64,000 nt of DNA, from positions 35,277-99,276 of IMG/VR virus record IMGVR_UViG_3300032038_000037; one strand, given 5' to 3'. The notes beneath the pieces were generated by a model. It searched no databases. It worked only from the letters and a program-made list of their open reading frames with translations, and was not told the DNA's origin. The position numbers and the translations under genes were made by a program. This document shows positions 1 through 64,000 of this stretch, piece by piece. The DNA is from a virus (lineage: Duplodnaviria; Caudoviricetes). Numbering within the stretch: the first letter of the stretch is position 1; the number at the start of each line of letters is the position of its first letter.

Positions 1-3000
1 CTAACGAACTAGTATCTGCATTTTGAATTGTTCCTTCATTATTTTGAATATCAATTATAGCAGGAATTTCTTTTATGTCTCCTGAACTATCAATTATATC
101 TTGAAACATCTTCGCTCCACCAGCTAAAGTTATTACGTCATCATTAATGCTAGTTATTTCAAAAACATTAACCAAACCTGAAGCCGCAAGCGCAGAAGTT
201 GGATCTTCTGAAGTATAATTACTAACTTTACACCAGTCCCCAATAGAGAATAATAATGGTTTTTCAACTCTTACTAATAGATCATTAGCATAAATTATTG
301 TTTCTTGATCTATTATATAATATAACATTATATCATTTATATTTGGTTCACTTACTCGTCTATACTCAGTACCATTTTTAGTAAAATAATCAATATCATC
401 ACCAAACTCATATGTTGATGGCGCGGGTTCACCCTCTGGAATTAATTTTTGATAAGTATATTGTGAAGTTTGAGAGATAGTAGCTTCCTTAATAGTAGAA
501 CTTGGTCTAAATATGAAAATTCCACCAACAGCTTCAATTTCTTCATATTCGAATACTGCTGTTTTAATTGCTCCACGTGCGGTAATATTATTAAATATGG
601 CATCTCCACTAGATTTAATTGCCCAACCTCTTGAAGAATCATCAAAATATGTTGATGAACCTATGGTAGCATCAGTATCAGTACCTTGTAAAACTATTGA
701 TTCAGCACCTGAACCAACATTAACTGAATCTGTAAAAATACCACCTTTAGCATTAATAATACCTGACATTTCTATATCGCCAGAATCATCAGTTTCAAAA
801 ACACTTTCTCCTTTGGAATTCTTAATACGAATACCATATTGATAATTACCACTAGTGTCTTGCTCTAATGCGCCAATCTTAATACGCTCTTGGTCATTAG
901 CTACAACTTGAAAATCATTATCAGAACTAATTGATACATAACCATCTGTATAAGAATTCTTAATGAAAAAACCGTCCCATAATAAACCAAATTGTGCAGT
1001 ATTCTTAATATCCTCTAATGATTCAGCTTGGAATTCTTCTCCATCTAATACACCATATAAACCATATTTATCAAAACGTACATAAGTTTTTAAATCAATA
1101 CCATTAGGACCATAACCATAAGCATTTAATCCATATTTGTCCCAACGGAAAGAAGGATTATCACCATCTTTAATTAATACATTCTGTGTATCAATAGTAT
1201 TAATTGTAAGTCCTTCTGCAGTAACAACTGTATCCCAGTTATATCCACCGTCTAGACTTGTTTTTAATCCCGCACCTGCAATTTTCATTTGACGCATTGG
1301 ATCTAAAATATCTTTTACTATAATACCATCTTCAACGGCAGTAATTGTATTATCTCCCGAAAGCATAAAACCGCCGCCTAATTCGTTTAATGATTTTAAT
1401 AAAAGACTTGCATTAATAAATCCACCTTCATCTAATATGGATGCAGCGCGCGAATATGAAGCAGAATTATATTCAACAGATTGTACAGCTGCAGCCATAC
1501 GCTGGAATAAATCATCAAATTGTGTTTTATAATTCTGAATTGTAATTGTATTCTCCGAAGCATCATCTAAATGCCACTCCACTTCAGAAACAACTACTTC
1601 TTCTCTAATTGGTGTCTGTATTTTCCAGCTATATTTAACATATAATTCATCATCGTCAATATCATCAAGTATTGTAGCTATATTGTTTCTAAAATCATAA
1701 CTAAAATGCATATGATGATCAAAATCACGATAAATATCTAATACATCTGTTGTATTTTCTGGTAAATAAATTGTTTTATTTTCTACACTAAAAACATCTA
1801 TATCTTCAATTATTTCATTGTGATAACCAAAGAATTGAGTATCTTCTATATAAGTTTTATCACCAACTTTAAAAAGATAATTCTCAAAGCCTGGTTGTTC
1901 ACTAATTTCATGAACTGTTAAATCATAACTAACTTTAGGTTGCGCGCTAGTGTTTGAAACACTTAAAGCGTCAAGATAATATAATTCATTATCGATATAA
2001 TCATCAGAAGTCCAAGTCCCTTCCTGAATATATCTGCTATATTTTTTATAAAATTTTGCCTCAACCTCATCTTTTTCATCTAAAAGTTCTTGCATTATAT
2101 CTTTAATTCCTTTTTGTTCTTCAATAGGAACTAAAGTAAAAGATTTTGTACCTTTTATTGGAATTGTAATTATAATAGGTTCAGCTGTTATATATGTTTG
2201 ATCATTACTTGTATATTTTAATTGATAATTGTCTGGATAATGCTTAAAATTTATTCTTTCATAGAGATTATCTTGAGAAAAAGATTTCTCTGTTACTGTA
2301 GTATTAATATCATATGTACCAAAATCATTCTCTAATGTAAAAGATAATCCTTCTATATAATCATCTAATATTTCTTTTGTTGCATTATATTCTACGCCAT
2401 CTACTACTTTTGAAATAGTAGATACTGTTAAAACATAATTTTTTGTTCCATTAATGAGTAAATCTAATTCCTTTTTTTCTGTTTTACTCATTTCTAATAA
2501 TGGTGTATAATCATTAATAACTTGTTGATTTGTATAAATTCTACCTACTATATCTGTTAAAGTCTCATGATCATTTGAAGGAATAATATTAACTAATCTT
2601 TTAAGTCTATCCTCTTCAGTAGGTGGATCATAAATTTTTTCTTCATTCTCTGTATGATTAATTTCCCATATATGTTTAGTAAAATAACTTAATATTGCGG
2701 GCGGTATTGTTGAAGTAAAGAATGGTGCATATGTTGAATAACTACCATCTGAAAAAGGAATTTCAAAACCTTCTGTATCGTCAACTATACCAATATATTT
2801 GATATCAGATAAAGTATATCCGCCAGCATCTAAGCTACTAATTTCATATTCTTTAGTAATAGAATCTATACCATCTACCCTATCTTTTTCATCAAGAACA
2901 ATTTCATTACCATCTATATCAAAGAATTGTGGAGTAATAATTTCAACAAAATTAGGAAAAACACTGAAAAATTTTGTAACATTGTTCTCAACAGTAAAAT

Positions 3001-6000
3001 AAAAACTTACATTATAACCACGATCGTTCACATAGTCATTATATTCAATACCCGTTAAATCTTTAAACTCAAATAAAGAATCTGTATAATTTTTCTGTGC
3101 TTCTTCAACAAGTTCATGATATACATTTACATTACTATTAGCTTTTGTTCTTGCGATCGCAGCAAGTTGCCTTTGAGCATTATAATAAGCGTATTGAGTA
3201 TTAATACCTTTTAATTGTTCTACAAAAGTATTATAATCAATATAATATTGTCGAGGATTTTCAATAAGTCCTTGATTTAAATAATAGGACATATTAATAA
3301 TATAAGAGTCTCCACTCGGGTTAGATTTCGCACTCGCTATTGAAACCACTCCGCCCTCAACAACATCGTTTTCAACTTGTTCTACAATTAATTTAGAAAC
3401 AAACTCATCAGACTCTATTGTCCTTTGAATAGACTCTAAATTAATTCCATATTTAAAACCTGCAAAATTATCATCACCACTATATTTATGGAAAGATATT
3501 TTTTTAGACGGCGCGCCTTCTGAATCTAACTTAATCGCTCCCGTTTCATCATGTTCAACAACGAATTTTGCCCAACACTCAAAAGACTCGCATAAATCTT
3601 GAATTATATTAAAACAATTAGATTGAGAAGCTTCAATCGTTGAAATTTTCTCATAATTTTCATTATATAAAGGCTTTATATCATTATCAGGGTCTAATCC
3701 TAAAGATTCTGCAATTGCGTCTATTGAACTAAATGTTTCAATACTTTCTTCTTCTGTATCTTCTTCAGGTTGTAAATAGAAGAAATCAGTAGAAATAGAA
3801 GTTGCTTTAGGAATATTACCAATTAATACAATATTTCCATCGCCATCTAACTTTTTCTTAAAGAGCTGCACTTCTTTTATACAAAAATAACAATTTGGAT
3901 TTACTTCTGTAGTATAATTTGAATCGGTAATATATAAGAAAATTCCATAATCATCTGCCGTATCTGCTAATACTGTATTTGAAATAGATTTTTTACAAAC
4001 AGCAGTAGTTAAATAATAATCTAAAAAATCAGAATTTTGTTCAACAAAAGTATGGGTATTAGTATCCCAAATTCTGTCAATTGTTGAATGATCTTCTAAT
4101 TCTTCTCTATAGATACAATCGATAGTTGGAGTAACACTAACTCCATCTTTATAATAAGCTACATACTTATCATTATCATTTTTCTTAAAATAACCACCAG
4201 TTATTATAGTATTTTTTATCTCAAAAGGCCCATCAAATTCAAATAAGATATTATTAATATCTGGAGTATAAAGATAAACCTGTTCTTCTGTTTTTGATTT
4301 TTCATCATAAACAACTTTTGGCTCCATTGTATATTTAGCTATAACAGCCTTAATCAACCCTTCTTGTCCAGGTTGTATCTGCGGGCGGCCGCCGTCTTCA
4401 TTTGTTAAGCCATAAGATATACGAAAAACATATTCTTCTCCTTTGGAAAAACTGCCAATTTCACTTCTATATTCTCCAATACCTTCATTAACAATAGAAT
4501 CACTATAATTAGTAGCTTTTCCGCTTGTTTTCTTAAATTGAGTCCTTAAATATCCTTTAATACCATTAAGTTGTGTTAGATCAATAACTGATGATGCAGT
4601 AATATTTGGATAAGAAACCAATTCAATAGGTTGAAGAAGATATGCGCCTTTTTCAAGTGAAGTTGTAAACGTAAGTCCTTCATCATAAATTTCTGTTAAA
4701 AGCTGTTTTAAATCTAAATCAAAGGGATCAGTTAATATAGATATTAAATTTCCCCCATCATTGTTTTGGAAAGTAAAAGTATAATCTGAAGCATTAAGCA
4801 TATCAGAATTATAATGTGCTTCTCCAATAGTAGTACCGCCTCTTTTAACATAAATATCTAAAAGGTCTGGTTGATGTTCAGAACCAGTTTTTTCAAAATT
4901 AGCTTTCCATGTATAAACTAATTGAATTTGATAATCTGCATTAATTTCATAAGTAAATACAGTATCTTGATAAGTTATAATTGTTCCTTCTTCTGCTTCT
5001 TCTTCAACGGGTTCTGGAGATAATTTAATTCGTAAATCTGTTAGAATTTTTTTGAAATTTGTAAACCTTAAACTTTCTCCTATATTTTCTCCAACCCTTA
5101 AATCAGAAGATAATTTTGTAATTTTACTCTTTTCGCTTGGAGTAGCTGATGACCATCCATCTAAACTTCCATCTTGATAAATATTGAAGCCTGATCCATT
5201 AATTACAAAATTTGTAACTACATCAGAAGTTACATATTCATAATCTGTATATTTATAAATTGTTTTTTTAGAGCCATCATTATAAGTAGCTTCATATATT
5301 GTTACTGGTCTATCTTTAACCGTGTCATAACCAATTTGTTGATTATAAGCTAAACGATAACCACGATAATTAAGATTAATACCAGTTGAATTATACTCAT
5401 CAGTTTGCCTTGATAAAACAACATTATCAATAGTGATTTCTGTACCCGTTTCATTATATGTAACATTTTCTGCGTCAGCTAAAAAACAATAGTTAGGCAT
5501 CTGCGCAACATTATTATCATCTACTGTTGTTGTTTCTGGATCATAATCTTTTGCTCGTAAGAAGAAAATGTTTTCTTTACTCTTATTAGAAACTATACTG
5601 TAAAACATTAATAGTGTTTCATCAGCTTCTACCGTAACTTCCTCATTTGTCTGTAAGTCTTTTACAACTATATCTGAATTAATTGTATACTTATAAAGCG
5701 GCTCAGCAACAAATTGTTGGATTATATCAGAGTGTTCTTTATCAATAACCCAGTCAGTTCCTTTAACCGCTTTTTCACCTAATTCAAAAATTGTTCCTTG
5801 ATTATTTCTTAAATCATTAGAAAGAACAATATTATACCCAACTTTTCCTAATTCATTAGCAAATAATCCAGTAGCAGTATAATTAAAAACATTTGAATCA
5901 GAAGTTTCTTCACAAGTTTTTATTACAAAATCATACCACTCTTTATTATAAAAAAGTTTAACTTTTCTTTCATTTACTAAATATTTTTCTAAAGGATTAA

Positions 6001-6235
6001 CAATATAATCATTTATTAAATCATCATAATATTTATGAACCAAATCAAAAGTTAAAGTTATCTGTCCATTTACATTTTGGATAAAAATAACATTACTAAT
6101 TCTACTTGGTGCTGTCATTTGATCAGAACCAATAGTAGCTATTTTTACTTCTTTATAATATGATTTATCTTCTTCTTCAACCAATACATCTTCCCAAACA
6201 GAAACTTCATATGGTCTTTTCAGCTTATCGCTCAT
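1..6235 (-). CDS. Large tail/baseplate hub (Tal-like, phage minor structural) protein, partial (>2078 aa, 3' end outside window)
   Basis: ATG at 6235 with GGAGATAAAGG RBS. Begins MSDKLKRPYEVSVWEDVLVEEEDKSYYKEVKIATIGSDQM... and the frame still reads open at base 2 (...IQNADTSSL). It is absent from the ORF track only because there is no in-window stop. Lies directly downstream of Dit. Confidence 0.85.
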   Translation of the reverse strand, partial: MSDKLKRPYEVSVWEDVLVEEEDKSYYKEVKIATIGSDQMTAPSRISNVIFIQNVNGQITLTFDLVHKYYDDLINDYIVNPLEKYLVNERKVKLFYNKEWYDFVIKTCEETSDSNVFNYTATGLFANELGKVGYNIVLSNDLRNNQGTIFELGEKAVKGTDWVIDKEHSDIIQQFVAEPLYKYTINSDIVVKDLQTNEEVTVEADETLLMFYSIVSNKSKENIFFLRAKDYDPETTTVDDNNVAQMPNYCFLADAENVTYNETGTEITIDNVVLSRQTDEYNSTGINLNYRGYRLAYNQQIGYDTVKDRPVTIYEATYNDGSKKTIYKYTDYEYVTSDVVTNFVINGSGFNIYQDGSLDGWSSATPSEKSKITKLSSDLRVGENIGESLRFTNFKKILTDLRIKLSPEPVEEEAEEGTIITYQDTVFTYEINADYQIQLVYTWKANFEKTGSEHQPDLLDIYVKRGGTTIGEAHYNSDMLNASDYTFTFQNNDGGNLISILTDPFDLDLKQLLTEIYDEGLTFTTSLEKGAYLLQPIELVSYPNITASSVIDLTQLNGIKGYLRTQFKKTSGKATNYSDSIVNEGIGEYRSEIGSFSKGEEYVFRISYGLTNEDGGRPQIQPGQEGLIKAVIAKYTMEPKVVYDEKSKTEEQVYLYTPDINNILFEFDGPFEIKNTIITGGYFKKNDNDKYVAYYKDGVSVTPTIDCIYREELEDHSTIDRIWDTNTHTFVEQNSDFLDYYLTTAVCKKSISNTVLADTADDYGIFLYITDSNYTTEVNPNCYFCIKEVQLFKKKLDGDGNIVLIGNIPKATSISTDFFYLQPEEDTEEESIETFSSIDAIAESLGLDPDNDIKPLYNENYEKISTIEASQSNCFNIIQDLCESFECWAKFVVEHDETGAIKLDSEGAPSKKISFHKYSGDDNFAGFKYGINLESIQRTIESDEFVSKLIVEQVENDVVEGGVVSIASAKSNPSGDSYIINMSYYLNQGLIENPRQYYIDYNTFVEQLKGINTQYAYYNAQRQLAAIARTKANSNVNVYHELVEEAQKNYTDSLFEFKDLTGIEYNDYVNDRGYNVSFYFTVENNVTKFFSVFPNFVEIITPQFFDIDGNEIVLDEKDRVDGIDSITKEYEISSLDAGGYTLSDIKYIGIVDDTEGFEIPFSDGSYSTYAPFFTSTIPPAILSYFTKHIWEINHTENEEKIYDPPTEEDRLKRLVNIIPSNDHETLTDIVGRIYTNQQVINDYTPLLEMSKTEKKELDLLINGTKNYVLTVSTISKVVDGVEYNATKEILDDYIEGLSFTLENDFGTYDINTTVTEKSFSQDNLYERINFKHYPDNYQLKYTSNDQTYITAEPIIITIPIKGTKSFTLVPIEEQKGIKDIMQELLDEKDEVEAKFYKKYSRYIQEGTWTSDDYIDNELYYLDALSVSNTSAQPKVSYDLTVHEISEQPGFENYLFKVGDKTYIEDTQFFGYHNEIIEDIDVFSVENKTIYLPENTTDVLDIYRDFDHHMHFSYDFRNNIATILDDIDDDELYVKYSWKIQTPIREEVVVSEVEWHLDDASENTITIQNYKTQFDDLFQRMAAAVQSVEYNSASYSRAASILDEGGFINASLLLKSLNELGGGFMLSGDNTITAVEDGIIVKDILDPMRQMKIAGAGLKTSLDGGYNWDTVVTAEGLTINTIDTQNVLIKDGDNPSFRWDKYGLNAYGYGPNGIDLKTYVRFDKYGLYGVLDGEEFQAESLEDIKNTAQFGLLWDGFFIKNSYTDGYVSISSDNDFQVVANDQERIKIGALEQDTSGNYQYGIRIKNSKGESVFETDDSGDIEMSGIINAKGGIFTDSVNVGSGAESIVLQGTDTDATIGSSTYFDDSSRGWAIKSSGDAIFNNITARGAIKTAVFEYEEIEAVGGIFIFRPSSTIKEATISQTSQYTYQKLIPEGEPAPSTYEFGDDIDYFTKNGTEYRRVSEPNINDIMLYYIIDQETIIYANDLLVRVEKPLLFSIGDWCKVSNYTSEDPTSALAASGLVNVFEITSINDDVITLAGGAKMFQDIIDSSGDIKEIPAIIDIQNNEGTIQNADTSSL

Positions 6236-6249
6236 TCCCTTTATCTCCT

Positions 6250-7401
6250 TTAATAGTATAAATAATTATAGAAAATCTCAGGTTTTTGAGTAGATACCGC
6301 ACAATTTAAATATATGCCTTGATGTCTAAAATCAAATTTATTTCCCTTAAAAATTCTACCAAAACTACCCTTTTTTATATGCTTATTGTATAAATTCCCA
6401 GTAGTACGCCAAGATTTTGAAATATAATCATAATGTACACCTTCTATTAATTCGGCGCGGGTATTAATCATAATACCATTTTCTGAAGTCGTGCCAGTTG
6501 TTCTTTCAAAAGGTTCAATTACTAAATCAGGTAATCCATCTGTAGCAATAATTATATTTTCTCCTTTTTCTAAATCTGGATCAATTCTATTATTAACATA
6601 AGGAATAAATAAATAATATGGCGTATCTATGTCTCCTGGATTATATACATTAATTTGTCCATTATATTTATTCAAATATCTAATGTTTTCAACTTCATCT
6701 TGATAAATATCGTATGCACCTTCAGTATATTCCTCTAATGTGAGTATTCCACTTGATGCCACCCATTCGTTAGTATTATCATATCCATTAGTCACATATT
6801 GATCTAAAGTTTTATATAATTGGCGCGCGAATGGATCATATGCTATAAAGCTAATTGATCCTTCGCCTTTGTAAATGCGCCTTTTTGTCCCTAAATAAAC
6901 CTTATGATTTACACTTCCAGGAATATACATTCCTTCTTGACTATCTTCACCAACAGTATTTTCTCCAACAATAGCCGTTCCTACTGTTGCAACTGATGCT
7001 AATTCTTCTTTAGATTTATGACCTGTAGTATCCCAATAATAATCTTCTTCATCAAAACAAATTGTTTCTAAAGAAATCGGTTCTGCTAATTTAACATAAT
7101 ATACCTTATAAGGACGTTCATCAAAAATCAATTTACAAATTTTTCTTTGACCAAATAATCTACGAATATTTCTATACTGTTCTTCAGTAACACTATCAAA
7201 AGCTATTTGAATTTCTATATTACGACTTTGATAAAAACTACCATAATAATAAACACCATCTTTACCACTAACTTCTACTGTTTTATCTTCAAAATCTGGT
7301 AATATAGTTTCTGCATATCTATCCCCATCGCTTACTCGAAGGATATTTAATTCACTTGAATGGACTCCATCAAAAGTAAAGCCCGTAAAATCTGACCACA
7401 T
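6250..7401 (-). CDS. Distal tail protein (Dit, Sipho_tail-like)
   Basis: N-terminal FTGFTFDGVHSSELNILRV...VSGKDGVYYYGSFYQSRNIEIQIAFD, then KLIFDERPYKVY, SFIAYDPFA and VYNPGDIDTP motifs typical of Dit; upstream of Tal-like gene. Confidence 0.8.
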   Translation of the reverse strand: MWSDFTGFTFDGVHSSELNILRVSDGDRYAETILPDFEDKTVEVSGKDGVYYYGSFYQSRNIEIQIAFDSVTEEQYRNIRRLFGQRKICKLIFDERPYKVYYVKLAEPISLETICFDEEDYYWDTTGHKSKEELASVATVGTAIVGENTVGEDSQEGMYIPGSVNHKVYLGTKRRIYKGEGSISFIAYDPFARQLYKTLDQYVTNGYDNTNEWVASSGILTLEEYTEGAYDIYQDEVENIRYLNKYNGQINVYNPGDIDTPYYLFIPYVNNRIDPDLEKGENIIIATDGLPDLVIEPFERTTGTTSENGIMINTRAELIEGVHYDYISKSWRTTGNLYNKHIKKGSFGRIFKGNKFDFRHQGIYLNCAVSTQKPEIFYNYLYY

Positions 7402-7411
7402 AATATCCTCC

Positions 7412-9106
7412 TTATATTATTTCTTTACACAATACTTTAATATCTATTACAAATCTTACAGCTCCGTCTTTAAGGTTTTTCGTATTATAACTAAAAACGC
7501 CTGCGCTGCTTTCAGATTTTTGCATAAATAATTCCCATAGTATTTGATTACTAGGATCTGAAGAAGATCCCCAAACTTTTTTACTACTGGTACCCATGTA
7601 GTAACCTATACCTTCAGAAGCATAAGAAATGTTATAACCAACAATACCTAATGGTATAAGACCTGGTAAACTAACTCTAATATATCTATGACCTGTAGTT
7701 TGACCTTTTTTCTCTATATAAATAGGTAAATGATTACCATGTCTAGTCCATCCTGTCGCTTGATCATAAACAGAATAAGTTACTTCACTACCAGTTCCAG
7801 CTGGAGAAGTTGAACCTCTACCTAATCTTACGCTTTTTATTACTAATCGTGGAGAATATTTATTTTTTAATGATTTACCACTCTCAAAAAATTCTGTTGC
7901 TTTTATTGGAATATTAGAATAATTACAAATAGTACCATTATTATCATATCCTATCATAAAACTTGTTGTAGAAGAACCATTCATATAAAATCTAGCTTCT
8001 TTTCCATATATATATAAATCGTCAGTTCTATAACCAGGATTTAATTGTGTAATTGAATTTGCATTTCTAACTAATAATCCTTTAGCATCTAAATATCCTT
8101 CTACTGGAGCTTTTATGTTTGTTTGCGTTTGTGTACTATCCACGATATAAATGCCAGTAGGTTTATTTTTGTATAAATATAAATTATCATCAAGTACATT
8201 AGTAATAAAATATGTACCCGCTGTATAACCATCTAATGGTCTTCGATCATGTACATATGTATTTGACCCTTGATTAATAATATCAGCATCATTATGAAGT
8301 TGAGAAGTTGCTTCATAAGCGGCCTCCCTATTAGGAATTTTTATAGTATAAGTTTGAGAACCAACATATAAAGTACCAATAGTTACTCCAGATTCAACTT
8401 CTTCAGTTGCTTCATAATAAATATATGGCGTTGATTCCTCAGGTTCTGGAGTTGGTTCTGGAGTTGGTTCAGGCTCTGGACTTGGGCTTGGTTCAGGTTC
8501 GGGTTCTGGACTCGGTTCTGGACTCGGCTGAGAATTACCTATTAATCTTCTTGCTAATTCTTTAATTAAATATGGAGTCGCCGCAGTATTTTTATCCTCA
8601 TCTGTATCTTCGGCATTTAACCAAGCATCAAAATCTGTATAACCACCCTCTTTTCCAAAACCATCTGTAAATAATTTAGTCAAACCATAATATTCACTAT
8701 TTGCACGAACACCGCGTATAAGCATATAATATAATGTATCATTCGCTGTAGCATCTAGCGAAGCTCCATTATATTCTTGTGTAATATCAGTATTACTTTG
8801 TTGACTAACCAACACAAAAAGACAAACCTCTCCGGCTTGCCACATATAATCAACTTTATCTTCTACATTTTTTGTTTTAATAAAAACACCTTCATCTTCA
8901 GAAAGTGCAGTTTGATTGTCCTCTCCATTAGACAAGCTTGTTCCATGGACAACTAGAGTAGGTGATTCTTCCGTATTGCCATTAGCAAAATAAACTGCTA
9001 ATAAATCACCTACAACAATATCATCATGTAATGGATTATAAATTGTAACTTCTTTTTCATTAGTGTCTGCGCTTGTAGCAGAAACCCCATAAAATAAATT
9101 AGCCAT
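7412..9106 (-). CDS. Tail fibre/baseplate-associated structural protein with Pro-Glu linker
   Basis: 564 aa in tail cluster; YYGLTKL and AATPYLIK fibre-type motifs; central (PE/PS/PT)n linker. Confidence 0.6.
   Translation of the reverse strand: MANLFYGVSATSADTNEKEVTIYNPLHDDIVVGDLLAVYFANGNTEESPTLVVHGTSLSNGEDNQTALSEDEGVFIKTKNVEDKVDYMWQAGEVCLFVLVSQQSNTDITQEYNGASLDATANDTLYYMLIRGVRANSEYYGLTKLFTDGFGKEGGYTDFDAWLNAEDTDEDKNTAATPYLIKELARRLIGNSQPSPEPSPEPEPEPSPSPEPEPTPEPTPEPEESTPYIYYEATEEVESGVTIGTLYVGSQTYTIKIPNREAAYEATSQLHNDADIINQGSNTYVHDRRPLDGYTAGTYFITNVLDDNLYLYKNKPTGIYIVDSTQTQTNIKAPVEGYLDAKGLLVRNANSITQLNPGYRTDDLYIYGKEARFYMNGSSTTSFMIGYDNNGTICNYSNIPIKATEFFESGKSLKNKYSPRLVIKSVRLGRGSTSPAGTGSEVTYSVYDQATGWTRHGNHLPIYIEKKGQTTGHRYIRVSLPGLIPLGIVGYNISYASEGIGYYMGTSSKKVWGSSSDPSNQILWELFMQKSESSAGVFSYNTKNLKDGAVRFVIDIKVLCKEII
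8435..8530 (-). repeat. Pro-Glu low-complexity tandem repeat (6/12-bp units) encoding PSPEPSPEPEPEPSPSPEPEPTPEPTPEPE
   Basis: Repeated ggttctgga/ggttcagg units on the plus strand. Confidence 0.9.
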
Positions 9107-9121
9107 TGAAATATCTCCATA

Positions 9122-9157
9122 TAAAATAAAAAGCCTATTAGGATATACTAATAGGCC
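9122..9157 (-). terminator. Intrinsic terminator-like hairpin upstream of the 564-aa gene
   Basis: GCCTATTAG-tatatc-CTAATAGGC followed by TTTTTATTTT on the minus strand. Confidence 0.7.
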
Positions 9158-9187
9158 AACAAATGTTCATTTATAAGTTCGCCTTTA

Positions 9188-9228
9188 TCTCCTAAGTATA
9201 AGTAGATATTGAAAAGAAAGGCTCTATT
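9188..9228 (-). promoter_or_regulatory. Putative late promoter (ACTTA-N5-AGGAG motif, copy 1)
   Basis: Minus strand ...AGAGcctttcttttcaatatctACTTATacttAGGAG; same motif at 18.19, 20.17 and 23.33 kb. Confidence 0.55.
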
Positions 9229-9232
9229 TTTA

Positions 9233-9724
9233 TTAAGATAATGTAATTTTACGAGGTACTGGTGTTATAAAACGGAAAATATATGTGTCAGTAGTATTAG
9301 TTGCTCCTGCAACATTTCCACCTAAATAAAAATTACAAGTCATAGTATTAGCATTAGTTCGTGCAGTATTTAAGAGTTGTCCAGTAATTAAAGGCCCAGT
9401 TGTACCATTTATACCAGTTGTTGTTTGCATAACCCAAGTATCATCAGAGCATACGTTTGTCCAACCAGTTATTGTTAAAGCACATACTTTTGCTCTAATA
9501 GATGTCCCTGCAGTTTTTTTTGCAGACATTTTAAATTGAATGACTATATTTGCCATATTTCCATCTATTTGACAAGTAGCACTAGAAACAGTATACCCAC
9601 TACCATTAGTAGTAGAAACAGTTAAAGTTTCTGTCGTACTCCAATAATGATTTAGCTTTCGAATTTTTGTCCAGATTTCTCCTAATTGTGTTACAATTGT
9701 TTGTAATATAGTTAATAATCTCAT
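9233..9724 (-). CDS. Putative receptor-binding tip module, paralog 3
   Basis: Short N-terminal amphipathic helix plus beta-rich domain; aligns by eye with the C-terminal half of 10218..11228 (FRFITPVPR vs FRFVADIPVSR). Confidence 0.55.
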   Translation of the reverse strand: MRLLTILQTIVTQLGEIWTKIRKLNHYWSTTETLTVSTTNGSGYTVSSATCQIDGNMANIVIQFKMSAKKTAGTSIRAKVCALTITGWTNVCSDDTWVMQTTTGINGTTGPLITGQLLNTARTNANTMTCNFYLGGNVAGATNTTDTYIFRFITPVPRKITLS

Positions 9725-9735
9725 TTTTATACCTC

Positions 9736-10215
9736 TTATGATAGTATACTTGGATATTTACATATAACCGGTCCGCCATGAAATTGTGCATTTTTATCTG
9801 CTGTTTGTACTGCCGCGATCTGAAAACTTCGATAAGCATAACTAGAATTTGCAGTGGTACAATAATAACTCTTTAAGCCGCCTGAACCTCCTGATATCAA
9901 ATTACGAGCAAATATTGGACATTTTGTCCATTCTTCTTTGTCATCATCTTGTAATTGAAGTGTATCATAAAGTACGTTAGGAATATTACCAGTAGAAAAA
10001 TTAGAACTTTTATATGTTGAATCATATGTATTCTGTAATCCGCCATATGCTATTATATATACTGAACCACCAGAGAAATCAGAATCTAATGATCTAGTAA
10101 CAGTTATAGTCCTTGCTTCAATAAATCTATCACAAAGCTTCTGACTATAAGTACTATAAGAAATCATTTTATTTATAATTTTTTGAAAAATTAAAAATAA
10201 TCTACCACTTGCCAT
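9736..10215 (-). CDS. Putative receptor-binding tip module, paralog 2
   Basis: Start refined to ATG 10215 (GAGGAG RBS); helix plus beta domain; STGNIPN vs GTGNITN in the neighbour. Confidence 0.5.
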   Translation of the reverse strand: MASGRLFLIFQKIINKMISYSTYSQKLCDRFIEARTITVTRSLDSDFSGGSVYIIAYGGLQNTYDSTYKSSNFSTGNIPNVLYDTLQLQDDDKEEWTKCPIFARNLISGGSGGLKSYYCTTANSSYAYRSFQIAAVQTADKNAQFHGGPVICKYPSILS

Positions 10216-10217
10216 AT

Positions 10218-11228
10218 TTACCACTCCTCTGTAACTTTATAATGATATCTACTTTGACATCGTGAAACTGGAATATCTGCTACAAAACGAAATTCACTAG
10301 TTTTAGCATAAAGAGCATCTATGCGGCAAACAATCGTTAAAGTAGTATTAGAAGAACTCATAACACAATGAAATGCTGCAGGACAAGCATTACCTGAGGA
10401 ATAACCACTAGACATACATACTTCCTTTGGTACTGCATTAATATGACTTAAATTAAGAGATTCATCTACATATGTACCACCAGTTGTATGTAAAAAATCA
10501 TCAATAGTAATCGTACATAAATCAGTATTTGTAATATTACCAGTTCCAATTGTCGTTTGCGCGGCACTAGTTAAGGACAATCTTATACTTATATTTAAAT
10601 CATTACCAATCAAACGTACAGCACTAGCAGCTACAGTTACTCCAGTAACATTTGGAGTTATTGTATGCTCTATAGAAAGGCATTGAGAAATTACATTTAA
10701 ATAATAATCTAACTTTAAATTTAAATAACGTATTTTTGTAGTTATTCTATCTAACATTGAATATAAGCCATTAGTTTTTACTTGAACTTTTAAAAGATTA
10801 CTAAACTCAGGGGAAGTAAAAATTTCTTGTGCATTTACAGAAGAAATAGAACTATTGTAAGTAATATCACTAAAAGTTCCATAAAAACGATCTGTAGTAG
10901 TTGTGTCTACTGAATATGAATTATTGTTACTGTTAAAAGATAAATTATATAGATAACCAAAATCCCCTTCATCATCTATAATTAAACCTATAGTATAATT
11001 AGTAGAACTAGTTTTATTACAATTTATAGTAATTGCCCAAACGTTATATGTTGTAGAATTACTCCCTATATAATTATATAGGGCAGTTAAGGAATAGTTT
11101 CCTATTGGTAAAATTTCAGCAAAAGCTTTTATATTTGGATATGTCCCAGTTTCTTTTATCCAATTTATTTTTCCGTCAAAATAAATACCTTGTTGAATTT
11201 CATTAAAATTAATATTCTTAGTTGCCAT
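10218..11228 (-). CDS. Two-domain tail protein whose C-terminal half is tip module paralog 1
   Basis: Start refined to ATG 11228; C-terminal helix (LYSMLDRITTKIRYLNLKL) plus beta domain. Confidence 0.55.
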   Translation of the reverse strand: MATKNINFNEIQQGIYFDGKINWIKETGTYPNIKAFAEILPIGNYSLTALYNYIGSNSTTYNVWAITINCNKTSSTNYTIGLIIDDEGDFGYLYNLSFNSNNNSYSVDTTTTDRFYGTFSDITYNSSISSVNAQEIFTSPEFSNLLKVQVKTNGLYSMLDRITTKIRYLNLKLDYYLNVISQCLSIEHTITPNVTGVTVAASAVRLIGNDLNISIRLSLTSAAQTTIGTGNITNTDLCTITIDDFLHTTGGTYVDESLNLSHINAVPKEVCMSSGYSSGNACPAAFHCVMSSSNTTLTIVCRIDALYAKTSEFRFVADIPVSRCQSRYHYKVTEEW

Positions 11229-11240
11229 AGTCTTCACCTA

Positions 11241-12524
11241 TTAAACAGCATCTAAACTAGTCATTAATGCAGTATATTCCGCACTAGTAATCGTATGGTC
11301 TAAACTTGCAACCTCTAATCCATTTTGAATCACGGTATTCCCAGTCCATGATACTGTAAAAATATTATTTCTATTATAAGTAATTGAACTACCCGATCCA
11401 GACGGCCCTGAGCCATTTCCAATTATGAATGCATAAGTATTATTTGTATCTGAAGTATTCCATTTACCAATAACAAATTGATTATCACTCCCAGCAATAG
11501 TTCCCCATCCCGCGGCAGAACTTGCAGCCCCATTTGCTTGGGTAGAACAGTTTTGGGCATGAGAGCGTGCTCCATAAGCAATAGTAGAGCAGCCTTCTGC
11601 GTGAGAATAATCTCCAGCAGCCAATGTACAAGAACCTGTTGCCACTGAAGTTTTTCCTATCGCTGCAGATGAATAACGAGGATCTGAACCAGAATATTCT
11701 GTTGGGGTTGTGGCATACCATCCACTACTTCCATATATTGCATTATAATAAGTTGTTTTTATAGTATCGATTGTAGCAGTAAAAGACCCAGAATATTTTC
11801 TTGGACCATTACCATGAACAAAAGAAGCATCTCCTTTAGTCCAAGTATATCTTCCTCCAGCATGACAATAATCACTATAAGCTGTAGTATACGCGCCTTC
11901 CGAATGAGCAGCATCACCATCTGTCCTAGTACACAATCCTTCCGCATGAGAGGCAAATGCTGCAGCTATTGTATAGCCATCATCCTGATCTCCTGATCCT
12001 TCTGCATGAGCCGAATGTCCTGACGCTATTGTAAACCATCCTTCTGCAACCGCATGTTGTCCTGTAGCTTTTGTGCCATATCCTAAAGTAGTAGCATTTT
12101 GCCCAATAGTATAGCTTGAAGATTCTGTTGCACTTTGTACACTCCTCAAACTTCCAGTCGCGCTACCATCTAATAAATTCTGGGCACCTGCGGTAGCAGT
12201 TCCCCATGTAGGCGCACCAGAACCAGAAGAAATTAAAACTTGACCACTTGTACCTGCCGCTGTTGGCGCGTAGAAACTTGGAGTCGTAGTCGAACTCCCA
12301 TTAAGTGTGACAGTAACTCCTGCAGGTACGCTTGCCCACGTCGGCGCGCCACTGCCATTTGATTTTAAAAAATATCCACTAGTACCAGCAGTTGTCGGAG
12401 CGTAAATGGCAGTTCCACTTGTACTTCCATCCCAACTAGTACCATTAATACTAATTCCATTTTTTGTATTCATTTCATAAGTATTACTACCAACTGTAAT
12501 ACTTTTTAATCCATAAGTTGCCAT
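11241..12524 (-). CDS. Tail fibre/adhesin with YadA-head-like (xHAEG) repeats
   Basis: Repeated HAVAEG/SAHAEG/ASHAEG/AHSEG/SHAEG; duplicated APTxAGTSG..L.S.GSGAPTW; C-terminal AFIIGNG...RNNIFTVSWTG. Confidence 0.75.
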   Translation of the reverse strand: MATYGLKSITVGSNTYEMNTKNGISINGTSWDGSTSGTAIYAPTTAGTSGYFLKSNGSGAPTWASVPAGVTVTLNGSSTTTPSFYAPTAAGTSGQVLISSGSGAPTWGTATAGAQNLLDGSATGSLRSVQSATESSSYTIGQNATTLGYGTKATGQHAVAEGWFTIASGHSAHAEGSGDQDDGYTIAAAFASHAEGLCTRTDGDAAHSEGAYTTAYSDYCHAGGRYTWTKGDASFVHGNGPRKYSGSFTATIDTIKTTYYNAIYGSSGWYATTPTEYSGSDPRYSSAAIGKTSVATGSCTLAAGDYSHAEGCSTIAYGARSHAQNCSTQANGAASSAAGWGTIAGSDNQFVIGKWNTSDTNNTYAFIIGNGSGPSGSGSSITYNRNNIFTVSWTGNTVIQNGLEVASLDHTITSAEYTALMTSLDAV

Positions 12525-12535
12525 TTATTTCCCCC

Positions 12536-12757
12536 TTATGCTCTGTTTCTTAATTCTAAATTTTTTGTTGCTAAGGTGTAAATCGCTTCTATATATCCAT
12601 TATCTAATTCCATACTCGGTACGTCGCCAGTTGTAATTCTCATTATTGCTGCTGCGAAATTTGAAGGGGTCAAATTGTTTTCACGACCCTTATTATAAAT
12701 AGCTTGTGCTATATCTCGCAAAAGCTGTTCAGTTATTAAAACTTTTTCATTAGCCAT
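12536..12757 (-). CDS. Small tail-fibre-associated protein
   Basis: 73 aa with GGGGG RBS; LRDIAQAI...LTPSNFAAAI motif common in fibre N-termini. Confidence 0.55.
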   Translation of the reverse strand: MANEKVLITEQLLRDIAQAIYNKGRENNLTPSNFAAAIMRITTGDVPSMELDNGYIEAIYTLATKNLELRNRA

Positions 12758-12770
12758 TGTTTAACCCCCC

Positions 12771-14585
12771 TTAAGACGTTGTGACTGATAAAGTTAAATT
12801 TTTACTTGTCGAGTTATATGTGCCAATTAAAGCTGCACTTCCCATCGTATATGTAATTGCTCCATTTGATGCCGACATTCCTGTTACTACATTGCCAGAG
12901 CCACTTGATGTTACTGTTGTTACCGTATCAGTAAATTTAGGAGTAGAACCAACAGCAACTCCATTTAATTGCGTTGTTTGCAAATTTCCTGTTGATGGAG
13001 TGTATTTTAAATTAGTATTATATAAACAATTATATGCTGTACCGCTGGTAATAGAAGTAGGCCCTAATACTATTGGAATTGCTGTACTCCCTGTATTAGA
13101 AGTTAATTTAACTTTTTCATCAGTATTGGTCACTGTAGAAGCTATTGTAATTTTCTTATTAGTAGTATCATCAGTAAGACTAATACCCGTTCCTGCGGCT
13201 AATTCTGCCGTTGTGGTTGTTGAACCACTTCCACTACCTCCAGCAGTAAATGTCCAAGTAAACTTATGTGAACTAAGCGCGTTACTAAGTGAATAAGTTG
13301 TATCTGTATCACTAGTTGCTACAGTTCCAATATCAACTATTCCACTAGATGGATTTTTAGTTGTTCCATTTATTTTTACTCCGGTAACTGTACCAGTATA
13401 TTGTTCAGTTTGTAAAAAAGTTTCCCATGTACCTTTTTGAGTAAGAGCTTTTGTAGTAGTAGATCCATCAAAAGCCAAAGTAGTATAACATAACTTATCA
13501 CTATTACTATGATCTGCAACTACTAAATAATCTCCATTAGCTATAGGCATTTGAGAAGAAAAAGTTCCATCATTTTTTAAATACCCATGAGAGTGAGAAC
13601 TCGCGGCTGCGCCTACATCAGAAGCAGATAAAGTAACATCTCCAGTTTTAGTATTAACTGAAGTTACTGGATAATTTATTGTTGGAATAGTAGGCATTGT
13701 AAAAATAACCGATGTTCCGCCAGCTGTTAATTTATATTTACCTGCACTCGCTAATGTAACTGTACTAGTACCCGTATCAATAGCTAAACTTGTTGTATGG
13801 GTATGATTACCCGCCGCAGCTGTAGTTGCTGTAGTACCAATTGTAAGAGCATCTGTAATTCCATAGCCACTTATCGTAGTTGGTGTATTACCAATTTCAG
13901 AAAAATTATAAGATGGCTTTGATGATGCTTTTGCCCAACTTGGAACGGTTGGATCAGTTTCAGTAAAAGAAGTAAGATAAATACTGCTTAAATCTGGTAT
14001 ATCACTTGCAACTAAAGCTCTAAAGCTTGGTGCGGCCGCACTGCCTGATGTTGGGCCTGCAAGCACATAATTTGCTGTTTTAGTCCCATATGGATTTTTT
14101 GTATCACCATAAGCGTTAGCTATTGAAATAGTATAAGTTCCACTATTATAACTTCCTGCAATTGGTGAAGTAACAGCTACTTTTACAGATGCTTCTCTTA
14201 CAGTCACGGTCCAAGCATTTGCACTAGTTAACTTATAAACATATACCTGATCTCCTTGTTGAGAACTAGTATGACTACTAACGCTTCTATAATATTGAAA
14301 TTCTACATTCGTAGGATTTGTAGCATCACTAACATAAGCCATAAAAGCCATTCTAGTCTGTGAACCAGAGGCTGGATTGGCGTTAGAAGATGCCCTACAA
14401 TAAACTACATGATTTGCCTTATAAGCTGTTAAAAAATCATTCCATGTGGATGTTCCATATGATAGAATTGTCATACCCGACATAAAATTACTATCATTTT
14501 GTAAATCACTAGTTTTAGTAGGTATGGGGATGTGATAGGTTTTATTGCCTATTGTTAAATTTTTCATTTCGCCAACTAAGGCCAT
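12771..14585 (-). CDS. Tail fibre protein (Thr/Ser-rich)
   Basis: Fibre repeats IPTKTSDLQNDSNF, ETDPTVPSWAK, PTTISGYGITDA, VTSVNTKTGDVTLSASDVGA, AAAGNHTH. Confidence 0.75.
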   Translation of the reverse strand: MALVGEMKNLTIGNKTYHIPIPTKTSDLQNDSNFMSGMTILSYGTSTWNDFLTAYKANHVVYCRASSNANPASGSQTRMAFMAYVSDATNPTNVEFQYYRSVSSHTSSQQGDQVYVYKLTSANAWTVTVREASVKVAVTSPIAGSYNSGTYTISIANAYGDTKNPYGTKTANYVLAGPTSGSAAAPSFRALVASDIPDLSSIYLTSFTETDPTVPSWAKASSKPSYNFSEIGNTPTTISGYGITDALTIGTTATTAAAGNHTHTTSLAIDTGTSTVTLASAGKYKLTAGGTSVIFTMPTIPTINYPVTSVNTKTGDVTLSASDVGAAASSHSHGYLKNDGTFSSQMPIANGDYLVVADHSNSDKLCYTTLAFDGSTTTKALTQKGTWETFLQTEQYTGTVTGVKINGTTKNPSSGIVDIGTVATSDTDTTYSLSNALSSHKFTWTFTAGGSGSGSTTTTAELAAGTGISLTDDTTNKKITIASTVTNTDEKVKLTSNTGSTAIPIVLGPTSITSGTAYNCLYNTNLKYTPSTGNLQTTQLNGVAVGSTPKFTDTVTTVTSSGSGNVVTGMSASNGAITYTMGSAALIGTYNSTSKNLTLSVTTS

Positions 14586-14608
14586 TGTAATTACCCCCTA
14601 ATTTATAA

Positions 14609-14839
14609 TTATTCTTCATTTCCTTCCTCATATAAAGTCTCAAAACATTCGTTTAAAATAGGAGTGCCATATTGATCCTGTAATGTTAATGCAACTTTTA
14701 AAAATTGTGTTGAAGCTACTGCCGCGGCCGCGCGCTGATAATATAAAGCAAGACCCATTGCTCTATTCGATCTAGCCGTAATCGTACTATTAACAACCCC
14801 ATCAGGTCTTGTCTGTAATTCTGTAACAAAATAATACAT
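14609..14839 (-). CDS. Hypothetical protein in the fibre cluster
   Basis: 76 aa, AAGGAG RBS. Confidence 0.7.
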   Translation of the reverse strand: MYYFVTELQTRPDGVVNSTITARSNRAMGLALYYQRAAAAVASTQFLKVALTLQDQYGTPILNECFETLYEEGNEE

Positions 14840-14862
14840 TTGAATTCTCCTTTATAAAATAT

Positions 14863-15006
14863 TTATTCGCTATCATTTGAAGAGCCAATAGTTAAAGTAA
14901 CAGTATAAGTATCTTCATCATATTCCGAATCAATTATGGTACTTAAATCTACATATTCTTTAGTAACTACGTCTTCATTATCTGTAATTTCTGTTAAATT
15001 TTTCAT
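14863..15006 (-). CDS. Small acidic protein (47 aa, MKNLTEITDNEDVVTKEYVDL...) not in the ORF track
   Basis: AAGGAG RBS before ATG 15006; open to TAA 14863; VTKEYVD fibre-type motif. Confidence 0.6.
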   Translation of the reverse strand: MKNLTEITDNEDVVTKEYVDLSTIIDSEYDEDTYTVTLTIGSSNDSE

Positions 15007-15022
15007 AATTTACTCCTTTATA

Positions 15023-15055
15023 TAAAAGCCCTTCCCATAATTAATGAGAAGGGCT
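15023..15055 (-). terminator. Intrinsic terminator hairpin
   Basis: Minus strand AGCCCTTCTCAT-taatt-ATGGGAAGGGCT followed by TTT. Confidence 0.7.
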
Positions 15056-15080
15056 ATAATATATTTCTTCCCTCATTATT

Positions 15081-15112
15081 ATTATCTCACAAATATAATG
15101 AGAAGTCAAATT
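15081..15112 (-). promoter_or_regulatory. sigmaA-like promoter (TTGACT-17-GATAAT)
   Basis: AAATTTGACT at 15113-15104, 17-nt spacer, GATAAT at 15086-15081. Confidence 0.45.
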
Positions 15113-16531
15113 TTAAACAGTAACTACACACTTAATTGTAATTGCACTCGCGGCTGCAGAAGCAATAGAGAAATCTGAACCATCATAATCAACAATTACT
15201 GCTTCTCCACCTTGATAAGCTTGGAAAGTAATTAATTTACTTGCCACACCACTTGCACTAATTGAAGTTTGTCCCTGAGCAATTGTAAGTGTTGTATATG
15301 TAATAGCTCCTTGAGAAGCAGCTTCTAAGTTATCAAGTGTAGTCTTATCAGTTGCAGACATTAAACCATCAGCACTCTGTGTAGCATTACCAACTAAACC
15401 AGTAATATCTGACTTAGCTACCGCGGTCGTTCCATTCACATGACCATAAGCATCGGTTTTAATTTTATAAAAACCTGCTGTTCCAATTGCAGTTGCTCCA
15501 CTTGGTGTTCCGTGACCTATCGTAATACTTCCAGAAGATGTAATTGGACTACCAGATATAGTAATCAATCCACTATTAGAAATTCCAACACTAGTAACTG
15601 TACCGCTTGGTTCATCACCAGAAGGAATAACAACCCATTCAGAACCAGTTGAAATAATCGTATCTCCAACTTCAGCGGCCGGCTTACCAGTCTCAGCAGT
15701 ATGAGCAGTAATAACCTTATAAGTGAAGCCTTCATTCGCAGCCACTGCAGTTGGTAAATTCGCCCAAGTAACAGTACCACCAGTACCAACAGATCCTTTA
15801 AATATCATTGGTTCTGGAAGGTTTTCAATCGCACTATCTACATAAGTCTTAACAGCACCAGAAGTTGGTAAGCTAGCACTAGAATCAACTGAAGTCACAA
15901 CAGCTTTATATGCTGCATCGTCTAATCCTTTAACTGCAATATTATCTACAGTACCTGCCGCTGTAGTAATTTTTAAAGTACCATTGTTTGTACCACTAGC
16001 AAGAGTTACTGTTTGGTGAGAACTCAAATATGTGGTCGTATCTAATGCCCAAGTATTAGCTGCAGTTTTCTTTAAAAGTCCACTTGTTCCAGTTAAAGCT
16101 TCAATTGCCTTTAAATCATCTGCACCAGTAACTATTGAAAGTGGAATTGCTGTAATATCAACCGCCTTACTTGTTACTGTTAATGCCGTTCCATTAACTT
16201 TTACAGATTCAATAACATTAACTTGCGCACCAGTAGCAATTCCATTTAATTTAGTAACTTGAGTTGTGGTCATTAAACCAGCAGCACTAGTAGACGCATT
16301 TGGAATTGTTGCAATCCCACTGGTTACGAAAGAAGTTCCACTTGCATTTTGCACATCTTGTACTGAGCCAACTGCAATCCAAGCTGTACCATTATGTTGA
16401 TACATTAAATGATCTGTACTATTATAGTAAACTTGTCCTAAAGCTCCATTCGCGGGCGCAGTAGCTAATGGCTGAATAACTGCATTTTGTAATTCATTTT
16501 TATTTAAATTAAGATTAACTAAATAATCCAT
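15113..16531 (-). CDS. Tail fibre / structural protein
   Basis: NLNLNKNELQNAVIQPLATAP N-terminus; GLMTTTQVTKLNGIATGA, GLMSATDKTTLDNL and TDAYGHV fibre motifs. Confidence 0.7.
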   Translation of the reverse strand: MDYLVNLNLNKNELQNAVIQPLATAPANGALGQVYYNSTDHLMYQHNGTAWIAVGSVQDVQNASGTSFVTSGIATIPNASTSAAGLMTTTQVTKLNGIATGAQVNVIESVKVNGTALTVTSKAVDITAIPLSIVTGADDLKAIEALTGTSGLLKKTAANTWALDTTTYLSSHQTVTLASGTNNGTLKITTAAGTVDNIAVKGLDDAAYKAVVTSVDSSASLPTSGAVKTYVDSAIENLPEPMIFKGSVGTGGTVTWANLPTAVAANEGFTYKVITAHTAETGKPAAEVGDTIISTGSEWVVIPSGDEPSGTVTSVGISNSGLITISGSPITSSGSITIGHGTPSGATAIGTAGFYKIKTDAYGHVNGTTAVAKSDITGLVGNATQSADGLMSATDKTTLDNLEAASQGAITYTTLTIAQGQTSISASGVASKLITFQAYQGGEAVIVDYDGSDFSIASAAASAITIKCVVTV

Positions 16532-16543
16532 TCCTAAACCCCC

Positions 16544-17155
16544 TTAGTTGCAATAAGCCTTTCCGCTAAAAGCTCCATTGAAACTAATAACGGCTTGCTC
16601 TGTTGTTTGTAAAACAATTTCTCCAGTCACCACTGTTCCTGCACTATCTACAACTGTAATTGAAGGAAATTTTCCTAAATTATGAACTACTGTCCATAAA
16701 TTAGAAGCAACTTGTTGTTTATGAATATAATTTTTATCAGCACTTTTTGTAATTTCCTCAGTTAATTCCTCAATTTGCTCAGTATGAGTTGCAATTCCTT
16801 GCTCAGTAGCAGTAACTCGATTTTTTAAGTCTTCAATAGAACTACTTTCCATTTCAGAAAATTGGTCATCTTTCCATAAATAAGCAGTTCCATCAGTTTT
16901 ATTGATATAAAGTCGATCTTCTTCTCCTGTTACTCCAACAAGAGAATCAACAAAAATAATTTGATTATTTTCTGATTGATCGATGTAATTTAAATTAATC
17001 CAATCAGTAACTCCATCACCAACTTTAACTTTCATCTTATCCGTACTCAGCGCGGGTTCGCCAGCTCGTAGGATAGGATCGTATTGTATCCATTCCTCTT
17101 CGGTTGCGCGCCGAAACTGAATAATCGCCTTTACATGGCGTTTAATTGTCCCCAT
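16544..17155 (-). CDS. Structural protein with Mtd_N/hyaluronidase-N-like domain
   Basis: IQFRRATEEEW...PILRAGE...KVKVGDGVTDW; C-terminal WTVVHNLGKFPSITVVDS...FSGKAYCN. Confidence 0.7.
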   Translation of the reverse strand: MGTIKRHVKAIIQFRRATEEEWIQYDPILRAGEPALSTDKMKVKVGDGVTDWINLNYIDQSENNQIIFVDSLVGVTGEEDRLYINKTDGTAYLWKDDQFSEMESSSIEDLKNRVTATEQGIATHTEQIEELTEEITKSADKNYIHKQQVASNLWTVVHNLGKFPSITVVDSAGTVVTGEIVLQTTEQAVISFNGAFSGKAYCN

Positions 17156-17327
17156 AGCCTTTTACTCCTCCACCATCATATATCACTATTTCATCATAAT
17201 AAATTTCTTCAGGTGATGCCTTTCCAGTATCTATTTTTGGCTTATCTTCCCATTTTTTCTGAGAAAATTTGGGAGAAAAAGACTTATTAGAAGAACTAAA
17301 CTGTATTCTAAAACTATGATTCTTCAT
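17142..17327 (-). CDS. Small hypothetical protein
   Basis: GAGG RBS before ATG 17327; ends IYYDEIVIYDGGGV; overlaps both neighbours. Confidence 0.55.
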   Translation of the reverse strand: MKNHSFRIQFSSSNKSFSPKFSQKKWEDKPKIDTGKASPEEIYYDEIVIYDGGGVKGYGDN

Positions 17328-17823
17328 TTTCTTCCTCTCCAGGAACAACCGAGGCTTGTCCTCTTACTTCTCCGTCTAAATCACCATAAATTCTAAAGTT
17401 AGTAGGATTAGAAATATATACCTCTTCAAAATTATCTTCATTAACTAAAACTTTAAACTGTACAACTGCAATATTTTTTTCAGCTGCAGGCCAAAAAGTA
17501 AAGCCTAAAGTCTGTTCTTGAGTTAAATGTAAAATACAAGCTATATAAAACTCTTCTTCTCCCTCACCAACTTCATAACCTTCAAAGTCTATATCATTAG
17601 AAATAAACTCATCACCATGGTTACTATCTGTTATATCACTATTTTCTGCTTCTGCTAACAGCGGAACAACTTCAAAATCACTATTCGTTAATTGGATAAT
17701 TTTTTCTCCATTTTGAGTAAAAGTTACATAAATTCCGCTTATTGCTTCATAATTAAATGGTAAGACAAAATTTAAAATTGGTGTCGTTCCCCTAGTGATC
17801 TTCATCTTCATTTCTTTTATCAT
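17314..17823 (-). CDS. Baseplate-type (BppU-N-like) structural protein
   Basis: Start refined to 17823 (GGAGATAAAGG RBS); ITRGTTP...YVTFTQ...LTQEQTL motif. Confidence 0.55.
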   Translation of the reverse strand: MIKEMKMKITRGTTPILNFVLPFNYEAISGIYVTFTQNGEKIIQLTNSDFEVVPLLAEAENSDITDSNHGDEFISNDIDFEGYEVGEGEEEFYIACILHLTQEQTLGFTFWPAAEKNIAVVQFKVLVNEDNFEEVYISNPTNFRIYGDLDGEVRGQASVVPGEEENEES

Positions 17824-18151
17824 TACCTTTATCTCCCATCCAATCATATTGTTTTGGTAATTTGCAAAATTCTGCATACAACTCTGCACCTGTACCATTT
17901 CCACCATATTCTTTATATAAATCATAAAGCATTGTGGTATTATCAAATTCGTAGAAGGTCGTATATCCTCTTGCAATTGCCTTTCTTGTATACTTATAAA
18001 CTAAATCATGCAGAATTGCTAAATCGGTTCTTGTGGTAATGTCTTTCTTTTGATCTCGTTTCTGGACTTTATAAAGTATAAACGCCCAAAATCCCTGAGA
18101 ACCTATAATAGCAATTATTATACCTGCAATAATTTCGGGTGTAAAATACAT
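17792..18151 (-). CDS. Putative holin
   Basis: Single N-terminal TM helix and LYDLYKEYGGNG motif; near endolysin. Confidence 0.65.
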   Translation of the reverse strand: MYFTPEIIAGIIIAIIGSQGFWAFILYKVQKRDQKKDITTRTDLAILHDLVYKYTRKAIARGYTTFYEFDNTTMLYDLYKEYGGNGTGAELYAEFCKLPKQYDWMGDKGNDKRNEDEDH

Positions 18152-18182
18152 TGCTAAGCCTCCATTCTATTAAAAACAATTC

Positions 18183-18225
18183 CTTCCTTATAATAAGTGG
18201 AGCATGAATTGTTAGTATCTACTTT
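18183..18225 (-). promoter_or_regulatory. Putative late promoter (copy 2)
   Basis: Minus strand AGATactaacaattcatgctccACTTATtataAGGAAG. Confidence 0.55.
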
Positions 18226-18247
18226 TTCAATGTAGGAGGACTTAATT

Positions 18248-18625
18248 ATGAGCAGCTATGAAGAAAAGATTGTTACAATTTTAAAAAGAAATAAAATTAA
18301 ATTTCAAAGAGAAAAAACTTTTTCAGATTTAAAAAAAGGTAAGTATCGCTTTGATTTTTTTATTCCAAATTACAAAGGCGCGCCAAGACTCTTAGAAATA
18401 AACGGTGAACAACACTACAAACAAGTTAAAAAATTCCAAAAAACTCGTAAAGATTTTCTTGCACAAAAAGAGCGAGATCGTAGAAAAATCTCCTACTGTC
18501 TCGCTCATAAGATTGACTTATATATTATACCTTATTGGGACATTGACAAAATACAATCGGTTAAAGATCTATTTCGTCCAATGTACAAGGCGCGCAGTCG
18601 ATGGCACTGCGATTTAAGTCGCTGA
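18248..18625 (+). CDS. DUF559/Vsr-like PD-(D/E)xK endonuclease
   Basis: YRFDFF...LLEINGEQHY...RDRRKISYC...LYIIPYW; AGGAGG RBS; opposite strand to neighbours. Confidence 0.75.
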   Translation: MSSYEEKIVTILKRNKIKFQREKTFSDLKKGKYRFDFFIPNYKGAPRLLEINGEQHYKQVKKFQKTRKDFLAQKERDRRKISYCLAHKIDLYIIPYWDIDKIQSVKDLFRPMYKARSRWHCDLSR

Positions 18626-19093
18626 ATAAACTGTATTATCTGCTATAGGTATATTCGCTAAAGCATCTGCAATTTTTTGATCAACTTGCGCCGGAGTTGT
18701 ATATGTAGATCCATGAGTATGATCTCCAGCTGCGGCAGTTGTAGAAGTATTGCCAAGTTTCACAAAACCATTAGATGCAACATCAGCAATTTTAATAAAA
18801 CCATTAGATGCGACGTCAGCGATTTTAATAAAACCTGCTGTTGTAACATCAGATAATGTTATGAAGTTACTATCATTATTTAAGTCACTTATATTAGTAG
18901 GGATTTGTCCAGTAATTGCGCTTACAGTAGCTTCTAAATCATCTATGTCTTCTCCTACATTATTCACACTAGTTTCTAATTCACCTAACCAACTATAAGC
19001 ATTAGCAATACCATTTTCGATATAATCCATATTTTCCTCAGTAATTAGTTCTTCATTAAACCAATCATGAGGCTCATAGCTATAATTACTCAT
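18614..19093 (-). CDS. Small virion/fibre-like protein
   Basis: YEPHDW...ITEENMDYIENGI N-terminal motif; IPTNISDLNNDSNF and AAAGDHTH shared with 12771..14585. Confidence 0.6.
   Translation of the reverse strand: MSNYSYEPHDWFNEELITEENMDYIENGIANAYSWLGELETSVNNVGEDIDDLEATVSAITGQIPTNISDLNNDSNFITLSDVTTAGFIKIADVASNGFIKIADVASNGFVKLGNTSTTAAAGDHTHGSTYTTPAQVDQKIADALANIPIADNTVYSAT
18764..18835. repeat. 33-bp tandem duplication (GFIKIADVASN x2)
   Basis: aaaaccattagatgcaacatcagcaattttaat / aaaaccattagatgcgacgtcagcgattttaat / aaaacc. Confidence 0.9.
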
Positions 19094-19105
19094 TTCTCAC
19101 CTCAA

Positions 19106-19138
19106 AAATTTGATTTTTTCTCAAAATCTTTTTATAAT
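19106..19138 (+). promoter_or_regulatory. sigmaA-like promoter pointing antisense into the endolysin
   Basis: AAATTTGATT (TTGATT 19110-15), 17-nt spacer, TATAAT 19133-38; no plus-strand gene downstream. Confidence 0.55.
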
Positions 19139-19199
19139 TAGCTTGGGCGCAAGAAAAAAAGAAAACAAAAAAACAAAAAAACCTTTATTATATTATATA

Positions 19200-20132
19200 T
19201 TATAATAATTGATTTACTAATTTCTGAATTGTAGCGGGATCATATCCTGCTTTTTTTAAATTACTTGTTCTTGTCGCGCCATTTCCATATTTTCCTTTAA
19301 CTACATCTTTGGCGACAGAATTATATTTATTAACACGAGCTTGAACTTGATTATAATCATAACCAGCATTTTTCAATTTAGCTTTTCTCGTATCACCTGT
19401 TCCCCATTTACCAGCAATTACTTCTCTAGCAATTGTATCAATTGATTTCTTTGACGTCGTTGTAGTTGTAGTCTTTTTAGGTTCTTCTTTCTTTGCTGTA
19501 GTAGCAGTTACTTTTGCTCCTGCTAATCTATCCCAATCAGTTTTTGAACCATAAAAACAATCCATATCTAAATTTCCGCCATATCCGGTTACTCTACCAT
19601 TCGAAGAATATTGTCTAATAATAGCTTTAGACCAAGCACCTAAATTTGGATACTGTGCAGGTTGATAATACTTTGTTACATTATTATTTGGATAACCTGC
19701 TACCCATAATTGATAATTTTTAGCTACAGATGACCAATTATAAGCAGTAGTAACAGATCTACTAGTATAAATTAAAGCACGTTTTCCACTTAACTGATAA
19801 AATTTATCAAGAAAAGCCTTCGCATAGTTTACTCCCTTCTTCAAAGCATTAGCTTCCCAATCTAATACAAAAATAGCTTTCCCATTATATTTTTGAACAG
19901 TTTTCCAAAAATAAGTAGCTTCTTTTTCTCCACTAGTACTTCCTGTAGCAAAATGATAAATCCCTAATTTCTTACCGCTTGCTAATATATCTTTTGCCCA
20001 TTGTTCAAAACATGGATCTTTATAGTTAGTCCCTTCTGTTGCTTTTACAATTATGAAATCGGCACTAACCTTCTTCACGTTTAGACCCTTTTGCCAATGA
20101 GAAATATCAATTCCATTTAAATAACTCATCAT
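19200..20132 (-). CDS. Endolysin: GH25 muramidase with C-terminal Cpl-7 (CW_7) repeats
   Basis: GIDISHWQ, IVKATEG, LDWE, WVAGY, RQYSSNG, NLDMD; IAREVIAGKWGTGDTRKAKLKNAGYD repeats. Confidence 0.92.
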   Translation of the reverse strand: MMSYLNGIDISHWQKGLNVKKVSADFIIVKATEGTNYKDPCFEQWAKDILASGKKLGIYHFATGSTSGEKEATYFWKTVQKYNGKAIFVLDWEANALKKGVNYAKAFLDKFYQLSGKRALIYTSRSVTTAYNWSSVAKNYQLWVAGYPNNNVTKYYQPAQYPNLGAWSKAIIRQYSSNGRVTGYGGNLDMDCFYGSKTDWDRLAGAKVTATTAKKEEPKKTTTTTTSKKSIDTIAREVIAGKWGTGDTRKAKLKNAGYDYNQVQARVNKYNSVAKDVVKGKYGNGATRTSNLKKAGYDPATIQKLVNQLL

Positions 20133-20163
20133 TTTATCTCCTTTTTAAATATATTTTCCATAT

Positions 20164-20203
20164 ACTCCTATTAATAAGTTGACTTTAAAGTGAAGTCCTT
20201 TAT
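20164..20203 (-). promoter_or_regulatory. Putative late promoter (copy 3) for the endolysin
   Basis: Minus strand AAGGacttcactttaaagtcaACTTATtaatAGGAG. Confidence 0.55.
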
Positions 20204-20236
20204 AAATTTGACTTTATTAATAATATGTGATATAAT
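20204..20236 (+). promoter_or_regulatory. sigmaA-like promoter for the nuclease-helicase cassette
   Basis: TTGACT 20208-13, 17-nt spacer, TGn-TATAAT 20231-36. Confidence 0.8.
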
Positions 20237-20266
20237 AATAATAGGGTTAAAATAGGAGAAAAGAAG

Positions 20267-21247
20267 ATGATACATATAAATTTAATAGAAGTTTTTTTAA
20301 TAATATTAGTTTTCATTTTTGCTATATTATATTATACTCAATATCAGCTTTATAAAACATTAAAAGAAACAAAAATTGAAGACTTTAATACAGAAACAAA
20401 ACAAATTTGTAATGAAATTAAATCAAAAGAAAATAAAGAATTAGCTGAGTTTATCCAACAAACAAAACTAAAAATAGAAGAGTTGGAAAACTTATTATCT
20501 GAAAAAGAAAAAAGATATAGCGAAGTAAATCAAGATTTAGACATATACAAAACAGATAGGCTTTTAGATATTGATTCATCTATTGAAAACTATTATGAAC
20601 TAAAACTTAATGAAATTATTGGTGTGCTTCAAAGCATAAAAGAAGAAAATTTACAAATAATCAATAAAGAAACTGAAGAACAACAAAAAGAAATCGAAGA
20701 AATTGAAAAAGAGTTAGAAAGTTTACGTAGTAGACGCGCAGCAATAAATAAGGAGATTCTGCGACAAAGAGAAATTGAAGAGCAACAAGATTTTTACCGA
20801 ATACAATTATTAGAAAATGATAAGCCAGATATAGAAATCTTGCAAACTACGGCTCCGCGCCTTCGACATCCAGAAGCTATTAATAAAATTATTTGGAGTA
20901 ATTATTATCAAAAACCTTTAGCTGAATTAAGAAAACGTTTACTGCCAAATGGTGATTATAGTGGAATTTATAAAATAACTCGTCTTAAAACAGGAGAAAT
21001 TTATATAGGTCAAACAACCTCAATTGATAAACGTTTTCAAGATCATGTAAAATCAGCCTTAGGTGTTGGTACATTAACAAGTTCTCAACTTCATCGTACA
21101 ATGGCTAAAGATGGCCCAGAGAACTTTACTTTTGAAATTATTGAGCAAGTTGAAAAGGACAAATTAAAAGAGCGTGAAGCATATTATATAAATTTTTATG
21201 ACAGTAAAAATTATGGGTTAAATACAATAAAAGGACAAGAAAAATGA
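20267..21247 (+). CDS. Membrane-anchored coiled-coil GIY-YIG nuclease
   Basis: N-terminal TM (VFLIILVFIFAILYY), ~150-aa E/K/Q coiled coil, C-terminal SGIYKIT...IYIGQT...KRFQDH...EREAYYI...GLN. Confidence 0.85.
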   Translation: MIHINLIEVFLIILVFIFAILYYTQYQLYKTLKETKIEDFNTETKQICNEIKSKENKELAEFIQQTKLKIEELENLLSEKEKRYSEVNQDLDIYKTDRLLDIDSSIENYYELKLNEIIGVLQSIKEENLQIINKETEEQQKEIEEIEKELESLRSRRAAINKEILRQREIEEQQDFYRIQLLENDKPDIEILQTTAPRLRHPEAINKIIWSNYYQKPLAELRKRLLPNGDYSGIYKITRLKTGEIYIGQTTSIDKRFQDHVKSALGVGTLTSSQLHRTMAKDGPENFTFEIIEQVEKDKLKEREAYYINFYDSKNYGLNTIKGQEK

Positions 21248-22293
21248 ATTTAAATGATAAACAAAAACAGGTTGTACAAACTACAAAAAATAAGGTTTTA
21301 GTTCAAGCCGCAGCAGCGTCAGGAAAAACAGCATGTCTTATTGAAAGATTGAATTGGCTTTTACAAATGGGGCAAGACCCTAGTAAAATTGTTGCAATTA
21401 CTTTTACTAATAATGCTGCAGCTGAAATTAAAGACAGATTAATTACAAAAGCTGAAGGAATGTTTGTTGGTACTGTTCATTCTTATTGTAACTATCTTCT
21501 GCGCGCAGGTGGTATTGCAACAGATAAGATTCTTGATGAAGATAGATTTGATGATTTGTTTCCTTTAATTAAAGAAAATCCGCATTGTATTCGTGAGATT
21601 GACCATTTAATTGTTGATGAAGCTCAAGATTCAACCGAATTACAATTTGAATTTTTTGAATTACTTTCTCCAAAAAACTTTATGTACTTTTTTGATCTAC
21701 GACAATCTATTTATGGCTTTGCAGGTGCATATCCAGATTATCTGATTGAACTAAAAAGACAAAATGGAATTACTATTTATGAGCTAAACCAAAATTATAG
21801 AAATGGAAATGCAATACTTAATCAAGCAAGAAAAGTTATTAATAGTTTAGGTAGAGAATTTCAAGACCATTCAATTCCAATGCGTCATGTACAAGGAAAA
21901 TTTGTTTATGGGGAAATGACTCTTGAAGGTATTGCTAATAAATTAAAAGAAGAAAAATTTGGAGATTGGTTTATTCTTTGTCGATCTAACAAAGAAATTG
22001 AACAAGTGTGTTTTGTTCTGAAAAAACATGGTATTCCTTGTGATACTTTTAAACAAAGAGATTTGAATAATCAACAAATACAAGATAGAATGAAAGCTGA
22101 TACAGTAAAAGTTTTAACAGTTCATTCTGCTAAAGGGTTGGAAGCTAATAAAGTTTTGGTTTATGACCCTCGTTTATTTGATGATAGCCAGAGAAGATTG
22201 TATTATGTGGCGGCAACCCGTGCAAGAGATGAGTTACTGTGGGTTAAACCGCCGAGAAAAACGCCGAAGAAAAAAACCACAAATTGGGAATAA
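21244..22293 (+). CDS. Minimal UvrD/Rep-family SF1A helicase
   Basis: AAAASGKT, ITFTNNAA, GTVHSY, IVDEAQD, QSIYGF, NYR, ILCRSN, TVHSAKGLE, RRLYYVAATRAR; only 349 aa; ATGA overlap with the nuclease. Confidence 0.9.
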   Translation: MNLNDKQKQVVQTTKNKVLVQAAAASGKTACLIERLNWLLQMGQDPSKIVAITFTNNAAAEIKDRLITKAEGMFVGTVHSYCNYLLRAGGIATDKILDEDRFDDLFPLIKENPHCIREIDHLIVDEAQDSTELQFEFFELLSPKNFMYFFDLRQSIYGFAGAYPDYLIELKRQNGITIYELNQNYRNGNAILNQARKVINSLGREFQDHSIPMRHVQGKFVYGEMTLEGIANKLKEEKFGDWFILCRSNKEIEQVCFVLKKHGIPCDTFKQRDLNNQQIQDRMKADTVKVLTVHSAKGLEANKVLVYDPRLFDDSQRRLYYVAATRARDELLWVKPPRKTPKKKTTNWE

Positions 22294-22324
22294 AAAAAAG
22301 AGGTCTATTATAGACCTCTTTTTA
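22293..22324. terminator. Bidirectional intrinsic terminator
   Basis: AAAAAAAGAGGTCTA-t-TATAGACCTCTTTTT between convergent genes. Confidence 0.85.
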
Positions 22325-22330
22325 CTTACT

Positions 22331-22784
22331 TTATTTAACAGTAATAGTACAATCACCAGTAATTACAAGATAATCGCCAACATTTTCACAATTACCTGAT
22401 GTTGCCTCTGACCCACCAGCTTCTATTTTCATAACACCTTTATATAATGGTACTGTAAAAACTCCTTCGGTAATTTCATTAATAGAAATAACATCATTTG
22501 TAATAGTTGGTATAGCTAAAAAATCTATATCTAAATCGTCTCCGCCATATATCGCAGTTACTTCAGCGGTTGTAATATCACTTGGTGGTGCAGGTACATT
22601 AACTGTAACCTTATTAAAAACTTTTCCTTCTTCTGGTGTATATACTTTATTTTCCTGAGCTGATAACTCAATTTCTTCTTTATTATCACTAGCCCCCAAA
22701 ACTATCTAACATTCCAGATAATACTGCACGATTAGTATTATGTGGTGTATTCATTATATAATCTAATACTTCTGCTTTATTCAT
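22331..22784 (-). pseudogene. Structural-type gene split by a +1 frameshift at TTTTGGGGG (frameshifted or programmed)
   Basis: AGGAGG RBS and ATG 22784 give MNKAEVLDYIMNTPHNTNRAVISGMLDSFGG* (TAG 22691-22689). The +1 frame continues GASDNKEEIELSAQENKVYTP... to 22331. Confidence 0.6.
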
Positions 22785-22808
22785 TTTATTCCTCCTTTTT
22801 CATTTTTA

Positions 22809-23264
22809 TTAACGATCGTCACCATCATCGCCATCATCGATTTGCAAATGATAATTTCCATCGTCACTTAAATAAGAATATTGAACTCCATCAATAGAAA
22901 TATTATTTTCAACAGCAATAATTAAACTAGAACCAGAAAGAGAATCATATTCTGTATACATATCTGTTAAACTTTCAAGATAAAAAATTGTTGTTACTGT
23001 TGTTATACTCTTTGTACCGCCACCAGTATCATTAGATCTTGGTATTGATAATGCTAAAGGCCAACTCTGCGCTATCTCGTCAATAACCTCACCATTTATT
23101 GTTCCTTCTTCTTCTCCTACAAAAAAATTAGAAGCATCATAAATTACAGTAGCTGTACTACCACCTCCGCCGGAACCCGCGGAAGCTACACCATCTTCTA
23201 AGTGATTCAATTTTTCAGCAGTAATTGTCTCACCAGTTGTCCAAGTTTGTTTTTCGTAACTCAT
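22809..23264 (-). CDS. Small virion-type protein
   Basis: Start refined to 23264 (GGAGG RBS); MSYEKQTWTTGETITAEKLNHLEDGV motif related to the N-terminus of 18614..19093. Confidence 0.65.
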   Translation of the reverse strand: MSYEKQTWTTGETITAEKLNHLEDGVASAGSGGGGSTATVIYDASNFFVGEEEGTINGEVIDEIAQSWPLALSIPRSNDTGGGTKSITTVTTIFYLESLTDMYTEYDSLSGSSLIIAVENNISIDGVQYSYLSDDGNYHLQIDDGDDGDDR

Positions 23265-23319
23265 TATTTCCTCCGCTCCATATAATAATATGTCCATTAT
23301 TTTTAATTACGTAACATTA

Positions 23320-23360
23320 TCCTCTATTTGTAAGTAAAATTTTGCTCAATAAACCCCATA
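23320..23360 (-). promoter_or_regulatory. Putative late promoter (copy 4)
   Basis: Minus strand GGGGtttattgagcaaaattttACTTACaaatAGAGG. Confidence 0.5.
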
Positions 23361-23392
23361 AATTTGATTTTTCTTCAAAAATTTGATATACT
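23360..23392 (+). promoter_or_regulatory. sigmaA-like promoter for gyrB
   Basis: TTGATT 23364-69, 17-nt spacer, TGn-TATACT 23387-92. Confidence 0.75.
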
Positions 23393-23420
23393 AATTATAG
23401 AAAAATAAAAGGAGGAATAT

Positions 23421-25277
23421 ATGGATTATACTGCAAAAGATATAGAAACTTTAAGCTTTCGCGATGCAATAAGAGAACGTGTCGCAATGTACATGGGTAG
23501 CGCGGATAATCAAGGCGTCCTTCAATGTGTTAGAGAAATTATTACAAACTCAATAGATGAAATGACAATGGGTTATGGAGACACAATTCAAGTCTTTCTT
23601 GATAGGAGTGGAGAAGTAACTGTTAAAGATAATGCACGTGGGGTTCCTTTCGGAAAGCGCGAAGATGGCACTGAAGCTATGGAAGCTATCTACACAATGC
23701 CGCACACAGGTGGTAAATTTAATGAAAAAGTTTATCAAAATGTAGCTGGTATGAATGGGATAGGAAGTAAAGGCGTTGCTCTTTCTTCTTCTTATTTTAA
23801 AGCCATTTCAGTTAGAGATGGACAAATGGCTACATTAATTTTACGAGATGGAATTAAAGAGTCTTTTAAAGTTGAACCTGCGGAAAATACAAAAGAACAT
23901 GGTACACAAGTTACTTTTATTCCTTCAGAAGAAGTATATAATTTAGAGCCTATTAAAATTGACTTTGAAGATTTAAAAGCAATGTGTAAGAATTGGTCTT
24001 ACTTAACTCCAAAAGTAACTTTTAAATTAAATAATTTAATGACAAAAGAAAAAGTTACTTATAAATCTGATAATGGAATTAAAGATTTCTTAAAAGATTC
24101 AATTACAAAGCCAATTCACAAAACACCATTATATATTTCAATAGAAGAAAATGGAATTGAATGTGAAGTAGCCATGCAGTGGGCGGCCAGCCGAAAAGAA
24201 CACTGGTATGTATTTACTAATGGACTTGCTAATTCAGAGGGTGGAACTTCACTTACTGGCGTGAGGACTTCGATAACTAATTTCTTCAAAAAGAAATTTA
24301 AGGGAGAATTTGCAGCTGATATTGCAAGAGGTGGGTTATTTTATGTGGTAAATTGTAAAGTACCAAATCCTTCTTTCGCAAATCAGACAAAAACAAAGGT
24401 AAATAATCCTGAATTAAGAGGTTTATGTCAGCGCGCGACCACACAAATGCTTGATGATTTCGCAAGACGGCACCCTGCAGAGTTCGAACAGATATTAACT
24501 CTTTTAACTAAAGAATTAAAAGCTGAACGCGCTGCAGAACGAGCAAGAGAGCAGGTACTACGAGCTGGAAAAGAAATTGAGAAAAATCAGAAGAAAAAAG
24601 TTTTCGCTTCAGATAAGTTGAAAGATGCCGAATTTCTTGGAGAAAACTCAACCCTTCTTTTAGTAGAGGGAAATTCTGCGGCAGCTTCAATGGCAGTCGC
24701 ACGTGATGTGTCCAAATATGGAATACTTGCTTTGCGAGGAAAAATGATTAATTGCCTAAGCAACCCCGATGAAAAGATTTTTCAGAATGAGGAAATTAAA
24801 TTATTTCTTAGTGCGATGAACATAGTTCCTGGTAAATATAATGCAAAGAAACTTCGTTATGGAAAAGTTGCAATCTGTACTGATGCTGATTCAGACGGTA
24901 GCCATATTGGTCTTTTGATTATGGCAGCGCTCCGCTATTTAGCTCCAGAATTTCTTGATGAACAGCGTTTATATTGGCTTCGCTCTCCGCTTTATATTGT
25001 TAAGAATGGAAAAAAAGAATCTTATTTCTTTACCGATGAAGAGTTTGCAAAAGCTAAAAATAAAGTTAAAGGTGAAGTTCAACGCAATAAAGGACTTGGC
25101 GCACTATCAGAAGCCCAAGCAAAACGCTCAATGTTTACCGAAGAATTTCAACGTATGGAACAGCTTGTTCCTTCCAAAAATAGTTTATTTTTATTGGAAG
25201 ACTTAATGGGAGTAAACGTAGAACCAAGAAGAAACTTTATCTTCAATAATATTGATTTTAGTGAAATAAGAGAATAA
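23421..25277 (+). CDS. gyrB: Type IIA topoisomerase (gyrase) subunit B
   Basis: GHKL motifs EIITNSIDE, DNARGVP, HTGGKF, GMNGIG; FANQTK; Toprim VEGNSA, LRGK, DADSDGSHI; RNKGLG. Confidence 0.93.
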   Translation: MDYTAKDIETLSFRDAIRERVAMYMGSADNQGVLQCVREIITNSIDEMTMGYGDTIQVFLDRSGEVTVKDNARGVPFGKREDGTEAMEAIYTMPHTGGKFNEKVYQNVAGMNGIGSKGVALSSSYFKAISVRDGQMATLILRDGIKESFKVEPAENTKEHGTQVTFIPSEEVYNLEPIKIDFEDLKAMCKNWSYLTPKVTFKLNNLMTKEKVTYKSDNGIKDFLKDSITKPIHKTPLYISIEENGIECEVAMQWAASRKEHWYVFTNGLANSEGGTSLTGVRTSITNFFKKKFKGEFAADIARGGLFYVVNCKVPNPSFANQTKTKVNNPELRGLCQRATTQMLDDFARRHPAEFEQILTLLTKELKAERAAERAREQVLRAGKEIEKNQKKKVFASDKLKDAEFLGENSTLLLVEGNSAAASMAVARDVSKYGILALRGKMINCLSNPDEKIFQNEEIKLFLSAMNIVPGKYNAKKLRYGKVAICTDADSDGSHIGLLIMAALRYLAPEFLDEQRLYWLRSPLYIVKNGKKESYFFTDEEFAKAKNKVKGEVQRNKGLGALSEAQAKRSMFTEEFQRMEQLVPSKNSLFLLEDLMGVNVEPRRNFIFNNIDFSEIRE

Positions 25278-25289
25278 GTGAGGAAGATA

Positions 25290-25412
25290 ATGAAATCTAA
25301 CCCGAAAGATAAAGAATGTCAAAAATGTTATGAAGAAAGTCGAAAGAAAAAAGGAGCATTACTCTTTTGTGAAGCAACTGGAGTATGTAAAAAATATATA
25401 AAAGGAAAATAA
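25290..25412 (+). CDS. 40-aa Cys4 mini-protein between gyrB and gyrA (not in the ORF track)
   Basis: GAGG RBS; MKSNPKDKECQKCYEESRKKKGALLFCEATGVCKKYIKGK; stop 1 nt before the gyrA ATG. Confidence 0.6.
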   Translation: MKSNPKDKECQKCYEESRKKKGALLFCEATGVCKKYIKGK

Positions 25413-25413
25413 A

Positions 25414-27774
25414 ATGAGTGATTTAAAAACAATAATTGAAGATAGCTTTCAACAATATGCTGGGGCCGTATTACAGTCCCGTGCATTAGTTGATGTAAGA
25501 GATTGTTTGAAGCCTTCCGCAAGACAAATTTTCTACTGTTTATATACAGATAAGTTTCTTCATTCAAAACCATTTAAGAAAACGCTAAAGGGTATTGGCT
25601 CAGCCATGCGTATGTATATCCATGGTGATTCAAGCTGTGAAGGAGTTATAATGCGCGCAGGACAGCCGTTTGCGATGCGTTATCCTCTCATTGAAGTTGA
25701 GGGTTCATATGGAAACTTGATGGAATCTGGGAACTGGTCAGCACCACGATATACATCAGCTCGTCTTTCAGCTTTATCAGAATATCTTTTTAAAGATATT
25801 AACAAAGATACAATTGAAGAATGGCGAGATAACTATGATGATACAGAACAATATCCTGCTGTATTACCAACAAAAGGATTTTTTAATATAGTAAATGGAA
25901 CTATGGGTATTGGAGTCGGCGCGGCTTCGTCAATTCCTCAGTTCAATTTACAGGAAATTAATAATGCTTTAGTTTTCTTACTGGAAAATCCTGACGCTTC
26001 TTTTGAAGATATATATTGCGCTCCTGATTTTGCAACTGGCGCAGTATTATTAAATGAAAAAGAAGTCAAACAAGCATTAAAAACAGGATACGGTTGTTCT
26101 TGCAAATTAAGGTCTGTCATTGAATATAATAAGTTCGAACGTAGTTTAATTGTTAAAGAAATTCCTTTTAGTGTCTACACAAATACAATTTGTAAAGAGC
26201 TAGAAGAGATTTTAGAAAGTGACGAGAATCCTGGTATTGAGCGTTTTAATGATTTAACAGGTGCAACGCCAAATATTAAAATCTATTTAAAAAGAAACGC
26301 TAATCCAGATCGAATATTAAAATATTTATATAAGAATACATCGCTTCAATCTTATTATGGAATTAATATGACCATGCTTGAAAATGGTCGTTACCCAAAA
26401 GTTTTTGGTTGGAAAGAACTTTTACAATCATATATCAACCATGAGAAAGTTGTTTATCGTAGAGGTTTTGAATTTGATCTGAATAAGAAATTAGCAAGGG
26501 TACATATCTTAGATGGACTGTTAATTTGTTTAGCCTCTATTGACGAAGTAGTTAAGGTTATTAAAAATTCTTCTACAACTGCGGCAGCAAGTAAAAGTCT
26601 ACAAGAAAAGTTCTTATTAGACAGCGCGCAGACCAAAGCAGTACTTGATTTAAAACTTTCTCGTTTAGCTCATTTAGAGGTTGAAAAAATTGAAAACGAG
26701 AAGAAAAAACTTGAAGAAGAAATCGAAGAAATTCAAGATATCTTAAATAATGAAGATAAATTTAATGAGCAGCTAATCAATGGTTGGAATGAAGTTTCTC
26801 GGAATTTTAGTGATGCAAGACGTACTCAAATATTAAATATAGAAAATGAAGATGATGAACCAAAGGAACTTCGTAAATTAGCAATTAATCTTTCTAATCA
26901 AAATAATATTTATATTCACGAAGTATCCACACTTTATTCACAAAGTCGTGGTGGTGTAGGAAAGAAATTTAAAATGAGTAAGGGAGAATATATTATCTCA
27001 ACTCAGAATGGAGATAATAAAAGTTTAATTCTTTTCTTCTCAAAAAGTGGCAATTATTATCATGCCAAACTTTCCGATATACCAACTGGTGAAGTTGTAC
27101 CAATCGAATCAATTTCAGCAGTAAAAAGTACAGAAGAAATTTGTTATATGCAAGTTGTTAATAAAGAAAATCTTAAAAACAACAATAACAATATAATCTT
27201 CTTTACAAAACATGGTTTAATGAAGAAAAGTAAATTAAGTGAATATAATGTTAATAGACAAACTGGCGCAAAAGCTATAGCTTTAGAGCCTGGCGATGAG
27301 ATTTGTTCAGCAATCGTTACAAATGATAGTCGCGTTGGTATGTTAACCACACGAGGTCAGTTTGTAATCTGTGAAACAAAAGATATTCGTCCGATTGGTC
27401 GTGTAGCAAAAGGAGTTAAAGGAGTAAAATTAAATGAGGGCGATTGTTTAGTTTGTGCTAAAGAGATTCCTCAAACAACAAAGGAAATTATTAGTATTAG
27501 TAAACTTGGTTATTCAAAACGAACACCTATTTCTGAATTTACTGTTACTAATCGTGGAGTAAAAGGTGGAAAGATTCATCGGTTAAAAGACACAACAGAT
27601 GAATTAGTATCATTTGCTCCTATTACTACAGAAACTGAAGCTATAGTTGTTGCTAACCGAACTCAAATTAAAATAAAGCTATCAGAAATAAGTTTATTAA
27701 GTAAAGGCGCGCAAGGTACTAAATCAATTAAAATTACCGAATCGGCGCGAGTCGTTGGAATGACAATTTTCTAA
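25414..27774 (+). CDS. gyrA: Type IIA topoisomerase (gyrase) subunit A
   Basis: RALVDVRDCLKP, IHGDSS, catalytic APRYT, GIGVGAASSIP, PDFATG; beta-pinwheel CTD with GyrA-box-like QSRGGVG. Confidence 0.93.
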   Translation: MSDLKTIIEDSFQQYAGAVLQSRALVDVRDCLKPSARQIFYCLYTDKFLHSKPFKKTLKGIGSAMRMYIHGDSSCEGVIMRAGQPFAMRYPLIEVEGSYGNLMESGNWSAPRYTSARLSALSEYLFKDINKDTIEEWRDNYDDTEQYPAVLPTKGFFNIVNGTMGIGVGAASSIPQFNLQEINNALVFLLENPDASFEDIYCAPDFATGAVLLNEKEVKQALKTGYGCSCKLRSVIEYNKFERSLIVKEIPFSVYTNTICKELEEILESDENPGIERFNDLTGATPNIKIYLKRNANPDRILKYLYKNTSLQSYYGINMTMLENGRYPKVFGWKELLQSYINHEKVVYRRGFEFDLNKKLARVHILDGLLICLASIDEVVKVIKNSSTTAAASKSLQEKFLLDSAQTKAVLDLKLSRLAHLEVEKIENEKKKLEEEIEEIQDILNNEDKFNEQLINGWNEVSRNFSDARRTQILNIENEDDEPKELRKLAINLSNQNNIYIHEVSTLYSQSRGGVGKKFKMSKGEYIISTQNGDNKSLILFFSKSGNYYHAKLSDIPTGEVVPIESISAVKSTEEICYMQVVNKENLKNNNNNIIFFTKHGLMKKSKLSEYNVNRQTGAKAIALEPGDEICSAIVTNDSRVGMLTTRGQFVICETKDIRPIGRVAKGVKGVKLNEGDCLVCAKEIPQTTKEIISISKLGYSKRTPISEFTVTNRGVKGGKIHRLKDTTDELVSFAPITTETEAIVVANRTQIKIKLSEISLLSKGAQGTKSIKITESARVVGMTIF

Positions 27775-27790
27775 AATTTGATAGAAGTGA

Positions 27791-27831
27791 AAATTTGAGT
27801 TTTAATAAAATTTAATATATAATATATATAG
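27791..27831 (+). promoter_or_regulatory. sigmaA-like promoter
   Basis: TTGAGT 27795-800, 17-nt spacer, TATAAT 27818-23, then ATATATAG. Confidence 0.75.
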
Positions 27832-27902
27832 AAAGTTAAGAAAAGCTTTCAAGACAAAATATTAACAAACTAAATTTTTTAATGCACAAGGAGAAAAGAA
27901 TT

Positions 27903-28154
27903 ATGAAGTTGACAGAGAAAAGCACACAGGTACTGGATTATGTTAAGGCTAATGGTGGTAAGGTTTCTATTCCGGAGCTTGCTGAGGCGCTTGATAGAGG
28001 CCCGCGTTCCGTTGGCGCTAACGTCACAGATCTGACAAAGAAGGGTCTTGCTGTGAGAGAGAAGGTTGAGGTCGAAGGAGCTGATAAGCCGGTGACATAT
28101 GTTGTTCTGACCGATGAGGGTGCAAACTTCGTTCCATCTGACGACGAAGAGTAA
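27903..28154 (+). CDS. Small winged-helix DNA-binding protein
   Basis: Start refined to 27903 (AAGGAG RBS); SIPELAEALDRGPRSVGANVTDLTKKGLA...VVLTDEG. Confidence 0.7.
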   Translation: MKLTEKSTQVLDYVKANGGKVSIPELAEALDRGPRSVGANVTDLTKKGLAVREKVEVEGADKPVTYVVLTDEGANFVPSDDEE

Positions 28155-28169
28155 TCCAAAATAAAGAAA

Positions 28170-28197
28170 GGTGGGAGTTTACTCCCACTAATTCTTT
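28170..28197 (+). terminator. Terminator-like hairpin
   Basis: GTGGGAG-ttta-CTCCCAC. Confidence 0.55.
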
Positions 28198-28239
28198 AGC
28201 AAGTTAAAGTGAAAAATAGAATAAAGAGGTAAAAGAATA

Positions 28240-29157
28240 ATGTTAAGACAGGCAGATAATAAAGTAAAGATTGAAGGTATACTTGCTGAAGTTGATATTC
28301 ATCCTAGTACTTTTAAGAAAAATGGCGTAGATGTTGATGCAATCGGTGGAAAAATTATTGTCAATGTAACTCAGCCGATCAATGGTGAGGAAAAGAAGCT
28401 CTCTATTCCTGTTCATATGTTTGCATCGAAGATGACTAACGCTGGAAAACCCAATCCCGCATACGAGTCTATTCAGAGAGTGGCAAACGAGTTTGTGTCT
28501 ATCGCTGCGGCTGGTGGCGAAGAAGGTGCAGATAGAGTTCGAATTACCAATGGAAATATTCGTATGAACGAGTATTACGCGGCAGATGGTCATCTTGTTT
28601 CTTTCCCGAGAGTTAACGCATCTTTCATTCAGAAGATTGCTAAGGCTTCTGATTGTAGACCACAGGCTACTTTTGAAATTGAATTTATGGTCGTTTCAAA
28701 AGGTGAAGAATTTGATAGAAACGAAGAGCTGACTGGACGTTATAAGATTCAGGCTGCGCTTCCGCAGTATGGCGGAAAGGTTGATATTGTCGAATTCTTT
28801 GGAGAAAGTCAGGGAGTTATCGATGCAATTTCAAACTATTGGGAAGTTGGTGATACGGTCAAAGCTGCAGGTCGTCTGAATTTCTCTTCTACAGTAGAAA
28901 CTGTTTATGAAGAGGTCGATTTTGGTGAACCGATTGAAAAGATTAGAACAATCAATAAGAGCGATCTGATCATCACTGGTGGTTCACAGGAGCCGCTTGA
29001 AGGAGACTTCGCATTTGATCAGGCTGAAATTAGAACAGCCATTGCAGAAAGAAAGGCTAGACTTGAAGAGCAGAAAGCAAAAGATATGTCTAGAACTAAG
29101 TCAAAACAGGCACCAGCACAGAAAACAGAAAATGGCTTTGCTGATCTCGGATTTTAA
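28240..29157 (+). CDS. Putative single-stranded DNA-binding protein (tandem OB-fold)
   Basis: NKVKIEGIL N-terminus, acidic/aromatic C-terminus (FADLGF); position before the ATPase as in SPbeta-like replication modules. Confidence 0.6.
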   Translation: MLRQADNKVKIEGILAEVDIHPSTFKKNGVDVDAIGGKIIVNVTQPINGEEKKLSIPVHMFASKMTNAGKPNPAYESIQRVANEFVSIAAAGGEEGADRVRITNGNIRMNEYYAADGHLVSFPRVNASFIQKIAKASDCRPQATFEIEFMVVSKGEEFDRNEELTGRYKIQAALPQYGGKVDIVEFFGESQGVIDAISNYWEVGDTVKAAGRLNFSSTVETVYEEVDFGEPIEKIRTINKSDLIITGGSQEPLEGDFAFDQAEIRTAIAERKARLEEQKAKDMSRTKSKQAPAQKTENGFADLGF

Positions 29158-29170
29158 GGAGTGACAAATT

Positions 29171-30142
29171 ATGGCTATTGATATTCTTAATATTGAGCCA
29201 ACTGTCATTTCAAGAGATTTAAAGGGGAAGTATATTTTAGTATATGGTAAGCCAAAGACAGGTAAAACCACTTTGGCTTCCCGCTTTCCTAAAAATTTAT
29301 TAGTTGCTTTTGAAAAAGGTTATAATGCAATTGACGGCATTAAAGCTATCGACATTAATAAATGGGCAGATTTCAAACTTGTCCTTCGACAGTTAGAAAA
29401 GAAAGAAGCCCAAGAAATGTATGATACTATCACAATTGATACTACTACAATTGCATATGAAATGTGCGAACAGTACATTTGCGCGCAGCATGGTGTTCAA
29501 ACTGTTGCAGATATTCCATGGGGTCAAGGTTATACTGCTACTAAAAAAGAGTTTGAAAAATGTCTGCGGAAAATAACAATGTTAGGCTATGGATTAGTAT
29601 TAATCTCTCATATTGAAACTCGAAAAGAGAAATTAAGCGATGATAACGAAATCGAAATCCTCGCGCCAAGTATGCCAAAGCGTTGTTATGAGGTAGTAAA
29701 TCAGATCGTCGATATTATAGGATATATTTCCACCGAATGGGACGATGATGGTAATAGTACAAGATGGCTTTATACTCGTCAGACCCCAACAGTTATGGCG
29801 GGCAGTCGTTTCAAATATCTCGCTCCTAAGATTAAGTTAGGATATGATGAACTTGTAAAGGCTATCAATGAAGCAATTGATAAACAGAGAGATGTGGATG
29901 GCGCAACAGTAGTAGACAAGGTAGAAACAAAAGTTGAAGAACAGCTCGATTATGATGCAATTCGTAAAGAAGCTTCAGAGTTATGGTCTGAGCTAGTCCA
30001 AAAAGATACAGCTAATGCTGATATTATCTTGAAGAAAGTTGAAATGATTTTCGGAAGAAAAATAAAACTTTCAGAGATTACTGAGGATCAGGTTGATTTG
30101 TTCAATCTCGTTTTAATTGATATGAGAGATATGAAAAAATAA
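29171..30142 (+). CDS. AAA_24/Sak4-like P-loop ATPase (recombination/annealing)
   Basis: VYGKPKTGKTT, FEKG, ITIDT, WGQGY, LISH, VDIIGY, AGSRF. Confidence 0.8.
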   Translation: MAIDILNIEPTVISRDLKGKYILVYGKPKTGKTTLASRFPKNLLVAFEKGYNAIDGIKAIDINKWADFKLVLRQLEKKEAQEMYDTITIDTTTIAYEMCEQYICAQHGVQTVADIPWGQGYTATKKEFEKCLRKITMLGYGLVLISHIETRKEKLSDDNEIEILAPSMPKRCYEVVNQIVDIIGYISTEWDDDGNSTRWLYTRQTPTVMAGSRFKYLAPKIKLGYDELVKAINEAIDKQRDVDGATVVDKVETKVEEQLDYDAIRKEASELWSELVQKDTANADIILKKVEMIFGRKIKLSEITEDQVDLFNLVLIDMRDMKK

Positions 30143-30157
30143 ATATATTTTACGTTT

Positions 30158-30180
30158 AAAAGAGCCGAGAGGCTCTTTTA
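30158..30180 (+). terminator. Intrinsic terminator
   Basis: AAAAGAGCC-gaga-GGCTCTTTT. Confidence 0.8.
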
Positions 30181-30212
30181 AATTTGACATTTTTTCCTTT
30201 TTTTAGTATAAT
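30180..30212 (+). promoter_or_regulatory. sigmaA-like promoter
   Basis: TTGACA 30184-89, 17-nt spacer, TATAAT 30207-12. Confidence 0.85.
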
Positions 30213-30236
30213 ATAATTAGGAAAAGAGGTATTAAT

Positions 30237-30785
30237 ATGAAAAAGTATCAACCAGTACATTGTCGAATTTGTGGACAAGTTATAGACAGAAATATTGAAA
30301 AAGAAGGGGTAGATTGGATAATGCCAAGTACAAATTGGTATTACCATAAATCATGCTATGAAAATTGGAAACAAGGAACTCCAGAAAATGATGAAGCATA
30401 TATAGGTTTTATTTATGATTATATTTCACGAGATTTAAAGATGAAATATGATTATTATATGTGTGAAGCCCAGCGAAAGAAATTTATTTCTGAAAATAAA
30501 ATGACTAATAAAGGTATTTTCTTTACTTTAAAATATTTTTATGATGTAAAAGGTGGCAGCTGGGATAAGTCTCATGGCGGAATTGGAATAGTTCCTTTTA
30601 TATATAATGAAGCCTGTAATTATTGGGTAAAGAAAGAAAAAAGTGATAATGGTATAATAGCTAGAATTGAACAACAAATAAAAGAAGCTCGACAAAGAGA
30701 TAAGAAAGTAGTACGAAAAAAGACTAGAAAGAAAAAGGTAGTTATAGATTTAGGCGCGATTGGAGAAATGGAGAACGACGAATGA
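30237..30785 (+). CDS. Zn-binding replication-associated protein (helicase-partner position)
   Basis: CRIC...HKSC; TLKYFY...GIGIVPFIY; overlaps the helicase start. Confidence 0.6.
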   Translation: MKKYQPVHCRICGQVIDRNIEKEGVDWIMPSTNWYYHKSCYENWKQGTPENDEAYIGFIYDYISRDLKMKYDYYMCEAQRKKFISENKMTNKGIFFTLKYFYDVKGGSWDKSHGGIGIVPFIYNEACNYWVKKEKSDNGIIARIEQQIKEARQRDKKVVRKKTRKKKVVIDLGAIGEMENDE

Positions 30786-32353
30786 ATATAGATAAAAACT
30801 GTATTCAGCAAGTTTTAGGAAGTCTAATTAAACACCCTCAATTTCTAAGCGAAATAGATAAATATTCATTTGTATTAACGGATTTTCCAAGCAAATTTGA
30901 GAAATATATTTTCTCTGCAATTAATGGATTATATCGCAACGGCGCGCCGAAGATACAAATAGTAGATATAGAAAACTTTTTAAGTTCTGATGAAATAGCT
31001 AAAAAAACTTTTGAACAACAAAATGGAATTGAATATTTATTAGATATTATTGAACTAGCTGAAGTAGAAAATTTTCAATATTATTATAATAAATTTAAGA
31101 AGTTAAATCTGTTAAAAGATTTACAAAGAAATGGGTTTGATATTAGCGAATTCTATGAAGAAGATTTAACCAACCCTAAGTATCAGGAAATAAACAGAAG
31201 ATTTGAATCACTTAGTTTAAAAGAAATTACAAATCATATTAGAAGCAAGGTTCTTAATTTAGAGAATAAATATGAAGTAAATGATGAAATAGAAGTAGAA
31301 AGTGCTGCAAAAGAAATTGATAGTTTCATCGAAGATTTACAAGAACTTCAAGAAATTGGATTGCCAGTTCAAGGGGCGATTTATAATCAAATTATTGACG
31401 GCGCGAGGCCAGGAACATTAACGATTCGTTCAGCAGCAAGCTCAGTTGGTAAGACAAGAAATGCAGTAGCTGATGCTTGCTTTTTGGCATATCCTTTTAG
31501 GTATAATAGTACAACCTGCGAATGGGAACAAAAAGGAAGTTGCGAAAGAGTTTTATTCATAGTAACTGAGCAGCAATTTAAAGAAGTTAGAAAGATGATT
31601 TTGGCATATCTTACAGATTGTAATGAAGCTCGTTTTAAGTATGGAGATTTTAATGAGAGAGAAAAGCAAGTTATATCTCAGGCGATTTCTATAATGAAAA
31701 AATATGACGATAATTTAATATTAGTAAAAATGCCGAATCCAACAATAGAACTTGTAAAAACTATTGTAAGGGAAAACTGTATTACAAAAGATATTAGATA
31801 TGTATTCTATGATTATATCTTTATTGGACCGTCGTTACTGAATGAGTTTAAAGGATTTGCATTAAGAAATGATGAAGTATTATTAATGTTTGCGACCGCT
31901 TTAAAAGACTTGGCTGTTGAATTAGATGTGGCAATGTTTACATCAACTCAGTTAAATGCAAAAGGTGATGATAATAGAGAAATAAGAAATGAAGGAACAT
32001 TAGCAGGCGGCCGCAGCACAATTAATAAAGCTGATAATGGTTCAATTATGGCACGACCTACCAAAGAAGAATTAGAAGTTCTTGAACCATTGTTTGATGA
32101 AAGAGGTATGCCGAACTTAGTAACTGATATTTTTAAAGTTAGAAGTGGTGAATGGACTCAAGTTAGAATCTGGTCAATTATGAATTTAGGAACTTTAAAA
32201 AAGGAAGATTTATTTGTAACGGATTCAAGATTAGAGCCAATTGAAGGTTTCTATGAACGTGAAGAATATCAAATTAAAAGCTGGGATAGTGAAGAAGATA
32301 TTGAGTTTAAACATTTATTAGATAAATTAGAAAGTGGTGAGGAAATTGATTAA
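30782..32353 (+). CDS. DnaB-like replicative helicase
   Basis: Walker A AASSVGKT, FIVTEQ, VFYDYI, LKDLAVELDVAMFTSTQLN, KAD, FKVRSG. Confidence 0.85.
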   Translation: MNIDKNCIQQVLGSLIKHPQFLSEIDKYSFVLTDFPSKFEKYIFSAINGLYRNGAPKIQIVDIENFLSSDEIAKKTFEQQNGIEYLLDIIELAEVENFQYYYNKFKKLNLLKDLQRNGFDISEFYEEDLTNPKYQEINRRFESLSLKEITNHIRSKVLNLENKYEVNDEIEVESAAKEIDSFIEDLQELQEIGLPVQGAIYNQIIDGARPGTLTIRSAASSVGKTRNAVADACFLAYPFRYNSTTCEWEQKGSCERVLFIVTEQQFKEVRKMILAYLTDCNEARFKYGDFNEREKQVISQAISIMKKYDDNLILVKMPNPTIELVKTIVRENCITKDIRYVFYDYIFIGPSLLNEFKGFALRNDEVLLMFATALKDLAVELDVAMFTSTQLNAKGDDNREIRNEGTLAGGRSTINKADNGSIMARPTKEELEVLEPLFDERGMPNLVTDIFKVRSGEWTQVRIWSIMNLGTLKKEDLFVTDSRLEPIEGFYEREEYQIKSWDSEEDIEFKHLLDKLESGEEID

Positions 32354-33398
32354 TTATCAAGGTATAATAGACAATCTTAGTACTAAGAAAGTTATTCAAT
32401 TAATGAACACACTTGGCGCAGATGACTATATTGAAAAACCTGGATATGTAGTTTTTCCAACTATATGTCATAATGAAGATGCTTCTGAAGCATCGATGAA
32501 ATTATACTTTTATGAAAATTCACATTTGTTTTTATGTTATACGCAATGTGGAGCTATGACAATTTTCCAATTTCTCAAAAATTATTATGAAACAAGAGGA
32601 ATTGAATATGATTGGTATAGCGATATTTATAGAGTTATTTTAGATTGTTCTAATTTTAATGCAATTGATAACTTTAAGACTAAGAAATATAAAAGTAAAA
32701 AAGATAGGTATATTTATAAAGAAATTCCGGAACTTCCAGTTTATTCTAATGGAATATTAGATTGTTTTACTAAATTCTATCCTCCAGAGTGGTTAAATGA
32801 TGGAATCACCAAAGATTCAATGGATAAGTTTAATATTTATTATTCTACCATTCAAAATAAAATTATTATTCCACATTATAACCTTAATGGAGAACTAATT
32901 GGAATACGAGGGCGCGCCCTCAACAATTGGGAAGTTGAAAATGTTGGAAAATATATGCCAGTACAAATTGAAGGCAAATGGTATAGTCATCCATTGAGTT
33001 TAAACTTATATGGATTAAATATAACTAAAGAGAATATTAAAAGAAATAAAATTTGTTATATCTTTGAATCAGAAAAATCTGTAATGCAATGTGATAGTTT
33101 TCAAATGGATAATTGCGCGGTTGCAGTATGTGGAAGTCAACTAAATAAATGGCAAATTAAAATTTTGGTAAAAGAATGCCATCCACAAGAAATTGTAGTT
33201 TGCTTTGATAAAGAAGAACAACCTCCAGATGAAGAATATTTTAATAAGCTATATAAAATATGTAGCAAATATAAGAATTACGCAGATTTTTCTTTTATAT
33301 ATGATCGGGAGAAGTTATTAAATATGAAAGATTCTCCCAGTGATAAAGGAGAAGAAATTTTTAAGAAACTGTTAAGCAAAAGAGTGAGAGTAAGATGA
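32334..33398 (+). CDS. DnaG-like primase
   Basis: N-terminal Zn site (TICHN...CYTQC), IIIPHY...GIRGR, LYGLN, Toprim-like FESEKS and CFDKE, KDSPSD. Confidence 0.8.
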   Translation: MVRKLINYQGIIDNLSTKKVIQLMNTLGADDYIEKPGYVVFPTICHNEDASEASMKLYFYENSHLFLCYTQCGAMTIFQFLKNYYETRGIEYDWYSDIYRVILDCSNFNAIDNFKTKKYKSKKDRYIYKEIPELPVYSNGILDCFTKFYPPEWLNDGITKDSMDKFNIYYSTIQNKIIIPHYNLNGELIGIRGRALNNWEVENVGKYMPVQIEGKWYSHPLSLNLYGLNITKENIKRNKICYIFESEKSVMQCDSFQMDNCAVAVCGSQLNKWQIKILVKECHPQEIVVCFDKEEQPPDEEYFNKLYKICSKYKNYADFSFIYDREKLLNMKDSPSDKGEEIFKKLLSKRVRVR

Positions 33399-33399
33399 T

Positions 33400-35133
33400 A
33401 TGAAATGTAAGTTAGTAAATGAAAATTTTAAAGATAATTATACGAGAAAATTATTATGTAGTAGAGGATTATTAGAAAATGAATTAAATTCTTTTTACAA
33501 TCCGGAAAGTTCTTTAGTACAGTCACCACAGGCATTTGAAAATATCGCTGAAGGAGCAGCACTATTATCAAAACATCTTAATCAGTTAAGTAATTTAGCT
33601 CTTGTAGTAGATAGTGATGTTGATGGTTTTACAAGCTCTGCAATTATTTATCAATATTTAAAACTTATTATTCCTCAAATTAATATTAAATATTTTTTAC
33701 ACAAGGGAAAAGGTCATGGACTTAGTGATACTATTGATGATATATTAAACGATGATTGTAAGTTTGGGTTAGTAATTATACCAGATGCAGGAAGTAATGA
33801 TGACGAATATCATTTGAAATTAAAAGAAGAAGAAATAGATTGTTTAGTTCTTGATCACCATATTTTAGAAGAAGATACGAAAATAATAGACAATACAATT
33901 ATTATTAATAATCAAGCTTCACAAGAGTATAAAAATAAAAACCTCTCAGGCGCAGGAGTTACTTGGCAATTTTGTAGATACCTTGACTATCTAACAAAAA
34001 ATAATTATGCAGAAAAATTAATTGATCTCGCCGCACTCGGAATTGTTAGTGATATGATGAGTGTTCTAGAATTAGAAAACAGATATATTATTCAAGAAGG
34101 TTTTAACAATATTAATAATTATTTTTTCCAGTGTTTATGTGACAAACAATCCTACTCAATGGGAGGAAAAGTAACCCCTATGACAGTAGCCTTTTATATA
34201 ACCCCATTAATTAATGCTATGATTAGAGTAGGTACGGCTGAGGAAAAAGGAAGATTATTTGAAGCTTTTATCGATGGGCATAAACTAGTAGAAAGTCATA
34301 AGCGCGGAGCTAAAGGAATAATGGCAGAAGTCGCTATTGAATCCGCACGAGAATGTACTAACGCGCGAGCAAGGCAAAATCGTATTCTTGATAAGGCTGT
34401 TGAAGAATTAGAAATTAAAATTCACAAGTATGACCTACTTGAAAATAAAATTCTTTTTGTAAGACTTGATGTAGAAGATTTTCCACCAGAATTAAATGGC
34501 TTAATCGCTATGAAGTTGGCGGCGCGCTACCAACGTCCGACAATTGTAGCAAGACTAAATGATGAGGGCGAAATCAAAGGTTCAAGTAGAGGACTTAATG
34601 AATCAGAATTAGTTTCTTTTAAAAACTTTATGGACGAAAGCGGTTTCTTTACTTTTACAGCTGGTCATGATAATGCTTGTGGAATTGGTATTTATGATAA
34701 AAATTTAAGTAATTTCCACGATTATGCAAATAAAGAATTAGCTAACATAGATTTTGGAGAAAATTGGTATGAAGTAAATTTTGAACGCATCGCAGCAGAT
34801 AAAGACATAAGAGATTTAATTGAAGATTTAACAACTCATAATGATATTTGGGGACAACATAATAATGAACCAATGATTCATATTACGGACATTAATGTAA
34901 CACCTTCAGATATTCAAATAATGGGTAAAAATCAAGATACCGTTAAGATAATGAAAAATGGAATAGCTTATATGTTCTTTAAATGCAAAGATCGAATTGA
35001 TGAATTTAAGAAGTATAAACAAATGAAAATTGATCTTGTAGGTCGCGCAAACATGAATGAGTGGATGGGTAACTTCACTCCGCAAATTTTTGTAAGTGAT
35101 TTTGAAATTAATGATGGGAGCTTAGGATTTTAA
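33400..35133 (+). CDS. recJ: RecJ-like ssDNA exonuclease (DHH)
   Basis: DSDVDGFTS, HGL, PDAGS, LDHH, SGAGV, GIVSDMM, PLINA..R, GSSR, AGHDNACG. Confidence 0.9.
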   Translation: MKCKLVNENFKDNYTRKLLCSRGLLENELNSFYNPESSLVQSPQAFENIAEGAALLSKHLNQLSNLALVVDSDVDGFTSSAIIYQYLKLIIPQINIKYFLHKGKGHGLSDTIDDILNDDCKFGLVIIPDAGSNDDEYHLKLKEEEIDCLVLDHHILEEDTKIIDNTIIINNQASQEYKNKNLSGAGVTWQFCRYLDYLTKNNYAEKLIDLAALGIVSDMMSVLELENRYIIQEGFNNINNYFFQCLCDKQSYSMGGKVTPMTVAFYITPLINAMIRVGTAEEKGRLFEAFIDGHKLVESHKRGAKGIMAEVAIESARECTNARARQNRILDKAVEELEIKIHKYDLLENKILFVRLDVEDFPPELNGLIAMKLAARYQRPTIVARLNDEGEIKGSSRGLNESELVSFKNFMDESGFFTFTAGHDNACGIGIYDKNLSNFHDYANKELANIDFGENWYEVNFERIAADKDIRDLIEDLTTHNDIWGQHNNEPMIHITDINVTPSDIQIMGKNQDTVKIMKNGIAYMFFKCKDRIDEFKKYKQMKIDLVGRANMNEWMGNFTPQIFVSDFEINDGSLGF

Positions 35134-35327
35134 TGGAATGGCAAGAATATCAAAAAATGACGGATGCATTAGGTATTAATACTTCAGAATGGGAACAGGT
35201 AGATGTGCAATGTCCTGTTTGCGGAGAACGTATTTATAAAAATACTGTATATGTTCTAACAACTTATCCATGTCAATTTAAATATAAATGTTTTAACTGC
35301 GATTGGTCTGGTACTGCATATCACTAA
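35133..35327 (+). CDS. Small Zn-ribbon protein
   Basis: CPVC...CFNC. Confidence 0.65.
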   Translation: MEWQEYQKMTDALGINTSEWEQVDVQCPVCGERIYKNTVYVLTTYPCQFKYKCFNCDWSGTAYH

Positions 35328-35329
35328 TT

Positions 35330-35370
35330 AATTTGACAATTTAATAAAATTTTTATATAATATATATAGA
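35330..35370 (+). promoter_or_regulatory. sigmaA-like promoter
   Basis: TTGACA 35333-38, 17-nt spacer, TATAAT 35356-61, then ATATATAG. Confidence 0.85.
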
Positions 35371-35389
35371 ATAAAAGAAAGGAGTAAAA

Positions 35390-35548
35390 ATGAAAGAAGA
35401 ATTATTACAATTATATATTAATGCTTTAGAAGACGCAACAGGTTTTTATTGTAGTGAATACAGTACTTCGAGAGATGAAGATGAAGAAAGAAGACAAAAC
35501 GACCAAGAATTAATAAAATATTTTAAATCTATATTAGAACTATTATAA
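35390..35548 (+). CDS. 52-aa hypothetical protein (not in the ORF track)
   Basis: AAGGAG RBS; MKEELLQLYINALEDATGFYCSEY...KSILELL. Confidence 0.65.
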   Translation: MKEELLQLYINALEDATGFYCSEYSTSRDEDEERRQNDQELIKYFKSILELL

Positions 35549-35573
35549 TATAAAAAAGAAAAGGAGTGTAATC

Positions 35574-35768
35574 ATGGAAAGAAAAATTACTTATAGTTTT
35601 ACCGATGAAGAAACAAAAGAAGCGGTGGATAAATTTAAAAATAATTGTCCGCTTAATTCGATAGAACTAATAGCATTAGTTTGCGGTGCTGAAAAATGGA
35701 TTGAATTTAAAGAAGAATGTAAGGCAGACCCATCATATCAATGGGGATATGGGCATTGTTATTATTAA
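35574..35768 (+). CDS. Hypothetical protein
   Basis: AAGGAG RBS, 64 aa. Confidence 0.65.
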   Translation: MERKITYSFTDEETKEAVDKFKNNCPLNSIELIALVCGAEKWIEFKEECKADPSYQWGYGHCYY

Positions 35769-35785
35769 AATAAACCAAAGGAATA

Positions 35786-38700
35786 ATGCGAATGAGTGAT
35801 TTAAAATATCCTGGATCGCTGCATAATCATACCGATTTTAGTAACTTTCGTTTACGCGATAGTATTAATACAGTTGAATCATTAATTGATTATGCCGTCG
35901 AACTTGGACATGAAGTAGTAGCAATTACCGAACATGATACAATTGCAAGTGCTGTTAGAACAGAAAAATATTATAATAAAATAAAAGAAAGTAATCCGAA
36001 TTTTAAAGTAATTTTTGGTAATGAAATTTATCTTGTTCGTAATGGTTTAACAAATGAGAATTTTAATAAAGAAGTAGATAGATATTTTCATTTTATACTT
36101 TTAGCAAAAGATGAAATTGGTCACAGGCAAATTAGAGAAATCTCAACTCGTGCATGGATGCGGAGTTGGGTTTCTCGTCGTATGCGAAGAGTTCCAACAT
36201 ATTATCAAGATTTAATTGATATTATTAAAGCCAATCCTGGTCATGTAATTGGTAGTACAGCTTGTTTAGGCGGTTGTTTACCTGTTCAATTAATAAGATT
36301 ACGTGACACAGGCGCACCTTCGATGGATAAACTCAAAATATGGATTAAACAAATGCAAGAAATCTTTGGAAAAGAAGATTTCTATTTTGAAATGCAGCCA
36401 TCGAAGAATAAGGATCAGATTTATGTAAATAATGAATTGATTAAATTAAGTAATGAACTCGATATTAAATATATCATTACAAACGATGCTCATTATTTAA
36501 AAAAAGAAGATAGATCAATTCATAAAGCATTTCTCAACGCTCAACAGGGAGATAGAGAAGTTGATGACTTCTATGCAACAACCTATTTAATGAGTGATGA
36601 GGAAATTAGAGAATATATGGAAGATAAGGTTGGAGAAGATGTACTTCAAAAGTCTTATCAAAACATAATTGAAATTAAAAATAAATGTAAAGATTTCAGC
36701 TTAATGAAGCCATTGAAGATTCCGAGATTAAATTGGAAAACTTTTGATGTAAAGCCTGATGCTTTACAACTTTGGAATGATAAGATTCCTTATTTAAGAA
36801 AGTTTCTTGAATCAGAATATGCAGAAGATAGACATTTAGCATATGCGGTTGTTGATAGATTAGTCAATAGTACAGTAGAAGATAATTTATGGAATCAAAA
36901 AACAGCAGATGAAATAAATGCTTGTCTTGAAGATACATGGGTTAGTTCAGAAGTAAATGGTTCTCGCTGGAGCGCATACTTCTTAAATCTTCAAAATATT
37001 ATTGATAGCTGCTGGGACGCTGGAACATTAGTAGGTTGCGGGCGCGGCTCTGGTGTAGGTTTTATTTTATTATATTTGTTAGGAATTACGCAGATTAATC
37101 CATTAAGAGAAAAAGCACCTACATTTAGATGGAGATTCTTAAATCCTGAACGTGTATCTGTCCTTGATGTTGACATTGATATTGAAGGTGGACGAAGGGC
37201 AGAAGTATTAAGTAAATTTAGAGATATTTATGGAAATGATAGAGTTGCAAATGTTTTGACCTTAAAAACTGAAAAGTCTAAATCTGCAATTCTTACGGCA
37301 GCAAGAGGTTTAGGAATTGATGTTGATACAGCACAATATCTTTCATCTTTTATTGAAGCAGATAGAGGACAGCTTAGAACCCTTCATCAAACATTTTATG
37401 GAGATCCAGAAAATGGAATCAGCGCAAGTAACAAATTTAGAGAAGAAATGGAAGACAATTACCCAGAACTTTGGGAAGTTGCAAAAAGGATTGAAGGACT
37501 TATCAATGGCTGCGGAGTCCACGCAGGAGGCGTTATCTTCGTTGATGAACCTTTCACGGAAACATCTGCCCTCATGCGGGCGCCAAGTGGAGAAATTATA
37601 ACTCAATTTGATCTTCATGACGCTGAGGATACTGGACTTATTAAATATGATATTCTTTCAGTAGAAGCTCTTGATAAGATTCATAATTGTATTGATTTGA
37701 TTTGTGATTATGGATATGAAAAAAGAGAAGCTACATTAAAAGAAACCTATGAAAAGATCGTAGGTATTTATAATTTAGAGCGCAATGATCCTAAAATGTG
37801 GGAAATGTGTTGGAATCATAAGGTTCAAAGTTTATTCCAAATGGAGAAACAAAGTGGTATTCAAGGAATAGCCGTAATGAAACCAACATCAGTGGATGAC
37901 TTGGCAATTCTTAACTCTGCAATTAGATTAATGGCAACTGAAAAAGGTGGAGAAATGCCCGTAAATAAATTGGCAAGATTTAAGGCACATCCAGTTGATT
38001 GGGATTATGAGCTGAAGAAATATGGATTAGGTGAAGATGCAAAAAAAGTATTGGCGCCAGTATTGAATATTTCATATGGATTATGTATAGCTCAAGAACA
38101 GTTTATGCAGTTGGTTCAGCTACCAGAATTAGGTGGTTTTAATCTTACTTGGGCAGATAAGTTAAGAAAGTCAATTGCAAAAAAGAATCCTGCGGAATAT
38201 GACAAATTAACAAAAGAATATTTTGAAGAAATTGTTAAGCGCGGATGTGATGAGCAGCTTTGTAAATATACATGGAACGTGCTTATTGCGATGTCAAAAG
38301 GTTATGGTTTTAACTTGTCTCATACGCTCGCATATTCATTAATTGGTTTACAGGAATTAAATTTAGCATTTCATTATCCAACAATTCTTTGGGACTGTGC
38401 ATGTCTTATCTCTGATAGCGGCGGCACCGAAAATAAAGAAGAAGATGATGAAGAAGAAATTATTGTAGAAGAACCGACCTATTATAATGAAATGGAAGAC
38501 TTCACCGATGAAGATGAAAGTGATGTTGTAAATGAATATGACGAAGAAGATTGTGACGGTTATCCTGCAACAGTAAAAGTTTTAAAAAGTGGTAAAAAGA
38601 AAAAGAAAGTTAAGACCACTAACTATGGTAAAATAGCTACAGCAATTGGTAAAATGAAAAGTGAGGGTATTAAAATTGTAGCCACTGACATAAATAAGTC

Positions 38701-39835
38701 AAAATATACCTTCTCGCCAGATGTAGAGAATAATAGTATTATTTATGGATTGAATGGTATCACAAAAGTTGGAACAGATATTATTCATAATATAATGGAA
38801 AATAGACCTTATACTTCTATTGAAGATTTTTTAAGTAAAGTTAAAGTTAATAAGCCGCAAATGGTTAATTTAATCAAAGCGGGCGCGTTTGATAGTATTT
38901 GTAGAGACAATGATCGTGTCAAAGCTATGGAAGATTATATTGACCTTATAGCTGATAAGAAAAAACGTATTACTCTTCAAAATATGAAAATGTTAATTGA
39001 TTTTAATTTAATTCCAAAAAAATATGATTTTCAATGTAGGGTTTATAATTATAACAAATATTTAAAGAAATTTAAAGAAGATGATTATTATTTAATGAAT
39101 AGTATAGCTTTTAATTTCTATGATAAAAATTTTGACTTAGATTTATTAGTTTTAGATAGTTCTGCAGAAAGCGGTTTTAAAATTAAGCAAACCGATTGGG
39201 ATAAAATTTATAAAAAACAAATGGATATTATTCGTCCATATGTAAAAAATAATAATGAAGAATTATTAAATGCAGTTAATAGTAGATTAAATCAAGATAT
39301 GTGGAATAAGTATTGTAATGGTAGCATTAGCAGTTGGGAAATGGATTCAATTTCTTGTTATATTCATGAACATGAGTTGGCTAATCTTCGAAATGACGCC
39401 TATGGATTCGTAGATTATAATAAACTTTCAGAAGAACCTGAAATAAGTTATGTTTTTAGATCGAAGCAAACAGGACAAAAAGTTCCATTATTTAAGATTC
39501 ATCGTATTGCTGGAACGGTTTTAGATAAAGATAAAGCAAAGAAAAGTATTACTTTATTAACTACAACAGGAGTAACAACCGTAAAAATATTTGGTGATGC
39601 TTTTACACATTATGATAAACAATTATCAGAACGTGGCGCGGATGGTCATAAACATGTAATTGAAAAGTCTTGGTTTAGCCGAGGAAATAAAATTATTGTA
39701 ACTGGTATTCGACGTGGAGATACTTTTTTAGCAAAAAAATATAAGAATACTCCATATCATTTGGTAGAATTAATTAATAATATAAATGCAGATGGATATA
39801 TTCAAACGACAAAGGAAAGAGCGGAAGTATCATGA
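35786..39835 (+). CDS. dnaE: Family C DNA polymerase (DnaE-type) with PHP domain
   Basis: PHP HNHTDFS/ITEHD/TNDAHY; GRGSG; catalytic DVDID; GVHAGG; KYDIL; LFQME; GYGFNLSH; HhH GITKVG; OB domain. Confidence 0.93.
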   Translation: MRMSDLKYPGSLHNHTDFSNFRLRDSINTVESLIDYAVELGHEVVAITEHDTIASAVRTEKYYNKIKESNPNFKVIFGNEIYLVRNGLTNENFNKEVDRYFHFILLAKDEIGHRQIREISTRAWMRSWVSRRMRRVPTYYQDLIDIIKANPGHVIGSTACLGGCLPVQLIRLRDTGAPSMDKLKIWIKQMQEIFGKEDFYFEMQPSKNKDQIYVNNELIKLSNELDIKYIITNDAHYLKKEDRSIHKAFLNAQQGDREVDDFYATTYLMSDEEIREYMEDKVGEDVLQKSYQNIIEIKNKCKDFSLMKPLKIPRLNWKTFDVKPDALQLWNDKIPYLRKFLESEYAEDRHLAYAVVDRLVNSTVEDNLWNQKTADEINACLEDTWVSSEVNGSRWSAYFLNLQNIIDSCWDAGTLVGCGRGSGVGFILLYLLGITQINPLREKAPTFRWRFLNPERVSVLDVDIDIEGGRRAEVLSKFRDIYGNDRVANVLTLKTEKSKSAILTAARGLGIDVDTAQYLSSFIEADRGQLRTLHQTFYGDPENGISASNKFREEMEDNYPELWEVAKRIEGLINGCGVHAGGVIFVDEPFTETSALMRAPSGEIITQFDLHDAEDTGLIKYDILSVEALDKIHNCIDLICDYGYEKREATLKETYEKIVGIYNLERNDPKMWEMCWNHKVQSLFQMEKQSGIQGIAVMKPTSVDDLAILNSAIRLMATEKGGEMPVNKLARFKAHPVDWDYELKKYGLGEDAKKVLAPVLNISYGLCIAQEQFMQLVQLPELGGFNLTWADKLRKSIAKKNPAEYDKLTKEYFEEIVKRGCDEQLCKYTWNVLIAMSKGYGFNLSHTLAYSLIGLQELNLAFHYPTILWDCACLISDSGGTENKEEDDEEEIIVEEPTYYNEMEDFTDEDESDVVNEYDEEDCDGYPATVKVLKSGKKKKKVKTTNYGKIATAIGKMKSEGIKIVATDINKSKYTFSPDVENNSIIYGLNGITKVGTDIIHNIMENRPYTSIEDFLSKVKVNKPQMVNLIKAGAFDSICRDNDRVKAMEDYIDLIADKKKRITLQNMKMLIDFNLIPKKYDFQCRVYNYNKYLKKFKEDDYYLMNSIAFNFYDKNFDLDLLVLDSSAESGFKIKQTDWDKIYKKQMDIIRPYVKNNNEELLNAVNSRLNQDMWNKYCNGSISSWEMDSISCYIHEHELANLRNDAYGFVDYNKLSEEPEISYVFRSKQTGQKVPLFKIHRIAGTVLDKDKAKKSITLLTTTGVTTVKIFGDAFTHYDKQLSERGADGHKHVIEKSWFSRGNKIIVTGIRRGDTFLAKKYKNTPYHLVELINNINADGYIQTTKERAEVS

Positions 39836-40932
39836 GTTATGGTTTATTTGATGCAGACGTTGAAAAATATCCATATATCCCCTTTTTTAATCTTGACTTA
39901 ATGAAGTTGTCATCCTATTACAAAAAACAAAGGGAGATAGTAACATTATCTCCCTTTTTCTCTCCTAATATGTATCAACATTTCATTTTACGTCAAGATT
40001 TTCCGGGATATGATTATCCTATTACTAAATATAATAATATTGAATACGGTGGGCGCGCATTTAACCCATCAAAATACAAACCTTTACCAATAGAAATCGA
40101 AAGAATGAAACCTGATACTTTCTTATATAACAAAATAGAAGAACAATATCGGGTTTCAAAACTGAGAACAAGTGCATTTAGAAGAATGAAGAAGGCAGAG
40201 CATCTGCGCTTATCATTAGATGGACAAACTATTTGGAAAAATTTTAGTTCTCAATTAAGATATACTAATAGAAATGTTGGAGTAATTTTTCATGATTATG
40301 ATTTAGGGGCAATAAAAAATAGTTATGATATAGTTATAGACATATTAAAAGACTTTAACCTTTCTCGTGATGGACAAAGAATTGGAATGAAATTTCCAGT
40401 ACAGGTTTCAACACCAGAAGATTTATTAAAATGGTCAGCCATTAAACCTATGCAACATTTTTATTCTATCCAATATAATGGTATAATGACCATGCCCTTA
40501 GTAAAAGAATATATAGAAGTTGTAAGAAATACATCTAGTGCAAGACAATCTTTTTATAATATATCTAAAAATACTGATTATAACCATTTTATTACACAAG
40601 ATATAGTAGAGGTTTATAAACAAGTTTGTTTTTTACGTACTAATAAGACTTATTTTTCACTTATTTATGATGAGGATTTCTTTGAAAATCATCAGTGGGA
40701 AAAAGTTATTACATTAATCAATTTGTTTTGGAACGCACCAAAGGGATTAAAAGTAAAAACTGTTAATAGAATAAATGGATATGATTCAATGTATAATTTT
40801 ATTATGATATACAAAGCTAATTTTAATTATTCTAAAGAAGTTTTTTCTTTAAATGAAGTTCGAGAAATCTTCCAATTCGTAAGAGAAAATAATTACGAAT
40901 TATTTAAAATGTTTTATGAGTATAAAGCATGA
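39832..40932 (+). CDS. Degenerate radical-SAM-family-like protein lacking CxxxCxxC
   Basis: GLFDAD...FNLDLMKLSSYYK...GGRAF...LPIEIERMKPDTFLY matches from memory the N-terminus of the phage NLxLMK radical-SAM family; only one Cys. Confidence 0.55.
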   Translation: MSYGLFDADVEKYPYIPFFNLDLMKLSSYYKKQREIVTLSPFFSPNMYQHFILRQDFPGYDYPITKYNNIEYGGRAFNPSKYKPLPIEIERMKPDTFLYNKIEEQYRVSKLRTSAFRRMKKAEHLRLSLDGQTIWKNFSSQLRYTNRNVGVIFHDYDLGAIKNSYDIVIDILKDFNLSRDGQRIGMKFPVQVSTPEDLLKWSAIKPMQHFYSIQYNGIMTMPLVKEYIEVVRNTSSARQSFYNISKNTDYNHFITQDIVEVYKQVCFLRTNKTYFSLIYDEDFFENHQWEKVITLINLFWNAPKGLKVKTVNRINGYDSMYNFIMIYKANFNYSKEVFSLNEVREIFQFVRENNYELFKMFYEYKA

Positions 40933-40947
40933 GGAGGTTATTAGTAA

Positions 40948-41157
40948 ATGACAGGTCAAGAAATTGAAAGATTAATTACTTTCAATAACAAAAGAATCGA
41001 AGAGCTGCTTGATCCGTCAACTTTTGTTTTAAAGCCTGAAGTAGAACAACTCATAGCTGAAAACAAGAGATTGCGCGAGCAGTGTCCCCATGTATTTGAA
41101 CATGGTGTTTGTATTTTTTGTGGTACTACAGAAAAGGAGAAAAACTCCTTAAATTAA
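40948..41157 (+). CDS. Small hypothetical protein with CxH/CxxC motif
   Basis: GAGGAGG RBS; CPHVFEHGVCIFCG. Confidence 0.65.
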   Translation: MTGQEIERLITFNNKRIEELLDPSTFVLKPEVEQLIAENKRLREQCPHVFEHGVCIFCGTTEKEKNSLN

Positions 41158-41179
41158 TTTAAATAATTAGGAGAGAAAA

Positions 41180-43399
41180 ATGAAATACATTCAAAAGAGA
41201 GATGGGCGTCAAGTGCCTTTTAATAAGAACAAAATAATTACAGCTATCTTAAAAGCTTTTATCGCTGTCGATGGAGAAGTTTCTGATTACGCGGCGGAGA
41301 AGGCTGGTAAGATAGCTGATTTTATACAAGGAAAAATACAAGAACAACAACTAAGTGTAGAAGATATACAAGACCTAGTAGAAAAAGGCTTAATGTCTAC
41401 AAAAAGAAAAGATGTAGCAAGAAGATATATTACTTACCGAGAAGAAAGAGCAAGAGTTAGAAATTGGAATACAAAAATGATGGATAAGGTTGCTGTTAAA
41501 TTAGAAGCAACCGATGTTCAAAATCAAAATGCCAATGTAGATGAATACTCTTTCGGCGGCCGCAGAGGTGAAGCTGATAGCGTTATTTTAAAACAATATG
41601 CTCTTGATAATTTAATGAGCGAAATGGCCCGTAATAATCATTTAAATAATGAAATTTATATTCATGATTTAGATAGCTATGCACTTGGTATGCATAACTG
41701 CTTAACAATTCCTTTTGATAAGTTATTAGCAGAAGGATTTAATACCCGTCAAACTGATGTGCGTCCTGCTAACTCAATTAATACTGCGTTCCAATTAATT
41801 GCGGTTATCTTTCAATTACAGTCACTTCAACAATTTGGCGGTGTAAGTGCAAGCCATTTAGATTGGACAATGGTTCCCTATGTAAGAAAAAGTTTTTACA
41901 AACATTATCGAGATGGACTTAAATATATTTCTAAATTAAGTGAACATGAAATTGACCAAGAAATGGGGGTCAATCATAAAAATTTTAAACCTGAAGAATT
42001 ATCAATAAGCGATGAAAATACATACATGTATTACGAAGCATATAATTATGCTTTAAAAATGACAGAAAAAGAAATTAATCAAGCGGTTGAAGGAATGTAT
42101 CATAATTTAAATACACTTCAATCACGTTCTGGAAATCAGTTGCCTTTTACATCAATTAATTATGGCACTTGCACACTTCCAGAAGGACGCATGATTATTA
42201 AAGCTTTATTAGAGGGATCAATTAAAGGAGTTGGCAAACTTCACAAAACTCCAATTTTCCCCTGTGGAATTTTCCAATATATGAAAGGAGTTAATGATAA
42301 ACCAGGAACACCTAATTATGACTTATTCCAATTAGCATTAGAGTCAACCGCGCGCCGTCTATATCCAAATTATGCGAATGTAGATTGGTCTGGAAATGCT
42401 GGATATGATATTAATGATCCTAAAACTTATTTTAGTACAATGGGTTGTAGGACGGCCAATGGCGCTGATATTAATGCAGAACCAGGAGTTAATCCTCAAA
42501 CAAAAGATGGACGTGGAAATATCGCACCAGTCACAATTATTCTTCCTACACTTGCTATGCAAGCAGGTGATGTAGAAACATTTATGCAAATTCTTGATGA
42601 AAAAATTTGTGAAGCTAAAGATATGCTGATAGAAAGATTTGAATATATTTGCGCACAAAGTCCTTCATCTGCTAAATTTATGTATGAAAATAATACAATG
42701 ATTGGTTATCATCCGGAAGAAGGAATACGATCAGCTTTAAAGCATGGAACATTGGTAATCGGTCAACTGGGATTAGCAGAGGCTTTACAGATTCTTATTA
42801 ATAAAGATCATACCACTCCTGAAGGAATGGAAGTGGCGAAAAGAATTGAGCAATTATTTAAAGATCGATGCGCACAATTTAAACAAGAATACAAACTTAA
42901 CTTTGGAGTTTATTACACGCCTGCAGAAAACTTATGCTATACAGCGATGACAAAATTTAAAGAAGATTTCGGAGAAATTCCTAACGTTAGTGATCGTGAT
43001 TATTTCACAAACTCAATGCATGTTCCTGTATGGAAAGAAATTTCTCCTTTTGATAAAATAGATATAGAAGCTGAACTTACAGGCTACTCAAGTGCAGGTT
43101 GTATTACTTATGTAGAATTAGAAGGAGCTGTATTAAAAAACATAAAAGCATTGGAACAAATAGTAACCTATGCTATGGAAAAAAATATTCCATATTTTGC
43201 TTTAAATGTTCCAAACGACTTATGTTTAAATTGTGGTTGGACAGGTGAAATTGGAAATGAATGTCCAGAGTGCGGCTCTACTGACATACAAAGACTTAGA
43301 CGAGTAACTGGTTATTTAACTGGAGATTATAAAACGGCTTTTAATTATGGAAAACAAAAAGAAGTTGAAGATAGATTTAAGCATAGCAAAAAGTTGTAA
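41180..43399 (+). CDS. nrdD: Anaerobic (class III) ribonucleoside-triphosphate reductase
   Basis: ATP-cone (KRDGR), YIHDLD, HNC, QFGG, MGCRT, TPAE, YFTNS, CxxC/CxxC and glycyl motif RRVTGYL. Confidence 0.95.
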   Translation: MKYIQKRDGRQVPFNKNKIITAILKAFIAVDGEVSDYAAEKAGKIADFIQGKIQEQQLSVEDIQDLVEKGLMSTKRKDVARRYITYREERARVRNWNTKMMDKVAVKLEATDVQNQNANVDEYSFGGRRGEADSVILKQYALDNLMSEMARNNHLNNEIYIHDLDSYALGMHNCLTIPFDKLLAEGFNTRQTDVRPANSINTAFQLIAVIFQLQSLQQFGGVSASHLDWTMVPYVRKSFYKHYRDGLKYISKLSEHEIDQEMGVNHKNFKPEELSISDENTYMYYEAYNYALKMTEKEINQAVEGMYHNLNTLQSRSGNQLPFTSINYGTCTLPEGRMIIKALLEGSIKGVGKLHKTPIFPCGIFQYMKGVNDKPGTPNYDLFQLALESTARRLYPNYANVDWSGNAGYDINDPKTYFSTMGCRTANGADINAEPGVNPQTKDGRGNIAPVTIILPTLAMQAGDVETFMQILDEKICEAKDMLIERFEYICAQSPSSAKFMYENNTMIGYHPEEGIRSALKHGTLVIGQLGLAEALQILINKDHTTPEGMEVAKRIEQLFKDRCAQFKQEYKLNFGVYYTPAENLCYTAMTKFKEDFGEIPNVSDRDYFTNSMHVPVWKEISPFDKIDIEAELTGYSSAGCITYVELEGAVLKNIKALEQIVTYAMEKNIPYFALNVPNDLCLNCGWTGEIGNECPECGSTDIQRLRRVTGYLTGDYKTAFNYGKQKEVEDRFKHSKKL

Positions 43400-43931
43400 A
43401 GCTATAATTGCGGGGTTATTAATCGGTTTGGGTGTTATTATTAACACCCAAACTAAACCCCCAATTTTAGGAGCATTATTATTTAGTTTTGGTTTATTAA
43501 CAATAATCCATTTAGGATTACCATTATTTACGGGAAAAGTAGGATTCTTAGGTAAAAACCTATTACCAATTCTTATATTTAATATAGTGGGAATAGAATT
43601 AACCTTTTTTGCTTATTGTTTAAGTAATCCAAAATATTATGAAATATTAAAACAAGCTGCTGAAATAAAATTTTCAAAAACTTGGTTACAAATGCTTTTT
43701 GGTGGCATTTTTTGTGGAATGTTAATTCACTTTGCAGTAAAGTGTAAAGTATCTTATTTAACATCAATGGCAGTAATTATTTTCATATTAATAGGAGCTG
43801 AGCATTGTATAGCAGATTTTCCCTATTTAATAACTGTTTCAAATTTAACTAATATATTTAAGTTTATTTTAATAATTATTGGTAATTCTATTGGAGCAAT
43901 TTTTATAGAGAAAATGATTAAAAATGAGTAG
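43347..43931 (+). CDS. Compact formate/nitrite transporter (FNT) family channel
   Basis: About six TM helices; AIIAGLLIGLG, GALLFSFGL, LFTGK, GIFCGMLI, GAEHCIAD, GNSIGA signatures; start position uncertain. Confidence 0.8.
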   Translation: MENKKKLKIDLSIAKSCKAIIAGLLIGLGVIINTQTKPPILGALLFSFGLLTIIHLGLPLFTGKVGFLGKNLLPILIFNIVGIELTFFAYCLSNPKYYEILKQAAEIKFSKTWLQMLFGGIFCGMLIHFAVKCKVSYLTSMAVIIFILIGAEHCIADFPYLITVSNLTNIFKFILIIIGNSIGAIFIEKMIKNE

Positions 43932-44430
43932 ATATAACACAATAATTAAAAACGACGTTGTAAACGGAGAGGGGGTCTGTGTCTCTTTCTTTGTGCAAGG
44001 TTGTCCGCATAGATGCCCAGGTTGTTTTAATATTGAAACTTGGGACTTCTCAAATGGCAAACCTTATACATCTGAAACTAAAAAAGAAATTTTAGATGCT
44101 ATCGGCGCCAACAATATAAAAAGAAATTTTTCTGTTCTTGGTGGTGAACCATTAGCTTCACAAAATTTAATAATGACAGAAGAAATAGTTACAGCAGTAC
44201 GTAAAAAATATCCAGATATTACAATATTTTTATGGACTGGATATATGTTTTCTTATTTAAAATTCACTAATAATGAAAAAGTAAATAATATATTAAACAA
44301 AATAGATGTATTAATTGATGGAGAGTTTATAGAGGCACAAAAAAATTTAGATTTAAAATTACGTGGGAGTTCTAACCAAAGAATTTGGAGGAAAATTAAT
44401 GGAGAATGGAACGACAGAACCAACAGTTGA
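43924..44430 (+). CDS. nrdG: Class III RNR activase (radical SAM)
   Basis: VNGEG, GCPHRCPGCFN, LGGEP, WTGY, DVLIDG, RGSSNQR. Confidence 0.95.
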   Translation: MSRYNTIIKNDVVNGEGVCVSFFVQGCPHRCPGCFNIETWDFSNGKPYTSETKKEILDAIGANNIKRNFSVLGGEPLASQNLIMTEEIVTAVRKKYPDITIFLWTGYMFSYLKFTNNEKVNNILNKIDVLIDGEFIEAQKNLDLKLRGSSNQRIWRKINGEWNDRTNS

Positions 44431-44638
44431 CAAAATTACAGTTAAATATGAAAAATTTAAAAAAATGGCTGCGGCAATTGAAGAATTAAATTTAGATGAT
44501 AATTCAGAAATCAGTTTTGAATTTATAGTTGGAAGTTTATTTCCAAATGTGATGGAAAATATTAAAAAAGAACTTATGTATCAATATACAAAGGGATATA
44601 CTGACGGCTATTCAGAAGCCGAAGAATTAATTTATTAA
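44399..44638 (+). CDS. Hypothetical protein
   Basis: Start refined to ATG 44399 (GGAGG RBS); ends YTKGYTDGY. Confidence 0.65.
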   Translation: MENGTTEPTVDKITVKYEKFKKMAAAIEELNLDDNSEISFEFIVGSLFPNVMENIKKELMYQYTKGYTDGYSEAEELIY

Positions 44639-44657
44639 AGGAGGTTATACCTCCTTT
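44637..44657 (+). terminator. Terminator hairpin
   Basis: AAAGGAGGT-tat-ACCTCCTTT. Confidence 0.7.
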
Positions 44658-44658
44658 A

Positions 44659-44700
44659 AATTTTGACAAAAAAAATTTTTTTTGATATAATATATATAGA
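44659..44700 (+). promoter_or_regulatory. sigmaA-like promoter
   Basis: TTGACA 44663-68, 17-nt spacer, TGn-TATAAT 44686-91, then ATATATAG. Confidence 0.85.
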
Positions 44701-44712
44701 AAGGAGAAAATT

Positions 44713-45366
44713 ATGATTAAAGTAGAGAATGTGTTTGTATCTGATTTTGAAGGTGCGTTTAGAGGGATGCGTAATCCCTTAGCTAGTTGGAAGAAAACCG
44801 ATAGTAATTTTGATCTTAATAATATCCAACTTGGTCCAAATGATTTAAAACTTGCTCAAAAACTTATTAAAGCTGGGCCAGATCATGGGAAATTTCTTCG
44901 ACAAATATTCGTTTCTATGGATATAACAGCCCCACTTTATTGGTGGAAAGAAATGGATACCTATAAAGTTGGTACAGTAGCTAATTCTACTTCTACGATG
45001 CATACTCTCACGAAAGAAGAAATTACTTTAGATATGTTTTCATTTGATAATTTAGATTTAATGGTTTCTAAAGGCCATTCTATAAATGGTGAATGGGAAT
45101 TAACTTTTAAAGATTGTATTGAAGATATATTAATATCTTGTAATAATCTCCGTAATAAATTTTTAGAAACAAAAGATAAACGCTATTGGCGCGCACTTAT
45201 ACAGTTACTTCCAAATGCGTGGAATCAAACCCGTACATGGACAGCTAATTATCAAGTGTTACGAAACATATATAATTCTCGGAAAAATCATAAATTATCC
45301 GAATGGCACACATTTTGTGAAGAAATAGAAAAGTTACCTTATAGTAAAGAATTAATTACTATTTAA
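44713..45366 (+). CDS. ThyX/Thy1-like protein (non-canonical)
   Basis: AFRGMRNP, DHGKFLRQI, APLYWWKEMDTY, NSTSTMH, LLPNAWNQ, NYQVLRNIY..RKNHKLSEW; nucleotide-metabolism context. Confidence 0.6.
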   Translation: MIKVENVFVSDFEGAFRGMRNPLASWKKTDSNFDLNNIQLGPNDLKLAQKLIKAGPDHGKFLRQIFVSMDITAPLYWWKEMDTYKVGTVANSTSTMHTLTKEEITLDMFSFDNLDLMVSKGHSINGEWELTFKDCIEDILISCNNLRNKFLETKDKRYWRALIQLLPNAWNQTRTWTANYQVLRNIYNSRKNHKLSEWHTFCEEIEKLPYSKELITI

Positions 45367-45381
45367 TGGAGGAAAAGGAGT

Positions 45382-45597
45382 ATGAGAATTCTCAAGCAAA
45401 CAGAGGAATACAGAGCAGACACAGAAGAAGAAGCAAAGGAGATTATGGAGAAATTTAGAACAGATGCTCCACAGAAAGGGTATACCCTCGGCGCGAGTGG
45501 ATACACTTATAAAACCAAGAAAGCTAAAGGCGAAATTATTGATGAAGCTTGGGTTGTAAAAATTGTAAAGGTAATTGGAGGAGTTTGGGATGAGTGA
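45382..45597 (+). CDS. Hypothetical protein
   Basis: AAGGAG RBS, 71 aa. Confidence 0.7.
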   Translation: MRILKQTEEYRADTEEEAKEIMEKFRTDAPQKGYTLGASGYTYKTKKAKGEIIDEAWVVKIVKVIGGVWDE

Positions 45598-46492
45598 TTT
45601 TGAAGAAGTAAAAGGCATCATTGACGAAAATACAGAACTCTTAACTGCAGTAGAGCATGTCAAAGACGCCGTTGAAAATTCTGATGAATTCGGAATTGAC
45701 TTCTTAGAAACAGTTCTTTCAATGGATGATAAAAGTGTTGGAGTAATTGGACAGCAACTTCTCTGGGAAATGGAAAAAACTTTTAGTACAGAAGAAGCTC
45801 AAATGGCAATTGCAAAAACCGTAGAGATGAATGGCTTTACTGCTAAAGATCTTTCAGAAACATATCAACAAATTGTCGATGAAGTAACAGAAATTGATGA
45901 ATTGTCTGATATTAAGAAAGATTTTGTAGTTCAAATGTTTGGAATTATTTTTAATAAAATCGAAGAATATTCCAACAGTTTAAAACAAAAAGTAATAATT
46001 CCAACAGAAACAATAAATGGAGCGAAGCTACCAAAATATGCTCACGATGGCGATGGCGCTATGGATGTATATGCATTAGATGACTATACGATTAAACCTG
46101 GAGAAACAAAATTAATTCCTACTGGAATTAAAATGGCAATTCCTCAAGGCTATGGAATTTTAGTACAACCTAGAAGTGGATTATCTCTTAAATCAAAATT
46201 ACGAATTGCCAATACGCCTGGTCTTATTGATAGCGGATATAGAGATGAAATTGGAGTAATTATAGAGAATATTGATCCACCTTTTAAAGATATTGAATAT
46301 GATTTTGATGACAACGGAAAAATTCAAATTAACTCAATACTTCATGGTGAAACTTATTATATTACAAAAGGAGAAAGATTTGCTCAACTTCGTTTAGTCA
46401 AAGTGCCAAATGCTTTTTTGCAACCAGTGAACAACGTAAATGAAATTGGTGAAAACAGAGGAGGCGGCTTTGGTAGCAGCGGAATGTCGTAA
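45590..46492 (+). CDS. dut: Trimeric dUTPase with a long acidic N-terminal extension
   Basis: GAMDVY, QPRSGL, GLIDSGYRDEI, RFAQL, RGGGFGSSG; start refined to ATG 45590. Confidence 0.88.
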   Translation: MSDFEEVKGIIDENTELLTAVEHVKDAVENSDEFGIDFLETVLSMDDKSVGVIGQQLLWEMEKTFSTEEAQMAIAKTVEMNGFTAKDLSETYQQIVDEVTEIDELSDIKKDFVVQMFGIIFNKIEEYSNSLKQKVIIPTETINGAKLPKYAHDGDGAMDVYALDDYTIKPGETKLIPTGIKMAIPQGYGILVQPRSGLSLKSKLRIANTPGLIDSGYRDEIGVIIENIDPPFKDIEYDFDDNGKIQINSILHGETYYITKGERFAQLRLVKVPNAFLQPVNNVNEIGENRGGGFGSSGMS

Positions 46493-47223
46493 TGTCAAAA
46501 ATAAAAATAGAAGATATAAAAAATGCAGCTGAGCAACATGGTTGGATTTTATTATCTACAGAATATAAAAATCTAGATACGGAGCTAACTTTTGAATGTA
46601 AAGAAGGTCATCGTATCTATGCACCCTATCGAAAAATAAGAGATAAATGGGAATGTCCAATCTGTAAAGAAAATAAATATTTCAATTTTTCTGAAGAAAT
46701 TAAACCGAAGAAAAAAGGAATACGCAGAACACTCGCGCTTGACCAGGCTACGCATCTAACAGGATATTCCCTATTTGATGATAATAACTTAATCTATGCA
46801 GGAGTTTTCCAAGCTAGTAAAGATGATGAAATAGAAAGAGATATAGAAATAAAAAATTGGCTTGTTCAAATGATTAATAATTGGAATCCTGATATGATTG
46901 GTTTGGAAGATATACAACTCCAGCAAATTAATGGAAAAACTATTGGAGTTACAACCTATCGAACACTCGCGCGCCTTCAAGGTATTTTATTAGCAGCTTG
47001 TACAGAACAAGGAGTTAGTTGGGTATGTTGTCCACCAGCAACTTGGCGTGCACACTGTGGAGTAAAAGGTCGCGCACGTAATGATAAAAAACGTTCAATG
47101 CAAAAATTAATTAAAGAATGGTATGATATAACCGTTTCTGATGATGTTGCTGATGCAATCGGAATTGGAAAATGGGTAAGTGAGAAAGTTAATAAAACAG
47201 TTGTATTAACCAACTGGGAATAA
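46492..47223 (+). CDS. Zn-ribbon plus RuvC-like Holliday junction resolvase
   Basis: ECKEGH...ECPIC; TLALDQAT..TGYS, IGLEDIQ, PATWR, DDVADAIGIG. Confidence 0.75.
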   Translation: MSKIKIEDIKNAAEQHGWILLSTEYKNLDTELTFECKEGHRIYAPYRKIRDKWECPICKENKYFNFSEEIKPKKKGIRRTLALDQATHLTGYSLFDDNNLIYAGVFQASKDDEIERDIEIKNWLVQMINNWNPDMIGLEDIQLQQINGKTIGVTTYRTLARLQGILLAACTEQGVSWVCCPPATWRAHCGVKGRARNDKKRSMQKLIKEWYDITVSDDVADAIGIGKWVSEKVNKTVVLTNWE

Positions 47224-47239
47224 TGGAGGAAATATATAT

Positions 47240-47629
47240 ATGGCTACAGTTACAATGTCACAGATTCTTACTTTTAGACAGCATGTTGGTTTATTTTTAA
47301 ATCAGAAGTTAGCACTTCCAGTTGCTTATAAACTTACAAAAATTAACAATGCTGTTGATAAAGAAGCTGAGTTTTATCAAGAGAAATTTAATGAAATTGT
47401 AGAAAAGTATTCAAAGAAAGATGAAAATGGAAATGTTGTTTTTTCTGAAGATGGTGAACAGATTATGATTCAGGATGACCTTATTCCAGAATGTAATCAG
47501 GCTCTTGAAGAATTAATGAATTTAGAAACTGAAATTAATAATTTCAATTTAAAGATTGAAGATTTTGGCGATAATATTGAATGTACACCAACAGATATTG
47601 ATGCTATTGCACCTTTTTTAAGTGAATAA
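47240..47629 (+). CDS. Conserved phage hypothetical protein (DUF1617-like?)
   Basis: GGAGG RBS; AYKLTK...IVEKYSKKDENG...ELMNLE pattern. Confidence 0.55.
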   Translation: MATVTMSQILTFRQHVGLFLNQKLALPVAYKLTKINNAVDKEAEFYQEKFNEIVEKYSKKDENGNVVFSEDGEQIMIQDDLIPECNQALEELMNLETEINNFNLKIEDFGDNIECTPTDIDAIAPFLSE

Positions 47630-47636
47630 TTCAAAT

Positions 47637-47668
47637 AAAAAAGAGGTTCGTAATGAACCTCTTTTTTT
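47637..47668. terminator. Bidirectional intrinsic terminator between the replication module and the tape measure gene
   Basis: AAAAAAGAGGTTC-gtaat-GAACCTCTTTTTT. Confidence 0.88.
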
Positions 47669-47669
47669 A

Positions 47670-50600
47670 TTATCTTGAACGCCCAGTAACTGTAACATTT
47701 CTATATTTAGCTTCTTTAACAATAATCTTTTTAACTCTATCTGCAACTTGATCAACATCATAATCGCTATCAATCTTATCAACATTAATATCTATATCTA
47801 AATTAATATCGCCACTAGATGTATATTGATCATGATTAAAGATTCCGCGTTTTGTTGCATCAGCTAAAACATCTTTTAATGCTAAGAAGTTTTTGGTTTC
47901 TGATGGATTTAATACAAGTTCTGGTTTAGAAGGGGTACCATCCATCCAAGCTGGACCTGTATAATCTGCTAAACCTCCAGTAGCAAATTTTAATGGATTG
48001 CCAGTGATTTTACCGTTCTTTCCAACCTCATATATCTTGCCTCCTTTTGCTTTAAAAAGTTTCTTATCAAGCAAGAAATGAGTATATTCTCTTCCAAGAC
48101 CTGTTAATTTGGCTTTCTTTTTAAATTTAGAGTAAGAAGTTTTTTTATCTTTCCATTTTTCATGTATACCAGTCTTACCAGTACTAGGATCCCATGCTTC
48201 AATACCCTTACTAGTATTATAATATAATTTACCTTTATTAGTAATAGTACCTTTTCTACCTTTTAATTGTACTTCTTTTCCAGCTTTTAAAGGAGAATAG
48301 GTTGAAGCTGCAATAAATTTAGCCCAATCCTTATGAATTTTACTTCCTACTGAATTATTTCTTAATTGCCAAGCTAATTCTTTACCTGCTTCTTTTTGAT
48401 TGTTTTTTATAAATTTCGTATTAAAACCTTTACCACCAAACTTAATAGCAAGTGTTTTACCTGTTCCTTTACCGGTTTTTACATTATAATCCTGAGCATA
48501 AACGGTATCACCTTTTTGAGCAGCAATTCTAGTTCCAGCTTTATTTACAGTACCACTTTTAATCGCTCCACCTTTCTCTTTACCATTCGTATCTAAAGTA
48601 GCGGTTTTTTTCGTACCCGCATCTACGGCTCTAACTTTCGCAGCACTATAAGTTTTAACAACTGATGCTCTTTTAAAACCAGCATCTAAAGCATTTTTTG
48701 CAGAAAGACCATTCTCTTTAAAGTTTTTAAGAGTATAGCCACCACTCTTTAATTCCTTTACGCTGTATCCTGATTTTTTAGCTTGTTTAGCGTTATAACC
48801 CGCGGCTCTAAATTGTTTAGCAGTATATTTTGCGTCATGGATTTGTTTTCCAGTATATGTTCCTTTTAAAGCTTTTGCACTAAAACCTGCGGCTTTAGCT
48901 TGACTTGCTGAATATCCCGCTTTGTGGAAATCTTTTACAGAATAACCAACTTCTTTTAATGATTTAAAAGCGTCATTTTCATCTTGCCCGCCCTCATTAC
49001 GAAAACGGGTCTTTGCATCTTCAATATTAATAGTACTTCTATTAGATTTAATTTCATTCTTAAGCGTTCTTAGAGATAAAGAATCATAAGCATCACGACT
49101 ATTAAAAACAGTATTTATTAACTTCTTTGCTTCATCTTGGAAATCTTTAATAGCTTTTTCAAAAGTTGCAACACTTTCATTAAAATTAGCAACCTTTAGG
49201 GTTTCTGAAGCAAAATTAATGCTTTCTAATTTTTTACCCCATTTATCAAGCATTTCTGTACTACCAAGATAGTAAAGTCTTGCTAATTGTTGGGTTTGTG
49301 GTGATGTATCACCATTAGCAATTCTTTGAACAAGATTTTCTGCTCTTGCTAAATATATTCCAGTAGTTTTGCTATAATTAAGTTGAGCAGTTAATAATTC
49401 AATTTGTTTTTCTCTTTGCTTAGCTGCTTCATCAGCCTGATCTTGAAGCCTATCAAGCAATTGATCTTCTAAAGAATCTTCATATTTCCCAGTATCTTCA
49501 CCAATTTCTTTCTCTAATCTAGCAATTTCTGCGGCATTGCCTCCTGCAGTATCTGCCCGCAGCATTGCTAAACGATTCATTTTATTGGTAATATTTTCTT
49601 CGTCTTTTTGATTTTGTTCGGCTTTACGCTGTTTGTCAAGCTCTTTTTTAACTTTATCAATTAAATCTTTAAAAGCATCTTGAATTGATTTATTTAAGTC
49701 ACTTAAATTATCAATTGTTTTTTGCTCTTCGTCTTCCATACCATCTCTAATTTTTTGGGTATAGTCAGACATCATTTGATATTGTTCATTACGCTGATCA
49801 TAAAGAGAATTTATTTTATCTGCTATTGATGATTCTACATCTTGAAGCTTATTAATATCATCTAAAATTTTATCATAGTAATCTTGAACAGCTTTAGCTT
49901 CAGTGGCATTAATATCTCCAGCGTTCTTATCTTTTTCAAATTGATACCTATCAAATGTAACTTGGATTTGACCATGCTCATCATGGGTTGTTTGAACATA
50001 ACGCTTACCTACTTGTGCCCTATCCGTTTCATCTTTTCTTTGATTATATAAGGCTAAAAGTCGTTCCAGAGTACCTTGATCTTTTTTATCTTTTTTAGCT
50101 TGATCATAAGCATCTTTTGCTTCTTTTTGTTTTGTATATTCATCTTGTAACGTTAAATCATCGGCTAATTGTTGCTTGTAAGCGTCCCATAAATCTTTAT
50201 CTTTATTAATTTGATATGTTGTAGCTGCTACGCTAGCATTAATTGCTTTCAAATAATCATTTGATGTTTCTGCTAAATTACTAAGCGATGAATCAACCAT
50301 GTTAGTAATTAATTTTTGTATACTTTCAACTTTATTAGCAAATGATTCACTTAATGAAATTTTATCTTCAAGGTTTTTAATTCTTGTTAAATGATCTTCC
50401 CAACCATAAAGAGTTTCTTTTAATTCTTTTCTTAAATCAGCGAGTTTATTATCTGCATCTAATTTTGCTTTATCTGCGGAAATTTTCTTTGAAGTTAAAT
50501 CATCAAGCTCTTTTTTCGCAGCTTCTAAAACAGCATCAGCAAATTTCTTGCCCTGTTTTTTATTTTGAGCGATTTTATTGATTTTATTATAATCAATTTT

Positions 50601-53600
50601 ATAACCGCCTTCACCATTAGGAACAATAATGGTACCAAGATTAACTTTTGTTTTTTGGGTTTTGGTTGTCTTTTTACCGTTTTTATCTTTTACATTCTTT
50701 TCCCAAGAAACTTCATAATTTTTATATTTGCCTTTACCAGCATTTAAATTGGTAAGTAATTTTTGATACTGGGCAGCAAGTTCTTTATTCTGATTTGAAG
50801 AACGTGTTAATAACTTAGATTGATCACCAACTAAACTATTAATTTGAGAATATGAAAAATCAATAGTATCACTTAATTTCTTTTTAATTACATCAGAATT
50901 CTTTTCTATTTTACTAGAAGTTATTTCAATTTTTTTAGTTAGGTTATAAATACCTACATCCATTCTTGAAATAGTTCCAGTATTCTGAACAATTTGTTCT
51001 ACTTGTTTATCTTTTTTTGGAGGGGTTTGTCCTTGCTTAGGAGGTTGTTTACCACCTCCGCCGCCTCTGCCGCCTCCGCCTCCACTACCAGGGATTGTAC
51101 CAGTACCTTCAGAAAAGCTATTAAGTGGAATACTTTTCCTTTTCATGATTTGTTCTGTTTGTCTAGCGTTCCAAACAACAGAATCTTTTGGTAAATCTGG
51201 TACAAATTGCGGGCCGCCAACTCCAAGCAATTCTGCACGACCTTCTTTTGGATACCAAGCCAGTTCCGGTCCAATTTCTCCAGTTAAAGCTGGGACTGTA
51301 TTACCTTTAGTAGTACGTTTTTTACCACTAGCATAACTATTTAAAGAAGATTGGTTATAACCTGTAGAATAGGCACCCATTCTATGGTTATTACGACCTG
51401 TCCAAACTTTTAATGCTTTTAATTCATCAATTTTAGCCTGTATTTTTGCTGCAGCAGTATTAAAACTTGATGCTACAGCCCCACCAATTGTAATTGTAGG
51501 ATTTAAACTTGAAATTGTACTTGCTGCTGTATTTGCTTTAGAAATTGCCTGACTAGTATCTGCACCAACAGTTATAGTAGAATTTCTATTCTTTGCTGCG
51601 TTATTAATAGCTGTAGTTGCAGCACCAGTATTTGCTTTAGCAGTTATTGTTGTACTTTGTTTCTTAACTACTGTTTGTTCAATAGGTTTGCTATAAGCCT
51701 TTTTCTTTTTTGAAACACTATCTTTACCAACAGTAAAGTTAACTTTAACTTCAGGCTCTGGAGTTTTTATTGACTCTTTCTTTTCGTCAACTTGTTCTGT
51801 TTTTGGTTCAAAAATAGTATCAACCTTTACAGAAGAACCTTCACCATTAGTGCTAGCAAAAGGATTAGTAGTTAATGGATTAGTCCCATTTTCAAAAGTA
51901 AAAGTTACAGGCGATTCAGTTGGCTCTTCAGCCTCAGCTTTTGCTTCTTGGACTTCAGTGTCATTAGCTGTTATCTCATGTTCAGAAGAAGTATTTTCCT
52001 TATTTTTTTCTTTGTCTTCTTCAACTTCACTATTATCTGATTTTGTTTTATGAGTATTTGAAGTATTTTCTTTGTTCTTTTCCTTATCTTCTTCAACTTC
52101 GGTATTATCCGATTTGAATTTAACCATTGCCATAATTTCTTCTGTAGATAAACCAGTAATTTCATGAATTGTATCTATGGCAGTAGTATTTGCTGGATCT
52201 TGATTTAATTTGAAGAAAGAATCAATAACTTTTATTTTATCTGCATCACTACTTATGTTAGCTAAAGTTTGTTGAATTTGCTCAGCACCATCCATTTTAG
52301 CGACAGTGTCTAATTCTATTTGGAAATTTCCATCTCTGCCAATTATCTCTTGGATTTTAGCACTATCAATTGTACCCATTTTTTGAGAAAAATCCCAAAA
52401 AGCAGGACTAAAGAAATCCATTTGCTCCATCTGAGCAAACTGATCTTTTAAAGATGCTATTACAGGACCCGCGCCCTCAACACCTTTAAAAGCATTATTT
52501 ACTTGGGTTGCAAACTGTTCAATACCTTGTTCTACTGATAAATTAGGATTATTTGCAATATTTAAAAGTGAGCCTAAACTACCAGAAGTAACATTTTTCG
52601 GTATTGTTATACCAGCATTTTTCATTTCTTGTAAAGAATACTGACCTAAAATAGAACTTTTTGCTCCACGTTCCATTCCTTCAGTTTCTTCACTACGAAG
52701 TGCACTACCTAATGTTTTAAAATCTATCTTTTCTGCTTTTCTTAATATTTCATCTAAAGCCTGAAGTCCTTTACGATTTTTCTCACCACCAAAGGCCGAA
52801 TAATCAAAATTCTCAGCATTACCATCAAGTAATTTTTCCGCAGTTGTAATTCCAGTACTACCAACGGCTTTCCAATCATTAAGATAATTTAATGTTTCTT
52901 GATTTGTCTTAATTTGCTTTTGTATTTCTTTCTTCGCAGTATCAGAAGTAGCATTACTAAGTGCAGTTTCTAAAGTCTTTTGATATTCCTTAGCTTCGTT
53001 AATTTTAGTGTCTATTGCAGTTAAGCCTTCTCTTCTTTCATTATAGGATAAAAGTTTACCTTGCTCATTTTGTTCATGACCATAGTATTGATATTTAGTA
53101 TCAATACCTTTTTCTCCCATAACTTCTTTATGGAGATTACCTACACCTTCTGAAATTTCTTTTGGAATTTGCCCAGAGGCTGCGACTATTTGTGCCAAAT
53201 AAGAATTTGCTTGAGCCGTATTGGCAGCAGTTTCATTCATTGAGGTTAATTCAGGAGATGAATTTAATTCTTCCCAAGCCTGCATCGCAGTTTCTTCAGA
53301 TTGCTCTCCTTTGATTAAACCAGAAGATTTTAAAATAGATAACGTTTCTTCGGCATTATATTGACCCGATTTAGCAAAAGGTTCAATATATTTCTTTATA
53401 TCATCAAGACTTTTAGCTTGTTTTGTAAAACCTAAAGATTGGGTAAGTTCTTTAGCAATTTTACCTTGTGCTGCCCGTTGCGTTTTATCGCCATTCATTA
53501 ACTCGTCTACATTAAGTAGCTTAATTCCTTTAGATTGTAAATCCGTAACAATCTTTTGAAATTCTGAGTCTTTTCCAAAATCTGTAACACCCGCAGCACG

Positions 53601-56600
53601 AGCGTCAGCTCTTAATTGGTCATAATTATAAAAATATTTACCCTTTCCACCGAGTGTTTCTTCTGAAGTTTTTATACTAGAAGATAATTGATCTATATTA
53701 CTAAGATCCCAATCCATAAATTGTCGGCTTTTATTTAACATAGAAGATAATAAATCATCAGATACTCCTAATAAATCAGCCATTTTTCCAAGACTAGAAT
53801 CATCGACATCTATTTTGAAACCGCCTTTACCATCTTCTGAATAAAACTTTTCTAACCCTGGTAAATCTTTATTTGCATAATGTTGATGTAAAGAACTAAT
53901 AAAATTATTATAACCTTCTTGCCCCTCTTTTAACATAGGAGCAATTTGTGACATTTTAGATTTTACTTTATCAATTCCTTGATCTAAAACTTTTTCATCA
54001 ACAAGATTCTCTGCTGCAAGCCAGAATTTTTGAGAGCCTTTACCTTCTACATCTTTACCACTGAAAGTACCTTTCTCTTCATCATAACCAATATCGGTAA
54101 GAATTTCTTTCATTCCTTCGGCAGCAGTATAATAATCTTTTAAATCTTTTGTTTTTTCTTGATAATTTTCTAATGCAGAATTAGCTGAATTAAAACTATT
54201 AGATAAGCCATTTATACTTTCTGCTATACGTTGTTCGCCCTCTTCTGTATACATAACAGCTTTTAACATACCTTCATGTATACCATCAGCGATTAATCCT
54301 GCACCAATATCACCATTAGCTGCAGCTTCTCTATATGCGGCCTCTAAAGAATTTAAAGTACCAATTTGATCTATAATAGAGGCTCTATATGTTGCTGCAG
54401 CTTCTTCAGGACTTTTGTTCTTTTCAATAGCTTTATCAAACTCTGCTTGAGCTTTAGCTATTCCTTCTAAAGCTGTTGAATATTCCTTTCCTTTTCCTGC
54501 AGAACCAGTTAATTCTTCAAGTGATCTAGCATAATCTGTAGCTTTAGTTTTAAAGGTTTCTGCATCCCATCCTTGTTCAAGACCTGTTAAAGAAAGCGTT
54601 TCTAATCCTTCTCTAAAACTACCAGTTAATGATAATGCTTGTTCTTTACCTAATTCAGCTAAATGAGAATCAGCAGTTTTATTTTTAAGTTTCTTAAAAT
54701 CAAATTTATCAGCTATTTTTTTCTCAAGTGCAGCCCCACTCATGTTAGTTGAATCTAAATATTTTTCTAACCAATCAGTTTGTGGTTTTGCAGCTTCTAC
54801 AGCAGAATCATAAGTTTTTGTTAATTTAGAAATTGCTTTTTCGGCACTAGCTTTTGCTTTATCATCTAAATCTGAGGATTCAATATAACTTGAAAGAGCA
54901 TCAGCTTTATCATAAATTTTCTTAGCATCAGCTACATTTAAGTTACCAAAATCAATATCACCCAAACCTAATTCTTGTAATTGGGATTGATAACCAGTTA
55001 TTTCTTGAAGAGAAGTTTCAATTGTGGTAGCTTGTTTTTCTATTTCAGTAGGGGTTGTACCTCTGTTAGCAGCTCTAGGCACTCTACCTGTTCTAGTAAT
55101 AGCACCTGCAGAACCCTGCTGTCCAGGTTTTCCCATAAGTTTATTAATTCTTTTATAAGTTTTTACCTGATCAATAATTGATTGGCCACTACCATTTGTT
55201 AAATACTGCTCTTCACTTCGTTCTGCATCTTTAGAAGCTTCTTTTAATGCTTTTTGAATATCAGCATATTGACTTACATAAGCTTGTCCAGTATTATTAA
55301 CACCCTGTTGCAAGGCGCCATTCATCGAAATTAATTTATCAGTATAATCTTGATAACGTTTATATTGTTCTTCATCAAGAGATATATTATTTCCTTTAGA
55401 GTCAACACCCTTTCGTAATTGTTGATATTCTTTATAACCATCTGATAATTCTTTTATGGATTTTTTTTGTTCAACAACATTTTTCTGATAATCTTTAGTG
55501 ACTTGTTTTCCTTCATCACGAATTTTCTTTATATTATGTTGATGTAATTTATATGCAGCAACTATTCCTGCTACAAGAACCCCAATACCAGCAAAAACTC
55601 CTCCTACTACACTAGCAGAAGTCCCAAGCATTGTAGCAATATTAGAAACTCCACTTAAAATACTACCAGCTGAACTTGCTGCCATACCTACAGTAGTAAA
55701 AGCTGATCCTAAAGCACTAACAGCTGCAGCAGCACGATCTGCACCCATAGAACTAAGATTTGCACTAAAAGCATTAAGTGCCATCCCTGCACTAGCAATT
55801 CCTGCGCCAAGACTAGCAACTGTATTACCAGCTTTTTCTAATCCAGTAAGTTTAATTGGGTTTTCTCCCAATTGGCCCATTTCTTGCATAGCTTGTGCTC
55901 GAGCTTTATTATACTCACCCTTAAGATAGCTTTTAGGAATACCCGAATCTTTCCCTTCCATACGAGCTTTATCAAAAGATTGATAAGCTTTTTTATCTTG
56001 GAAAATCTCTTTTGCTCGTGCACTAATGGCTCGTTGTCTAATCCATTCTGCCGCATCAGCATCAGTCTGTAAATTTTTAGCTCCTAATAGATTAAACTGA
56101 TTAATTCTATCATTAGCATTCAACATATGTTGCGAAAACGCTTTACTAGAAGCCATACTAGCACTTTTAACATATGATGTAAAATCAACTTTACCGGTTT
56201 TAAAAGCTTTTTCTTGTGCATTTATAAAACTTCTTGCAGCAATTTGACCAGGAGTTTTTAAGTCTAATTTTTTTACCCCTTGATAAAAAGAACTTTTAAT
56301 AGCTTGTGAAGTTCCAGGACTAGTTGCCATAATAGCTCTTTGAGTTTCAGAGCTATATTGACTCATCTGATCCATTAAAACATTAGTCGTTGCCCCATCT
56401 TTTCCGCCTATAAGAGAATTAATTCCTCGTCTTGCAGCTAAAAAGCCTCTTCCAGTAAGGGTTTCTCCTTTATTTGCAGAATTAGTAGAATTAATTTTAT
56501 TACCAATTTTTGAAAGACCAATTAAAGTATCTAATCGAGATACAATTGGTGCTGTAATTGCTGAAGTTTTGGCTCCCATAATACCGCCAAAAGCTCCATT

Positions 56601-58847
56601 CATTCCTGCAGTTTTTCCTGCGGCCATCGCTCCCTTACCAAGCACTAAGCCGCCAATTGCATTTACTCCAGTATTAAGAACCTTACCACCAATTTTAAGT
56701 GCAGCAAAAGCAGTACCAATAGATAATGCTGTTTTTACAACATCACCTAAACCTTTATTTAAATTACCAACAGTACCACTAACTTTTTGAATAATTGAAT
56801 TAACTGCATTGAAGCCTGTAGTTAAAACATCAACAACCCCTTTGATAGCTGAAGAATTAGCAATTCCCATTACAAAAGAGTGATAAGCGTCTTTCAATTG
56901 ATTCAATTTATATTCTAATGATTCAGTAACTTTTCCGAATTGTTTTTCACCAGCACCTTCGGCATTAGTAGCAATACCTAATAATTCTTGAGTACGACCA
57001 TAATCTTGCATCATGGCAATAAAACGAGCTTGCATTCTGGCGCCAGCAGCTTGTGTTGCAATATAACGCTGTTGTGCGACGCTTAAAGTACCCCATCTTT
57101 CTGCTAAACGAAGAAATACTTGATCAAGACCTTCATTACCATTAATAAAATCTTGCAAACTAATTCCCGCAGTCTTTAATGCAGTATCAACTTTATTAAT
57201 ATCAATGACTTCTCCTTCTTCGTCTGTGCCAGTAAGAAGTCCATTTTCACCAAGTTTTTTAACCTCACCAAAACGTGCAATAATTGTTTTTAAAGCAGTA
57301 CCTGCTGTCTCTGGAGCTTCACGAGTTGTTTCAATAATTTGCGCTAAGAAAGTTGCAGTAGTTTCTAAATCCATATTAGCACTAGAAGCAAGTGAAGCAA
57401 CCTTACTCATAGCAGTACCAATTTCATATGTATTTGAAGCAGAACTTGCGGCCAATGCAGAATATACATCATTAACATGAGATGCATTAGCTTCATTACT
57501 TTCCATTCTAAAACCGCGAAGTGCCGCAGTCATTAAGTCAGTAGCTTCCGCGCCCTCAATACCAGCAATACGTGCCATTTTTAACGTTTCGACAGCAGTA
57601 CCCATCGCATGTTCTGTATCCAATCCCTGTTGATAATACAGTGTTGTTGCATTATACATATCTGCAATAGTTGTACCTAACTGTTGAGCACGTTTTGTAT
57701 ATTCTGGAAGTTGTCCCCACATATCTCCAACAGAATAGTCAGTAACAACTGCAGTTGCAGTCATAGCTTTATCAAGCTCTTTTACTGTACTAATGGCATC
57801 ACTTACCCCTTTACGGAATAAACGAATCATATTCTGTAAGCCAAAGAAATATTGTACCTGCATACGCAAATCATTTACTTGCATTTGCTTATCATATTGA
57901 TACATTACTCCTTGCTGTGCTTCCTGACTTGCCTTTTTTTGAGCCTGCGCACTTTGCTCAGCAGTACGAGCTAATTTTTTTAATTCAACTTGAGCCTTAC
58001 TAATGGAAGAAGATTTTTCTAAAGCTATAGACTCATTCAATCCATTCATTTTAGTAGTGGCTTCTGTGGTTTCAGTTTCAAGATTATTCATAAGCGATAC
58101 TAATGATTCTAAAGCACCCTTATTGAATAATTCCATCGCTTGACCTTTAGTTTTCGCGTCAAGAGATCCCCAGTTATTAAAAAGTTCTTTTAATGACGTT
58201 TCTGTTTCGTTAATTTTTAATTTTAAATCATTAAGTCCTAAAGTATCAACTAACTTGCCTTTAGTTGAGGCTCCTAATTTAGAAAAGCCACTAACTAAAC
58301 TATTTACCGCTTCTTTAACAGCAGTAAAATCTCCTACCTGTAATGCTCCCTTAACACTTTCTAAATTAGCTTTTAAGGTTTTTGAAGAAGTAGATACTTG
58401 TGAAATAGAATTTAACATTCCTCCAAAAGTATCTTTTCCAGAAGAAGCAAAACTATTTTTCAAAATATTTTGATATTCTTGTTGTGCCTTTTGTAATTCA
58501 CTTTCAAGATTTTTAAGCTTAGTTGTATCAACCTTAACGGAAACTTCTTTTCCATTAATTTGATTGATCATTGTTAAAATTTTAGAATAGCTTTTATCAA
58601 CTTCATTAGTTAGTTTATTAAAAGAATTTACATCAGCTTTGCTAGTAAGCCCTTTTTGCATTAATGCTTCAATTTGCGAAACATCATTCTTCATTTTAGC
58701 AAAAGTCTTATTAAAGCTATTTTCCATACCTTTTGGTAAATTTAATTTACTAAAGGCAGCTTGAAGACTATTAATTTGACCTTTGGCTTGACTAACATCT
58801 AAATTAGTTTTTATGTTAATTTGAGCTGTTGTTACGCTACCCATCAT
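47670..58847 (-). CDS. Tail tape measure protein (3725 aa)
   Basis: TP901-type core (VKELDKAMT...LYYQQG...GTALKTIIARF), hydrophobic Gly/Ala segments, GEIGPEL motif, C-terminal FATGGLADYTGPAWMDGTPSKPELVLN. Confidence 0.92.
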   Translation of the reverse strand: MMGSVTTAQINIKTNLDVSQAKGQINSLQAAFSKLNLPKGMENSFNKTFAKMKNDVSQIEALMQKGLTSKADVNSFNKLTNEVDKSYSKILTMINQINGKEVSVKVDTTKLKNLESELQKAQQEYQNILKNSFASSGKDTFGGMLNSISQVSTSSKTLKANLESVKGALQVGDFTAVKEAVNSLVSGFSKLGASTKGKLVDTLGLNDLKLKINETETSLKELFNNWGSLDAKTKGQAMELFNKGALESLVSLMNNLETETTEATTKMNGLNESIALEKSSSISKAQVELKKLARTAEQSAQAQKKASQEAQQGVMYQYDKQMQVNDLRMQVQYFFGLQNMIRLFRKGVSDAISTVKELDKAMTATAVVTDYSVGDMWGQLPEYTKRAQQLGTTIADMYNATTLYYQQGLDTEHAMGTAVETLKMARIAGIEGAEATDLMTAALRGFRMESNEANASHVNDVYSALAASSASNTYEIGTAMSKVASLASSANMDLETTATFLAQIIETTREAPETAGTALKTIIARFGEVKKLGENGLLTGTDEEGEVIDINKVDTALKTAGISLQDFINGNEGLDQVFLRLAERWGTLSVAQQRYIATQAAGARMQARFIAMMQDYGRTQELLGIATNAEGAGEKQFGKVTESLEYKLNQLKDAYHSFVMGIANSSAIKGVVDVLTTGFNAVNSIIQKVSGTVGNLNKGLGDVVKTALSIGTAFAALKIGGKVLNTGVNAIGGLVLGKGAMAAGKTAGMNGAFGGIMGAKTSAITAPIVSRLDTLIGLSKIGNKINSTNSANKGETLTGRGFLAARRGINSLIGGKDGATTNVLMDQMSQYSSETQRAIMATSPGTSQAIKSSFYQGVKKLDLKTPGQIAARSFINAQEKAFKTGKVDFTSYVKSASMASSKAFSQHMLNANDRINQFNLLGAKNLQTDADAAEWIRQRAISARAKEIFQDKKAYQSFDKARMEGKDSGIPKSYLKGEYNKARAQAMQEMGQLGENPIKLTGLEKAGNTVASLGAGIASAGMALNAFSANLSSMGADRAAAAVSALGSAFTTVGMAASSAGSILSGVSNIATMLGTSASVVGGVFAGIGVLVAGIVAAYKLHQHNIKKIRDEGKQVTKDYQKNVVEQKKSIKELSDGYKEYQQLRKGVDSKGNNISLDEEQYKRYQDYTDKLISMNGALQQGVNNTGQAYVSQYADIQKALKEASKDAERSEEQYLTNGSGQSIIDQVKTYKRINKLMGKPGQQGSAGAITRTGRVPRAANRGTTPTEIEKQATTIETSLQEITGYQSQLQELGLGDIDFGNLNVADAKKIYDKADALSSYIESSDLDDKAKASAEKAISKLTKTYDSAVEAAKPQTDWLEKYLDSTNMSGAALEKKIADKFDFKKLKNKTADSHLAELGKEQALSLTGSFREGLETLSLTGLEQGWDAETFKTKATDYARSLEELTGSAGKGKEYSTALEGIAKAQAEFDKAIEKNKSPEEAAATYRASIIDQIGTLNSLEAAYREAAANGDIGAGLIADGIHEGMLKAVMYTEEGEQRIAESINGLSNSFNSANSALENYQEKTKDLKDYYTAAEGMKEILTDIGYDEEKGTFSGKDVEGKGSQKFWLAAENLVDEKVLDQGIDKVKSKMSQIAPMLKEGQEGYNNFISSLHQHYANKDLPGLEKFYSEDGKGGFKIDVDDSSLGKMADLLGVSDDLLSSMLNKSRQFMDWDLSNIDQLSSSIKTSEETLGGKGKYFYNYDQLRADARAAGVTDFGKDSEFQKIVTDLQSKGIKLLNVDELMNGDKTQRAAQGKIAKELTQSLGFTKQAKSLDDIKKYIEPFAKSGQYNAEETLSILKSSGLIKGEQSEETAMQAWEELNSSPELTSMNETAANTAQANSYLAQIVAASGQIPKEISEGVGNLHKEVMGEKGIDTKYQYYGHEQNEQGKLLSYNERREGLTAIDTKINEAKEYQKTLETALSNATSDTAKKEIQKQIKTNQETLNYLNDWKAVGSTGITTAEKLLDGNAENFDYSAFGGEKNRKGLQALDEILRKAEKIDFKTLGSALRSEETEGMERGAKSSILGQYSLQEMKNAGITIPKNVTSGSLGSLLNIANNPNLSVEQGIEQFATQVNNAFKGVEGAGPVIASLKDQFAQMEQMDFFSPAFWDFSQKMGTIDSAKIQEIIGRDGNFQIELDTVAKMDGAEQIQQTLANISSDADKIKVIDSFFKLNQDPANTTAIDTIHEITGLSTEEIMAMVKFKSDNTEVEEDKEKNKENTSNTHKTKSDNSEVEEDKEKNKENTSSEHEITANDTEVQEAKAEAEEPTESPVTFTFENGTNPLTTNPFASTNGEGSSVKVDTIFEPKTEQVDEKKESIKTPEPEVKVNFTVGKDSVSKKKKAYSKPIEQTVVKKQSTTITAKANTGAATTAINNAAKNRNSTITVGADTSQAISKANTAASTISSLNPTITIGGAVASSFNTAAAKIQAKIDELKALKVWTGRNNHRMGAYSTGYNQSSLNSYASGKKRTTKGNTVPALTGEIGPELAWYPKEGRAELLGVGGPQFVPDLPKDSVVWNARQTEQIMKRKSIPLNSFSEGTGTIPGSGGGGGRGGGGGKQPPKQGQTPPKKDKQVEQIVQNTGTISRMDVGIYNLTKKIEITSSKIEKNSDVIKKKLSDTIDFSYSQINSLVGDQSKLLTRSSNQNKELAAQYQKLLTNLNAGKGKYKNYEVSWEKNVKDKNGKKTTKTQKTKVNLGTIIVPNGEGGYKIDYNKINKIAQNKKQGKKFADAVLEAAKKELDDLTSKKISADKAKLDADNKLADLRKELKETLYGWEDHLTRIKNLEDKISLSESFANKVESIQKLITNMVDSSLSNLAETSNDYLKAINASVAATTYQINKDKDLWDAYKQQLADDLTLQDEYTKQKEAKDAYDQAKKDKKDQGTLERLLALYNQRKDETDRAQVGKRYVQTTHDEHGQIQVTFDRYQFEKDKNAGDINATEAKAVQDYYDKILDDINKLQDVESSIADKINSLYDQRNEQYQMMSDYTQKIRDGMEDEEQKTIDNLSDLNKSIQDAFKDLIDKVKKELDKQRKAEQNQKDEENITNKMNRLAMLRADTAGGNAAEIARLEKEIGEDTGKYEDSLEDQLLDRLQDQADEAAKQREKQIELLTAQLNYSKTTGIYLARAENLVQRIANGDTSPQTQQLARLYYLGSTEMLDKWGKKLESINFASETLKVANFNESVATFEKAIKDFQDEAKKLINTVFNSRDAYDSLSLRTLKNEIKSNRSTINIEDAKTRFRNEGGQDENDAFKSLKEVGYSVKDFHKAGYSASQAKAAGFSAKALKGTYTGKQIHDAKYTAKQFRAAGYNAKQAKKSGYSVKELKSGGYTLKNFKENGLSAKNALDAGFKRASVVKTYSAAKVRAVDAGTKKTATLDTNGKEKGGAIKSGTVNKAGTRIAAQKGDTVYAQDYNVKTGKGTGKTLAIKFGGKGFNTKFIKNNQKEAGKELAWQLRNNSVGSKIHKDWAKFIAASTYSPLKAGKEVQLKGRKGTITNKGKLYYNTSKGIEAWDPSTGKTGIHEKWKDKKTSYSKFKKKAKLTGLGREYTHFLLDKKLFKAKGGKIYEVGKNGKITGNPLKFATGGLADYTGPAWMDGTPSKPELVLNPSETKNFLALKDVLADATKRGIFNHDQYTSSGDINLDIDINVDKIDSDYDVDQVADRVKKIIVKEAKYRNVTVTGRSR
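51988..52115. repeat. 72-bp-period duplication in the tape measure (KSDNxEVEEDKEKNKENTS x2)
   Basis: Two near-identical copies at ~51988-52043 and ~52060-52115. Confidence 0.85.
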
Positions 58848-58865
58848 ATCCCCCTTTTTAGCAAT

Positions 58866-58899
58866 AAAAAATGACGTTAATATTTAAATTAACGTCATT
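58866..58899 (-). terminator. Terminator-like hairpin upstream of the tape measure gene
   Basis: AATGACGTTAAT-ttaaat-ATTAACGTCATT followed by TTTT on the minus strand. Confidence 0.7.
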
Positions 58900-59692
58900 A
58901 AAAATCGCTATCTATATCGTTACTTAAAAAGTAAAACTCCATCAACCTCGTTTGTCCCCTTTCACCTATTGGCATAGCCTTTGCATCAAACCTTCCTACT
59001 TGAGGATTCGCGTTGGTTCCTAAACTTATAGATAAATCAGACGTTAATTTTAGTTTCGGAATTTTAATAATTCCCGTCTTTGTATTACCCGTTACATCGT
59101 CCTTTACTCGCGTTCTTCCTTCAAAAGTAAGGAAGCCATCTATCATTTCTTGACCGATTGTCAATTCTGAAACGTTTGCATCATATACATAAGTATAATC
59201 TACAATTACATCAGTATAGGCTTCTAAAGAAGTTTGTATTTGATTTTCACTATACATTGTACAATTTAAAGCTTTTGTACCATCTTCTACCTTATATATA
59301 AAAATAGGTTTACCTCGGTATGGAGTATGGGATAAAGTTAATATACTATTTTCATCGGTTTCTAATAAATCTCTTTGACTAACTCCTAAAACTTCATTTG
59401 TCAGTTTTCCTAATCGCGCATTAGCCATAAGAGCAAATTGTGTTTTATTAAAAATACCTTGCGTAAAAACCAAATCTAATTCTTTAGGACGCCTCCATAT
59501 AACCCGCTCACGATTTTCGTATCCACCAACTGCAGCGATATACTGTTCAATTTCTTTAAATTGAGAAATTTGTATTTTATCAAAAGTTGCAATTGTTTCG
59601 CCAGGGGCTAAATAATTTCCATCTATCTCTATATTAGAAGTGGTTTTTAGTTGAGCAAAGTACAATTCCTTCATTCCGAACTGTTGTTCCAT
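58898..59692 (-). CDS. Tail-tube-like protein, divergent paralog of the major tail protein
   Basis: Aligns by eye with 59762..60742 at both ends (FGMKEL/YGIKEV; KIPKLKL/IIPKGKV). Confidence 0.6.
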   Translation of the reverse strand: MEQQFGMKELYFAQLKTTSNIEIDGNYLAPGETIATFDKIQISQFKEIEQYIAAVGGYENRERVIWRRPKELDLVFTQGIFNKTQFALMANARLGKLTNEVLGVSQRDLLETDENSILTLSHTPYRGKPIFIYKVEDGTKALNCTMYSENQIQTSLEAYTDVIVDYTYVYDANVSELTIGQEMIDGFLTFEGRTRVKDDVTGNTKTGIIKIPKLKLTSDLSISLGTNANPQVGRFDAKAMPIGERGQTRLMEFYFLSNDIDSDF

Positions 59693-59707
59693 GCCTTTTA
59701 CTCCTTA

Positions 59708-59740
59708 AACAAACAGCGGGTAGCTTTACCGCCACCCGCC
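59708..59740 (-). terminator. Terminator-like hairpin after the major tail protein
   Basis: GCGGGTGGC-ggtaaa-GCTACCCGC followed by TGTTTGTTT on the minus strand. Confidence 0.65.
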
Positions 59741-59761
59741 ATTAAAACCATTTTTAATTAA

Positions 59762-60742
59762 TTATTCTGGATTACCCTCTGTCAGAGAGGAAGTAGCTTT
59801 AGAAGCAGCAGCGCCACCCTTAAGTACCGTAGACCACTCAGCATGCTCATCAGTATTATTATACTTATCTAAGACAGAAGCAACACCCTTATTATATTCA
59901 CCACTAGATGACTGTGTAGAATCTAATTCATACTTAACTAACTTAAGCATCGAACCATCTTTGGCTTTCAGGCAATTAACTGTCATACTAAATGTAGCAG
60001 GATCACCATCAGCTTCCATAGTTAAGCTAACATCTTCAGCAGAAACCTTTCCTTTCGGAATGATAAACTGTAAGAATTCATCCTTACCAGAATTAGCATT
60101 TCTAGCATATGTATCACCAGTAATATAATATGTATTGTCATTAAATTCAGCACTAATATTAATCTCAATACCCTGTTTAACAGCAGACTTATTCGCAGCA
60201 TTAACATCAATAGCTGAAGTAGCGCAATCTAATAAATCAAAGGTTACAAAATCAAAATTCTTTGTTGTCCAATCTGCAGTTGCAACAGGAGATGGAACAG
60301 CAGCGCCATCTGCATAAACAAAATATGTACATTTTGCTGTTGCAATATAATAATCTTGTCCCTTAATCTGGAAGATTGCATAATCGCCTTCTCCCTGTGC
60401 TGTACTTACATTAATATCAGTAGCTCTAACAGTTTTCAGCACTTCTTGGCCAGTAGCAGTATTGTCTTTGGCAACACCACCAAACATAATACCAAGAGAC
60501 TTAGCACTAAATAAAGCATCTTCAAGAGTTAATGTTAATTCTTTGTTGGTATCCCAAGTCAGAAGCTTAACGTTAGACTTACCACCAGTAGCATCTACTG
60601 TTTCCGCACTCTGCTCGATTGTCGAAACCTTTAAAGTATCAAGGTAAAGAACGGGTGCAGAAGGGGCGCCTTCTTTGTCAAGTTCATAGAACATTACATC
60701 AGCAACTTCCTTAATACCATATTTATCAAGAATACTTGCCAT
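59762..60742 (-). CDS. Major tail (tube) protein
   Basis: YGIKEVADV, LDTLKVSTIEQ...ATGGK...LTLEDALFS, LTMEADGDPATFSM; AGGAGG RBS; position upstream of the tape measure. Confidence 0.75.
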   Translation of the reverse strand: MASILDKYGIKEVADVMFYELDKEGAPSAPVLYLDTLKVSTIEQSAETVDATGGKSNVKLLTWDTNKELTLTLEDALFSAKSLGIMFGGVAKDNTATGQEVLKTVRATDINVSTAQGEGDYAIFQIKGQDYYIATAKCTYFVYADGAAVPSPVATADWTTKNFDFVTFDLLDCATSAIDVNAANKSAVKQGIEINISAEFNDNTYYITGDTYARNANSGKDEFLQFIIPKGKVSAEDVSLTMEADGDPATFSMTVNCLKAKDGSMLKLVKYELDSTQSSSGEYNKGVASVLDKYNNTDEHAEWSTVLKGGAAASKATSSLTEGNPE

Positions 60743-60760
60743 ATTAATAGCCTCCTATAG

Positions 60761-61498
60761 TTATTTCAAATTTTTAATCCAATATTTTGGTTTTACTTTT
60801 TTGCTATCCGCACCAGCCAATAAAGCTCGTATATCTGTATTATACGATTCTTTTTGTTGATATATTCCAATCAACCAAACAATGTCGGCATAGCTCATCT
60901 CTCCAATATTAAGTGGATTAAGACCAATACCCATACAACAAATTGCAGCTAATAAAGTACCTAATTTTGGCCCCATATTTTTTTTAGCCTTAAGTTTTTC
61001 TCTATAACGAGTTTTAGCCTTAATTCTAGCTACTCTAGGGTCTTCATCGGGGTCAGGTGGTTCAACCCTATCCATTCCCATTATATCTCTAATCATATTT
61101 TGAAATTCAAAATAATTACTTTTATCAATTAATCGCGGATTAACTAAATCTTTATCTGGATCTAAATGTTCTTCGTCTATGCCTACGATTATTATTTCTA
61201 ATTCTGGAACTATAGTTACAGATTCATGAATAAATTTTTTAAATCCATGCAATATAATTGATTTCATCTTTTCATCTGAATGATAAGTTAATAATAAATA
61301 AATAAAAGGAGTAGGAGTTTTAATTCTTTTATCTTCGTTCCTATAAGCATCATCAAGTTCTTCTTGTGACATTGTAAAAACTGATTGATATTTTGCAAAT
61401 TCATCATCATTAACTACATCATTTACTTTTGGTGGATATAATTTACATATATTTTTAAAAGAAATTGGATACCCTAAAAATACTTTTTCATTAATCAT
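60761..61498 (-). CDS. Tail assembly-region protein (possible chaperone)
   Basis: Position in the neck/tail operon; C-terminal ALLAGADSKKVKPKYW. Confidence 0.5.
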   Translation of the reverse strand: MINEKVFLGYPISFKNICKLYPPKVNDVVNDDEFAKYQSVFTMSQEELDDAYRNEDKRIKTPTPFIYLLLTYHSDEKMKSIILHGFKKFIHESVTIVPELEIIIVGIDEEHLDPDKDLVNPRLIDKSNYFEFQNMIRDIMGMDRVEPPDPDEDPRVARIKAKTRYREKLKAKKNMGPKLGTLLAAICCMGIGLNPLNIGEMSYADIVWLIGIYQQKESYNTDIRALLAGADSKKVKPKYWIKNLK

Positions 61499-61982
61499 AA
61501 GAAGTTAATTTAAATATTTGTTCATAATCAGAAATTTCTTCTGTTAAAAAGTTTAAGTCAAAATCACCACCAGTCATTTTTCCCAAACCATCAATTGTTT
61601 TTCCATCTAAAGATTTCTGAATTTCAGACATTATAGCAAAAGGTCTTAAATTAATATCTTTTATAATCCACTGTGTTAAAGGAACGAAAACTTCTACACT
61701 AATCGTTACATCTTTAAACTCATTATTTACTATGTTTTGGCGCCCGCGCGTAAAACGTACAGAAATAATTGAATGAGCAGTTTCTTTTGGACCAACTCTT
61801 GGAACAATTTTAATAAGTTTTTCAAAAACCTCATTTTGTAGTTGTTCTTCAGTTAAATCTTCATGACTTAATGGATCTTTATCAGTATAATATAATAATT
61901 TAACTAAATTTTGATTAGCCATTAATCTCTTAACAATCTTTTGCCCATTTCTTCCAATATCAATTAAATTCCTTACATTCAT
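61491..61982 (-). CDS. Putative tail terminator/completion protein
   Basis: LVKLLYY...LRPFAIMSEI pattern; position. Confidence 0.5.
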   Translation of the reverse strand: MNVRNLIDIGRNGQKIVKRLMANQNLVKLLYYTDKDPLSHEDLTEEQLQNEVFEKLIKIVPRVGPKETAHSIISVRFTRGRQNIVNNEFKDVTISVEVFVPLTQWIIKDINLRPFAIMSEIQKSLDGKTIDGLGKMTGGDFDLNFLTEEISDYEQIFKLTSYD

Positions 61983-62716
61983 TCTCCTTCACCCCCTTTA
62001 TTAATCCAGAAGAAATCTTCATCATCATCTTCTGGAGTTTGCTGCGGCGGAGGAGTTAAATCACGAATATACTGTGGGTCAACTGATACAAACTCAACAC
62101 CAGGGGTTGAAAGAATATCATAACCTGTAACTACATAAGCCTCAGTTAATCCACCAAATTCAACTTCTAAATAATCATCTTTACGAATATGAGGATTCAT
62201 AGTTGTAATAAAAAAGCTCAATTTCAAAGGCTCTGTATAAAGTGTTCTTGAACGACTACGAGATCTAAGTTCATCTTTGAGCATATTGTCTTCTTGCCCA
62301 TAAAGATAAGCCCAACAATGCTGTTCGTTTCCTTCTCTATCTGTCCAAGTTAAATAATGAGTCATTTCAATAACAATATATCTATTATAACCACTAGCTT
62401 TTCTACTTTCTAAAAAATAAATTAACCACGGTTGTTCAATTCCATTTTTATCTGGAACCCAAATAAGAGTTCCACTATCCATATCGAAATGGACATCTGT
62501 TAATAAATATTGCATTGTCTTTGTTTCATTTTGACTTCTAGGAGTTAATTCACCCTCATGTTTTACTTCTTCTCCATCAATCCTAAAAGTTGTATAAAAA
62601 ACAGATTTTTTTAATTGTAATGCAAAGTTTTCTTCACGCTGCCGCTGCATACGTGATTGAAAATCTACACCATATCGATTAAGCCTTTTTAAATATACAT
62701 CATGATAATAACCCAT
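61979..62716 (-). CDS. Putative head closure/head-tail joining protein
   Basis: Beta-rich; position between connector and terminator. Confidence 0.45.
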   Translation of the reverse strand: MGYYHDVYLKRLNRYGVDFQSRMQRQREENFALQLKKSVFYTTFRIDGEEVKHEGELTPRSQNETKTMQYLLTDVHFDMDSGTLIWVPDKNGIEQPWLIYFLESRKASGYNRYIVIEMTHYLTWTDREGNEQHCWAYLYGQEDNMLKDELRSRSRSRTLYTEPLKLSFFITTMNPHIRKDDYLEVEFGGLTEAYVVTGYDILSTPGVEFVSVDPQYIRDLTPPPQQTPEDDDEDFFWINKGGEGE

Positions 62717-62719
62717 AGC

Positions 62720-62989
62720 TTAATCCTCCATATTAGACAATAAGGACATACAATCAAAAACTGTAGTCCTAAAATATTCATATCTTAAATAGCGTAAAGA
62801 TGCTACCTTATGATACAAAACATAATAATTTATTGTCTTTTCATTTTCATCAAAACCCTGCAATTCAATTAAAATAGAATCAAGAAATTTTTCCCATTCT
62901 CTGTTTTTCTCAAATTCACAAAGCAATCCAAATAATTTATTTTTTAACTTATTCGAATAACCTTCTTTAACTTCTGAAACATATTCCAT
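62720..62989 (-). CDS. Hypothetical protein (neck operon)
   Basis: Start refined to ATG 62989; helical. Confidence 0.6.
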   Translation of the reverse strand: MEYVSEVKEGYSNKLKNKLFGLLCEFEKNREWEKFLDSILIELQGFDENEKTINYYVLYHKVASLRYLRYEYFRTTVFDCMSLLSNMED

Positions 62990-62990
62990 T

Positions 62991-63422
62991 TTAATCTCCC
63001 GCCAATTGCGTAAAATCAAAAGGCGAGCCTTTGCGAGAACGATAGTAAACTCTTTCCAACTTTAAAGCCTTATATTCTTCTCTTTCAAGCAATTGTTTCA
63101 ACTTATCAATTAAATTGGCTTGCGAAAAATCTCTTTCTACATATAAAGGCTTTACGTTCTCCCAAGTTAAGATAGTTCTATCTAACCACTCACATTTCAT
63201 ATAAGTAGCTAAAATTTGAATTTCAACATTGGTTATATCTGGATCAACGAAATATCCATTTTCATCAATTTCTAAACTACAACGAGGAAATTTAAACCAT
63301 GGAATAGCACTATCTAATAAAGCTCTCCAATCGACTTCATTTTCTTCATCTGTCCAGTTTAACCACTCATCTTCTAACATTTTAGTAAGAAAAGCATCAT
63401 AAACGTCTTGAACTGAGGCCAT
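62991..63422 (-). CDS. Putative head-tail adaptor/connector
   Basis: VYDAFLTKM...EIQILATYMKCEW...DFSQANL; position. Confidence 0.55.
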   Translation of the reverse strand: MASVQDVYDAFLTKMLEDEWLNWTDEENEVDWRALLDSAIPWFKFPRCSLEIDENGYFVDPDITNVEIQILATYMKCEWLDRTILTWENVKPLYVERDFSQANLIDKLKQLLEREEYKALKLERVYYRSRKGSPFDFTQLAGD

Positions 63423-63425
63423 TTA

Positions 63426-63917
63426 CTATTCCCCCTTAACTGGTTCCTTATCCTCTCTGTTCAGTCTAATGGCGCTAATAACATCAATACCTGTCATTTC
63501 TTTAAGAACATCACACTTATTAATATCACTATACTCATGTTCGACAGCATAGTCAACTAAATTTAAAACTTGTTCTTTAGGAACAGTCTTAATTTCTTCT
63601 TTAAATTCAAAGACTGGCATAACTGTCATCATTCGCTTCATCTGATCATCGCTTAAAACCTTAATAAGCTGCGGCTCAGTCGCGCCCTCTGGTTCAAGAC
63701 CTAAAGCAATCTTTGTTTCCATATCTTCAATACCAAGCATACCCTGTCTAAACATATACTCAGTACCATAATCAAACATGGCTTCTTGTAATGTATCGAA
63801 ATCAATTAAGCGCGTCTGTCCTTTTCTTTCCCAACGAACATTGAGCCTTAAATCCGGTAACTTAATACCAAGCCTACCATTAACTAAACTTTTTACCTTA
63901 ACTTTTTTGTTTTCCAT
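63426..63917 (-). CDS. Hypothetical protein (post-capsid position)
   Basis: AAGGAG RBS, 163 aa. Confidence 0.65.
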   Translation of the reverse strand: MENKKVKVKSLVNGRLGIKLPDLRLNVRWERKGQTRLIDFDTLQEAMFDYGTEYMFRQGMLGIEDMETKIALGLEPEGATEPQLIKVLSDDQMKRMMTVMPVFEFKEEIKTVPKEQVLNLVDYAVEHEYSDINKCDVLKEMTGIDVISAIRLNREDKEPVKGE

Positions 63918-63940
63918 AATAATACTCCTTTTCTCGCGTT

Positions 63941-63976
63941 AAAAATACAAAGGGAAGGAGAGTACCTCTCCTCCCC
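63941..63976 (-). terminator. Terminator hairpin following an upstream gene outside the window
   Basis: GGGGAGGAGAG-gta-CTCTCCTTCCC followed by TTTGTATTTTT on the minus strand. Confidence 0.7.
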
Positions 63977-64000
63977 TGTTAAACTTTAATTTATGCGTAT

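What the first reader, a model, noticed from the sequence alone, without database searches (positions are those of the whole stretch)
20204..22324. Self-contained cassette: membrane-anchored GIY-YIG nuclease plus minimal UvrD helicase (candidate superinfection-exclusion or anti-competitor system)
Seen: the cassette has its own consensus sigmaA promoter, two translationally coupled genes (ATGA overlap) and a bidirectional terminator. It sits on the opposite strand within late virion/lysis genes. Gene 1 is a TM helix, a ~150-aa coiled coil and an intact GIY-YIG domain. Gene 2 is a 349-aa SF1A helicase with all core motifs but apparently lacking most of the 1B/2B domains. Known: nuclease plus stripped-down UvrD pairs occur in defence systems (Gabija GajA/GajB), and a membrane-bound GIY-YIG anti-phage nuclease (PD-Lambda-1/SNIPE) acts on DNA at the membrane. 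Inference: a phage-borne early module that degrades incoming DNA at the membrane, or tethers and processes host DNA. I do not recognise this exact pairing as a named system.
Basis: partly seen in the sequence, partly recalled or inferred. Interest (0 to 1): 0.8.

Follow-up and report, generated by a model that had tools for sequence, protein, structure and literature searches.

The report
Membrane-tethered phage nuclease plus mini-helicase
A rumen phage carries a conserved two-gene unit: a DNA-cutting enzyme anchored to the inner face of the cell membrane on a long stalk, plus a stripped-down DNA-unwinding motor. It has the layout of a bacterial nuclease that cuts phage DNA as it enters the cell but shows no detectable kinship beyond the shared nuclease fold, and its job is untested.

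Summary
Gene 1 (20267-21247, 326 aa) has an N-terminal membrane helix, a Pro/Gly-free helical stalk, a conserved ~65-aa region and an intact I-TevI-type GIY-YIG domain with nothing after it. Gene 2 (21244-22293, 349 aa) is a UvrD/PcrA-type motor lacking 1B and 2B. The ATGA overlap, a near-consensus promoter and a two-way hairpin are present.

Gene 1 belongs to a very large, unnamed family seen almost only on phage contigs (820 clusters at E<=1e-30). 141 of 150 representatives keep the anchor, all with cytoplasmic-nuclease topology.

The helicase lies within the fetched flank in 51 of 82 nuclease loci, including 24 of 24 close relatives. A sister lineage keeps the nuclease inside its replication module without the helicase (0 of 5 genomes). 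The pair is therefore linked but separable.

It is not a SNIPE relative: no DUF4041 in 41 members, and profile-profile probability 0.6%. It is not Gabija.

In TAG-recoded relatives the nuclease gene is amber-rich (0.32) while the helicase (0.07) and replication genes (~0) are not. This suggests delayed translation of the nuclease.

Best guess (0.35): a SNIPE-like exclusion nuclease. Late DNA processing is nearly as likely. This scan has noted the same unit in other genomes.

The parts
20208..20236 (+). sigma-70/sigmaA-type promoter TTGACT-17-(TG)TATAAT
   Evidence: A like promoter lies upstream of the homologue in 28 of 49 loci, against 25 of 245 random windows.
20254..20259 (+). Shine-Dalgarno AGGAGA, 7 nt before the ATG of gene 1
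   Evidence: sequence read directly.
20267..21247 (+). Gene 1: 326-aa membrane-tethered GIY-YIG nuclease
20276..20338 (+). N-terminal membrane helix (about residues 4-24), predicted N-out/C-in
   Evidence: Kyte-Doolittle mean 2.76. 141 of 150 family representatives have such a helix, and 141 of 141 have more K/R after it than before it.
20339..20761 (+). Fast-evolving helical stalk (about residues 25-165)
   Evidence: At most one Pro or Gly per 28-residue window, and charged. Variable in length and sequence. Median identity 32%, against 55.5% for the C-terminal half.
20762..20959 (+). Conserved pre-nuclease region (about residues 166-231), basic, of unknown fold
   Evidence: Conserved in A1 and A2. 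No Pfam or PDB match. Not DUF4041.
20960..21226 (+). I-TevI-type GIY-YIG catalytic domain (residues 232-320). Y235, Y246, G248, R256, H260 and E304 are invariant; N319 is nearly so.
21244..21247 (+). ATGA stop/start overlap
21244..22293 (+). Gene 2: 349-aa SF1A (UvrD/PcrA/Rep-type) helicase core without 1B and 2B, with a basic C-terminal tail ending in W-E
22295..22323 (.). 13-pair hairpin with T-runs on both strands (two-way terminator-like)
18248..18625 (+). 125-aa stand-alone nuclease-like gene (matches the nuclease part of homing-endonuclease PHROGs). In most relatives it lies directly upstream of gene 1; here it is separated by two minus-strand genes.

Best explanation
Shown by sequence. 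A rumen siphophage of a Gram-positive host encodes, under one strong host-type promoter, two proteins.
- The first is a single-pass membrane protein whose cytoplasmic part is a long variable helical stalk, a conserved basic region and a catalytically intact I-TevI-type GIY-YIG nuclease. It has no DNA-recognition domain of its own.
- The second is a bare SF1A helicase motor.

Inferred mechanism. The anchor and stalk hold an otherwise unspecific nuclease at the inner face of the membrane. It can then only cut DNA that lies or arrives there. The most likely substrate is DNA being injected by a second phage, that is, superinfection exclusion. This would be a convergent, phage-borne counterpart of the bacterial SNIPE nuclease. 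The variable N-terminal part and the conserved middle region would place the enzyme at the entry site and on DNA.

The helicase is a separable helper, not an obligate subunit. It could load at the nick or end and unwind, exposing DNA to further cutting or to the phage's RecJ-like exonuclease.

In TAG-recoded relatives, translation of the nuclease but not of the helicase waits for amber suppression. That would spare the phage's own genome while it is still entering the cell.
For: 1. Architecture is conserved across a huge family. There are 820 clusters at E<=1e-30. 141 of 150 representatives have the anchor. 141 of 141 have positive-inside topology. The stalk is 146-273 aa. The protein ends about 90 aa after the GIY motif.
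2. Catalytic residues are invariant in 41 diverse members and align with I-TevI.
3. The conservation pattern matches that reported for SNIPE homologues: nuclease most conserved, N-terminal region least and of variable length (PMC13190303 passages).
4. The topology is the same as shown experimentally for SNIPE, where removing the anchor is toxic (PMC13190303).
5. These phages are siphoviruses with a giant tape measure protein, the class that SNIPE acts on.
6. The amber load is 0.32 of Q-type codons in the nuclease genes, against 0.07 in the helicase and 0-0.01 in replication genes, over 20 recoded loci.
7. Almost phage-only: 3 matches in 185,579 species genomes, all gut/rumen MAG contigs.
8. 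A dedicated consensus promoter is conserved.
Against: - No homology to SNIPE beyond the superfamily fold.
- The C-terminal half is as conserved as topoisomerase II. In a sister lineage the gene sits between a wHTH regulator and ClpP-like, Sak4, DnaB-like and primase genes. That looks like a core DNA-metabolism gene rather than a competition gene.
- Known exclusion proteins act early. The amber load instead points to late translation in recoded relatives. This phage is not recoded and has an early-type promoter.
- The amber argument rests on the published but unproven idea that recoding times translation.
Confidence: 0.35

Rival explanations
1. Late DNA processing for the phage's own cycle. The tethered nuclease nicks or debranches replication/recombination intermediates, or clears host and unpackaged DNA, at membrane-associated replication or packaging sites. 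The mini-UvrD, with the phage's RecJ-like exonuclease and Sak4-like annealase, processes the ends.
For: - Position at or inside the replication/recombination module.
- Core-gene-like conservation of the C-terminal half.
- Late-type amber load in recoded relatives.
- From recall: phage debranching nucleases such as T4 gp49 act late, and the eukaryotic structure-specific nuclease Slx1 is a GIY-YIG enzyme.
Against: - I know of no debranching or packaging nuclease that is membrane-anchored on a long stalk.
- Rapid divergence of the anchor and stalk (32% identity) is unusual for a housekeeping replication factor.
- I did not test whether the genome lacks another resolvase.
Confidence: 0.3
2. Host take-over. 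The nuclease degrades the host chromosome, which is membrane-attached through transertion, to shut off the host and supply nucleotides. The helicase assists.
For: - From recall: T4 endonuclease II, a GIY-YIG-superfamily enzyme, degrades host DNA.
- The promoter here is an early host-type one.
- In SNIPE, loss of the anchor gives chromosome cleavage (PMC13190303).
Against: - The amber-rich nuclease gene in recoded relatives argues against an early role.
- In SNIPE, bringing host DNA to the membrane did not lead to cleavage (PMC13190303).
- A tether would hinder access to the nucleoid.
Confidence: 0.15
3. An obligate two-protein nuclease-helicase complex of the Gabija/Hachiman kind, carried by a phage as a defence or anti-competitor system.
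For: - Translational coupling.
- Adjacency in 24 of 24 close relatives and in 63 of 80 helicase-anchored loci.
- GajB models match the helicase (E 3.8e-42).
Against: - The nuclease occurs without the helicase in a whole lineage: 0 of 5 genomes and 29 of 82 loci.
- The helicase occurs without the nuclease in 7 loci that have room for it.
- Their amber loads differ.
- The GajB match is generic UvrD similarity.
- No OLD/Toprim GajA-like partner: gene 1 matches only homing-endonuclease and UzuA models through its GIY-YIG domain, and coiled-coil models such as LmuB, JetC and DruC through its stalk.
Confidence: 0.1
4. A free-standing homing endonuclease gene (selfish element) that happens to lie beside a helicase gene.
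For: - The catalytic domain is of the I-TevI type and passes TIGR01453 (66.4 bits, cut-off 56.05).
- PHROG and PADLOC label it a homing endonuclease.
- True homing-type GIY-YIG genes occur in the same phages.
Against: - The match covers only positions 2-87 of 215 of TIGR01453.
- There is no DNA-binding domain, because the protein ends with the catalytic domain.
- The nuclease is C-terminal, behind an anchor and stalk.
- Its position is fixed and it is inherited as a family of 820 clusters.
- 39 anchored members separate from 3 homing-type domains on a tree (SH-aLRT 87).
Confidence: 0.03

Closest known systems
SNIPE (PD-lambda-1), the E. coli membrane-bound anti-phage nuclease (Saxton et al., Nature 2026, PMC13190303; abstract and passages read)
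   Same: - Single N-terminal membrane helix with the bulk of the protein in the cytoplasm.
- Elongated helical middle part.
- A conserved region just before a C-terminal GIY-YIG-superfamily nuclease.
- The nuclease is the most conserved part and the N-terminal part the least.
   Different: - No DUF4041 (0 of 41 members).
- Profile-profile probability 0.6% against three true DUF4041 proteins.
- The nuclease is of the I-TevI/PF01541 type. T5orf172 was not among the Pfam families listed for the members.
- Encoded by apparently virulent phages, not by bacteria.
- Often paired with a helicase.
- Function untested.
I-TevI and other GIY-YIG homing endonucleases (TIGR01453; PDB 1mk0/1ln0)
   Same: The catalytic domain aligns over its whole length, with all catalytic residues.
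   Different: In homing enzymes the domain is N-terminal and is followed by a linker and a DNA-binding domain. Here it is C-terminal, has no such domain, and sits behind an anchor and stalk. The gene has a fixed position and is not sporadic.
UvrD / PcrA / Rep (SF1A helicases)
   Same: All motor motifs of domains 1A and 2A.
   Different: About half the size. 1B is reduced to about 24 residues and 2B is absent. It scores far below every equivalog cut-off. From recall: Rep lacking 2B is a more active helicase, so the loss need not disable it.
Gabija GajB
   Same: A UvrD-like ATPase found next to a nuclease gene; the best PADLOC match.
   Different: There is no GajA (OLD ATPase-Toprim) partner. 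The similarity is confined to generic SF1A motifs, and UvrD itself scores higher against solved structures.
Uzume UzuA (single-gene defence with a C-terminal GIY-YIG domain)
   Same: The nuclease domain matches the C-terminal 95 positions of the UzuA model in 29 of 41 members.
   Different: UzuA proteins fetched here are about 277-aa soluble proteins with a globular N-terminal domain, no anchor and no stalk.
Phage superinfection-exclusion membrane proteins (T4 Imm/Sp, HK97 gp15, TP-J34 Ltp); recalled, except that HK97 gp15 is cited in PMC13190303
   Same: Phage-encoded, membrane-located, and acting on the DNA entry of a second phage.
   Different: None of these is a nuclease.

Membership tests
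SNIPE / PD-lambda-1 | N-terminal membrane anchor with a cytoplasmic C-terminal part | tested here: met
   By prediction only. Kyte-Doolittle mean 2.76. 141 of 150 representatives have the anchor, and 141 of 141 are positive-inside.
SNIPE / PD-lambda-1 | [quoted passage not shown] | tested here: not met
   0 of 20 and 0 of 41 members at E<=1. No match in the whole phage record. hhalign of A2 against 3 true DUF4041 proteins gave probability 0.6%. Caveat: the reference alignment is thin.
SNIPE / PD-lambda-1 | C-terminal GIY-YIG-superfamily nuclease with a catalytic Glu | tested here: met
   The domain is present and E304 is invariant. However, it belongs to PF01541/I-TevI and did not align with the T5orf172-type domain of the DUF4041 proteins.
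SNIPE / PD-lambda-1 | Encoded in bacterial genomes as a defence gene | tested here: not met
   3 matches in 185,579 species genomes, all MAG contigs from rumen or gut that also carry the phage helicase. The scan patterns reach close relatives only.
SNIPE / PD-lambda-1 | Cuts phage DNA during injection | not testable with these tools
   Needs infection assays.
Gabija | GajA (OLD-family ATPase + Toprim nuclease) next to GajB | tested here: not met
   Gene 1 matches no GajA model.
Gabija | GajB-type UvrD-like protein | tested here: inconclusive
   GajB models score E 3.8e-42. UvrD, PcrA and Rep score as well or better, so the match is generic.
GIY-YIG homing endonuclease (I-TevI type) | GIY-YIG catalytic domain with Tyr, Tyr, Arg, His, Glu and Asn | tested here: met
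GIY-YIG homing endonuclease (I-TevI type) | C-terminal DNA-binding domain joined by a linker | tested here: not met
   The TIGR01453 match covers positions 2-87 of 215. The proteins end 89-98 aa after the GIY motif.
GIY-YIG homing endonuclease (I-TevI type) | Sporadic, mobile distribution | tested here: not met
   Fixed neighbourhoods in 82 loci. The family has 820 clusters of full-length proteins.
UvrD/PcrA/Rep (SF1A) | Motor motifs I-VI in domains 1A and 2A | tested here: met
UvrD/PcrA/Rep (SF1A) | Accessory domains 1B and 2B | tested here: not met
   UvrD 104-210 corresponds to 24 residues here, and UvrD 300-550 to 83 residues.
Uzume (UzuA) | Full-length match to the UzuA model | tested here: not met
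   Only positions 183-276 of 278 match. The N-terminal domains differ.

The most novel reading that the evidence does not exclude
Virulent gut and rumen siphophages have independently built their own 'SNIPE'. It is a homing-endonuclease catalytic domain, stripped of its DNA-recognition part and hung from the membrane on a fast-evolving stalk. It destroys the genomes of rival phages as they enter. In amber-recoded lineages it is translationally time-locked, so that the phage's own slowly entering genome is spared. A bare UvrD motor serves as an optional amplifier.
Probability: 0.3. Interest if true: 0.8.

Novelty: new variant of a known kind. Interest (0 to 1): 0.6.

Why it matters
If the exclusion reading is right, cutting DNA at the point of entry would be a strategy that bacteria and virulent phages reached separately, from different branches of the GIY-YIG superfamily. 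A very common but unnamed gene of large gut and rumen phages would gain a function.

If the DNA-processing reading is right, it would be the first membrane-tethered nuclease of phage DNA maturation.

Either way, three things are concrete and testable:
- The family is large (820 clusters at 50% identity).
- Its anatomy is clear-cut.
- The amber load differs sharply between two genes of one operon. This bears on how stop-codon recoding times gene expression.

The 349-aa helicase is also a natural example of an SF1A motor without 1B and 2B.

Tried and rejected
The ESM Atlas holds a low-confidence model of gene 1 (pTM 0.34, pLDDT 0.63). Its nearest clusters are only GIY-YIG phage proteins.
- Expression. 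No RNA holder was listed.
- Near-identical phages. The GenBank phage collection holds no close relative at DNA level: one 52-base match.
- SNIPE homology was rejected.
- Uzume was rejected, because only the catalytic domain is shared.
- My first gene clustering joined the mini-UvrD with the 523-aa DnaB-like helicase by single linkage. BLASTP shows no relation (E 0.094). The split is 52 against 21 members with none in both, so counts use tblastn/BLASTP with gene 2 itself.
- In the stop read-through screen, the TAA and most TGA rows are noise from running past true stops. Only the TAG rows were followed up.
- The tree holds only 3 homing-type domains, because my motif filter dropped 6 of 9 candidates. 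It is weak support.
- I did not test whether the genome lacks other resolvases.
- The 20 loci were picked because gene 1 was interrupted under table 11. The amber richness of gene 1 in them is therefore partly by selection. The contrast with the helicase and the replication genes is not.
- The 25 'GIY' genes include a few homing-type GIY-YIG genes.
- Literature. Searches listed no paper describing this family. The SNIPE homologue list and Supplementary Table 3 of PMC13190303, which I could not see, might contain phage-borne or DUF4041-less relatives.
- Recalled, not seen: Borges et al. 2022 on recoding; the I-TevI residue numbers; the activity of Rep lacking 2B; T4 EndoII and gp49; Slx1.
Full report
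WHAT IS THERE

The window is the last 64 kb of a 99,276-bp IMG/VR virus record, estimated 84% complete. The two ORFs are exactly as described. Gene 1 is 20267..21247 (326 aa). Gene 2 is 21244..22293 (349 aa). Both are on the plus strand and overlap by ATGA. AGGAGA lies 7 nt before the first ATG.

A TTGACT-17-TATAAT site with an extended TG lies at 20208-20236. A 13-pair hairpin with T-runs on both strands lies at 22295-22323. Promoter-like matches as such are no more frequent here than in shuffled sequence (34 found, 35.3 expected), so I tested conservation instead.

- A match of at least 10 of 12 lies within 160 nt upstream of the gene-1 homologue in 28 of 49 loci that could be scored, against 25 of 245 random windows.
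- These 28 are 27 of the 29 scored loci of the lineage that also has the helicase, plus one locus whose helicase side was not covered. None of the 19 scored helicase-less loci has one.
- A terminator-like hairpin follows the helicase in 17 of 45 loci, against 6 of 240 random windows. This is mostly where the next gene converges.

GENE 1

- Residues 4-22 give a Kyte-Doolittle mean of 2.76.
- No 28-residue window starting between residues 22 and 169 holds more than one Pro or Gly, and most hold none. The stretch is highly charged. Its only database matches are helical stalks and coiled coils: ATP synthase b, apolipoproteins, ZorA, LmuB and JetC.
- Residues 232-315 match Pfam GIY-YIG (E 1.6e-7) and pass NCBIfam TIGR01453. 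That match covers only positions 2-87 of 215 of the model.
- A profile of 41 diverse members aligns end to end with the solved I-TevI catalytic domain (E 1e-13).
- Y235, Y246, G248, R256, H260 and E304 are invariant, and N319 is nearly so. By recalled numbering these are I-TevI Y6, Y17, R27, H31, E75 and N90. The two PDB chains differ from each other at exactly the Arg and Glu positions.

THE FAMILY

- A profile search of 1.84 billion representatives found 820 clusters at E<=1e-30. The best 150 are 197-385 aa long, about 140 of them over 280 aa, and most match along most of the profile.
- Of these 150, 141 have an N-terminal hydrophobic 17-mer. The other 9 have none; 6 of these are short (197-260 aa).
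- All 141 have more Lys/Arg in the 12 residues after the helix than before it (median 4 against 0). This predicts an outside N-terminus and a cytoplasmic nuclease.
- The stretch between anchor and GIY motif is 146-273 residues. The proteins end 89-98 residues after the GIY motif, so there is no DNA-binding domain.
- Relative to this window, the N-terminal half is 32% identical at the median and the C-terminal half 55.5%. That is higher than the helicase in 25 of 26 paired loci, and in the range of the topoisomerase II subunits at 60-64%.
- No source gives the family a name.

GENE 2

It matches the UvrD N- and C-terminal Pfam domains and the UvrD, PcrA and Rep models, all far below their equivalog cut-offs. 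Against E. coli UvrD:
- residues 2-91, 116-201 and 285-330 align with UvrD 9-103, 211-299 and 551-609;
- 24 residues stand where 1B lies;
- 83 residues stand where the rest of 2A plus 2B lies.

The motor motifs are invariant in 15 relatives of 343-376 aa. Most of these end in a basic tail closed by W or W-E. It is not the replicative helicase. The phage has a DnaB-like helicase, a primase, a RecJ-like exonuclease, a DnaE-type polymerase and a Sak4-like annealase. Gene 2 is unrelated to the DnaB-like protein.

CO-OCCURRENCE

Nuclease-anchored set, 82 IMG/VR loci: two found with the single protein and the best 80 of 501 found with the profile.
- Helicase within 300 nt downstream: 38.
- Helicase 0.8-1.5 kb downstream, with a gene inserted: 5.
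- Helicase within 300 nt upstream: 4.
- Helicase 1.4-2.5 kb upstream: 4.
- No helicase although at least 1.5 kb of downstream flank is present: 29.
- Too little flank: 2.
- All 24 loci at 50% identity or more have the helicase.

Helicase-anchored set, the best 80 of 403 loci. Some contigs are shared with the first set.
- Nuclease directly upstream: 63.
- Nuclease 0.8-0.9 kb upstream: 4.
- No nuclease despite room: 7.
- No room: 6.

In one exception an endolysin block lies between the small nuclease gene and the helicase, and the nuclease gene is absent.

In the helicase-less lineage, 0 of 5 whole records encode a gene-2 relative, and 3 of them are rated complete. The same search finds the gene in the window's own record.

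GENE ORDER

- Close relatives usually read: holin-like gene (minus strand), 125-aa nuclease-like gene, nuclease, helicase, small genes, topoisomerase II. All from the 125-aa gene onward are on the plus strand.
- In this window the 125-aa gene (18248-18625) is cut off from gene 1 by a 159-aa gene and the endolysin. Two small minus-strand genes separate the helicase from topoisomerase II.
- In the helicase-less lineage the order is: topoisomerase II, DNA ligase, wHTH protein, nuclease, ClpP-like protein, two or three unknowns, Sak4-like, DnaB-like helicase, primase.

So the unit belongs to the edge, or the inside, of the replication module. Its island-like look here is local.

WHERE THE FAMILY LIVES

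A scan of one genome for each of 185,579 species gave 3 matches. All are on MAG contigs from rumen or goat gut, and all three genomes also hold the helicase. The scan patterns reach only fairly close relatives. Among GenBank phages only Phass-1 matches beyond the catalytic domain. Read with table 15, Phass-1 has a full 326-aa member with 8 amber codons, where the record annotates a 144-aa protein. The Phass-1 paper proposes Clostridia hosts and reports tape measure proteins of about 3150 aa (PMC10607447, passages). The window's 3724-aa ORF matches tape measure families.

KNOWN SYSTEMS

- SNIPE. The paper describes an N-terminal membrane helix, DUF4041 and a C-terminal GIY-YIG nuclease, with the bulk in the cytoplasm. 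DUF4041 is needed for defence and DNA binding (PMC13190303).
  - DUF4041 is not found in 20 or 41 family members at E<=1, nor in the phage record.
  - I fetched three true DUF4041 proteins from Bacillota genomes. Profile-profile comparison with the family gave probability 0.6%.
- Uzume. PADLOC matches are homing endonuclease models (39 of 41 members) and UzuA (29 of 41), both through the catalytic domain only. UzuA proteins are soluble and have another N-terminal domain.
- Gabija. The helicase's GajB matches are generic, and there is no GajA.
- Homing-type domains. 39 anchored members separate from 3 homing-type domains of the same phages on a tree (SH-aLRT 87). This is weak.

THE AMBER CLUE

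Earlier notes of this scan pointed to amber-dense stalks in relatives. I took 20 loci in which gene 1 is interrupted under table 11 and read them with TAG as Gln. The TAG share of Gln-type codons was:
- genes matching gene 1: 0.32 (179 of 555);
- helicase: 0.07 (14 of 201, 11 of them in two loci);
- the two topoisomerase subunits: 0.01 each;
- c5, Sak4-like, c10, DnaB-like and primase genes: 0;
- all other genes, mostly virion genes: 0.21.

The literature holds that recoded stops mark late genes (PMC10607447 introduction; Borges et al. 2022, recalled). If so, the nuclease is not needed, or not tolerated, early. The helicase in the same operon can be made at once. This phage is not recoded, so the inference is by homology only.

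READING

Shown:
- the anatomy;
- the family and its phage-only range as far as searched;
- linkage with, and separability from, the helicase;
- the conserved promoter;
- the lack of kinship with SNIPE and Gabija.

Inferred: a nuclease without its own DNA-recognition domain, tethered to the cytoplasmic face of the membrane, acts on DNA there. I rank exclusion of DNA injected by a second phage first (0.35), late processing of the phage's own or host DNA close behind (0.30), and host take-over at 0.15. An obligate Gabija-like complex (0.10) and a homing endonuclease (0.03) are unlikely. A follow-up elsewhere in this scan reached the same overall reading on other DNA (e1-5960125).

- the helicase-less sister lineage inside the replication module;
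- the third conserved gene;
- the promoter and terminator statistics;
- the 20-locus amber contrast;
- the direct profile test against true DUF4041 proteins.

Noticed in passing
window 18248-18625 (+): A 125-aa stand-alone nuclease-like protein that matches the nuclease part of homing-endonuclease PHROGs and has no Pfam hit. In most close relatives it lies directly upstream of gene 1. Longer versions of 236-327 aa sit at variable places, such as between the topoisomerase subunits, and look like true homing genes.
   Followed up: partly
L004 4467-5447 (GenBank OQ749652, Phage Phass-1): Under table 15 this is a full 326-aa family member with 8 in-frame TAG codons. The record annotates only a 144-aa and a 46-aa hypothetical protein there.
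   Followed up: yes
Loci L026, L035, L053, L055, L064, L073, L077, L078, L099, L141, L152, L161 and others: Many relatives are TAG-recoded phages. One such contig is binned in a MAG labelled Methanobrevibacter (L161), which is probably a binning error.
   Followed up: partly
window 47670-58847 (-): A 3724-aa ORF whose first ~900 residues match tape measure protein families. This implies a very long siphovirus tail.
   Followed up: partly
window 2-6235 (-): An ORF of more than 2077 aa that runs off the window, with no PHROG match at E<=1e-5.
   Followed up: no
L090 and L093, about 5500-9100: The helicase is kept, but the membrane nuclease gene is absent. An endolysin and two small minus-strand genes lie between the 125-aa gene and the helicase, much as the endolysin lies beside gene 1 in this window.
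   Followed up: partly
alignment A3 (gene 2 relatives), C-terminus: Most mini-helicases end in a Lys/Arg-rich tail closed by W or W-E. This could be a partner-binding tip.
   Followed up: no
relatives L002-L024 against window 23421-25277: Topoisomerase B identity to the window is bimodal (52-54% or 76-86%), while the nuclease and helicase identities vary smoothly. This suggests module exchange between these phages.
   Followed up: no
relatives: minus-strand gene before the 125-aa gene (clusters c15, c44, c34): Small proteins with one N-terminal membrane helix and a conserved C-terminal motif around GGN(S/G), next to endolysins. They are possibly holins. In L137 one sits directly upstream of the helicase, on the same strand, in place of the nuclease.
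   Followed up: no
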